This document shows positions 1 to 51,854 of a DNA stretch of 51,854 nucleotides, one piece after another (the first letter of the stretch is position 1; the number at the start of each line of letters is the position of its first letter). Source of the stretch: Bilabrum cf. latius (lineage: Eukaryota). The DNA lies in contig CBCXTV010000008.1 in assembly GCA_965178125.1 (NCBI GenBank), forward strand, positions 1 to 51,854, in the 5' to 3' direction. Made by a program: the position numbers and the translations under genes. Below the pieces are notes generated by a model. It saw only the letters and a program-made list of their open reading frames with translations, was not told where the DNA came from and did no database searches.

Positions 1-169
1 CCGAGAACGTCACCCTCATCTCCTGGACCAACCTCAAGAGGAGCCACAGGAGGTGGCGAATCGCCCTCGGATGCTACGCCGCCCGCTGGGAGGGCCGGGG
101 CGGAGTTCTCAACCCCACTCCGGACCGCCAAGCTGGGTTCGCCGTACGCGTCATCGCATCGCACCGGCA

Positions 170-520
170 CCGCGGTAGACCGCATAAAAGGAATATATCC
201 TTCAACTTCAAACGTCACACGCGAACCGTCGGGGAGCACGAAGTACGGCTCACTCCCGGCCGGCCAATGCAGGGAATACTCCATATCCATGCAACGCCTC
301 CCAATGGACAATACATCGGGTGAATCTTCCATAACCAACGGACGAACGGTCTCACCCAAGGGAGCAACCTTCAGAAGCGCATCCTTGGTGGCCTTCGTCA
401 CGCCGTTCGCGGTCCAAAACTTGAGCTGCTCTTCAGCTTCTGCGACAGCACCCGGGAGATGCGCAACGCTATCGGCTCCAACAAGATCCCAGCCACACCA
501 GTATCCATCAACCATTTATC
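170..520 (-). pseudogene. Retropepsin-type aspartic protease of the second copia family (1-nt frameshift at the active site)
   Basis: KWLMDTG, then in the shifted frame CGWDLVG...ETVRPLVMEDSPDVLSIGRRCMDMEYSLHWPAGSEPYFVLPDGSRVTFEVEGYIPFMR, a typical copia protease C-terminal half. Confidence 0.7.
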
Positions 521-1767
521 CACTTTGGCAACTCCCGGAGTCCTCCCAGACGCTCGCGTGGGACTAGCCGCCGCGCGATCGGGGGGGGGGGGGGGGGGGG
601 GGGCAAATACTGGCCCCGAGCCAACCCAAAGTCGACCCCTGCTGCACTCGCTCCTAAGGGCCAAGAACTTCGCCAAGATGGTGGAATGAATTCCACGCCC
701 CATCGAGCATCTTCACCGCCTTTGCCCGAGGTAGCCGGAAAGGATAACCAGAATCGGGATCATGATCCTCGCGAGGCAAAGCGACGTACGCCGTGCCCGC
801 GTTGTCCCACACAACCTGACAGGTGTGAGGACGCGGTCGTCCCAACTTCATGGCTGCTCCCACAGCGTCAGCCCTCGCCACGGCTTGTCGCACAAGCGAC
901 CAATAATGCTCGTCAAGCAGAGACGCACAACGGTCGAGGGGTAGGAACGGCTTGGTTCTTCCTCTGGGTGATCGTAGCCCGGCCCCATCGACCTCGCACG
1001 GAACCTCGTGAACCTGGATGTAGCCGAAGGAAATCGAGGAAGACCTCGCCCTGGCTCCACTCCGTGAACGAGAGCCCCGACGAGGCGGAGTGTCGGGAGC
1101 GTCCGTGTCGGCGGATGTGTCACACCCACTCGACGGCTCGCTCCCGATCCGAACGCGACCACTCCTCCGACCGCGAGCGGAGGACTCACCCCCGCAGCGA
1201 CTGGAGGATCTGCCCCGCCGCACAGACGGGACATACTTTTCGAGATGCCGCATCACAACCTCATCCTCATCGAAGAAACGATCAGGGGATCGAGACCCGG
1301 ACAAACCCCGAGATTGGGAATTTCTTTGGACAGCCGGGACGCCCGGCGGCTCGTACGGCACCCGCGGGGATATGCCACGAAGGCGGAGCCCTAGGCCCCC
1401 ACATCTCACTATGACACTCCACCGCGGGCGCCGCTGACCATCAAGACCCCCGACTCTTCTTCCTCTTCTTCTTCTTGCGGGAAGACGTAGAGGAGGGCGT
1501 AGACGACGCAGATGAGGAGTTGGACTGCGCACGGGCATGATGAAAACAATAGTTCTTGGACAATAGGCTCGGCTTACCAGACGGTTTGCCACCCTTCCCT
1601 TTCCCGGGTCCGCCCGGGTTTGGCGCCTTGGGTGATGGCTTCCGCCCCTTGTCCTTGCCCTTGCCTCTGCCGCCCTTGTCCTTTCCCTTTCCCGGCGCAG
1701 CCGGAGGGCAGGAGCTGGGGCGGACTTTTGCTTCTCCGTTCCCATCATTTGGTTCAAGTAGGTCTGG

Positions 1768-4342
1768 TTAGACTTCGCGGCCTGAACCCGATCTCGCTCC
1801 TCTCGACCACGTTCCATGGCGGTATCCAAAAATCTTCATGAGAGCCGTGTGTCGATCGAGAGCGTTGTTCTCCGTGACGTCCCCCGGATGATTCAGTTGG
1901 TACATGATGAAGAATGGCTGCAACGCACTCGACTTTCTAATGCAACGTTCCAACTGATACGCCTTCATCCACATGGGAATTTCCCCCGTGGCGTGGCTCA
2001 TCCGGTCTTCCCACACGGTCTTGAACCTCTGCATGTTCTCGTCTCCGAACCAATCGATCTTGGTGATTTCCTTGGCGGAGAACAACTTCTGTGACGTGTG
2101 GGATGTCGACCGATCCTTATAGATCTCGTACAGAATCTGACGGCCAGCCATCAACTTCCCGTCATTGGCCGCCAACTGTCGCAGATGCTTCACGCGCCGA
2201 AGGACCTCGCCAATGAGGGTCGCCTCAAGTGCAATCCCCAACTTCCGGTCTAGCGTCGCAAAACGCTTGCCGGGCTTCTCGAAGTCCTCATACTTCGCGG
2301 AGTTCTCCTCGACGGCGCACAGCCACTTGAGCACCTCTGGTTCCTCCTTGTCCTGCGCACAAGCACAGACCTTCTCATATAACTCAACTCGATAGTTGCG
2401 GAGCAACGCCACCGTAGGATACGGGGGGACTTCCATCTTGTTTTGCGCCTTCAACTTGTTGTCCTTGGAATGCTTGTTCGACCTTCCAGACGAACTTGAG
2501 GACGAAGAGGAACTGCTACTGCTTCCTTTCTTTCGCTTCTTGTCCTTCTTTTTCTTCTTCTTATCCTTCTTGTCCCGGGATCGTCCACGGCGAGCGGGTT
2601 CTCCGTCTTGGTGCTCGTCATCCGCATCGTCGTCATCTCCGTCACCGGGATCGCCACCCCCTCCTCCTCCGGAACCGCCTCCACCCGGAGGTCCACCACC
2701 CCCAGAAAGGCGATACCATAAGGAGCCATCCTCATCCTTCCAATAAGATGAGTCATCGTCACCCCCACCACCGCCACCGGGCGGTCCCCCACCGTCGTTT
2801 CCTCCGGGAACGTTTGCGGGAGTCTGACTCCCACCCGTCACCCGGGAGGACACAACGGGAACGCTCGGCGCTGGGGCAATCGGAGGATACCCACCATTTT
2901 CCTGAGGGGTTGGCTCATCGGCCGGAATACCACCGCCTGCGGAGCCCTGAGCCCCACCGGCGGCGGCTCCGAGCACTCGACCTCCTTCCTGCGGGATGCC
3001 AGATGCGTGGCCCTGAGCCCCGCCTCCGGCACCGCACGGGAAACCATTCGAACAAGAAGCCAAAGGTTCGGGCATCGCGACGCCGGAATCCGGGGTTGCG
3101 CAAGTCTTACTCGCGCCCGCCCGGGTCACAATCACGGGCAACTCGACCCTCGCCGTCGATGCCCTACGCTCATCTCGCGCCTGTAGTTCAGCCAGCCGTT
3201 GTCGAAGATCGTCCACACCCTGCTCGGCTCGGAGACGCGCCTTATCCGTACGCTCCAACACCTGCCGGGTGGCCATGAGTTCGTCGTTGACTCTTTCATG
3301 TAGAGCCCGGTCGGCCGCTTTGGCCTCGTCACACCCGGCATCCTGCAGGGCGGAACGGGCACGAGTTTCTGCGTCGCGTAACTGCTTCCTGAGGTCGTGG
3401 ATCTGACCGTCCATGTTCTTCACTGACCCCTGACATGACGTCCTCGCGACATCAAACATGGTCTTATACTGTTGGGCGGCCTCGCACTCCCGGCGGCACT
3501 CCCTAAATATGAAAGCCTCCGCCTCGCGATACCGGCCGAACTCCGTTGAGAACGTGTCCAACTGGTGCCGCGACTGTTCCAACGACCTTCTCAGGATCAA
3601 CGCATCGCCACTGTTTCGCCGCTCCTCGGTGAGCTCGGACTGCAGCGTAGAGACCCTGGTTGTTGGCGTGCACGCCGTTCGAAAGCCTCGATGTTGGCCA
3701 GCGTCCCAGCCATATCCTGCATCCGCTCCTCGAGGTTCGACTCCCCGGGGTTTACTTCCACTTGACACTCGGCCCGAAGTCGCTGCTGAGCTAGCGCCTC
3801 CTTCTCGGCGAACCTCTTGATGGTAACCACCGTCGATTCCCGGAGGGCATTAAACTTATGCTTGTGGTGGGCGACCTCAAAGTCGCGCTGTTCGTCGGCC
3901 AACTTCACCATCTCCTCATACTCGTCCGCGGATCGCTCAGCATGATCAACGTTCTTGACGATACTCCCTTCTGGCACTATGCAGCTCACTATGCAACATC
4001 TCACAGGCGGACTCCTCAGCCTGTCGCACTTGAGACATGCGCTGCTGATGGTCTTCGATCACTTTCTCCATGTGCTCCACTTGCTGGTTCGCCTGAACCT
4101 TCGAAGCTTCAACGAATGCCTCCGTCTGACAGAGACGCCCGCTGCGAGCTTCGTGCGCTTCCACAACCTGCGCATACTTGCGCTCCGCAATTCGCTCACA
4201 ACTCATCCATTTCTCTTCATTCTCAGCTTGACGCTCTCGCATGTCCCGGATCGTTTTCTCCATGTGCACGTTCATCTGCCTGAGTGACTCGCACTCGGCA
4301 TAGATCTCTCGGGACTGCATCAGGCCCTCCTTCCCCTCGCCT
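1768..4342 (-). pseudogene. Gag-like protein with long N-terminal coiled coil (frameshifted over three ORFs)
   Basis: ORF track 3946-4524 (part outside the LTR), 3597-4004 and 1768-3768 overlap end to end. Helical gag-like core at about 1830-2440, upstream of a protease. Confidence 0.55.
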
Positions 4343-4618
4343 GGTCGAGAGACACCCGCCTGGCTTACGGGATCGTGCGCTCTTGAGCCCAAGTAGTACA
4401 TCAAGACGATCTGCATGACCATACGGCGGACTGCCATGGCTGCTGTGCAAAGGGGGTGAAGCTTTTGCTGGGTGAGCGCAAGGTGTTCGCAAGTCAGAAA
4501 GGCGTCTCGGGGTGCGCTATACAAACGTCAAAAGGAGAGACAAAGAGTCAAATGGCTTGCTGCAGCATTAGCCTGAGCCGTAGCTGCGAACAAGTCAATG
4601 AACAGTTGCACTGCGAGT
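4343..4618 (-). repeat. 3' LTR of copy 1 (276 bp)
   Basis: Direct repeat of 24014-24289 with about 4 differences. Element-strand ends ACTCGCAGTGCAA...TCTCTCGACC. Confidence 0.95.
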
Positions 4619-5119
4619 CTGGTGTGTCCTGGGCGAGCTGCACGGCCCAAGACAACCAGGCTGCAGGCCGTACATGCTCGAGCCCTGTATGGCCCGAACA
4701 TGCTCCTGTACTACGGTATCCGTCGGGACAATCCCGACACGTCCACACAAAGGATGAAAAGGCCGGGGTGTGCCGAGAACCACTCGGCAACCCCTAAAGC
4801 TTCCGACATCCTTGTCGGCTGTACTGTCAACGGTCGGCACGAGCAGCTCCTGCAGGCTTCAGCCGATCGGCATCCACACTGCAGAGCGCGGACGCAACTT
4901 GGGGAAAGAAACCCCACGGCATTGACCCACAGGCTTTCGCGCTGGCCTCGCGAGCCGAGCCTCGCCCGGCGTACCGACCTTGATGCCCCATTGAACTGAA
5001 TGCTGAAATGGCTGAGTGAGAGCTGCCCCGAGCAGGCTTCAACCGATCGGCATCCACACTACTCAGGGCTTCGCCAGAACTTCCTTCAGACTGCCACCCT
5101 GCAGCCTGACATCAGCGTC

Positions 5120-8100
5120 CTAGGTACCCCAATCGGGATCCTCGTCCTCCATCGGCGCCGTCGTCTCCTTCGCAGGGGCCTTGCTCTCCTGGGCCCCGGT
5201 CTCGCCGAGAGGACTCGCACTGCTCATCTCCTCGTCTTGGTCGTCGTCGTCATTGTCGTCCAACGGCACTGTCTCGACCTCATCCGCGATGCGCGCCATG
5301 ACGTAGTCCGCATGACGCCCGAGCATGGCGTGCATGATCGGCGGGAGCAGGCCCGTGTAGGCACTCTGGTAGATCCTGGCAATGAACTCCGGGACCGTCA
5401 TCATCGCAATACGTTCGCCAACCTTCTCGGCGATGTCCTTGAACAACTCGGTCCCGATCTTGCTGATCTTCGTCATCGCCTCTTCATCGTGGATGTCCCC
5501 GAATGCGGCAACGTCTTCGTCGGTCAACTTGCCGTTGCCCTTCAGCGAGAAGTACCACTTGCCGACGTCCGGATGCTCCTTGAGCCACTTGGCGGAGACG
5601 TACCTCCCGCCATACCATCGGTGGCACGGGACTGCCTTCTGAAGCCGTCGCTCAAGGAATCGATGGCGTCGGATGTAGGCCTGGATGAACGACAGGCTGT
5701 CCCACAGCACGGGGAAACTGATGCCCTGCCGCTCACTCGGCCTGTAGAGGTAGTCCTCGCGACCATACTCGTCCGTCTGCATGACCTGCTGCTGGTACGC
5801 CCGCTTCCGCTCCCCATCTGGCCACACGAACTCCCAGAAGTTCCTGTGCTTCTTCGGCAAATCTCTCTTACATAGGGGCAGATGCCATGGGAGCACATGG
5901 TCGTATGCGGGCTGCCACTGGAAGAACACCTCCGGGGCATCCACGATGGCCTGGAGGTTGCTCGTGATGTAGGACTCGATGGCCTCCTGCATGTGGAAGG
6001 CCTGGTTCATCGTCCTCCATGGCTTGTGGTGAACAGACTGGCTCTCCCAGTCGCTGTCGGAACTGTCGTCGTCGTCGCGTAGGGAGATGTGCGCACTTCG
6101 GATGGCGGGCCACTTGGGGGCCCGTGCGCCCTCCTCAGGGCGTCGGTAACATTGATCAGAGGATCTGCACTGGGCGGCCGTCCGAAGCACAACATTGCCC
6201 TTCTCGCGCTGGTCGTGCTCCTGCTGGTCAAACTTCTCCCGAAGCTCGCCGATCCCGCGACAGGGCTCGTAGTAGTCCGGATAGCGGGACAGCATCGAGA
6301 AGGATGAAGTGGTAAACTGCACTGGCCCAATCGCACACTCGCACCCCGCGGCCCACTTCTCCAAGTCTGGCTCATCCATGGGCTTTTCCGGGATGAAGTC
6401 AACGAACGCATTGGCCAATCGGCGCTTCTTCCTTCGGCCGTCGACCCAGAGCTGGAACATGCTTTTGGCGAGCGGCTCGACCATTGAACTTGCTTCAAAC
6501 TGGTGTCCGATCGCCTTCAACTGGCTCTTCGACATCTGGCCAAGGGACGCAACGAACCCGCCGTTGGCCGGCCTCGCATTGATCGCGTCAATCGTGTCGG
6601 CAGGGTTCATGAACCCAAACATCCCGGTGAGAAGCCTCAAGCCCTTGTTGTCCTTGTCAATCTCCCGGCCGTACGAAAGTGGCGGAAGCGGCCCAATGAC
6701 CCCCACTGGCCCCACCGAGCCACTGGGGATGCTCCACTCGCCGCTCTCTTTCGCCTCTGCCATATGGCTGGTCTCGGCCGGCTCGTCCTGATTGCGGCAG
6801 TCATTGATCAATCGGCGGTAGGAGTGGCAGGCATCGTCATCGACCTTGGATGCCATGCGCTCCGCCATCTTCTCGGCCATCTCGCGGTAGTGAATGCTTG
6901 TCGGCCTGCTTGCGGCACGGGCATATCCATTGATCCACGTCGTGCTCAGCGCCTCTCCGACCATCGTGATCGTCGATGAGCTCACCACCTGCTCCTTCCC
7001 ATTGAGCATTGCGACTTCGCCAAGGAGCTCGCTCACCTCGACCCGGTAGAACTGGGAGTAGGCGCCCATGCCGAACAACGAAAAGTCATCCTTGATGTAC
7101 CCGGGCCCTGGCTGCTGGTCGTAGTTCTTGAGAGCTCGGTCCATGCGGATGGCCTGGTCCTGTCGCTTCTGCTTCTCCTCTTCAACATTGATCGCGGCGT
7201 TCGTGGCCTGCAGGGCTGCTCGCACTTCCTGGCCGAAGCGTTTGTCGGGATCGAGAGGATCGCAGACCAGAGTCAGCGGCAAGTCCCACGCTGCCCTCGG
7301 TCTGCGTGAAGCAACAGCCGTAGTCGGTGAGCTTGCGTCGCCTCAACCGGTGAATGCGGCCGGCCTCACTGGCCTCGTGCGAGTTAAAGACATCCTGCTC
7401 CACACCGCCTTTGTAGTACTTGCAATTCTGGTTGTACAGCGCGGGGTTCAAGTCGGGCGTCGGCGCCGCCTCGCACATGATGTGGTAGGGAAAGCCGAAC
7501 GGATCCTCCTCTGGGGTCCCGCGCTTGAAGTCATCGAGCACCTCGTCCTTGTCCTTGCCTTCGTCGATCTTCCGGAGGAAATTAACATAGAGGCAGTAGC
7601 CCAAAACCCGTCGGCCATTGATCTCGCGGCCGTCACGAAGCCTCTGCATGGCCTGGCGGCCCTCCGTCGACGTGATGAAGTACTGCATGAGGTGCGTGCA
7701 CTCCCACCATCGCGCCTTCATGTTCCACCAGTAAGGACGGACCGGACACTCCCAGTCCGCCTGCCAGTAGTCCCAGCTGGTCTCCTGCGATGGATCGCCG
7801 TCGCCGTACAGGAACCACTCCTTCGGCGCTCTGAAACACACCTCGGCATCCTTCCCCGGCGGCACATAGGTGTTGTCGCAATCGGTCTCCCACTGCGAGC
7901 TGTCTCCGGTCTTGTTGCCGGGGATCTTGGACACCTGCCAATAGGCCATCTCCGCAACGTGGCCGAACCGCCAGAAGAGCCGGTCGTAGTGCTTGATGCG
8001 CCGGCCGTCGGTGGAACGCTGCAAGGCGCTCGCGTGGAGCTGGACCGTCATGACCTCGGACTTTCGAACGGTGGAAGCGCTGTCATCCTGCACGTCAGCG

Positions 8101-11100
8101 GGCTTCAGCCGATCGGCATCCACACCGCTGGCGGCCTCTCCCATTGAACACATGGCTTCGGCCCACACGTCGTCGTCGATCTTCACGAAGGGCACCACAA
8201 TGGCCTTCGGGTGCCCGCCGTCGTGGAATGAGTCCCTTAGACTCCTCTCGCGCGCCCGGGTGGCCTCGGCGCTCGTGCGCATCTGCTCAACCCTGGCCCG
8301 CAACGAGTGGGCGCTGCCAAGCTGGTCCAACTGCAATCGCTGCTCGATCTCCTGGGTCCTGGCACGCTTGTACGCGGGCTCCTCGTATGGTGACACGGTG
8401 ACCATCGCCAGGAGCTCGCTCTGGTTGATCGCCAATGAGGGACACAAGCTGGGCCTTGCGCCCAAGCGTCCACTCATATCCCTGGTGGGCAGCAGTGGCC
8501 CACACACTGGTGCGCGTCGACGGCGGGTCGTCACGGTTGCGAACGAGGCCTCGGCGCGCGGGATTGGTCTGCTCGTCGTCCAAGCGATCACGACTCTCGT
8601 AGAGATGCTTCGAGTCCATGGCCTCCGTCGGGACGGAGGTGTAAGGCATGACATCGTGGCGAATAAACGGTCGTGGAAGTTCGTCATGGGTCGGTGTGTC
8701 TGATGCGGAGCCGGTGGGCTTCAGCCGATCGGCATCCACACCACCGGTCCCCTCCTCCATGGCCGCGATGCCCATGTCGTCGCCCTTCTGGTCAAGCAGG
8801 GGCGTAGAACTTGTCGCACTCTGAGGGGCCAAGCGAGTCTCCAAGGCTGTCGGTCGTTTTCGCGGTGCACCCTGCTGGCTGTCACTCCCGAGAGCAAGAC
8901 TCGCGACCCTCTTCATGAGAGCCCTGACGCCCATGGTCTCCGCCTCGCTGGGCTCGGATTCGTCTGTGTCGCCACCAGACTGGAGACACGCTAACCGCTG
9001 CCGCGCGTCATCGGAGCTGGTCTCGGCCTCGTGCTCCACATGGTTGTGCTCCTCCGCAACGGGCGGAGGGGCTGTCGGCCTCGGCGCACACGTTGGTGGC
9101 CGAGCCGTCGGGGAGCCTCGCGTAGTAGCCGTCGATCCGCTGGGCGACGGCCTCGAGGCTCAGACCTGCGAGGCACGAGAGCCACACCTTGTCCTTGACA
9201 AAGTCCGGATGCGGCACCTCGACATTGAGCAAGCACTTGGGCGGAGAGCTGGGGCGCTCCTCCTTCTTCGTCAGGATCTGCCACAAGCTGGTGATGTCGC
9301 TCTGCTCCAAGCTGTGCGGGATCATCCATTCCGTGGCGATGGAAAAGCACTGCCTCGCCTTCTCCTTGATCGAGGCCACGTCCGGCGGATCGGTCGAATC
9401 GATCGTCATGCTCCGTTTCGGTCCCCACGGGAGGCCCAGCTGGTCCAACGCCGTCCCGATGCAGAAGGTGTACACGAACCTGCACAAGGACAAGTAGTCC
9501 TCCCGGAGCCACAGGTAGGCCGCTGCGATCTCGTAGGCGTCGCCGATCTGCTCATCGGTGGAGAACCAAGCGTCGAAGTCCCCAATGGCATCAGAGATCT
9601 CCTCGTACTCTTCCGGCCTTTCGCGTAGGGCAAGCACATCGGGCATGTACTTGTGCTCGTACGAGTATGTGTGGTTCTTGATCACGATGTAGCGAGCCCG
9701 GGCTTTGAGGATGCCTGCACGAAGGAGCAATTCCGTGGCTGCCCAGTCGACAATGAGCGAGCCCAAGTGGCTGACGTTCTTGAGCTGGTCCTTGTAGCCC
9801 TCGTGGCCAAACTTGTTCTTGAGGGCGCAGCCGACTCCGATAGCCACCAGAATGTCGTCATTGATCAGGCATCTGGGGCTGTGCTCCCCTGCAAACTCCC
9901 GCAGGTGGATGAGCGTTCTGCCCACCTCGAAGTCAATGTCGACTTGGCGCCTGCCGTCCTTGAAGTGCGTGTGCGAGTGCAAGAAGCCCCTCAAGGCCTG
10001 CTCGCACGCCTCGTCGCAGATCGGCCGATCATAGGCGAACGGGTCCGGCTTGAACCAGTGGAGGACGGTCAACAACGTCTTTTCAATGGAAATGGAGCCC
10101 TCCACTACGCTGGCTGTGACCCATCCACCGTCGTTCGTGCCGGACGGATCGATGTGGTCGGCGAACGGATACGTCCTTGTGTTCTGCAACGGGTTGTAGC
10201 CGCCTGGGTAGAAGGACGTTGTAGGTGACCTGTGCCTGGCGCGGACCGTCGGGAACATTGAGGCTGTGGCAGCGGTTTCAGAAGTCCAGAAGGAATGGCA
10301 TGACGAGCTGGGCTTCAGCCGATCGGCATCCGCACCAGACTCGTCCATCTGCTCGTCGTCGTCGTCATCCTTCTGGCTCTCTTCCGGCTGCTTCATGAGA
10401 TACGCCTCATTGTTCACCTCTTCGGCGGTCTTCAACGTGAGCGCAAAACGCTGGCTTCTTTCCTCAAGCACCTCTTCCCGCGTCTTGACGTCGAACAAGC
10501 CCTTGCCACCATTGAGCTGCGGGTTGAGGTGGTAGATGAGCTGGTCGAGCGTAGGGAGCGGCCACATGCCTCGTTGGATGTGTTCCGCCCCTGGAATCAT
10601 GCGGAAGTGCAGTCTGCCGTTGCTGATCATCTCCAAGACGAGCCGTGCTCGAGCCCGCCACTTCTGCCCCTTGTCGCCTGAGGCGGTCTCGTGTGCCAAC
10701 TTGCGGTTCCTCTTGTTGCGCTGGAAGTCGGCTTTGCTGTCGAACTTGCCTGGTCGCTTCCGCTGGTCGTAGTTGCTGGACCCGGAGACGACCTGGATGG
10801 CCTCCTGCTGCTGCGTAAGGCTCAGCTCCGGCGACGAGAGGCGCATGTTGGCTGGCGCGGCGCAGGTCGTGGAGATGACGTTCCCATCGGCATCGGTCAG
10901 CTCCGAGTCGCCGGTCTCCGGGCCGGTCAATGGGCCGGCCCTGTCATTGATCCAACCGACCTCGAACATGTCACGTGTGCCACCGGCTCCCTTCGGGTGG
11001 TGATGATTCATCTCGATGGTGTAGGGCACAAGGAAGCTGTAGTCCAAATGGCGGCCACCGCCGAGGGTACTTCCTAGGACATGGTAGTGGCGGTCGACAA

Positions 11101-12841
11101 ACCTCGTGCCCTCCGGTGTGGCATTGCCCTTGGCGACAATCTGCTTGTACTTCCGAGAGAGGACACTTTGCTCTGCGCCGTGTCCGAGCCGGGCCCTGGC
11201 GATCTGCTTGAGGTCCTGCCGCTTCTCCGGGCCGTTGAGGAACTCGTTCTCCAGCGTGCGCTTTCGGCTGAAGTCATTGAGCGGCGGGATGTCACCCTCA
11301 TAGGATTCGAGATCCATCACATAGCCCGGCCTGCATCGAACTGTCACCTTGGCGCACTTGGCCCGCAAGTCCTTGAATATGCGCACATGGTCGTTGCCAT
11401 CATGGAGGACGCGCGTGGTCGAGTCGCCGCCTTCGTCGAAATCGGTGACATTGATCTCAAAGTCATTGTGCAGAGCTCCACCGGATCCATCTCATACTCG
11501 ATGAGGGCATCCCGTAGGGCGTACTTGTCGGCGTACTCCGGAGGCGTGGCCAGGAGGTAGACATGGGTGATGTGCAAGTCCTCAGGACGGAAGCCGTAAG
11601 TGGGCGACTCGCCGAAACCTCGCCACAAGTAGCTATTCGGCTTGGCGACCACCCGGAAGACGGCGGTCATGGGGTGCGTGCCATCGGTGGCCAGCACCGT
11701 GCCCGGAGGAAAGTCCTGGGTTCCACACACCTTCGGATATTTGCACGCCTTCTGGAAGTCCTTGGTCAGTCGCACCATCGGGATCTCTGCTGAGGGACTC
11801 ACCACCATGGCTCCATTGATCGACTCGATCGGGGGCCTCTTCCGCCCCTCCGAGCTGACATTGCCGAGGTACCAAGCACCGGCGGTGAGCGACCCGGTGC
11901 CGTAGCTCGGCGCGAAGCCCTTTCGGAGGATGAGCGGCACACACGAGGCCCATGTGCCATGGTAGAGACACTCCGGCTCGTGGCCATAGTCGTCCGGAAT
12001 GGGAGTGCCGTTGGGGGTGCTCATCATGTAGCCCGGCGGCATGACCGTCGCGGCGATCGAGAGCGTCTTCTGGTACATGACCTTGTTGCTGGGCCACACG
12101 AACGGAGAGTCCGGGTACGACCCGGCATGCCGGCACTCCAAGAAGAAATCATTGGTCGAGGCGCGAGGTACGAAGATCAGTGGGAGGCTCACGTCGGCCT
12201 GCTTCTGGACCGTCTCGTACTTCCAAGCGTGCTCAAGCACGCTCGGGGAGTCGACGGCCGTGTTGATGCTCGGGGGAGGCCGCAGCTCCTCCTGCCTGAG
12301 CATGCGCGCCCGGTAGTCCATGTGCTCGTGGACCTTCTGGGCGCTCGGAAGCGGTGCGTCCGGAAGTCGCCTCTCGTACTCCGGTATGGTGAACCACGGA
12401 TGGCCCTCACCCAGGTTCCGCTCGTGCAAGAGCGGCTCGTCGTAGTACTCGTCGAAAGGCGGGTTCCGCGGGACCCACCGCTGCTGCGAGTGCTGCGAGT
12501 GCTGGTCCTCGTGGTAGGTCCAGTGCTCGTCGCTGTTCCGTGTGTACTGGGCCCACTCAGCGTCGCTCCACCAAGGAGCGCTCCGGCGCCTGGCGTTGGG
12601 GCCAGCTCCACTGCTGGCTCTCGCTGCTGGTGTGAGTCTGCTGCTGCGCCTCTCTGCCCGATGTCCAGTGGCTGCTGGATGACGACCACTGCTGTGTCGA
12701 GGAGGAGGCGCTGGGAATCGAATTCGGTTGGCCGGTGGGGTTCAGCCGATCGGCATCCCCACCACCAGTCCAAGAGCTGCCACTTTGCTGCCCGCTGTTC
12801 CCGTCCATCCATCCGGAACGCCAGCCGCTGCCGGCCGACAT
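5120..12841 (-). pseudogene. Accessory ORF2 of copy 1 (~2570 codons when frameshifts are repaired), ART-like and RNase III-like motifs
   Basis: ATG MSAGSGW at 12841. ORF pieces 11344-12429, 9008-11386, 8287-9039, 7128-8400 region and 5120-7282 are bridged by the homologous frames of copy 2. Stop at 5120. Confidence 0.8.
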
Positions 12842-13179
12842 CGCGAAAAAAAAGTATGATGCGACGGGTGATCTACTGGCGCGGGCGGCGCGCGGCAAAA
12901 CCTGGGAGCAGTCTCCTGGGACCAGAGTCCTAGAAACGGCTAATGGCGGAATGATGCACACGTAGTGAATGCCATCCACTGCGGGGCGAAAGCAAGGACA
13001 CGACCGGTGGCTGGGCGAGATGACTTGATCGGATTGGCCTGTCGACTTCAGCCGATCGGCATCCGCACGACAGGCCACACACATGCTGCTTTGGTTCGCC
13101 GTGTCATCGCCCGAGTGGTCCACAGGCCGTTTCGCAGGCCACACCTCTGACGCATGCTGAATCAACATTCTGCCGGACA

Positions 13180-14880
13180 TCAAGGTATGCAACAAATCGC
13201 GAGACACGGCCCCCTTGGTGAGGCCGTCGGCTGTCATGTCGCGCGTGTCAAGCCAGACCATCGAGGACAAGACACGATGGTCCAAGAGCTCGCGCAAGTA
13301 TTGAACATGCACGAACAGCGATTTGTCTGCAGGAATCTTCACGGTGCTGGCTGTGACAGCTGCATACACCGACTTGGCATCAACGTACAAAGACATGGGG
13401 ACAAATCCTCCGCCCTCGCGTCGCGCGCGCGCACTCTCTGCTGTCATGGGCCCGATCTCAACTTCACACAGCATTTGGGCGACCAGAATGCCTTGGTCAA
13501 CCGCGTCGCCCGCCGAGAGGAGCTCGGCGGCGAACGTGCTGCGCGTGACGTGCCTTTGAGAACGGCATGCCCACTCAATGACGTGTGCTGGGGCTGTTCT
13601 GGTGAAGGAAGCAAGTTGGCTGGTGGGGTTCAGCCGATCGGCATCCCCATCACCAGCCCGTCCGGCATCTTGCAACTTTGCCTCGCCACTCGTCTCGCAC
13701 CTGAGGAACAAAGCACCACGGAGGCTGTAGCCATCCTCCGGCTCCTTCTTGAATGCAGCGTCCGACACAACACGCAGGTGTGGGACGCTCGTCCTATCAA
13801 ATGGCGCGAAGTGGAGCTTCTTGGGGTTGCGCTGCACCCATCGGAGCACCCGGTTGAGCTTGCGTGCATGCTCCACACGTGGCTTGGCAACATTGCGCTG
13901 GAGAGCGCAGATGAACACAAGAATGTCCACACGGGTGTGCGCCAAATATGCCAACGCGCCCAACAGAGATCGGTATAGGGCATGCAGCTCCGTTCCGACC
14001 TCGTCGTCGTCTGCTCCGGACGAGACCTGTGGATGCGCGATGGGCTTCAACGTGTTCGCAAAGTGGATTTGGTCCAACGTGACCGCTAGGGTCTTGGAGC
14101 ATTGAACATGGCGCACGCCGCAATTGGTGAACTCGTACTTGTTCACCTTGAGTTCGCCAAAGACCTTCTGAATCTCGGTCAAGACCGTCTGGACAACCGC
14201 AGGGTCCCCAGCGAACTTTAGGTCATCAACATGTTTGGTCATTATCAACTTCAGATCCCCCTGGTTGTCATGGTAGTAGCACAGCTCTTGGTCAACCGTG
14301 CTCGGCTGCAAGCCGCACTTGTCCCTCGTGACCATCTGTAGCTTGAGAGAGAAGGCGCGGGGTGCGTCAACCAGCCCCGTGCCCGGCTTGTCACAGTGCA
14401 GCACCTCTGTGCGGGGATCGAAGGTCTCGAAGCCTGGAATCTGTCGGAGTTGGGACATGTTGTATGCCGGAAGGTAGAAGTTGACCTCGCGTGCTGGTTC
14501 CCCCGTGAGCTTGGCAAGCTCCTCATAGGTGACGCCCTGGAGAAATGCCTTAGAGATATCGGCAGCACAGAGAACCCATCCGCGAAGAACGGCCTCAGAC
14601 ACAATGAGCTTCTGAGGAGCCCCTAGTCGATGTCCCGGCATAACGATCGATGTCCCACTTGTCGGCGTCCTTGAAACCACGTACGGTGAGTCGAGCTCGT
14701 ATCGTCCTCTTCGCGGTGGCTGACGAGTTCTGGAAGCCATAGCCTTCGTTGCGTCGACGGTCTGCTCCTCATACTTGAATTTGAACACCCAACGCGTATC
14801 GATCACGTTCCAAGCTTCCGTCTTCGGCTTGCGGCTGAAGCACTGCAACTTCGCCCAGGTCTGGAGCTCCTTGAGCATGG
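13180..14880 (-). CDS. Copia reverse transcriptase and RNase H domains (copy 1)
   Basis: ELQTW...IDTRWVFKFK, ADISKAFLQG, KPGTGLVDAPRAF, IMTKHVDDLKFAG, YRSLLGALAY, SDAAF, TRSTFAAE, DGLTKG. Confidence 0.93.
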
Positions 14881-16289
14881 CCCCCTCAATCTCCGGCCAG
14901 TGTTCATTGACCTGCTGAGGGGAGAGAACGTCGTCGTCCCGCTGCACCACGGCGCGCCTGGTGTTGTTGGTCTCCACCTTCAGCACCAGCTGTTCGTCAG
15001 ACTTGAGGACCCGGCCATCGGTCCACATGAGGTTCGCCGTGGGATACGGAACGATGAGCTCCACACTGTCGTCGAGCTTCTCGGGTGCATGAAGCATCGA
15101 GGCCGTATGGCCGAGGACATTGAGCTCGAGAAAGAGTTCCAGCGGGAGTCGATCTTCAGGTTGGAAAGAACTGTGAGGATCTGCCGGCTTCAGCCGATCG
15201 GCATCCACACGACAGTCCTCACACCTCGCTTCCGAGGTTTCGCCCGCCGAACCCGTAAGGAGCACCGTCGCGAGAACCTGCTGCATCGCAGGATCTTCGT
15301 GAATGAAGAACTCAGAGAGAAGAGACTGCCTGGTCCCGTCGCTGTCGCCGAGGTCACTGCTGCGCTCCTCTAGAATGGTCGACAACCTTTGCACGCTGTC
15401 AGTGGCCATCGACGCTGCGTCCGACGGGACGACACCGTTGTGTTGTGCCTGCTGCTCGACGAGATCCACGGACTCCGCGTTGCAGTAGAACTGGATCACG
15501 CAATACTTGGCCCAGCATGAGCCCACTGCTGCCTGCACGGAGAATCGAGGGATATGGCCGGCGTGATCTGCGACTTGTTCATGGAAGACATACGGTCCGC
15601 CGCCGCGTGGCCACATCATGCTGACGCACAGCTCATGCCCATGCGTTCCTCCGATGTAGCGTACGCCAACGCCGGCCTTCACCGCAACGACATTGTCGAG
15701 CTGGAGATGGTTTCCGCCAAAGAACCGAGCCGCGCACAGGAACTCCGCCCTGAACTGCGATGAGAGCGGGCTCGCGGTCCTGCGCCAGCCACTTGGCGTC
15801 TTCTCCGGGCCCAAGTTGATGGTGGTCCCTTCATTGATCTGATTTACCATTCGCACCACGGTCGACCACACGGTCCGATGCACGGGGCCCCGAAAGTGCC
15901 GGCACTTATATTGCACAACGTAGCGTAGGAAAGATGGCGCCTAACATGACGTATTGCCACCTCATACAATCCTCGCAACCAACGTAGCGTGATCATGCCC
16001 CGGGACAGGTTGGTGAGGTCGACCACGGTGGCTGGGCCGTACCATCCAGAGACGTCCTTGGTCGATGGTTCCCGGTAGAAGTCAACCTCGTCGCCCAACT
16101 GAAGATGGAGCTGCTCTCCCGCAATTGTAGTGCGAGTGCCAAGTGCTCGGTTGATCCTTGCCTGGGCCGACCCCTCGACAACGGCCTGAACGGCCAGCTC
16201 TCGTAGACGGTGTGTGCTCAAGAGGTCGGGGATCCTGGTCGCACCATCTGGATAGTCGATCTGGTCGGCACTGGGCAAGATATGCGGCA

Positions 16290-16930
16290 CTCGGCCATAG
16301 ACGGCATTGTACGGGGTTGAGCCATTGACGGTGAGGAGTGCATTGCCTGCGAAGACTGCCTCTGCGAGCACCCGTTCGAACGGAACGCTCAATCCGTCGA
16401 CGTTGCACTGCGTCACAAGTCGGTGCACGCAGTCTCGGAAAATGGCGCCCCGGCGCTCAATGTACCTCGCGTGCGTATCCTTGGGGCGCACCACCAAGCG
16501 CACACCATGGTGGTTCAAGAAGAGCTTCGCATCGTCGCTGCCTGAGATGCCTCCCTCGCCGTCCATGATAAGCTCCTTCGGAGGGCCGTGTGTCTGGAAC
16601 CAGAGACGGGAAATGCCGTTGGTCAACGTGGCTGCCTCCTTGTTCGGGATCACCTCGGCCGCATGCCACCTCGTGCAGCGGTCGAGCATGTGAAGAATGG
16701 TGTGCCCGGACATGAAGATCAGGTCGCACTCGACCTGCTCATTGAACCGATCAGGAATGGCTGCATTGCTCGCACTCGTTGGCCCTGGCCTGCTCCACTC
16801 ACGGCACACTGTGCACGAGTGCACGATACTAGGCACCAAGTCAAGTACCTTCTGCGGGACTCCTGCTCGGTGGAGCATACGCGTGAGCGTCTGAGCCGAG
16901 GCGTGCCACCATCTGACATGCAGCTTGCGC
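16290..16930 (-). CDS. Integrase HHCC and DDE core (copy 1)
   Basis: LHVRWWH...CTVC; FNEQVECDLIF; PKELIMDGEGG; HARYIERRG. Confidence 0.92.
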
Positions 16931-19900
16931 AAGACACGGCGAATGACTGCTTCATTGTTCGTGCGGAGAGCCCGGACCGAATTGCCAATGTCGAAGTGAG
17001 TCCAGTCCGGCTGCGGCGCCTCGCCGACGGCGGCATCAGCGTAGCGCGGCCTTGGAGCACGTCGTGGCCCACCCTGGCCTCGTCCGTCGACTGCATCGTC
17101 TGGCGCTTCCACCACATCCGGAGGCGGTGGCGGCGCCGGCCTATACTCCGCTGGTCCAGAGCTACGAGTAACTGTATCGGGCGAAGCGGCTTCAGCCGAT
17201 CGGCATCCACGCACTTCGCCCTGCTGCGCACGGTCTGCTGCTGCCACACGCTCTTCATCAGCCGTGCCCATGGGGCGGCCGTCGGGATCGATTGGAGCGA
17301 GCCTCGCCGTTGGCTCACTCGTGTCAGGAGGAACTGGGTCATGTGGACGGTCGCCTCGGGCAGCACGGGTGACTGGCACATAGCCAGAGGCAAATCGACA
17401 CTCCCCAAAACGTAGCGTGTGGGCAGGATCGCTCCGTTGGCATCTGTCTCGGCATGCCTGACACCCTGGGTAGAACGGAACAACATGGGGCCAAGCACAC
17501 TGGCCCACAATGCGGTTGTGCCCCGGGTCGTCCATGGCGATGTTGCGCTGGCATGCTGGACAAAGGCAGGCCTCGTTGCCAGGGGGCACACGTCGATCTC
17601 GAACTGGCTTCTGTCGCTGTCCCTGCGGTCGGGGCGTCAGCTGTGGCCCTGCGCGTGGCACTGCCCCTGAGCCAGAGCTGGAAGAAGACGACCCGACTGG
17701 GTACACGACACTGCCTGCATTGATCTGTTGCTCGAAACCGACTTCGACTGGGTAGCGCCCGACAAGTAGCGCAAGGTCGCTGCCCAACGATACGAGGTCG
17801 TCGCCACAGTCGTCGAAGTGGTCCTCGATGATCTTCGCCCGCTTCTTGGCAACATGGGGGTTGCCCGCCTCTTTCTGCATCTTGCGTCGCTCCTTCTCCT
17901 TCTGCTTCGCCTCTGTTGGGAACGCCAAGACTCCTCGGTCGCACTGCTGTTGTGGTCGGCTGCTGCTGTGGTCTGCTTCTGGGGCATGAGAGATCTGTGA
18001 TTCGCGTCCGCCCGAAGGCGGCTCCGTCGTGTTCATGTCCAATCGTCGATGGTACTTGTTGGATGATCTGCTGGGTCCGCCCGCGGGCGGGCCCGAACTG
18101 CTGAGTCTGGTGTGTCCTGGGACGCCCTGATCCCGACCGCCAGACACGCGTACCTGAGCACCCAGAAGGATCAACAGGGCAACCGCAAGTAGCACAAAGA
18201 TGCGACGGAAGAGGCCACACGTCGTCCCTCTCGTCGGAATGGAGTCACTGTCCGTGTCGTCTGGGAGGTGACATGTGCTGGCGACGTACACTTGCCGGTT
18301 GTCGCCGCTGTCGGGGACGAAAGTGCGAATGCCTCGGCGAACGAAGCGGAAGATGTCCGTGCCATGCATCTTGTTCCAAATGTCGAGCCAGGTATGTCGC
18401 TAGGTCTGCCGCTTGCCATCGGGCACCGAGAACACGGTAACGCTCGTGCCAGAGTTGATGGCAGGCATGACAAGGCTCTTCAGCGTGTGCTCGAACCCCG
18501 GGTTCATCTGTGGGGGCACCTCAACGAGCAGCTGCTTGCCCTGCCACGGAAGGTGGTCCTTGTTTCGGGCGCGCATCGCATCGGACAAGCGATGCAAGGC
18601 GCATCCGCTCAACCCGTGGTCCTTGCAGATGCTCAACTTCTGGCGACTGCCAATTACATGCGCGGTTCCCGCCACAAAGAATGCATTTAACCCTGAGGCA
18701 TTGAACACACCGCACGGATAGGCTGCGCAAGGTTTGTCAAAAGGGACCCCACCAGCTGCAGCCGATCGGCATCCACATGGTGGGGCCTGCACTCCCTCTG
18801 GCTGACTGGCAAAGTCCGCTCCCATGGTCTCGAGATGAACCGGAAGGATCGGGGGCGCCGGCGGTGCCGGGGACTTCGGCATGGTCGGCGCAACGGTGCG
18901 GAATGACACCACCTTGTTCCCGGGCTGCTCGGCCAAGGTTGGTTGCTCGCTGCTCTCCTGTGTCAGCAAGCTGATCTTCCTCGCCGCGAGGTTCTTCTCG
19001 CCGAAGTTGCTGCAGGGGAGCAGCAAGTGCCCGCTGGGTGACGTCTCAAGCTTGAAGCTCTCGGTGCCAGAAGGTAGCGCCTTTGTCAAGTCGTAGTCCC
19101 CTTCGCCGCAGAGGTACATGCGCATGTCCTGAAGGTCAAGGATCGCGCGAGCATTGCGCATGGTGGCCAGGCCCAAGAGACCTGGCAACTCCGAGTTCGG
19201 CACGATCGGAGTGATGAAATCGCCCAGGATGGCGTCGGCCCGTGTGTCGGACTTGAGCACGATGGGTAGGCGCACGTCCTTCTTGCACCACTGCGACCCG
19301 TGGCCGACCCCCGAGACACGGAGGGGCTTCGGCCTGGTGTACTCTGACGGGCGATATCCATGGTCAATCGCCTGAAGTCCGAGCTTCCGAGCCCATTGAT
19401 CACCGCAAAGGTTGCCCACGGAACCCGGGTCAATGAGGAGGGCGCTGCTGCCGTCAAGCGGTCTTGTGTTCATGTGGTAGTAGTCGCCAGCTCCATTGAC
19501 CCGCAGCGGTGCATCCTGGTAATGCATGTTCTCGTATGTCGTGTAATGGGTAGCCCCTTCCACCTCCGTCGTCACGTCGGTGGTCGTCTTTGGTTCCTTC
19601 GGCGTCGTCGTCACTTCGTCTTCCTCGGCACTCGAACTGAGCTCTGGGTCCACCTGCAACCACTGGAGCTCTGGCTTGGACATCGCGTACTGCCGGAAGG
19701 CCTGCTTGACCTTCGGAGCCCAAGCGGCAATCGGAGTGCTTAGGAGGCCGTCGACACGGTGAGAACTCGACTCCTTGGTGCCCGGCGGGTGGACGGCCCA
19801 CAGCACTGGAGCCTTCGCAAGGCCATCGCGAGAGTTCCCTTCGGCGTCAACGTAGGTCTTGACGTAGATGGCCTCGGTGCATTTCGGGCAGGTCAGCTGG

Positions 19901-22900
19901 TGGAACAGAGACTCGCATGCATCGGAGTCCTGAAGGTGTTTGTCGTAGTCGGCTAGGGCCTGCTCGAACTTGGCCCGGAAGACGCTGTGCTCCTGGTACT
20001 CGTAATCGCCGTAGCACTTGGCATGCATACGGCACCCGCACGAGAGAACCACCGTGTTGGACTCGGCAGACTCGACGTGGCCATCGTCGTGTTTCACCTC
20101 GTACCACGGCTTCTGGCAGACGGCGCAAGAGTCGTGGCTGCGGTCGCGAGGCTGCTCCTGCTCGCCAGCAGGCGGCCCCGCCGAACTGCCGGCAACGACA
20201 TCATCACATTGAGGTGCTGCCGGTGCGGTCGTCGCGGGCGCGTCGTCCCTGCGGGGTGTTGCTCGCCTAACCTGCAAGGGGTCCTCAACCGGTGTGTCAG
20301 GGGCGGCGCGCTTTTCCACGGACGACTCGCGGGGTTGCGACGTCGAACGCTCGGATGAACTGGGGCTGCGAGAGGTACGCCCTAGGCGTCGTATCCCCTG
20401 CTTCTCGATCGACTTCTGAACGTATGGCTTCCGACCCCTGCGTCGCAAAACTGGCGCCCGCGCAGACCCGAGGTTCTTGGCGGGCGCAGACGACGTCGCC
20501 GGAGGTGTTGGCTGAGTCAACTCGGCTGCCGCCCGGAACGGGGCGGCCAAGTCGAAAGACACGTCGTGCATCGAAACGTCCTGGCCCGCCGGCAAGGGGG
20601 CCAGGCTTGGGTACGTGATCGGCGTCTCGTCGAGCATGACTGCGCTCCCAATGCCTGAGGCTGGCGCCGACGGCGGCGCGGCTGGAGGCGGTCGGAGCTG
20701 CGGTCTCCACTCGGCATAGCCTGCAATGCCTTGGGCACTCGCAACGGGTGTAGAAGGCGCAATTGATCGACTCTGCGTAGTGCTGCTTCCCAGGGCGCTC
20801 TGCGCCACACTGATCACATTGAGCGCCACGTTCGTCAAAGCGCCCCATGCCTGACCACCAACCGTGTGAATTGCAGATTGGCTGGCGGGGTTCAGCCGAT
20901 CGGCATCCCCACCACCAGCCTGTCCGGCATCCGCATCGTTCACTGGCATCGTCTGGCCAACAAATGTGCCATACATTGAACGGCTCGGCACCGGCTGTGT
21001 CCGCTGCGTACTTCCACTGCTGGCCGAGTTCCTGTCTGGCGTGAACGACATGGGTACGCCGGTGGTGAACACTGGGACGCCCTTGGTGTTGGGGTTGCCC
21101 ACGTAGTTTGCGGTCGGCGGCTGAGTGCTTCCTGCTAGCCCTGTGTTCGGCGGTCTCGGGGCCGGCGTAGGCTGCGTCGGCCGAAGGCTGGCGTCGATCA
21201 GGTCCTGGTACATCGTCGACGGACTTGGGACCGGCGCCGGCTGCGTCGGCCGAAGACTGGCATTGATCAAGTCCTGGTATGCTGAGCCCACTGCGGCACC
21301 TGTGACCTGCATGGAGGCCTGCACGAGGGTGTGCTCGTAGAGCTCTTTGCCGATCTTGTCCCGCCAGCATTGACCCATCTCAGCAACATAGTCGCGGGGC
21401 TGCCGCGGCCCCTCGCGTTGCTCTGCTCCTTGCTGTTGCCGCAGGAGGTCCCGGTTCGATCGGATCACTTCGGCGAGATGATAGCTGCCGGGCCGAGCAG
21501 TCAAATGGTCGGCATCTCGGTAGAACTGGGGGGCGAAGTGTTCCTTCTTCTGCTTCGTGTGCTTGAAGAGCTCCACCACTGTGTCGCTCACTCGGTCGGC
21601 TGCTCGATCGGTGCTGGCGACCAGGTGTCCTCCGCCATCGTCGCGCTGGCAGTAGCCCTGTTGTCGCTGGTAGCCGTCCAAGCGCTTCTTCTCGTAAAGA
21701 GTCGGCAGTGGGGCAGCTCCTGGTTCATGGTCAACGACTGGTACTTCTTGTCCCAGGTGTACATGTCCTTCTCTTCAAACTTGTTGGTGCCACTGTCGCC
21801 ATCAGCGTACGACGGCTGCTGGCTGCTCGCGCTCGCGGGGAGGTAACCTGCCCTCACCAGACCCGGACCGGAGCCACTAGTGCTCGTGTGACTGGTGTGT
21901 GAGGCGGCTGCGTCGTCGCTGTACTGGGGGTTCGTCATGAAAACCTGGCGATAGTCACCGGACCCAGGGAATTGGTTCTACCTGGGAGTGGAAGAGGACT
22001 GTGGAATGTCCATCCACCACTTGGGCACGCGCAAGCTCTTCGTCGTTCCAGAGAGCGTCGGACGTGTCGACCGGCCTCGTCATGTGTGCGTTGACCATGA
22101 AGCCCTGGAACATCGGATTCCGCTCGGCGGGCCCTTGCGAGAAGGAAGATGCTGCACCTGGTCCCATCTGCCATTGCGACCACGAGTTCCCACCATAGTG
22201 GACAAGCTGATCGTTTCCGGATTTCCCTCCTTTCCCACCGCCCTTCTGAGGGCAGAGGAGCGGCGGCAAAGTGCTCCTCGGATCCGCAGATGCGACACGT
22301 CATCACCTTTCCATCTGATCCGACGGGATTCCGCATTCGTCCGAAACCACCTGCTGAGGAGACCTTGCCCTTTCCTTTTCCTTTTCCCTTCCCTTTGTTG
22401 AACAGGAAGGTGTTGAAGTCGTGCATGTCCTGGGGATCGCTGGCATCGGCTAGATATTGGTGGTGGCGCCGAGTGAAGGGCTTTCCCTGGTAGGGCCGTC
22501 TTTTCTAGAAGTGTCCGGCCTGGTCGCGACGAAATTTGAAGAAGCGGAAGGCCCTGCGGAACCGTCTGGTCGGGCGCCGCATCGTGCGGCGCCAATCTCG
22601 CTTGGCCTTTCGGTACTGGAAGTAGATCTGCTCGTCGCGCGTCTCGGCCTGACTGGGGTCGATGTCGTCCTCGCCGTAGTCAGAGGAGGTGGCCGACGAG
22701 GACTCGGCATCTGACTCATACAGCTCCCCATGGGTCATCAGGACGATCATATTGTCCTCGCCTTGCAGCGAGGTCGGAGCTCCCTTCGACTCGGCGACCG
22801 GAAAGACTGTTGCATATGAAGGCTGAGCGGCACAAGCTGACGAAGCGGCTTCAGCCGATCGGCATCCACACGCTCCGTCTTGCACATTGACCGGATTCCA

Positions 22901-24001
22901 TGCCATAGGGGTCGGCCCCTGATAGAAGCTAGGCACGCATGCCTTGGCTCCCTTGTCCGGCTTGCTGTCCTCATGCATGTGGGGCTGCTCCGCCTGGAAG
23001 TAGCGGGGCGCGTCATGGCGCGCCGGTCGAGCTCGGCTCCGTCCATCGGGGAAGGTCTCAGTGATGCCGACGAGGGGGTTGGACGCGTTCTGGTCCTGCA
23101 GGGAGGGGCATAGGACTTGATATCATTGACCATGTCCGTATAGCCAACCTGCGTCGTGGGCAAGACATGGTCCGGAAGGCGTCTCGTGATCTCCCACAAA
23201 GCGTGCTGCGGGAGCCCACTCAGTCGGACCATCTGGTGGCAGTGGTGACGCCACGGAAAGAACTCCTTCCCTTCTTCGAGCTGTCGTGTCCGGAGATACT
23301 CATAGCGATCGTGCATGTGTTCAAACGTCTCCGTCGGGTACCGCTCGAACCGGTGAAGCTCGTCGTCGATAGCGGCCTGATCGTCGGCCGCCCTGGGCGC
23401 ATACTTCTCCACGAGATCGGAGATGATCATCGACACAGGGTCCTGGACGTGGCCGGTCGCCTCATTCGTGCGGCCACGGACAAGGTCGGTCACCCTCCAT
23501 CGCTGTCGTAGGAGAGCGGCACTGCCCTGCAGACCGTTGGCGATGATGTTGCCTATCTCGTGGTGCTGGTATCGAGTGACACTGAGCCATAGCGCCTGCA
23601 GGTCCTCGATGTATTCCCGCAAGGTGTAGCCGCGATCGGCGGGGTTCCAAGAGGGCGGCGCCGTCAGGTTGCCCAACGTGATCGTGCGCGCTTGCATGTA
23701 CGGGATCGCGTAGGAGACGACGGAGAGGATTGCTGCAAGCACCATCGCGTGAGCCATCCCCAACATGTAGTGCACACGGCTGTGGATACCGTCGGAGGGC
23801 TGGGTACGCTGCTGCGCCATCGGGGTGATTTCCGACGTCCGGTCTGTCGTGCGGCTCGCCTCCGTCACGTCTGTCACCGATTGTTTCATTGAACCGTCAT
23901 CGTCAAGGCTGCCGCCGGGTGGTGAGTTCGGCGGCTCAGGCGTCTCCGAGGTCGGAGACGTAGGAGTGGATCGGTAGGACAGAAAGTCCTGCAACCACGC
24001 T

Positions 24002-24013
24002 GCTCCGCTACCA
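24002..24013 (-). promoter_or_regulatory. Primer-binding site, initiator-Met-type tRNA (TGGTAGCGGAGC)
   Basis: Starts TGG immediately after the 5' LTR and resembles the iMet PBS TGGTAGCAGAG. Identical in copy 2. Confidence 0.85.
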
Positions 24014-24289
24014 GGTCGAGAGACACCCGCCTGGCTTACGGGATCGTGCGCTCTTGAGCCCAAGTAGTACATCAAGACGATCTGCATGACCATACGGCGG
24101 ACTGCCATGGCTGCTGTGCAAGGGAGGTGAAGCTTTTGCTGGGTGAGCGCAAGGTGTTCGCAAGTCAGAAAGGCGTCTCGGGGTGCGCTATACAAACGTC
24201 AAAAGGAAAGACAAAGAGTCAAATGGCTTGCTGCAGCATTAGCCTGAGCCGTAGCTGCGAACAAGTCAATGGACAGTTGCACTGCGAGT
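24014..24289 (-). repeat. 5' LTR of copy 1 (276 bp)
   Basis: Direct repeat of 4343-4618, followed by the PBS. Confidence 0.95.
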
Positions 24290-25243
24290 GGCGTCGCACT
24301 CTGGGGCGCCGGCCTGGGAGGGACCCGCATATTCGGGTCAGGCATGCGAGGTGGACTCGCACGGGGCGGGCTAGGCTGCCGGGGAATTCCGGCGGAGTCC
24401 CGCCTTCCCGCCTCAAGGGCGCGGGTCGGCGAATTCAGGGGCGGGCGAGCCCCACGTGCATCGTGCATACCTTGCAACTGTGCCCGCAGGTCTTGTTCTC
24501 CACGGATCCGAGCTGCCGTCTCGGCCTCTACGAGGGCGGTAAGGCGATCCAAGCTGTCGGAGTTCGCCTGGACCTGAGTCCGAAGCTCCCTTGCGGAGAC
24601 CTCAACCGAATGACGCAATTTACGTCCGAATTCGCGAAAAAAGACCATGCATCTCAGAGCGAGTGGGGATGGCTTCTTGAGGATCCGAATTCGCGCTGGG
24701 ATCTGAGGCGCATTCTCCGAATTCTTTGGCCTCTCAGGCATCCCTGGAGGTACGCGAAAACATGCTTCCTGATCGAGGGCCATTGGGGCTGGTACCGAAT
24801 TCTCCGAATTCCCCGAGGACACTTCATGCACAAGGTAGGGAACACGCAGGCCGGCGTCGCCATATTTTCGGCTGCGCGCGGCTGGCGACCCTTCGCTTGT
24901 GTCGCCGCCGGTGACCCGCTTCCGTGTGCCAAGAGCGGGCAGGCGGTCCGGCGTCGACGGCGCCGGGCGCCTCGGTGACGCGGGCGGCGTTGCGATGAGG
25001 TGCTCCTCCGCCTGCCCCGGCCCATGCAAGCGAGGAGTGACGTCGCCGGCGTCGGCACCCAAGCCCTCGCCAAGCAGCGTCGCCACATCAATGGGAGGCG
25101 GATCAGCATACAACCTCCAGTCGTGCAAGAGCTGCTGAGTCTGCGAATCAGAGTCTGCTGTGGGGTGGGCTGGGTCATGCTGCTGCTGAGATTCGGAATC
25201 TGCGGGCGGGCGCAACGGCATGGCGTGTAGCTGCGGCTGGGCA
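24290..25243 (-). CDS. Open frame of unknown function (Pro-rich plus short coiled coil), cut by the LTR and by the gap
   Basis: Part of ORF 24199-25569, open from the gap to the LTR edge. No recognisable domain. Confidence 0.3.
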
Positions 25244-25443
25244 NNNNNNNNNNNNNNNNNNNNNNNNNNNNNNNNNNNNNNNNNNNNNNNNNNNNNNNNN
25301 NNNNNNNNNNNNNNNNNNNNNNNNNNNNNNNNNNNNNNNNNNNNNNNNNNNNNNNNNNNNNNNNNNNNNNNNNNNNNNNNNNNNNNNNNNNNNNNNNNNN
25401 NNNNNNNNNNNNNNNNNNNNNNNNNNNNNNNNNNNNNNNNNNN
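25244..25443. other. Assembly gap (200 N)
   Basis: Run of exactly 200 n. Confidence 1.
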
Positions 25444-27646
25444 GCCGGGTGGGCATGCGGCAGGCGGCCCAAGAGCTCCTCGCCCGTGCACAAGGTAGGG
25501 TCGCCGATGTGCTTCTGGACCGCGAGGGCCTTGAGGTCCTTGGTGTCGTCGTCGGGGATCTCCGCCCACACGCGGTACACCTGCCCGTCCTTGACGAACT
25601 CCAAGAGCATCCCGTACCTCGTCTTGTACTTCGCCCCGCAGACACAGTACCAGCGCTGCTTCGACGCCAGCGGAGCCTCGTGCAAGCGCCTCAGCTCGCG
25701 CTCAAGGTGACCTTGCAGCACGGGTCGTCGGCGCGGCCCGCCATGCAGACGTAGTAGGCCCTGAAGGCGCAGTTGCCGACGAAGTACCACTGGTCCGTGT
25801 AGTCCGCCGCCTGCACCATGCGCCACCGCATGTCCGGGTCCGCAATGTGCGAGAACGCCCGACGACGCCCCGCCGCCGTCTGCAACCACTCCGCGGCTTG
25901 GTCGAGGTCGCGCTCGCACTCGGCGACATCGTCGTAAGCCGGCCCGGCGTGGCAGGTGAGACACCGACACCACGCTCGAGCCGGCTCATCAAGATGTCGC
26001 CTTGATGGAGGCGTGGTGGATGTCGTCCGCCTTCAGAGGACGAGCTCGGCGATGGGAGCAAAGATAGACTTCAAGAAGCTCAGGCCGACGTTGATGTGTC
26101 GCTTCATCAAGGTCTTGCGCTTCTTGTGGCTGAACTCCGCGAGCGCCTCGGCGGCGAGGCCTTTCCGCTGCTCCGGAGTCATGCCCCGGAGAGGTGTCCT
26201 CGGCGCTACCGACGACCTTGTCGCCGCTGCTGGCGGCGGCGCCGGCGTTGGGCTTCGCATCCTCGGGCGTGACGACCTTGAGGAGGTCGCCGGCGACGGC
26301 GAACTCCATCTTGGAGTCGGATCGACCATGACCTTCTGGAAGCGCGCCGCCCGCTCGAGGTCCTTGCTGCAGCGCTTCGCCACGATGGCCTTAACCGCCT
26401 GCTCCTCGTCACAGTTGAACGACTCCGCGGCGCAGGTCCTGCACAGGTACTCGTGGGTCGGGCGCGGGGCGTCCCCGGGAACTCGACCTCGCGGTCGGTG
26501 CCCGCGACCTTTTTCCAAGCCCGCACGAGCTCCGGCGGCGGCTGGACCGGCGTGGCGAGCATCTGGCGCTTCTTGTGCCACTCCCCGCAGCCCTTGCGCT
26601 CGCGCTCCTGCCCCGGCGGCGGGCGGAAGTCATAGGTCCGCAAGAGCTCCGGCGGCACCTCGAGGCCCATTTCGCGCAACTTCCGCTGCGTGAGCTCCTT
26701 CAGCGGCGGGTCTTCGGTCACGTGCGTAACCTTAAACGGCCCCCACGCCGCGCCTGCGTCATCACCGTCGCGCCCGACGACCGCGCCGGCGGCGGCTGCG
26801 GCGCCGGCGACTTCGTGCTGGGCTGTGATCGGCCCCGGCGGTGTCTGCATCGGCGCCGTCCCCTCCGACATCGTCGCAGCAGCCGGCGGCGGCTTCGCGG
26901 GCTCCGAGACGCCATTGGGTCCAGGCGCGCCCCCTGGCGACGTGGTCGGGTGAGACACCGACACCACGCCGCCCGGGGGCATCCCGGCGCACGGCGCGGA
27001 GGCCGGCGGTCGGCGGCTTCGCGGGCGCCGAAGTGCTCGAAGCGTCGGCGGACCCGGGCACACCCCCTGCGATGTGGCCGGGTGAGCCACCGACACCACG
27101 CTGCTCGGGGGCGGCCCGGCAGGCGGCGCCGAGGCCAGCGGCGACGGCTGTGCAGGCGCCGAAGTGCATGAAGCGTCGGCGACCCCTGGCGTGCCCCCCG
27201 GCGGCGCGGGCAGGTGAGCCACCGACACCGCGCCGCCCGAGGACGGCCCAGTCATCGGCGACGGGTCGAACGGCGGCGGCCTCGCGGGCGCCGAAGTGCC
27301 CGGCGTGTCCGCGGGCCCGGGCACACCCCCTGCGACGCGGCCAGGTGAGCCACCGACACCGCGCCACCCGGGGGCGGCCCAGACATCGCGGCGGCGGGCC
27401 CGTCGAGGTCGGCGTAGTCGCCCACGGGTCGTAGACGGCGCCGGTCGAGCTCACGTACGTCGCGGACGGCGGCACGCGCGGATCCCCGCCACCCGAAGTG
27501 GACACGGCGGCGAGCGCGGCCCGGCGAGCCTCCAAGCGGCGCGTCAACTGCGCCCGAAGCAGAGCGGCGGTCGCCTCGGCGTCAGCCAATCCCGCCCGGA
27601 GCTCCTCCTCGGCGAGGGCGTCCGTCGGATCCTGAGATCCGGACAT
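25444..27646 (-). pseudogene. Frameshifted Cys-rich hypothetical ORF downstream of the CRE-like RT, with Pro/Ala-rich repeat N-terminus
   Basis: ATG MSGSQDP at 27646. Pieces 26206-27324, 26033-26581, 25691-25885 and 25444-25700 give CGEWH...YLCRTC, FRAYYVCMAG...PCC and QRWYCVCGAKYKTRYGMLLEF. Confidence 0.55.
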
Positions 27647-29622
27647 CTTGTGACAAGACACGGCCTGAACGCGTCGAGGTGCGGGGGGGGGGGGGAAGCG
27701 CAGTGCCGCGAGGCACGACACCTCAGAGCCTCACACCCACACCGACGGGAAATGCGATTGACCACCGACCGACGAGGGGCACACAGGGTCCTGGCAACAG
27801 AACAACAAGCACAAAGATCCACCGGACCCCCAGCCCCCGCCCGTCCCGCCCGGCACGCCAGCCCAGCACGCCCGCCGCGCACCCTCCGCCCGGCACCACG
27901 CCCCGCCGGCCACCCGCCCCGACGCCGCCGTCCCAGAGCGTCGCCCCTGCCGTAGGAGCGAACAAGCACACGCCGGGCGCCGCCACCGCGAGCTTTGCTG
28001 GCCAGGTGAGCCACCGATACCAGATGCGCCTCGGCCCGCGCTCCTTGCGCAACCCCGCCCGCACCCCGGCCACGGCGCCGCCCAAGCTGGCCAGGTGAGC
28101 CACCGACACCAGCCCCGGCGGCCCGCGCACGCCTCAAGGCGCAACGCCGGGGCCGCAGCGCGCTAGGAACACGACGGGGCGCCAGCCGTCTCGCCGGCGC
28201 TGCGCAAACACATCTCCGCCATTGTGGACTGAAGCGCCTGGGCGACCAGCCATCGGCAATGTTGCAAAGCCGCCCCCGCCTCTTGGGGGGCCGCCCGCCG
28301 AGCCAATTCCCGGGTCCACGCGAGCGCCTCCGCACCCCAACGCCCGCGCGCGTCCACAACAAACGGAACGAGGCCCTCGCCGGGATAGCGGCGGTGCTTC
28401 GCCTTCTCCCGCCGGGCGAGGACCATGCCGGCGCCCACCGAGTTGTGGGCCCCGGCCACGACGACGGAGACGTCCACATTGACTTGCTGGCCCTGCGCGC
28501 CCCGGAGCACAACATCAAGGATGGCTCGCTCCTCGGTGCGATCCCATTTGGGGACGTGCTGCTCGACCGCCGGCGACTGCCCAAGCTCCGGGCCCAAGAA
28601 GCGACGGCTGTCGCGGACGGCATTGTGGCGGGCCACACTTCCGCCCCAACGGCACACGTCAAGGCGTGCCGCACGGCATCCGCCGCGCCGCCGCCGCCAC
28701 ACAGGCGGCCCGTACCCACGGCCTTGTTCTGGCAACAGATGGCCGCCGCAGGCACCACCCGCGCGCAGCCCAACCGAAGGCGGGCCGCGACGGCCGCGTG
28801 CGCGTCCGGCAAAGGCGCCTCGTCGGGCACCGGGAAAAGCCATGCCGCCGCCTCACGGCCACCACACGCTTGGAACCGAGCGGCGTCGGCGACATACAGG
28901 TCCGCCTGATACGGGTGAGCGCGGCCTGATTGACGGCGTCCGTCAACACGGCCTGACGCTTCGGCGCAGAAGCAGCCAAGCACCGCGTCCACCGGTCCAC
29001 GCGCAGGGGCTGGCCCGTGCACACACGCACCTCGTCGTCCAGCGAGCGGATCTTGTCCGTCAACGCCGGCCGACGCTCCTCCAATTCCAACCACGTGGTG
29101 ATGCCCAGCCCGCCCGCCACTTGAGACAACCCGCCCTCCCAGGCCCCAAGCCAGGCGGCAGCCCGGCGACGGACCGCGCTTCCCAAGCCGAACCCCCCGG
29201 ACGCCGCCGGCAGGAACAGCTGTTCCGTTTGCGCGGCCGTCAGCGTGGTCCCCCAAAGGGCCGCCACCAATGTGCCCACCTGCCCATCGACTCGTGTTGC
29301 CCATCGCTCACTGACCGGGATAACGCGAAGGATGTGAACGCACGCTCCCTGCGTCCATGTGCGAAGCAACGTGAGCACATGCACAAGCGGAAGACAAGCG
29401 CGAAACAAACATTCAAGCGTTCCATGTAGGCCTGATGACGGTGAAGAAAAGACTCGGGCTCATTCACGCTGCACGTGGTGTCCAAAGGGACGCCCGTGCG
29501 GTCGTCGTCGGGGTCTCGGGCCCAGGCGGGCGTGACGCGCCGTCCCCTGCGCGGCCAGGTGAGCCACCGACACCGCGGGCACCCTCCCCTGTGGCCAGGT
29601 GAGCCACCGACACCACAAGGGA
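25945..29622 (-). repeat. 9 dispersed stem-loop repeats with head TGTCGGTGKCTCACC
   Basis: Plus-strand GGTGAGMCACCGACACC at 25955, 26949, 27081, 27213, 27344, 28005, 28094, 29558 and 29598, with variable flanking inverted repeats. Confidence 0.9.
26885..27385. repeat. Degenerate ~132-bp tandem repeat, about 4 units
   Basis: Motif recurs at 26949, 27081, 27213 and 27344 (spacing 132, 132, 131) along with GGCGCCGAAGTGC-like and GGCACACCCCCTGCGA blocks. Confidence 0.8.
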
Positions 29623-30683
29623 GGCTCGAGCGTAGGGGACCGGCGTGCCCACCGCCACGAGCTGAGAAACCCGATATGGGGCCAGCTCCGGGGAAGGGGG
29701 GCGTTGACGGCATGGGGAGCCCACACCTGGGTCTTGGCCGGATGCACCAGCAAGCCCATAACAACGGGCCCGCTCGGTGAACGCTGGATACCTACCACGA
29801 CCGCAGCGGCTGTGCCAACAAAGTACGTGTTGTCCTGGTATGCCACCACGGTGGCACCAGGGTCCACATTGCGCATGGCCACCTGGCAGTCGGCCAAAAG
29901 GGACCGGACAGCCAGGCAGTAGACCGCCGGGGACACAGGGCAGCCTTGGTCCAGCCCGAGGTGTTGAGTCACCGTGACCGAGTCCTCGTCCCCCCGCCCC
30001 ATGATCACATGAGTCGCGCTACCCTCCAACCAGGCGCCGGCCAAGCCCAAAGGTCCGGCGCATGCAGCCGCAAGCCACCCAAGGCGGCATCACGGTTGAG
30101 GGACGTGAAGGCGTCCTTGATATCGACACTGCCGACCACGGTGTCCGCGCGGCACGCGACCGCGCCCTGGAGATGACGATGCAAGGCACCCACGCCATCC
30201 GGCGCGAGCCCAAACTGCTGGGGGCCGGCCGCGCCGACCAAGGCACCCGACAACACGCGGGCGATCGCCCGGCCCAACAACCGGCGAAGCACACCGCCGC
30301 AGCCGAGGGGCCGCACCCCGCCGGACTTATTGGGCAGACCGACGAGCCGGGCCGCGAGAAACGCCCGCAGCACGGAAGTCGGGACACGCCCCCCGGCCAA
30401 GCGGACAATAACGCGCGCCACTTCCGTGGCACTTTCAACGTCCGTTGCGAGCGGTGCCCAGTGCTCGTACCGCGATGCCCCCGGCCCCCCACCCGGACGA
30501 CGCGGGTGACGCTTGAAAGCCTTGGCGCGGGTCGGTCGGTCGGAGGGGAACGGGCGGGCGGATCCTCTGGCTGAGTATCTCCCATCTTGGCAAGAACATC
30601 CTCCGCGCCGCACCGCTCTTGGGCCCCCCAGGCCGCGCTCTCTATGCGGCCGGGAGGTCTCAACTGCCTCCAACAACTGACGC
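28163..30683 (-). mobile_element. Decayed CRE/SLACS-like non-LTR retrotransposon ORF (RT, Zn finger, restriction-like endonuclease), 5' end cut at the copy 2 LTR
   Basis: GPGASRYEHW, LPNKSGGVRPLGCGGVLRRL, PQQFG, VDIKDAFTSLNR, GLDQGCPVSP, VVAYQDN, QLFLPAASGGFGL, C..C..HALTC, RHNAVRD, ILDVV...VDVSV...REKAKHRRY...LVPFVVDARGRWG across frameshifted ORFs. Confidence 0.88.
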
Positions 30684-30942
30684 ACTCGCAGTGCAACCGT
30701 TCAATGCCTTGTTCGCAGCTACGGCTCAGGCTAATGCTGCAGCAAGCCATTCGCGTTTCTGTGTTTGTATAGTCCTTTCACCGTGACACTTCCCGTGCCT
30801 GCGTATTCCCTGCGCTCAGAAACATCACTCCCTTGCGAGCAGCCATGGCATTCCGCTGTGTGGTCATGCAGATCGTCTTGACGTACTACTTGGGCTCAAG
30901 AGCGCACGATCACGGAAACCAGGCGGGAGGTGTCTCTCGACC
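30684..30942 (+). repeat. 5' LTR of copy 2 (259 bp)
   Basis: Direct repeat of 50407-50667 (5 substitutions and one 2-bp indel by eye). Confidence 0.95.
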
Positions 30943-30954
30943 TGGTAGCGGAGC
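30943..30954 (+). promoter_or_regulatory. Primer-binding site, initiator-Met-type tRNA (TGGTAGCGGAGC)
   Basis: TGG directly after the LTR end; same as copy 1. Confidence 0.85.
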
Positions 30955-31064
30955 AGTGTGGTTGCAGGACTTTCTCTCCTACCGATCCGCTCCTACGTCT
31001 CCGACCTCGGAGACGCCTGAGCGCGAACTCACCACCCGGCGGCAGCCTTGACGATGACGGTTCA

Positions 31065-34000
31065 ATGAAGCAATACGTGACAGACGTGACGGAGGCGAGC
31101 CGCACGACAGACCGGACGTCGGAAAGCACTCTGAAGGTGCAGCAGCGCATCCAACCCTCCGACGGTATCCACAGCCGTGTGCACTACATGTTGGGGATGG
31201 CCCACGCAATGGTACTTGCAGCAATCCTCTCCATCGTCTCCTACGCGATCCCGTACAGGCAAGCGCGCCAGATCACGTTGGGCAACCTAGACGGCGCCGC
31301 CCTCCTGGAACCCCGCCGGTCGCGGCTACACCTTGCGGGAATATATCGAGGACCTGCAGCGTTGGCTCAGTGTCACCCGGTACCAGCACCACGAGATAGG
31401 CAACATCATCGCCAACGGTCTGCAGGGCAGTGCCGCCTCCTACGACAGCGATGGAAGACGACCGACCTTGTCCGGGGCCGCACGAACGAAGCGACTGGCC
31501 ACGTCCAGGACCCCGTGTCGATGATCATCTCCGATCTCGTGGAGAAGTATGCGCCCAGGGCGGCCGACGATCAGGCCGCCATCGACGACGAGCTCCATCG
31601 GTTCGAGCGGTATTCGACGGAGACGTTTGAACAAATGCACGACCGCTATGAGTATCTACGGACGCGACAGCTCGAAGAGGGGAAGGAGTTCTTTCCTTGG
31701 CGCCACCATTGCCACCAGATGATCCGACTGAGTGGGCTTCCGCAGCACGCCTTGTGGGAGATTACAAGACGCCTTCCGGACAATGTCTTGCCCACGACGC
31801 ATGTTGGATACACGGACATGGTCAAGGACATCAAGACCTACGCCCTCTTGAAGGACCAGAATGCGTCCAATCCCCTCGTCGGCATCACCGAGACCTTCCC
31901 GATGGACGGAGCCGAGCTCGACCGGCGCGCCACGACGCGCCTCGTTACTTTCAGGCAGAGCAGCCCCAGATGCTTGTCGACAGCAAGTACAGCGAGAGGG
32001 CCCAGGCGTGCGCACCGAGCTTCTATCAGGGGCCGACCCCGATGACATGGAATCCGGTCAATGTGCAAGACGGAGCGTGTGGATGCCGATCGGCTGAAGC
32101 GCTTCGTCAGCTTGTGTCGCTCAGCCCTCATATGCATCAGTCTTTCGGCCGCCGATTCGAAGGGAGCTCCGACCTCGCTGCAAGACGAGGACAACATGGT
32201 CTCCTGATGACCCATGGGGAGTTGTACGGGTCAGACGCCGAGTCCTCGTCGGCTACCTCCTCCGACTACGGCAGAGGACGACATCGACCCCAGTCAGGCC
32301 GAGACTCGCGACGAGCAGATCTACTTCCAGTACCGAAAGGCCAAGCGAGATTGGCGCCGAGCGACGCGGCGCCCTACCAGACGGTTTCGCAGGCCTTCCG
32401 CTTCTTTAAGTTTCGTCGCGATCAGGCCGGGCACTTCCAGAAGAGACGACCGTACCAGGAAAGCCCTTCACTCGGCGCCATCACCAGTACCTAGCAGACG
32501 CCAGCGACCCTCAGGACATGCACGATTTCGGCACCTTCCTGTTCAACAAAGGAAAGGGAAAAGGAAAAGGAAAAGGCAAGTTCTCCACAGCAGGTGGTTT
32601 CGGGCGCCTGCGGAACCCCGTTGGATCCGATGGGAAGGTGATGACGTGTCGCATCTGCGGGTCCGAGGAGCACTTTGCCGCCCGCTGCCCTCAGAAGGGC
32701 GGTGGGAAAGGAGGACAATCCGGAAACGATCAGCTGTGCACTATGGTGGGACTCCATGGTCCTCATGGCAGATGGGCCCAGGTTCTACATCTTCCTTCTC
32801 ACAAGGGTCCGCCGAGCGCAATCCGATGTTCCAGGGCTACATGGTCAATGCACACATGACTAGGCCGGTCGACACGTCCGGCGCCCTCTGGAACGACGAG
32901 AGCTTGCGCGCGCCCCAGTGGGGGATGGACACTCCACAGTCCTCTTCCACTCCCAGGTTGAACAATTCCCTGGGTCTGGTGACTTTCGCCAGGTCTTCAT
33001 GACGAACTCCCAGTACAGCGACGACGCAGCCGCCTCACACACCAGTTCCACGAGCACTAGTGGCTCAGTTCCGAGTCTGGTGAGGGCAGGTTATCTCCCC
33101 GCGAGCGCGAGCAGTCAGCAGCCGTCGTATGCTTGTATGGCGACAGTGGCACAGCAAGTTTGAAGAGAAGGACACGTACACCTGGGACAAGAAGTACCAG
33201 TCGCAGACCATGAATCAGGAGCTTCCCCACTGCCGACTCTCTATGAGAAGAAACGCTTGGACGGCTACCAGAGGCAACAGGGCTACTGCCAGCGCGACGA
33301 TGGCGGAGGACACCTGATCGCCAGTACTGATCGAGCAGCCGACCGAGTGAGTGACACAGTGGTGGAGCTCCTCAAGCACACCAAGCAGAAGAAGGAACAC
33401 TTCGCCCCTCAGTTCTACCAAGACGCCGACCGTTTGAATGTTCGGCCCGGCAGCTATCACCTCGCCGAAGTGATCCGATCGAACCGGGACCTCCAGCGGC
33501 AACAGCAAGGTGCAGAGCAGCGCGAGGGGCCGCGGGCAGCCTCGCGACTACGTTGCTGAGATGGGTCAATGCTGGCGGGACAAGATCGGCAAGGAGCTCT
33601 ATGAGCACACCCTCGTGCAGGCCTCCATGCAGGCCACAGGTGCCGCTGTGGGCTCGGCATACCAGGACTTGATCAATGCCAGTCTCCGGCCGACGCAGCC
33701 TGCGCCGGTTCCAGGTCCTTCGATGATGTACCAGGACCTGATCGACGCCAGCCTTCGGCCGATGCAGCCTACACCGGCCCCGAGACCGTCGAATTCAGGG
33801 CCAGCCGGGAGCACTCAGCCGCCGACCGCAAACTATGTGAGCAACCCCAACACCAAGGGCGTCCCAGTGTACACCTCCGGCGCACCCATGTCGTTCACTC
33901 CAGACAGGAACTCGGCCAGCAGTGAAAGCACGCAGCGAACACAGCCGGTGCCGAGCCGCTCAATGTATGGCACATTTGTTGGCCAGACGATGCCAGTGAA

Positions 34001-37000
34001 CGATGCGGATGCCGGACATGGTGGTGGTGGGGATGCCGATCGGCTGAACCCCGCCAGCCAATCTGCAATTCACACGGTCGGTGGCCAGGCATGGGGCGCT
34101 TTGACGAATGTGGCGCTCAATGTGATCAGCGTGGCTCAGAGCGCCCTGGGAAGCAGCACTACGCAGAGCTATTCGATTGCGCCCTCGACACCCGTTGTGA
34201 GTGCCCAAGGCATTGCAGGCCATGCCGAGTGGAGACCGCAGCTCCGTCCGCCTACAGCCGCGCCGCCGTCGGCGTCGGCCTCAGGCATTGGGAGCGCAGT
34301 CATGCTCGACGAAACGCCGATCACGTACCCGATCCTGGCCCCCATGCCGGCGAGCCAGGACGTTTTGATGCACGACGTGACCTTCGATGTGTCCGCCCGT
34401 TCCGGGCGGCAGCCGAGTCGATTCAGCAAACATCTCCGGCGACGGCGTCCGTGCCCGCGAAGGACCCTGAGCTTGCACGGGCGCCAGTCTCGCGACGTAC
34501 GAATCGGAGGACACCCGTTCAGAAGGTGACCAAGAAGAAGGAGGCACAACGCCGAAGGCGCACCTCACGCAGCCCAGTTCATCAGAGCGTTCGCCGTCGC
34601 AAGTCCGCGAGTCGTCCGTGGAAAAGCGTTCCGCCCCCGACACACCGGTTGAGCACCCTTTGCAGGTCAGGCGAGCAACACCCCGCATGAACGACGCGCT
34701 CACGACGACCGCACCGACAGCCCCTCAATGTGACGATGTCGTCGCCGGCAGTTCGGCGGGGCCGCTTGTTGGCGAGCAGGAGCAGTATCACGACCACAGC
34801 CACGACTCCTGTGCTGTCTGCCAGCAGCCGTGGTGCGAGGTGAAGCACGACGATGGCTGCGTCGAGTCTGTCGAGTCCAACACGGTGGTTCTCTCGTGCG
34901 GGTGCCGTTTGCATGCCAAGTGCTACGGCGAGTACGAGTATCAGGAGTACAGCGTCTTCCGGACCAAGTTCGAGCAGGTCATAGGTGACTACGACCATCA
35001 CCTGCAGGGATCCGATGCATGCGAGTCCCTGTTCAACTATCTGACCTGCCCGAAGTGCACCGAGGCCATCTATGTCAAGACCTATGTTGACGCCGAAGGG
35101 AACCCTCGCGATGGCTTGGCGAAGGCCCCCGTGTTGTGGGCCGTCCACCCGCCGGGCACCATGGAGCCGGGTTCTCATCGTGTTGACGGCCTCTTAAGCA
35201 CTCCGACTGCTGCTTGGGCTCCAAAGGTCAAGCAGGCCTTCCGGCAGTACGCGATGTCCAAGCCGGAGCTCCAGTGGCTGCAAGTGGATCCAGAGCTCAG
35301 TTCGAGTGCGGAGGAAGACGAAGTGACGACGATGCTGAACGAACCAAAGACGACCACCGACGTGACGACGGAGATGGAAGGGGCAACCCACTACACGACA
35401 TACGAGAACATGCACTATCAGGACGCACCGCTGCGGGTCAATGGAGCTATGGCGACTACTACCACATGAACACGAGGCCGCTTGACGGCAGCAGCGCCCT
35501 CCTCATTGACCCGGGCTCCGTGGGTAACCTCTGCGGTGATCAATGGGCCCTTGGACTTCAAGCGATCGACCATGGGTATCGACCGTCAGAGTACACCAGG
35601 CCGAAGCCCCTCCGCGTTTCGGGGGTCGGCCACGGGTCGCAGTGGTGCAATAAGGACGTGCGTTTGCCCATCGTGCTCAAGTCCGACACAAGAGCCGACG
35701 CCATTTTGGGCGATTTCATCACTCCGATCGTGCCGAACTCGGAGCTGCCAGGTCTCTTAGGCCTGGCCACCATGCGCAATGCTCGCGCGATCCTCGACCT
35801 TCAGGACATGCGTATGTACCTCTGTGGCGAAGGGGACTACGACTTGACGAAGGCGCTGCCTCCTGGCACGGAGAGCTTCAAGCTTGAGACGTCACCCAGT
35901 GGTCACCTGCTGCTCCCCTGCAGCAACTTCGGCGAGAAGAGCCTCGCGGCGAGGAAGATCAGCCTGCTGACGCAGGAGAGCAGCGAGCAACCGACCATGG
36001 CCGAGCAGACCGAGAACAAGGTGGTGTCGTTTCGCACTGTGGCGCCGACCACGCCGAAGTCCCCGGCACCGCCGGCGCCCCCGATCCTTCCGGTCCATCT
36101 CGAGACCATGGGAGCGGACTTTGCCAGTCAGCCAGAGAGAGTGAAGGCCCCACCATGTGGATGCCGATCGGCTGAAGCTGGTGGGGTCCCTTTTGACAAA
36201 CCTTGCGCAGCCTATCCGTGCAGTGTGTTCAATGTCTCAGGGTTCAATGCATTCTTTGTGGCGGGAACCGCGCATGTGATTGGCAGTCGCCCGCCAGAAG
36301 TAGAGCATCTGCAAGGACCACGGGCTGAGCGGCTGCACCCTGCACCGCCTGTCCGACGCGATGCGCGCCCGCAACAAGGACCATCTCCCGTGGCAGGGCA
36401 AGCAGCTGCTCATTGAAGTGCCCCCACAGATGAACCCCGGGTTCGAGCACACGCTGAAGAGTCTGGTCTTGCCTGCCATCAACTCTGGCACGAGCGTCAC
36501 CGTGTTCTCTGTGCCCGATGGCAAGCGGCAGAGCCAGCGACACACCTGGCTCGACATTTGGAACAAGGTGCATGGCACGGACATCTTCCGCTTCGTTCGC
36601 CGAGGCATTCGCACTTTCGTCCCCGACAGCGGCGACAACCGTCAGGTGTATGTCGCCAGCACATGCCGCCTCCCAGACGACGCAGACAGCGACTCCATTC
36701 CAACGAGAGGGACGACGTGTGGCCTCTTCCGCCGCATCTTCGTGTTACTTGCGGTTGCCTTGTTGATCCTCTTGGGTGCCAAGGTACTTGCGTCTGGCGG
36801 CCGGGATCAGGGCGTCCCAGGACACACCAGACTCAGCAGTTTGGGCCCGCCCGCGGGCGGACCCAGCAGATCACTCAACAAGTACCACCTACGCGTGAAC
36901 ACGAACACGACAGAGCCGCCTCCGGGCGGACACGAACTCCAGACACAGCAGGCCCCAGAAGCAGGACACAGCGGCAGCCAGTCACAACAGCAGTGCGATC

Positions 37001-48000: not shown

Positions 48001-50100
48001 CGTGCCGCAAGCAGGCCGACGAGTTTCCACTACCGCGAGATGGCCGAGAAGATGGCGGAGCGCATGGCATCCAAGGTCGACGACGACGCATGCCATTCCT
48101 ACCGCCGCTTGATCAATGACTGCCGCCACCAGGACGAGCCGGCCGAGATCAGCCACATGACAGAGGCGAAGGAGAGCGGCGAGTGGAGCATCCCTTGTGG
48201 CTCGATGGGGCCAGTGGGGGTCATCGGGCCGCTTCCGCCACTTTCTTACGGCCGGGAGATTGACAAGGACAACAAGGGCTTGAGACTCCTCACCGGGATG
48301 TTTGGGTTCATGAACCCCGCCGACACCGTTGACGCGATAAATGCGAGGCCAGCCAACGGCGGTTTTGTTGCTTCCCTCGGCCAGATGTCGAAGAGCAAGT
48401 TGAAGGCGGTCGGACACCAATTTGAATCAAGCTCAATGGTCGAGCCGCTCGCCAAAGCCATGTTCCAGTTCTGGGTCGACGGCCGGCGGAAGAAGCGCCG
48501 ATTGGCCAACGCGTTCGCTGACTTCATCCCGGCGAAGCCCATGGATGAGCCAGACCTGGAGAAGTGGGCCGCAGAGTGCACGTGTGCGATCGGGCCAGTG
48601 CAGTCCACCTCTTCATCTTTCTTCTCAATGCTGTCCCGCTATCCGAACTACTACGAGCCCTGTCGCGGCGTTGGCGAGCTCCGGGAGAAGTTTGCCCAGC
48701 AGGAGCACGACCAGCGCGAGAAGGGCAATGTTGTGCTTCGGACGGCCGCCCAGTGCAGATCCTCTGATCAATGTTACCGACGCCATGAGGTGGGCACACG
48801 GGCCCCCAAGTGGCCCGCCATCCGGAGCGCGCACATCTCTCTGCGCGACGACGACGACGACAGTTCCGACAGCGATTGGGACAGTGAGTCCGTTCACCAC
48901 AAGCCATGGATCCCAACAGATCGGTCCGTCCACGTTCAAGAGGCCATCGAGACCTACATCACGAGCAACCTCCAGGCCATCGTGGACGCACCGGAGGTCT
49001 TCTTCCAGTGGCAACCCGCGTACGACCAAGTGCTCCCGTGGCATTTGACCTTGAAGAGGGACCTGCCGAAGAAGCATAGGAACTTCTGGGAGTACGAGTG
49101 TCCAAATGGGGAGCGGAAGCGAGCATACCAGCAGCAGATCGTGAGGATGGACGAGCACGGCCGCGAGGACTACCTCTACAGGCCGAACGAGCGGCAGGAT
49201 ATCAGTTTCCCCGTGTTGTGGGACAATCTGTCGTTCATCCAGGCCTACATCCGACGCCATCGATTCCTTGAGCGACGGCCGTCCCGCGCTCCCGATGGTA
49301 TGGCGGGAGGTTCGTCTCCGCCAGGTGGCTCAAGGAGCATCCGGACGTCGGGAAGTGGTACTTCTCATTGAAGGGCAACGGCAAGCTGACCGACGAGGAC
49401 GTTGCCGCATTCGGGGACATCCACGATGAAGAGGCGATGACGAAGATCAGCAAGATCGGGACCGAGTTGTTCAAGGACATCGCCGAGAAGGTTGGCGATT
49501 GTATTGCGATGATGACGGTCCCTGAGTTCATTGCCAGGATCTACCAGAGTGCCTACACGGGCATGTTCCCGCCGATCATGCACGCCATGCTCGGCCGCCA
49601 CGCGGACTACGTCATGGAGCGCGTGTTGACCGAGGTTGAGACAGTGCCGCTGTGGACGGCAATGACGACGACGACCAAGACGAGGAGATGAGCAGTGCGA
49701 GTCCTCCCGGCGAGACTGGGGCCCAGGAGAGCAAGGCCCCGACGAAGGATACGACGGCGCCGATGGAGGACGAGGATCCCGACTGGGGTCCCTAGAACGA
49801 CGATGTCAGGCTTAATGCAGGGTGGCAGTCTGAAAGTAGCTTGGTGAAGCCCCGAGTAGTGTGGATGCCGATCGGCTGAAGCCTACTCGGGGCAGCTCTC
49901 AATCAGCCATTTCAGCATTCGGATCAATGGGGCATTGAGGTCGGAAAGCCGGACGCTCGGCTCACGGCTCACGAGGTCAGCATGAAAGCTTGTGGGTCAA
50001 CGCCGTGGAGCTTCTCCCTTCGAATGACATCTGCGCGTTGCAGTGTGGGTGCCGTTCAATGCTCTGCGGTGTGGATGCCGATCGGCTGAAGCCCGCAGGT
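32068..50100 (+). repeat. 13 dispersed stem-loop repeats in copy 2
   Basis: Cores at about 32077, 34027, 36155, 37725, 39725, 41288, 41870, 42168, 44582, 46179, 46794, 49859 and 50069, orthologous to the 13 in copy 1. Confidence 0.95.
42089..49795 (+). pseudogene. Accessory ORF2 of copy 2 (frameshifted; ART-like and RNase III-like motifs)
   Basis: ORFs 42089-43843, 43870-45624, 45407-47203, 46900-49371 and 49368-49691 tile the region. Protein is highly similar to copy 1 ORF2 with many third-position changes. Confidence 0.8.
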
Positions 50101-50406
50101 GCTGCAGCCCGTGCCGACCAGTGACAGTACAGCCGACAAGAATGTCGGGAGCTTTAGGGGTTGACACAGCGGTTCTTGACACACCCCGGCCTTCCTTTGT
50201 TCATCCTTTGCGTGAACGCGTCGGGCCTGGCCCGACAGACACCGCAGTATAGTCTGTTTGCGAAGGCGGGCACGATATGAGCCCTATGCGCTGCGAGCGC
50301 GACCTCCGCAACCTTTTCGTTCAATGTTCGGGCCATACAGGGCTCGAGCATGTACGACCTGCAGTCTGACTGTCTTGGGCCGTACCGCTCGCCCAGGACA
50401 CACCAG

Positions 50407-50667
50407 ACTCGCAGTGCAACCGTTCAACGCCTTGTTCGCAGCTACGGCTCAGGCTAATGCTGCAGCAAGCCATTCGCGTTTCTCTGTTTGTATAGTCCTT
50501 TCACCGTGACACTTCCCGTGCTTGCGTATTCCCTGCGTTCAGAAACATCACTCCCTTGCGAGCAGCCATGGCATTCCGCTATGTGTGGTCATGCAGATCG
50601 TCTTGACGTACTACTTGGGCTCAAGAGCGCACGATCATGGAAACCAGGCGGGAGGTGTCTCTCGACC
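50407..50667 (+). repeat. 3' LTR of copy 2 (261 bp)
   Basis: Direct repeat of 30684-30942. Confidence 0.95.
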
Positions 50668-51130
50668 GCTGCCCCTTGGTGACTACCGCCTGCGCACGGT
50701 ACTCAACCAACTTCTCCGCCGTGAAGTCAACCCCGTGGACCCACAGATCGTCGAAGATCTTCTCAAGGTCCTTGGGCGCCGACATCGTCTTGACAAGCAA
50801 GAGACATTCCCAATTGTTCTCAAACGCGTTCCTCGTCGCGTTGGGCGATCCGCTCAAGAGCACCGCCCCGTCAATCAGGAATGACTTCCTGTGGAGGTTG
50901 GCGCCGTGGTTCCGCCTTGGAACCGTGAACGTCCTGATGCTGATCCCGGCATCGATGAGTAACTTGACCTTCATGAACTGCCGCTTGCAGGAGGGCAGCC
51001 TCATCTGGCCGTCATCGAACAACAGCCTCACCTCCACCCCGCGACCAGACGACTTCCTCAAGATATCCACGATCTCATCGTGGTCGAACGTGTAGATCGT
51101 CGCCTTGATCGGCTTCTTCGACTTCTCGAG
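50668..51130 (-). CDS. Single-HKD phospholipase D / Nuc / Zucchini-like nuclease domain, 3' end cut by the LTR
   Basis: ATIYTFD...GRGVEVRLLFD...NLHRKSFLIDGAVLLSGSPNAT...NNWE matches HxKx4Dx6GSxN. Confidence 0.88.
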
Positions 51131-51854
51131 CTCCCCCCAAGAAGGCGCCGGCAACGGCTTCGCCGGCGACCACACTGACGGAGTCCCGGTCGCTCTTGCT
51201 CTTGCTCCCAACTCGGGCTCGGGCGCTCGCCGAAGCGCTCCTCAAGGCACCGGCTAGGGCGGACGTGCTCGAGTACGACGGCCTTCCCCTCGTACTCCGC
51301 AAGGCAGCTCCCTCGCCCGACGTCCCAGACCGTCCCGACGACCGTGTGGTGAGGCGAAGCCCGTTGAAGCAGCTCCCTGCTAGCCCCCTGCTCGAAGAAG
51401 CCTCCTCCGACTGCGCTACGTTCATGAGCGCTCCGGCCGACCGCGGCCGAACCCCGGCCGATGAATCACCTCCGCCCTGTCCCGCACGATGCGCAGCGGA
51501 GAGAGGGAGGCGAAGATGCGCGCGCAGGACTTCATCCGCAGGCTCCGCGCGCACTCGGTCCGCAATCCGCCTCGCCACCTGGTCCTTATCCTGAGCGTAG
51601 GGCGACGGCCAGATGTGGGCGAACTTCTTCTTCACGTGGAACACCATGACCACGGTCTTCCAAGCGGTCCACAAGATGACGATGACCACTCCTGCATGGA
51701 GCGCTGAACCCGCGGTCCCCACTGAGCGACGAATCACTTCCTCGGACTCCTCGCCCGCGGCCTCGACCACGGAGATCGTCGTGTCCGCCACCTTCGTCGC
51801 GACCTGGTAAAACTTCCACCCAGTCACCGCGGCCACGAACCCCCCGAGCGTCAC
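51075..51854 (-). CDS. Partial ORF with hydrophobic helices and Ser/Ala-rich linker, probably the frameshifted upstream part of the PLD-domain protein
   Basis: Overlaps the PLD ORF in another frame; hydrophobic segment ALHAGVVIVILWTAWKTVVMVF. Confidence 0.4.
   Translation of the reverse strand: MTLGGFVAAVTGWKFYQVATKVADTTISVVEAAGEESEEVIRRSVGTAGSALHAGVVIVILWTAWKTVVMVFHVKKKFAHIWPSPYAQDKDQVARRIADRVRAEPADEVLRAHLRLPLSAAHRAGQGGGDSSAGVRPRSAGALMNVAQSEEASSSRGLAGSCFNGLRLTTRSSGRSGTSGEGAALRSTRGRPSYSSTSALAGALRSASASARARVGSKSKSDRDSVSVVAGEAVAGAFLGGAREVEEADQGDDLHVRPR

Follow-up and report, generated by a model that had tools for sequence, protein, structure and literature searches.

Nine hairpins on the minus strand of a decayed non-LTR retroelement copy share one constant head, which is carried by stems that differ from copy to copy. 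The stems covary under the constant head, and they do so alike in these hairpins and in those of two giant LTR retroelements that flank the copy and have a head of their own. The window analysed is the whole stretch of 51,854 nucleotides of Bilabrum cf. latius contig CBCXTV010000008.1. As a tentative explanation, drawn from the sequence, we propose that the hairpins are cis-acting elements of the sense transcript of an abundant non-LTR retroelement, the constant top of which would be read by a protein partner and would mark the transcript of the family.

Head, stems and pairing

The whole window was searched with the pattern TGTCGGTGKCTCACC, with at most one mismatch allowed. Nine matches were found against 0.01 expected, a number reached in none of 100 shuffles, which bears out the count given in the sequence-only reading. 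They are confined to the minus strand of positions 25955–29612, where the 15-nt head reads TGTCGGTG(G/T)CTCACC; it starts at 25955, 26949, 27081, 27213, 27344, 28005, 28094, 29558 and 29598. Eight of the nine heads are exact, the exception being the copy at 28005 (TATC). The G/T position is in the apical loop (T variant at 25955 and 26949). A looser 18-nt pattern, with up to three mismatches, returned exactly the same nine sites (0.36 expected). The nine copies represent about four independent sites, because four of them share a 132-bp tandem repeat and 28005/28094 and 29558/29598 are adjacent pairs. Mutual exclusivity of the two heads within the window is supported: all nine heads of this set (CRE type hereafter) are inside 25955–29612, and all 26 LTR-type heads are inside the two LTR elements. 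The covariance models of Rfam 15 gave no match at the gathering score over the whole window, and the only three matches between 25800 and 29800 (E 1–4.3) were far below the gathering scores. Literature searches for the head sequences and for the concept turned up no account of such hairpin arrays.

Each of the nine heads is closed by its own, differing inverted repeat of at least four Watson–Crick pairs. In site order (25955 to 29598) the stems have 6, 5, 4, 10, 5, 4, 5, 5 and 5 Watson–Crick pairs, or 6, 10, 4, 10, 9, 4, 7, 5 and 12 pairs when sense-strand G·U is counted. Among random sites of this GC-rich region, 0.9% give four or more Watson–Crick pairs across an 18-nt gap. The 17-mer also occurs by chance in metagenomes (120 occurrences in 119 loci); none of the 120 has at least four Watson–Crick pairs at the same offset, and the YGGCC tail is absent from all of them. 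The design is two-tiered, with a lower stem of 4–16 bp in which the sequence is free and pairing is kept, and a constant top. The base of the top consists of the closing pairs G-C, G-C and U·G and then a 3x2 internal loop (GUC opposite UG), and its apex is a 4-bp GGUG/CACC stem with a GCU or UCU triloop.

The hairpins, all on the minus strand, are preserved to different degrees. Hairpin 1 (25938–25986; head 25955–25969, T variant) has a predicted energy of −36.6 kcal/mol (RNAfold; z −5.38), equalled by 0 of 200 shuffles. Hairpins 2–5 occupy units 1–4 of the tandem repeat. Hairpin 2 (26932–26977; head 26949–26963, T variant; z −3.37) has a 10-bp stem that includes one G·U, plus 5 bp more; hairpin 3 (27064–27110; head 27081–27095; z −0.31) is decayed in this copy, with four Watson–Crick pairs left and three A·C or C·A breaks; hairpin 4 (27196–27242; head 27213–27227; z −3.66) has a perfect 10-bp stem, and hairpin 5 (27327–27373; head 27344–27358; z −2.10) one of 9 bp, two of them G·U or U·G. 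Hairpin 6 (27998–28023; head 28005–28019, one mismatch; z +0.56) has a 4-bp stem and is the last one in the spacer past the stop of the RT/endonuclease-like ORF (28163–28165). Hairpin 7 (28077–28122; head 28094–28108; z −3.35), in the same spacer, combines five Watson–Crick pairs and two G·U with another helix beyond. Hairpins 8 (29550–29577; head 29558–29572; 5-bp stem; z +0.47) and 9 (29583–29624; head 29598–29612; z −3.92) are in the pol linker, and the 12-bp stem of the latter includes one U·G. The folds at 27081, 28005 and 29558 are no better than shuffled in this decayed copy. The four stems that had been quoted earlier are present as written (10 bp at 27213, 10 bp with one G·U at 26949, GCTGG/CCAGC at 28094 and TGTGG/CCACA at 29598).

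In the alignment of the nine CRE-type hairpins, 79.7% of cells are paired versus 69.0 ± 2.4 in shuffled alignments (0 of 500 as high), and two-sided changes are seen in 17 cells versus 9.3 expected (0 of 500 shuffles), both comparisons being uncorrected for the relatedness of the rows. Pairing drops to 36–49% when the partner is slid. At one pair the tandem units are split 2:2 between U-A and C-G. The strand preference was also analysed. Within helices of the sense strand, the CRE type has 4 G·U and 0 A·C, as expected from the earlier claim of G-U pairing on that strand, and the LTR type has 7 G·U versus 2 A·C. The sense fold is more stable than the antisense fold in 8 of 9 CRE-type and 24 of 26 LTR-type hairpins (mean gap 4.1 kcal/mol in both sets), a gap that is in part counted repeatedly because the constant head contributes to it each time.

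Conservation of the head is apparent from the tandem units, in which 14 of the 15 head columns are invariant versus 57 of the 121 remaining columns. The majority of the family rebuilds the YGG tail, through T>C at 26946, G>C at 27210 and an added C at 25952; at the last of these sites the 3′ tail of hairpin 1 is TG here, and the extra C restores TGG in about half of the family contig depth. The family majority also has a C at 27102 that restores a G-C pair in hairpin 3, an argument weakened because contigs in the tandem repeat can land on the wrong unit; 162 contig pieces fit two places in the mapping to the family.

Each flanking LTR element is about 20 kb long and has 13 hairpins, with a different head on the same two-tier design; the claim that a constant head on a variable stem occurs in both an LTR and a non-LTR element thus holds, down to the fold and the covarying stems. 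The left element (4340–24289, minus strand) has LTRs at 4340–4618 and 24011–24289 (98.2% identical). The right one (30684–50667, plus strand) has LTRs at 30684–30942 and 50407–50667 (97.3% identical), a TGG-initiated PBS-like stretch directly after the 5′ LTR, and Pfam matches to zf-CCHC (22.6 bits, above the cut-off) and rve (19.8 bits, below it). The core of the LTR-type head is a perfect 10-nt palindrome, GCCGATCGGC, of which exact search gives 23 copies; in three LTR-type copies it is broken by C>T, maybe through simple decay. In the left element the cores begin at 4862, 5043 (GCCGATCGGT), 8108, 8724, 10318, 12745, 13051, 13633, 15193, 17195, 18761, 20895 and 22854, and the right element has the same 13 sites, none of the 13 being present in one element only.

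The two elements are 90.8% identical over 19,675 bp. Most of this divergence arose while the lineages were active, because the LTRs of each element differ from one another by only 1.8–2.7%. The elements differ at 6 of 300 head positions (2.0%) and 16 of 234 stem positions, versus 9.2% overall. By our reading of the alignments, about eight stem substitutions keep pairing and about six break it, so that the enrichment is modest. Beyond the closing pairs, the LTR-type stems have nothing in common. ORFs of up to 1127 codons read through these hairpins, in frames that are open for up to 1056 codons upstream and 872 codons downstream. An independent origin of the heads in each family is plausible, and the 'general family-specific barcode system' of the sequence-only reading is an extrapolation from two families in one window.

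The carrier element and the placement of the hairpins

The carrier is a decayed copy of a very abundant non-LTR element with a reverse transcriptase (RT) and a C-terminal restriction-like domain. The RT region (29675–30683, minus strand) is truncated 5′ by the right LTR element. The frames of the window score 16.1 and 22.8 bits with Pfam RVT_1, under the 29.6 cut-off. The region has 131 homologues at E ≤ 0.001; all six long homologues scanned pass RVT_1 (56–80 bits), and tblastn places the long homologues on 30526–29675. No LTRs were found to flank the RT unit, and the RT is of the non-LTR type. It is followed, in the window and in the long homologues, by a conserved domain that is a candidate restriction-like endonuclease (28166–28663, minus strand; 13 homologues with conserved residues), characterized by invariant D, E, D, S, K and Y and a GLVPFV..GRWG block. 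This domain has no match in Pfam and no sequence match in the PDB. It was modelled with AF2 at pLDDT 53.6, and the only structure to support it, weakly, is the C-terminal part of silkworm R2 (8ibw_C; Z 4.3, rmsd 4.2, 108 residues, 18% identity, rank 28). Exo_endo_phos families gave no match at E ≤ 0.01 in six long homologues; Exo_endo_phos_2 matched one of 13 short homologues (E 0.28), and the copy in the window is cut off at its 5′ end. The order of an RT and then a C-terminal restriction-like domain is supported, and the element may belong with the R2/CRE/NeSL group; the earlier label 'CRE-like' is narrower than the evidence and is not adopted as a placement. Membership of the CRE clade proper (CRE1/2, SLACS, CZAR) would call for an RT that falls into that clade by phylogeny and for spliced-leader genes as specific insertion sites.

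The hairpins occupy either non-coding spacers or stretches in which the protein can accommodate inserts. Hairpins 8 and 9 had been placed in RT coding sequence; they are indeed in the pol reading frame but past the last detectable RT homology. They fill a 95-nt stretch (29534–29628) that is missing from homologue P0023, and the linker differs in length at this point in P0015 and P0017. Hairpins 6 and 7 are 55–160 nt past the pol stop, in the spacer to which they had been assigned. Five copies had been attributed to the ORF downstream (ORF-X; 26033–27640, minus strand); four are inside it and the fifth, at 25955, is just past its stop codon, which is at 26033–26035 in this copy. ORF-X was read from frames and is broken here by frameshifts. 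It consists of an N-terminal helical charged segment, the hairpin-bearing repeat and an orphan C-terminal domain. The repeat (26930–27380, minus strand; period 132, 3.4 units, 77% matches) contains hairpins 2–5, and its translation is a proline-rich linker. For ORF-X, no Pfam match, no recognisable RNA-binding domain and no homologues (227–725 aa) were found. The head is common to ORF-X and the RT unit.

One frame of 414 codons spans three CRE-type hairpins, and the hairpin lengths are not multiples of three. Identity with hairpin introns or introners was rejected: single frames stay open through the hairpins without their removal. The family includes deletion variants between hairpins or repeat units, with joints at 27993>28087, 26906>27063 and 27063>27326. 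Contig depth falls 2–7-fold from bin 27993–28153 to bin 27832–27992, and depth provides no ranking of the parts of the stretch.

Proposed function and alternative explanations

We infer action in RNA, reading by a protein and the purpose of the hairpins. The constant top would be the part recognised, and the stem would merely present it. The most likely partner would be a protein of the element itself, either the RNA-binding surface of the RT or the product of ORF-X, which may belong to the same element. Through repeated binding the transcript would be marked as 'own', to be assembled into RNPs and used in target-primed reverse transcription, and the two copies past the pol stop would be close to where cDNA synthesis would begin. 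The sites would be those of least cost to the element, namely a hypervariable pol linker, a proline-rich repeat and two non-coding spacers. The unlike stems may, in addition, keep the RT from switching templates between repeats and so limit deletions. The co-resident LTR family has the same design with its own head; the head may therefore act as a family label. Extended further, each retroelement family of the organism would have a private, multi-copy RNA address label, with an invariant two-tier top of 15–23 nt on freely varying stems, placed in tolerant coding linkers and spacers and read by its own RNP or capsid protein, a generalization that we consider conceivable but doubtful.

The palindromic core of both heads is superfluous for protein binding and hints at RNA–RNA pairing, against a protein-read tag. 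Self-complementary cores could pair between or within transcripts; through many dispersed contacts the genomic RNA would be joined into dimers or condensed, as by a dimerisation initiation site present in many copies. In the LTR retroelement Ty1, kissing loops mediate packaging of the RNA as a dimer (PMC5454406). The perfect 10-nt palindrome in all 23 exact-search copies of the LTR type and GGUG..CACC within the CRE-type head would suit this role, and a 20-kb RNA would profit from many contacts. However, RNAfold closes the core intramolecularly in all 26 + 9 folds, so that it would be hidden from kissing; an unpaired and variable triplet (G or T) breaks up the CRE-type core, and three LTR-type copies, possibly decayed ones, have a broken palindrome. 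To our knowledge, a need for RNA dimers is not known in non-LTR elements, and we regard kissing as unlikely.

Recruitment of a host factor was considered as well: the heads would bind a cellular RNA-binding protein for export, stability or translation of the unspliced RNA, in the manner of constitutive transport elements, or would shield it from silencing. The structural evidence is the same as for a tag read by the element's own protein, several copies per RNA would suit avidity for a host adaptor, and repeated structured export elements are used by retroelements (PMC4588558, PMC4829213). A common factor should nevertheless select a common motif, and here two unrelated heads are found in two unrelated families; we hold this explanation, too, to be improbable.

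The hairpins could also be selfish palindromic mini-inserts that spread within or between copies at the DNA or cDNA level and are only tolerated, with no use to the carrier. Genes that contain in-frame palindromic repeats are known from bacteria and organelles, the pol hairpins represent an insertion when compared with homologues, adjacent pairs and a tandem array occur among the copies, and some family variants are without the stretch between two hairpins or between repeat units. Presence or absence is, however, identical at 13 of 13 sites in two LTR elements that are 9.2% apart; constant heads on unlike stems would require selection or conversion on the head; and the heads are private to each family within the window. 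We know of no insertion mechanism that inverts and duplicates its target around a constant core, and consider mini-inserts quite improbable. Finally, that the hairpins act as single-stranded DNA in plus-strand cDNA or in the genome, such as in priming, pausing or recombination during reverse transcription or replication, has very little probability. The strand asymmetry would be compatible with it, because sense-strand DNA tolerates G·T pairs as well, and so would the family deletion variants between hairpins, but a cruciform in duplex DNA would favour neither strand, the PBS-like stretch adjoins the LTR rather than a hairpin and there is no tie to known priming points, and we know of no precedent for thirteen priming sites per element.

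Comparison with known systems

How retrotransposon proteins choose their own RNA is only partly understood, and in non-LTR elements the choice is usually ascribed to cis-preference or to a single 3′ signal. Two unrelated neighbouring families, each with its own invariant tops, covarying stems and strand preference, provide a concrete candidate for a self-recognition code that is open to mutation: the head can be altered while the stems stay as they are, and heads can be swapped between the two families. Where copies lie in frames, as several do, the same nucleotides would both form structure and encode peptide. The arrays also show how a retroelement can carry a signal many times with exact repeats kept short, which may limit deletions during reverse transcription. 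If each family does have such a private label, it would correspond, in retrotransposons, to the dispersed packaging signals of viruses, and co-resident families could keep their own machinery from use by one another.

In single-stranded RNA viruses and hepatitis B pgRNA, dispersed stem-loops with a shared loop motif are read by the capsid protein as packaging signals (PMC6281560, PMC8677749). The hairpins described here are similar in that several stem-loops share a loop motif on differing stems (9 copies; 13 per LTR element), coding regions included. They differ in that the viral motifs are short whereas 15–23 nt are invariant here, including a second small stem, and in that the carriers are retrotransposons, in one of which no capsid gene is seen.

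In stringent-type LINEs, the RT recognises a 3′ stem-loop (PMC5135761). Two of the nine hairpins are past the pol stop and may be comparable to the LINE hairpin in the 3′ untranslated part; unlike the single LINE stem-loop, there are seven further copies, which lie within ORFs or in the spaces between them. Kissing-loop hairpins, by which retroviruses and Ty1 dimerise (PMC5454406), likewise have a stem that displays a palindrome within an LTR retroelement's genomic RNA, but those sites are in the 5′ terminal region, whereas 13 per element are spread here over 18 kb of coding sequence and the palindrome folds back on itself in prediction.

The introner elements of Amoebophrya (PMC7789003) are also short repeats with inverted repeats that form a hairpin inside protist genes. 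In these introners the inverted repeats are the hallmark of the family, flanking direct repeats are present and splicing removes the element; in the present hairpins a constant centre lies between variable inverted repeats, and long single frames run through. In-frame palindromic repeats occur as well in Rickettsia genes and in mitochondrial genes of some yeasts. Like the hairpins of the window, they are palindromes in reading frames at tolerant positions, either translated or bypassed. They keep their whole sequence and are found in many genes, whereas here only the top is constant and each head belongs to one retroelement family in the window.

Nine hairpins with a constant head and copy-specific stems

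The head TGTCGGTG(G/T)CTCACC is found nine times in the 51,854-base window, on the minus strand only, starting at 25955, 26949, 27081, 27213, 27344, 28005, 28094, 29558 and 29598 (positions by which the CRE-type hairpins are named). The match is exact in eight copies and includes one mismatch in the remaining one, for a chance expectation of 0.01; the number given by the sequence-only reading was thus recovered, and the four stems that it quoted were each found exactly as quoted. When the window was scanned with an 18-nt pattern and up to three mismatches, the same nine sites were returned with zero degenerate extras. On the sense (minus) strand all copies have YGG 5' of the head and a 3' tail of 2–3 nt, mostly TGG, followed in all nine by CCR and then by the complement of the upstream flank. 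Nine copies do not mean nine events, since four are held by a 132-bp tandem repeat (26930–27380) and two further pairs are close together, with spacings of 89 nt for the two copies after the stop of pol (the frame coding for reverse transcriptase, RT, and a candidate endonuclease) and 40 nt for the two in its linker.

Counted first in Watson–Crick pairs and then with sense-strand G·U pairs allowed, the stems measure 6 and 6 (25955), 5 and 10 (26949), 4 and 4 (27081), 10 and 10 (27213), 5 and 9 (27344), 4 and 4 (28005), 5 and 7 (28094), 5 and 5 (29558), and 5 and 12 (29598). If A·C, i.e. G·U on the other strand, is allowed instead, two of the nine stems become longer, by one pair each. At least four Watson–Crick pairs over an 18-nt gap are present at 0.9% of random sites in the same GC-rich region. 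Metagenome occurrences of the head were used as a null only; they come from at least 119 loci, all single or unrelated and devoid of tail and stem. Among the matches listed there (120 occurrences of a 17-mer), the longest Watson–Crick stem at the same offset was 3 and none carried the YGGCC tail. One unrelated contig (L110, 300–400) contains a 23-nt minisatellite with the T variant of the head twice and no flanking inverted repeat, which we take as coincidence. Viral contigs gave no match to the 22-nt CRE-type head with its closing pairs, and the head search in prokaryote genomes gave two isolated matches.

When the nine hairpins are aligned without gaps, standard pairs fill 79.7% of the pair cells, compared with 69.0 ± 2.4 for shuffled partners (0 of 500 as high) and 36–49% for slid partners. 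Changes on both sides of a pair account for 17 cells where 9.3 are expected (0 of 500), a covariation figure that is lowered because copy 25955 is one base out of register. For most copies, RNAfold returns a lower stem topped by a U·G pair and a 3x2 internal loop, above which a GGUG/CACC stem closes a triloop. Stability exceeds that of shuffled sequences for six of the nine (z from −2.1 to −5.4) and does not for 27081, 28005 and 29558. One pair is U-A in two of the tandem units and C-G in the other two, and four other changes turn C-G into U·G or G-C into G·U; pairing is broken by three changes, all of them within unit 27081. Invariant columns make up 14 of 15 in the head versus 57 of 121 elsewhere.

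Family contigs were also compared with the window copy, using the best 40 of 934 base differences and 12 of 52 indels. Five of these differences are located in hairpins: three rebuild the YGG tail (26946 T>C, 27210 G>C and the insertion of a C at 25952), 27102 T>C rebuilds a G-C pair and 26935 T>C turns a G·A mismatch in the stem of 26949 into G·G. None of the differences in this subset lies inside a head. Restoration of the hairpins by the family majority is supportive but not decisive, since only the best-supported differences are covered and contigs may have been placed on the wrong unit of the tandem repeat. Some family contigs do not have a stretch between hairpins or repeat units (27993–28087, 26906–27063 or 27063–27326), and joints of this kind are what recombination or template switching between repeated heads would be expected to leave.

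The carrier element and the placement of its hairpins

Minus-strand frames from about 30700 to 28163 code for a reverse transcriptase followed by a conserved domain at the C-terminus. The RT frames of the window copy fall below the Pfam RVT_1 cut-off; the RT frame is matched by 131 proteins, and all six long homologues scanned pass RVT_1 and are collinear on the window as far as 28170. The C-terminal domain has 13 homologues (12 at 40–51% identity, one at 33%) with an invariant acidic/Lys/Tyr pattern and zero matches in a Pfam search. PDB sequence searches with the frames for the RT and the endonuclease-like domain, and with the profile of the latter, gave no hits. A low-confidence model of the domain (pLDDT 53.6) aligns only weakly with the C-terminal portion of an R2 structure (Z 4.3, 108 residues, 18% identity, rank 28). 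On the basis of the RT homologues and this domain, we therefore name the carrier a non-LTR element that has a candidate restriction-like endonuclease. The copy is decayed by several frameshifts and its 5' end is truncated at 30683, where the right LTR element starts. The family is very abundant, with 7017, 4433, 2998 and 731 contig pieces on 25900–30700 (80–100% likeness) in four runs from two studies and two coded organisms; an assembly artefact was rejected on these grounds. No relatives of the carrier were found among viral contigs.

The two copies previously assigned to the RT region do lie in the pol frame, but past the end of RT homology (near frame residue 138, about coordinate 29675), in a linker. 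One homologue (P0023) is aligned as far as 29629 and restarts at 29533 with consecutive residues, so that the 95 nt between, with both pol hairpins, are extra. Two others (P0015 and P0017) differ in linker length at this point, and 29534–29718 is replaced in one family variant. P0017, a metagenomic homologue, has about four repeats of ~13 aa in the same linker (residues ~330–420), which may represent a similar array built on a different head.

Two hairpins lie 3' of the pol stop (28163–28165), as the sequence-only reading had it; the downstream ORF (about 27640 to 26033, minus strand) has four and not five, inside its proline-rich repeat, and the ninth, 25955, is just past its stop. A single 414-codon frame passes through three of those four. 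An extra base at 26034, present in most of the family depth, would lengthen the downstream ORF by some 15 codons when the reading frame is followed, and the stop would then be shortly before the ninth hairpin.

The downstream ORF (26033–27640, minus strand) has a helical charged start and ends in a ~160-aa domain. It has zero Pfam matches, and no homologues of its C-terminal domain were found among proteins of 227–725 aa. Since the N-terminal parts of 12 long homologues gave nothing below E 0.07 against 24200–28200, downstream ORFs are not tied to the RT unit by homology, and the common head is the sole link; the ORF could belong with the RT unit as an ORF1-like partner, or else be a piece of a neighbouring copy. 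Past hairpin 25955, a cysteine-rich, coding-like stretch broken by frameshifts (25444–25940, minus strand) runs into an assembly gap; it likewise has no significant match to those N-terminal parts (best E 0.07). Plus-strand homopolymer G runs of about 13–25 bases are seen at 581–592 and at 27676–27690, the latter shortly before the start of the downstream ORF when read in the sense direction.

Hairpins of the giant LTR elements and the preferred strand

The window contains two LTR retroelements of ~20 kb in inverted orientation (4340–24289, minus strand; 30684–50667, plus strand), 90.8% identical over 19,675 bp. Their LTRs are short (260–280 bp; pair identity 98.2% on the left and 97.3% on the right), a TGG-initiated stretch resembling a primer-binding site abuts the 5' LTR, and a zinc knuckle is above the Pfam cut-off while the integrase match is weak. 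Coding is near-continuous in the left element (ORFs of 1124, 851, 1127, 465, 827, 512 and 740 codons), with zero Pfam family matches for about half of it. The juxtaposition of the elements depends on a scaffold join, a 200-N gap at 25244–25443 lying between them; the same applies to the apparent 19.6-kb palindrome with its 6.4-kb centre, an arrangement that may not be real.

Each element has 13 hairpins at the same 13 sites, with the head TG-N-GGAT-GCCGATCGGC-TGAA-N'-C. One isolated match to this head was obtained in viral contigs. Over the 26 rows, 82.8% of cells are paired (shuffled 64.4 ± 1.5, 0 of 500 as high; slid 26–50%), and the six pairs adjacent to the head are 92–100% paired, each with between two and five pair types. 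N and N' (alignment columns 15 and 35; e.g. hairpins 12745, 10318 and 8108) covary inside the head as U·G in 16 rows, G-C in 6 and C-G in 4, with none unpaired, so that the truly constant part is the 18-nt loop region. Between left and right elements, A-U is replaced by G-C at site 4862/50077, and pairing is kept or gained in all three changes at 12745/42176; overall, a manual count on the alignment gave about 8 pairing-keeping and about 6 pairing-breaking stem substitutions. Heads differ at 6 of 300 positions (2.0%) and stems at 16 of 234 (6.8%), compared with 9.2% for the whole element and 321 of 2260 for the flanks, a count inflated by end gaps. As divergence between the two LTRs of each element is below 3%, most of the 9.2% arose in active lineages, and head conservation therefore reflects selection.

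The claim that G·U pairs fall on the sense strand is borne out in both sets: CRE-type helices contain 4 G·U and no A·C pairs, and LTR-type helices 7 and 2; with one count per site, the figures are about 9 to 2. The sense fold is more stable than the antisense one for 8 of 9 CRE-type and 24 of 26 LTR-type hairpins, with a mean advantage of 4.1 kcal/mol in both sets, part of which is accounted for by the constant head. The direction of the asymmetry agrees with a structure on the sense strand, i.e. in the transcript or plus-strand cDNA.

Possible roles and relation to known systems

As had been proposed, the LTR and non-LTR elements share one design: the lower stem varies, a small bulge or internal loop follows, and above it a short GC-rich stem of constant sequence carries an apical loop of 3–4 nt. 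In both arrays the top is invariant, the bottom covaries, the structure is sense-specific and the head is family-private within the window; the sites are spacers or positions where the protein tolerates 10–15 extra residues. Such features are those expected of a protein-binding RNA module selected in the element's own interest, and the role judged likeliest, though with rather low confidence, is that the RNP or capsid protein of the element recognises the element's own transcript. With two families as its basis, the 'general barcode system' of the sequence-only reading is an extrapolation. Rival explanations are RNA–RNA contact, by kissing of self-complementary cores, recruitment of a host factor by the hairpins, and selfish palindromic inserts. 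Exact repeats in a retroelement are lost through template switching, and variable stems may also be favoured for this reason; variants of the family in which the stretch between hairpins or repeat units is deleted do occur.

Other readings were rejected. Conservation at the peptide level is set aside because CRE-type heads occur in three reading frames and LTR-type heads in two, depending on the site (the third has a stop); nor would it explain the complementary flanks. An intron is rejected because single open frames run through the LTR-type hairpins (for as many as 1056 codons on the upstream and 872 on the downstream side). A small structured RNA gene or miRNA precursor is dismissed on stems that are too short and on Rfam, where zero useful matches were found.

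Literature searches, covering the text of articles, returned only an unrelated chickpea miRNA paper for the head sequences and nothing similar for the concept of such arrays. The nearest systems described are the dispersed packaging signals of RNA viruses and HBV (PMC6281560, PMC8677749), the stem-loop at the 3' end of stringent LINEs (PMC5135761) and the kissing loops of Ty1 (PMC5454406). The hairpin introners of Amoebophrya (PMC7789003) have the opposite layout and are spliced out, whereas splicing is excluded here by the open frames. The hairpins of the window would be a variant of cis-acting recognition hairpins that differs in being multi-copy, in-frame and family-private.

Follow-up and report, generated by a model that had tools for sequence, protein, structure and literature searches.

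Dispersed covarying hairpins on the sense strand of giant copia-type LTR elements

Two giant copia-type elements in DNA of Bilabrum cf. latius each carry 13 hairpins with a conserved head on variable stems. The hairpins are confined to the elements and to the sense strand, their helices covary, and translation runs through those located in coding sequence. They are best explained as selected cis-acting modules of the sense RNA that a co-evolving factor reads as multivalent marks for packaging or assembly; we give this reading a probability of about one half. The arrays suggest a previously undescribed signal by which copia elements mark their own RNA, and an array of this kind has no counterpart in Rfam or in the literature searched.

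The elements and their hairpin arrays

The window, that is, the whole 51,854-nt stretch of DNA analysed, contains two copies of the element of ~20 kb each, inverted to each other (Table 1) and 91.3% identical across 19,932 aligned bases. The LTR pairs are 98% identical in copy 1 (4340-4618/24011-24289) and 97% in copy 2 (30684-30862/50407-50585). Copy 1 is the more intact one and is mostly covered by long ORFs. The integrase lies upstream of the RVT_2 reverse transcriptase (RT). The curated Pfam cut-off missed by both domain matches is cleared by the relative P0007, and the RT of copy 1 has 43 homologues, many with PF07727 on record. The family reaches very high copy number in three organisms and is active and successful.

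Table 1. Positions of elements, domains and hairpins in the window
Feature	Copy	Position	Strand	Basis and remarks
Copia-type LTR element	1	4340..24289	-	LTR pair, ORFs, rve and RVT_2 matches
Copia-type LTR element	2	30684..50585	+	LTR pair, identity to copy 1
Integrase core (rve)	1	16492..16746	-	E 1.2e-3, under Pfam cut-off
Reverse transcriptase (RVT_2)	1	14156..14611	-	E 9.8e-5, under Pfam cut-off
RNase III-like all-alpha domain (candidate)	1	9422..9868	-	ORF downstream of RT/RNase H; AF2 model, structural search, HMM block
RNase III-like domain (candidate), frameshift-split	2	45049..45499	+	HMM block
Hairpin 1	1	22836..22882	-	Head match, covariance model R1
Hairpin 2	1	20877..20923	-	Head match, covariance model R1
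Hairpin 3	1	18743..18789	-	Head match, covariance model R1; one head substitution
Hairpin 4	1	17177..17223	-	Head match, covariance model R1
Hairpin 5	1	15175..15221	-	Head match, covariance model R1
Hairpin 6	1	13615..13661	-	RNase H loop; head match, covariance model R1
Hairpin 7	1	13033..13079	-	Head match, covariance model R1
Hairpin 8	1	12727..12773	-	Head match, covariance model R1
Hairpin 9	1	10300..10346	-	Head match, covariance model R1
Hairpin 10	1	8706..8752	-	Head match, covariance model R1
Hairpin 11	1	8090..8136	-	Head match, covariance model R1
Hairpin 12	1	5024..5070	-	3' UTR; head match, covariance model R1
Hairpin 13	1	4844..4890	-	3' UTR; head match, covariance model R1
Hairpin 1	2	32066..32112	+	Head match, fold; private 1-nt deletion in 3' arm
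Hairpin 2	2	34016..34062	+	Head match, fold, covariance model R1
Hairpin 3	2	36144..36190	+	Head match, fold, covariance model R1
Hairpin 4	2	37714..37760	+	Head match, fold, covariance model R1
Hairpin 5	2	39714..39761	+	Head match, fold; private 1-nt insertion in head
Hairpin 6	2	41277..41323	+	Head match, fold; RNase H surface loop; ~60-nt duplicate of hairpin 2
Hairpin 7	2	41859..41905	+	Head match, fold, covariance model R1
Hairpin 8	2	42157..42203	+	Head match, fold, covariance model R1
Hairpin 9	2	44571..44617	+	Head match, fold, covariance model R1
Hairpin 10	2	46168..46214	+	Head match, fold, covariance model R1
Hairpin 11	2	46783..46829	+	Head match, fold, covariance model R1
Hairpin 12	2	49848..49894	+	3' UTR; head match, fold, covariance model R1
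Hairpin 13	2	50058..50104	+	3' UTR; head match, fold, covariance model R1

Searching with the 18-nt head GGATGCCGATCGGYTGAA, at up to 2 mismatches, returns 26 matches in the window against a mean of 0.02 in 100 shuffles; 24 are exact, the match at 18757 carries a single mismatch and that at 39730 carries two. Each strand has 13, at 4858-22867 on the minus and at 32081-50090 on the plus strand. All 26 are inside the elements and sense relative to their own copy, as the preliminary description had reported, and the remaining ~12 kb of the window contains none. The spacing of mostly 1.5-2.5 kb given there holds for 7 of the 12 intervals of the plus copy, with extremes of 210 and 3065 nt. No hairpin occurs in the first 1.4 kb of the element, 5' leader included. 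Across the whole window, the covariance model R1 recovers precisely these 26 sites and nothing else.

Conservation is concentrated in the heads. Between the copies they differ at 5/299 positions, compared with 1718/19,399 (8.9%) elsewhere (Fisher p=4.4e-7), so that conservation is ~5-fold stronger in the heads than in the remaining, mostly coding sequence of the element; three of the five changes convert G-C to G-U. Synonymous positions within heads are invariant. Stems diverge at the background rate (16/234 positions), and identical heads occur even at sites whose stems have no similarity. The private head defects of the window are missing from many other genomic copies of the element: the C deleted in hairpin 1 of copy 2 is still present in other copies, and the extra head base of hairpin 5 is not found in them.

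Fold, covariation and level of selection

All 13 plus-copy sites adopt one common head fold on differing outer stems. From the outside in, it comprises the variable outer stem, a bulged U, two covarying pairs, a purine-rich GGAU/UGAA internal loop, a 3-bp helix and a GAUC loop. The stems quoted in the preliminary description are all present on folding, and the shuffle z-score is -2 or lower at 9 of these 13 sites. Over the 26 sites, 82.8% of cells are paired (64.4% in shuffles) and the covariation score is 0.544 versus 0.193, a value reached by none of 500 shuffles; slid registers score 0.18 or less. Across families, the score rises to 0.745 versus 0.181 (0/500 shuffles; 45 distinct sequences). 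Covariation among paralogous palindromes can stem merely from the birth of inverted repeats.

The comparison between copies is less informative. Eleven single stem changes preserve pairing, mostly via G-U, and the one compensatory pair described earlier (4855 versus 50069) is real, with G-C at one site and A-T at the other. Another 13 changes gain or lose a pair, six of them as an artefact of the 1-nt deletion at 32099. Orthologous stems perform no better than neutral (12 changes keep pairing versus 7-13 breaking it), and the comparison is weak alone because pair-breaking changes are about as many as pair-keeping ones. The strong structural evidence lies across sites and across families, not copy versus copy.

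Stems contain 20 G-U versus 8 A-C pairs, and the sense strand is therefore indicated. Cruciforms or hairpins formed by cDNA or by the chromosome, acting as a DNA-level signal for integrase, recombination or replication, would suit the apex of the window family's head, a 10-nt perfect palindrome, as well as contigs that join different hairpins (e.g., 33998 to 41268). These joints lie at repeats >31 nt and are therefore possible assembly artefacts. On the other strand, the G-U pairs, among them a U-G closing pair conserved in 16/26 sites, become A-C mismatches. The head is also asymmetric, its orientation is strict, and apices in most other families are not palindromic, which leaves a DNA signal very improbable. 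The folded molecule is probably RNA rather than plus-strand DNA.

Translation through the hairpins is not restricted to one frame. In the more intact copy, DADRL(K/N) is read at 9/11 coding sites and GCRSA(E/A) at 2/11, while two sites lie beyond the last long ORF in the 3' UTR, in agreement with the readings first proposed. The third frame contains TGA in 25/26 heads and is never the open one. No family examined keeps to a single frame (window family 9:2, L005 9:1, L012 8:2, L029 8:6, L014 21:3:3). Six hairpins of L005 fall within a single uninterrupted 3326-codon ORF, and hairpins are tolerated in intact elements.

A signal at the peptide level, such as protease cleavage sites or linkers in a giant polyprotein, with nucleotide conservation as a secondary effect, would account for the frame bias, for the 11 QPTE/QQTE/PPTE-type repeats in one frame of P0003, and for sites placed between protein domains at a spacing like that of mature polyprotein products. 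It is hardly credible given the second frame at 2/11 sites, the untranslated 2/13, the two to three frames in all families examined, the invariant synonymous positions, and the complementary flanks, which a peptide does not need. The proposal that selection acts on nucleic acid is instead supported by the ~5-fold head conservation, the use of two frames plus UTR, the G-U excess and a fold that relatives retain, with compensatory pairs, although their sequence has changed. The hairpins would thus belong to the sense (genomic or messenger) RNA of the element and be kept by purifying selection.

None of the 11 coding sites falls within the conserved protein segments that the element has in common with the L005 group (26% coverage, P=0.035). 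In six families, the surface loop of RNase H measures 37-39 aa; it reaches 60 aa with one hairpin in the window's element (+63 nt relative to L005), 61 aa with two hairpins in L013/L014/L018, and 75 aa with three in L020. Hairpins 6 and 2 share ~60 nt, flanks included. Positions match only roughly between families, and frames at matching positions can differ. The hairpins were gained by insertion or duplication in permissive, non-conserved protein linkers.

Every one of these placement features would also be expected of palindromic mini-inserts, selfish or neutral and without use to the element, that spread by template switching in reverse transcription and, like bacterial in-frame palindromic elements, are kept only in frame in protein loops. 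Such inserts do not explain why heads change 5-fold less than the coding sequence around them while stems change at background rate, why heads are identical on dissimilar stems, or why helix variants within elements are compensated. Sense orientation is strict, copies are retained in the UTR too, and the hairpins have neither target-site duplications nor constant terminal repeats. We consider this origin without function improbable.

Related families and candidate readers

Metagenome copia elements (33-74% RT identity) share the same 18-nt architecture, GRA-4bp-tetraloop-4bp-GAA, which is found in six further families with other inner helices and loops. Three inner pairs are paired in 45/45 distinct sequences across families, with 3-5 pair types each, and compensatory variants occur within single elements (U-A/G-C in L005, U-A/C-G in L009, G-C/C-G in L012). 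Scanning 541 kb on both strands with R1 (E<=1) yields 86 matches, all 86 on the sense strand rather than equally on both. The model also matches families outside its training (L015, L049, L073, L010/L011/L008), which show different inner helices at different sites. The inner helix and loop are near-invariant within an element and different between families, and the purine internal loop is common across families. Distant hairpin families, L013-L021 (with a CAAUCAUG apex) and L029/L047, have no purine loop; therefore there is perhaps no single common reader. The motif is a clade-wide class with a family-specific head, not unique to the window's element, which amends the element specificity claimed earlier.

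The module would consist of the 18-nt core, with its purine internal loop, four-position inner helix and tetraloop, on a site-specific outer stem; the 5' GRA facing the 3' GAA could form three stacked G-A/A-G type pairs. We infer that a protein binds the hairpins. A trans-acting factor reading the modules and co-evolving with each family is suggested because the internal loop is common across families and the inner helix and loop are family-specific and near-invariant within an element. The reader would most likely be element-encoded, either Gag or a zinc-finger region, or an RNase III-like domain. With 10 to 27 copies over a 10-20 kb RNA, the modules could provide multivalent, family-specific marking of full-length RNA, most likely for selective packaging and condensation into virus-like particles. 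The concerted head change at many sites between families weighs against this explanation. Known retroelement packaging signals are clustered near the 5' end, not dispersed, whereas the first 1.4 kb here is free of hairpins; this also counts against packaging as the purpose.

Recruitment of a host factor for nuclear export, translation, stability or silencing protection, as by constitutive transport elements, with many copies raising efficiency, seems unlikely. A purine loop conserved across families with 43-74% RT identity is what a conserved host reader would require, and copies in the 3' UTR are compatible with it. A fixed host reader would not explain an inner helix and loop that change between families and stay near-invariant within them; heads are quite different in more distant families, and the hairpins match no known element in Rfam.

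One candidate for a trans-acting partner is an RNase III-like domain, not annotated before, in the ORF that follows RT/RNase H. In a wide VIA-align search with its AF2 model, ~28 of the best 30 rows have folds of RNase III, Dicer, Drosha or Mini-III (Z 4.6-8.6), with unrelated structures appearing from Z 3.8 down. RNase III clusters are also suggested, weakly, by an independent feature-based comparison (0.76-0.79). L005/L007, which have the GGAU/UGAA head in common with the window family, retain the domain (E 1e-43). Processing and anti-silencing, both raised in the preliminary description, therefore stay in consideration. The hairpins could be places where the long RNA undergoes regulated cleavage or processing, or sites of high affinity that keep a dsRNA-binding or dsRNA-cleaving protein on the genome and thereby, for instance, dampen host RNA silencing. 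With stacked G-A pairs they would offer ~16-20 helical steps plus a tetraloop cap, a size that certain RNase III enzymes gauge from a tetraloop. However, model confidence is low (mean pLDDT 50); Foldseek, Pfam and a profile search against PDB sequences return nothing significant; and, by eye, the N-terminal acidic signature of RNase III is not conserved. The domain is seen only in the window family and L005/L007, being undetected in L012, L014, L021, L047 and L009, which have hairpin arrays and long downstream sequence. Cutting inside ORFs would also ruin genome and message alike. A role as RNase III substrates or docking sites is doubtful.

Comparison with known systems

Dispersed viral packaging signals are short and degenerate. 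The hairpin head, by contrast, spans 18-23 nt with a defined internal loop and is near-invariant within a family. The available part of a source on packaging-signal-mediated assembly in ssRNA viruses (PMC6281560) describes dispersed signals that resemble the array in having many stem-loops through a coding genome, one recognition motif on variable stems, and proposed multivalent action. The carrier here differs in being an LTR retrotransposon. In retroviruses and Ty elements, the Psi signals are gathered in one 5'-proximal cluster, unlike the 13 copies here, which extend from 1.4 kb as far as the 3' UTR and leave the 5' leader free. Gag-bound purine-rich loops are described for the MMTV purine loop (PMC8096270) and Ty1 (PMC6844567), as far as the accessible portions of both sources go. 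The shared traits are a retroelement genomic RNA and an unpaired or non-canonically paired purine motif on a helix.

Box C/D-type kink-turns and 3x3 purine internal loops are tandem sheared G-A motifs. The hairpins match the non-canonical stem of the former in having GA opposite GA, then U-U, then Watson-Crick pairs, and their three-by-three purines could form three stacked G-A type pairs, as in the latter. They differ from the kink-turn in lacking its defining three-nucleotide bulge. RNase III processing hairpins, such as sites in phage polycistronic RNA and tetraloop-measured yeast substrates, lie between genes and are cut. The window's hairpins are likewise repeated internal-loop hairpins along a long transcript, with a predicted RNase III-type domain available, but they sit inside ORFs that are read through.

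Rickettsia palindromic elements and mitochondrial GC clusters are in-frame palindromic mobile inserts whose conservation covers the entire unit or its terminal repeats. The Amoebophrya introner elements, in the part of the source available (PMC7789003), are hairpin-forming, carry 3-5 nt direct repeats and are spliced out. Like these inserts, the hairpins are short, lineage-specific in sequence and repeatedly inserted in coding sequence; they differ in conserving only the apex, on differing stems without direct repeats. Unlike introners as portrayed there, they are strictly sense and retained in the ORF.

The hairpin array and its carrier element

The 18-nt head GGATGCCGATCGGYTGAA matches the 51,854-base window 26 times when up to two mismatches are allowed, against 0.02 times in shuffled sequence. 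All 26 heads are sense to their own element copy, with 13 in each, and none falls in the roughly 12 kb of the window beyond the copies. The covariance model of the 18-nt core, R1, recovers these 26 sites and nothing else. The preliminary description had claimed such an array of 13 sense hairpins per copy, absent outside the copies, with differing outer stems, a compensatory pair, two reading frames and sites in the 3′ UTR. The array is borne out, and all of these particulars were confirmed.

A common fold is present at all 13 sites of the plus-strand copy. Each module opens with a site-specific outer stem of about 6-11 pairs, followed by one bulged U and two covarying pairs, one of G with C/U and the other of U/G/C with G/C/G. 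Inward of these lie a symmetric internal loop of GGAU opposite UGAA, a GCC/GGC helix and a GAUC loop. An alternative reading of the 18-nt core starts with GGA, runs through an inner helix of four positions (three Watson-Crick pairs and a U-U) and a tetraloop, and returns along the helix to end in GAA. The opposed GGA and GAA strands might form three stacked G-A type pairs.

Both head sets are housed in two inverted LTR elements of about 20 kb, which are 91.3% identical across 19,932 aligned bases and consist mostly of long sense-strand ORFs. As in copia elements generally, the integrase core (rve) lies 5′ of the RVT_2 reverse transcriptase. Both window domains score under the Pfam curated cut-off; in the related protein P0007, RVT_2 passes with 33.7 bits against a cut-off of 31.6 bits, and the assignment is backed by 43 homologues of the RT ORF. 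With flanking LTRs and integrase before RVT_2, the carrier is a Ty1/copia LTR retrotransposon. The family is very abundant in three sequenced organisms, with 63,371 contig pieces from the run labelled X1.

Features of the window (coordinates on the forward strand)
Feature	Position	Strand	Remark
LTR pair, copy 1	4340-4618/24011-24289		98% identical
LTR pair, copy 2	30684-30862/50407-50585		97% identical
13 heads, copy 1	4858-22867	-	
13 heads, copy 2	32081-50090	+	
ORF with integrase core (rve)	15844-18399		
ORF with RVT_2	12557-15940		
ORF B	18400-21774	-	
Two C-x2-C...H...C motifs	17400-17560	-	in rve ORF, about aa 280-335
Conserved domain 3′ of RNase H	11344-12741	-	shared with P0003, residues about 1000-1130
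Accessory ORF with RNase III-like domain	9008-11491	-	
RNase III-like all-alpha domain	9422-9868	-	copy 1; structural search
RNase III-like domain	45049-45499	+	copy 2, broken by frameshift
Accessory ORF	5120-7342		
Spacer between copies	26000-30000		G+C 0.70-0.73
Assembly gap	25244-25443		200 N
RVT_1 fragment	30005-30700	-	E 0.009

The first 1.4 kb of the element is free of hairpins. ORF B, which has no Pfam match, carries a Cys/His-rich RING-like stretch and a retropepsin-like region ('LIDPGS ... ILG'). Two C-x2-C...H...C motifs of unusually wide spacing, recognized by eye, are flanked on one side by a conserved acidic 'DHFDDCGDD' block and on the other by the integrase; they are kept in relatives such as P0007 and may form a nucleic-acid-binding module. 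The conserved domain shared with the related protein P0003 ('...PPGT.LA.DGT.P..AV.R.VA.P...LW...') matches no family. A cytosine methyltransferase reading of the N-terminal region in relatives such as P0007, made by eye, was dropped because Pfam gave it no support.

Selection and covariation within and across families

Between the two copies, the heads (23 nt each) differ at 5 of 299 positions (1.7%), against 1718 of 19,399 (8.9%) in the remaining, mostly coding element (Fisher p=4.4e-7). Of the five changes in the heads, three replace G-C by G-U. Stem arms differ at 16 of 234 positions (6.8%), which is indistinguishable from background. The two obvious head defects of the window, one nucleotide deleted after 32099 and one base too many at 39732, are private, since contigs of other genomic copies are intact at these places. 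At the 11 coding sites of the more intact copy the head is read as DADRL(K/N) nine times and as GCRSA(E/A) twice; another two sites belong to the 3′ UTR. TGA appears in the third frame of 25 of the 26 heads, and this frame is never the open one. Translation therefore reads through the hairpins, yet the peptide is not the conserved thing. Selection on nucleic acid, as had been proposed, is thereby upheld. That the heads serve as a peptide signal, which the nine DADRL sites might bring to mind, is very improbable.

Across the 26 sites, 82.8% of stem cells are paired, compared with 64.4% in shuffles. None of 500 shuffles reaches the observed covariation score of 0.544 (shuffles give 0.193), and slid registers do not exceed 0.18. 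Of the outer-arm pairs, 20 are G-U and 8 are A-C, and 16 of 26 sites retain a closing U-G pair, which speaks for folding of the sense strand. We give a signal at the DNA level as little credence as a peptide one. Stem changes between the two copies are by themselves no better than neutral: 12 keep pairing and 13 do not, six of the latter being an alignment artefact of the hairpin 1 deletion.

The strongest support for an RNA signal, decisive in our reading of the sequences, comes from relatives. Marine and other metagenomes supply proteins that are related to the RT ORF. In one of them, P0003, there are 11 repeats of the QPTE/QQTE/PPTE type, for the most part following glycine or serine; other recurring short peptides are found in P0037, P0043, P0008, P0006, P0030 and P0041. 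The corresponding DNA comprises four loci on mis-binned MAG contigs and 78 metagenome loci; head distribution outside the family was checked in the window, these 82 loci and one 2.3-Mb MAG. All six heads of MAG G001 lie inside copia contigs. Each family owns its head, and the same 18-nt architecture recurs exactly in six families.

Heads and cores of the window element and related copia loci (each family's own head, up to three mismatches, both strands)
Element or locus	Sense heads	Antisense heads	Core
Window element			GGA UGCC GAUC GGCU GAA
L005	11	0	GGA UUCC GGUG GGAU GA(A/U)
L007	7	0	
L006	2	0	
L001	4	0	GGA GAAC GUUC GUUC GAA
L009	4	0	GGA AGUC AUUC GACU GAA
L012	10	0	GAA GGGG GUUU CCCC GAA
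L024	5	0	GAA UCCU UAUC AGGU GAA

Compensated variants occur within single elements. In L005, the U-A of most sites is replaced by G-C at sites 1367, 8668 and 10666; in L009, site 10490 has C-G for U-A, and in L012, site 3944 has C-G for G-C. An ungapped alignment of 48 modules, 45 of them distinct, has the three inner pairs paired in all 45 distinct modules, with 3-5 pair types each. Covariation across families reaches 0.745 against 0.181 (0 of 500 shuffles; slid registers at most 0.29). R1 was built from this alignment, and a search of 541 kb on both strands returned 86 matches at E<=1, every one of them sense, with 71 at E<=0.01. The covariation and strand bias proposed from the window are thus strong across families. 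The model also recovers families outside its training set (L015, L049, L073 and L010/L011/L008), in which the inner helix varies from site to site within an element and the GGA/GAA strands and tetraloop type are kept.

More distant families, at about 40% RT identity, carry arrays of simpler hairpins with other conserved apices. The L014 apex CAAUCAUG is found 27 times sense and once antisense, and L018, L020, L029 and L047 each have their own. Two head types coexist in L047, GGCUC-UCG-GAGUC (six copies) and GGCAC-UCG-GUGUC (five copies), one compensated pair apart.

A purine loop conserved across families, combined with an apex that is family-specific and invariant within the family, would be expected of a site bound by a reader that co-evolves with the element. 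An alternative reader is a host factor recruited for export, stability or anti-silencing; many sense-strand sites could serve it too, and next to apices that differ from family to family we consider it unlikely.

Placement in the protein and the RNase III-like domain

One unbroken ORF of L005, 3326 codons long, contains six hairpins, so an intact element can carry them. More than one reading frame is used at the hairpins of every family examined. All 11 coding hairpins of the window element fall outside the protein stretches that it has conserved in common with the L005 group (these cover 26%; P=0.035). One RNase H surface loop measures 37-39 aa in six families and 60 aa in the window element, where it holds one hairpin and has gained 63 nt relative to L005, the closest relative. 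The same loop has 61 aa and two hairpins in L013/L014/L018, and 75 aa in L020, with three tandem hairpins (L020:5112-5336) and the peptide SSEIITA three times. Hairpin 6, which sits in this loop, resembles hairpin 2 over about 60 nt including flanks (38 of 60 flank positions match, where background is 10-26). These enlarged loops and the likeness of hairpins 2 and 6 show that modules are gained by insertion or duplication into permissive loops. Once gained, a module keeps its head fixed, and its stem drifts in sequence but stays paired.

Such gains also invite the view that the hairpins are simply selfish palindromic inserts. No target-site duplications were found at the 26 hairpins, where flanking direct repeats measure 0-1 nt at 24 sites and 3 nt at two, and hairpin lengths are not multiples of three; with the heads held nearly constant between copies, we judge this view rather improbable. 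For about eight window sites, L005/L007 have a hairpin at a roughly corresponding position. The one such site examined closely has unrelated stems and another frame, and common descent of individual sites is therefore tentative.

The accessory ORFs 3′ of RT/RNase H match no Pfam family, even at E<=5, and ORF 5120-7342 gave no usable Atlas match. For one domain of ORF 9008-11491 the predicted structure resembles RNase III, although confidence in the model is low, with a mean pLDDT of 50 and 60-80 in the matched part. In a structural search against representatives, about 28 of the top 30 rows have the RNase III fold, with Z of 4.6-8.6; the first unrelated rows come at Z 3.8. Giardia Dicer and Entamoeba RNase III lead (both Z 8.6), followed by bacterial RNase III (Z 7.1-8.3), and Mini-III, Drosha and plant DCLs are also among the matches. 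A separate feature-based search gave a weak pointer to RNase III clusters. For this domain, Foldseek against the PDB gave nothing significant, Pfam gave no match, and its profile returned only two chance rows from PDB sequences. By eye, the D-x-x-E pair of the second motif is kept, also in the distant homologues P0078-P0080; the first acidic signature is unrecognisable. On the strength of the structural matches, the domain is predicted to have the RNase III fold.

A word-indexed homologue search with this ORF was empty, and a full HMMER search yielded 15 proteins, mostly fragments of the same family. The RNase III-like block is conserved in L005/L007 (E 1e-43) and was not detected in the other hairpin-bearing loci, many of which are short or end early. 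An element that encodes both hairpins and such a domain raises the possibility that the hairpins act with the domain or are acted on by it. We hold that reading to be unlikely, on a par with a recruited host factor.

Interpretation, known RNA classes and genomic surroundings

The best-supported reading takes the hairpins for RNA modules that act in cis on the sense RNA of the element and are kept by selection. Their many dispersed copies suggest multivalent marking of the full-length RNA. Among specific roles we rank first selective packaging and condensation of this RNA into virus-like particles, at a probability of roughly one half, a figure that counts the general claim of a cis module read by a protein. 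A more elaborate version is tentative. In a clade of giant copia elements from marine protists, an element protein co-evolving with the hairpins would read them as an RNA 'barcode', so that each family packages its own RNA. The 10 to 27 hairpins, in which the loop of three purines opposite three purines is conserved and the apex is specific to the family, would be threaded through the coding sequence and placed in permissive protein loops. The reader, encoded by the element and possibly its RNase III-like double-strand-RNA-binding domain, would let each family restrict recognition, condensation and packaging to its own full-length RNA. Intra-element duplication would supply new modules, and heads would shift in concert when specificity changes.

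Several known classes resemble the modules in part. The window heads share with the non-canonical stem of the box C/D kink-turn a GA opposite GA followed by U-U and G-C at 26 of 26 sites, a likeness at the sequence level only. However, the three-nucleotide bulge of the kink-turn is absent; the loop is symmetric (4x4 or 3x3), and the sole bulge is one U two pairs away. Rfam 15, hammerhead and other small ribozymes included, gave no match at gathering score over the window, and over 30600-50700 only three chance matches (E>=0.49) appeared, none at a hairpin. MITEs and SINEs have constant terminal inverted repeats or a constant body, whereas here the outer stems vary and the apex alone is constant. 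A secondarily inserted MITE or SINE, which the preliminary description had named among the findings that would count against it, was not seen; stems are variable, target-site duplications are lacking, and in the sequences searched the hairpins are sense only and confined to the elements. Unlike introners of the Amoebophrya type, the hairpins have no direct repeats at their boundaries, ORFs stay open through them and the stop-containing frame is unused. Since the defining features were looked for and not found, kink-turn, hammerhead, MITE and introner identities were rejected, as was that of a peptide motif. Dimerisation through a palindromic apex is not general, because such apices occur only in the window family and L001.

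In form the modules come nearest to tandem G-A motifs, and in evolutionary behaviour to in-frame palindromic inserts. In concept they are closest to the dispersed packaging signals of RNA viruses and to retroviral purine-loop Gag sites. Dispersed viral packaging signals likewise comprise multiple stem-loops sharing a recognition motif on variable stems, a resemblance drawn here from sequence. The array suggests a kind of cis-acting viral or retroelement RNA signal that is apparently undescribed in this form. Searches of the literature and of Rfam turned up no account of such hairpin arrays in retrotransposons, and the palindrome string gave only primer-type matches among the matches listed. 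The available sections of one account of dinoflagellate copia elements of about 10 kb do not mention hairpins (PMC5776459), and those of another likewise describe no such arrays (PMC7789003).

The sharply defined 18-nt module makes a direct test possible, and the families form a natural 'allelic series' in which the fold is constant and helix and loop differ. To our knowledge, how LTR retrotransposons, long ones above all, select their own RNA is poorly understood beyond a few model elements. With the covariance model, the clade can be annotated in protist genomes and metagenomes; at least three sequenced organisms have it in great abundance. Structured RNA signals can evidently run through a translated polyprotein at the price of inserted peptide loops. 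The unannotated RNase III-like gene, if the structural prediction is right, would also bear on the conflict between transposons and RNA silencing.

Some contigs over 30700-50600 join unlike hairpins (33998 to 41268, 39674 to 50064 and 41322 back to 34074); these joints may be module recombinants or assembly artefacts at repeats longer than 31 nt. The spacer between the copies is richer in G+C than the elements (about 0.60) and has long ORFs in several frames that match no Pfam family, as do the flanking ORFs. No recognisable genes were found in the window flanks except a weak RVT_1 reverse-transcriptase fragment. This fragment adjoins the 5′ LTR of copy 2, which suggests that the element was inserted into or beside another retroelement.
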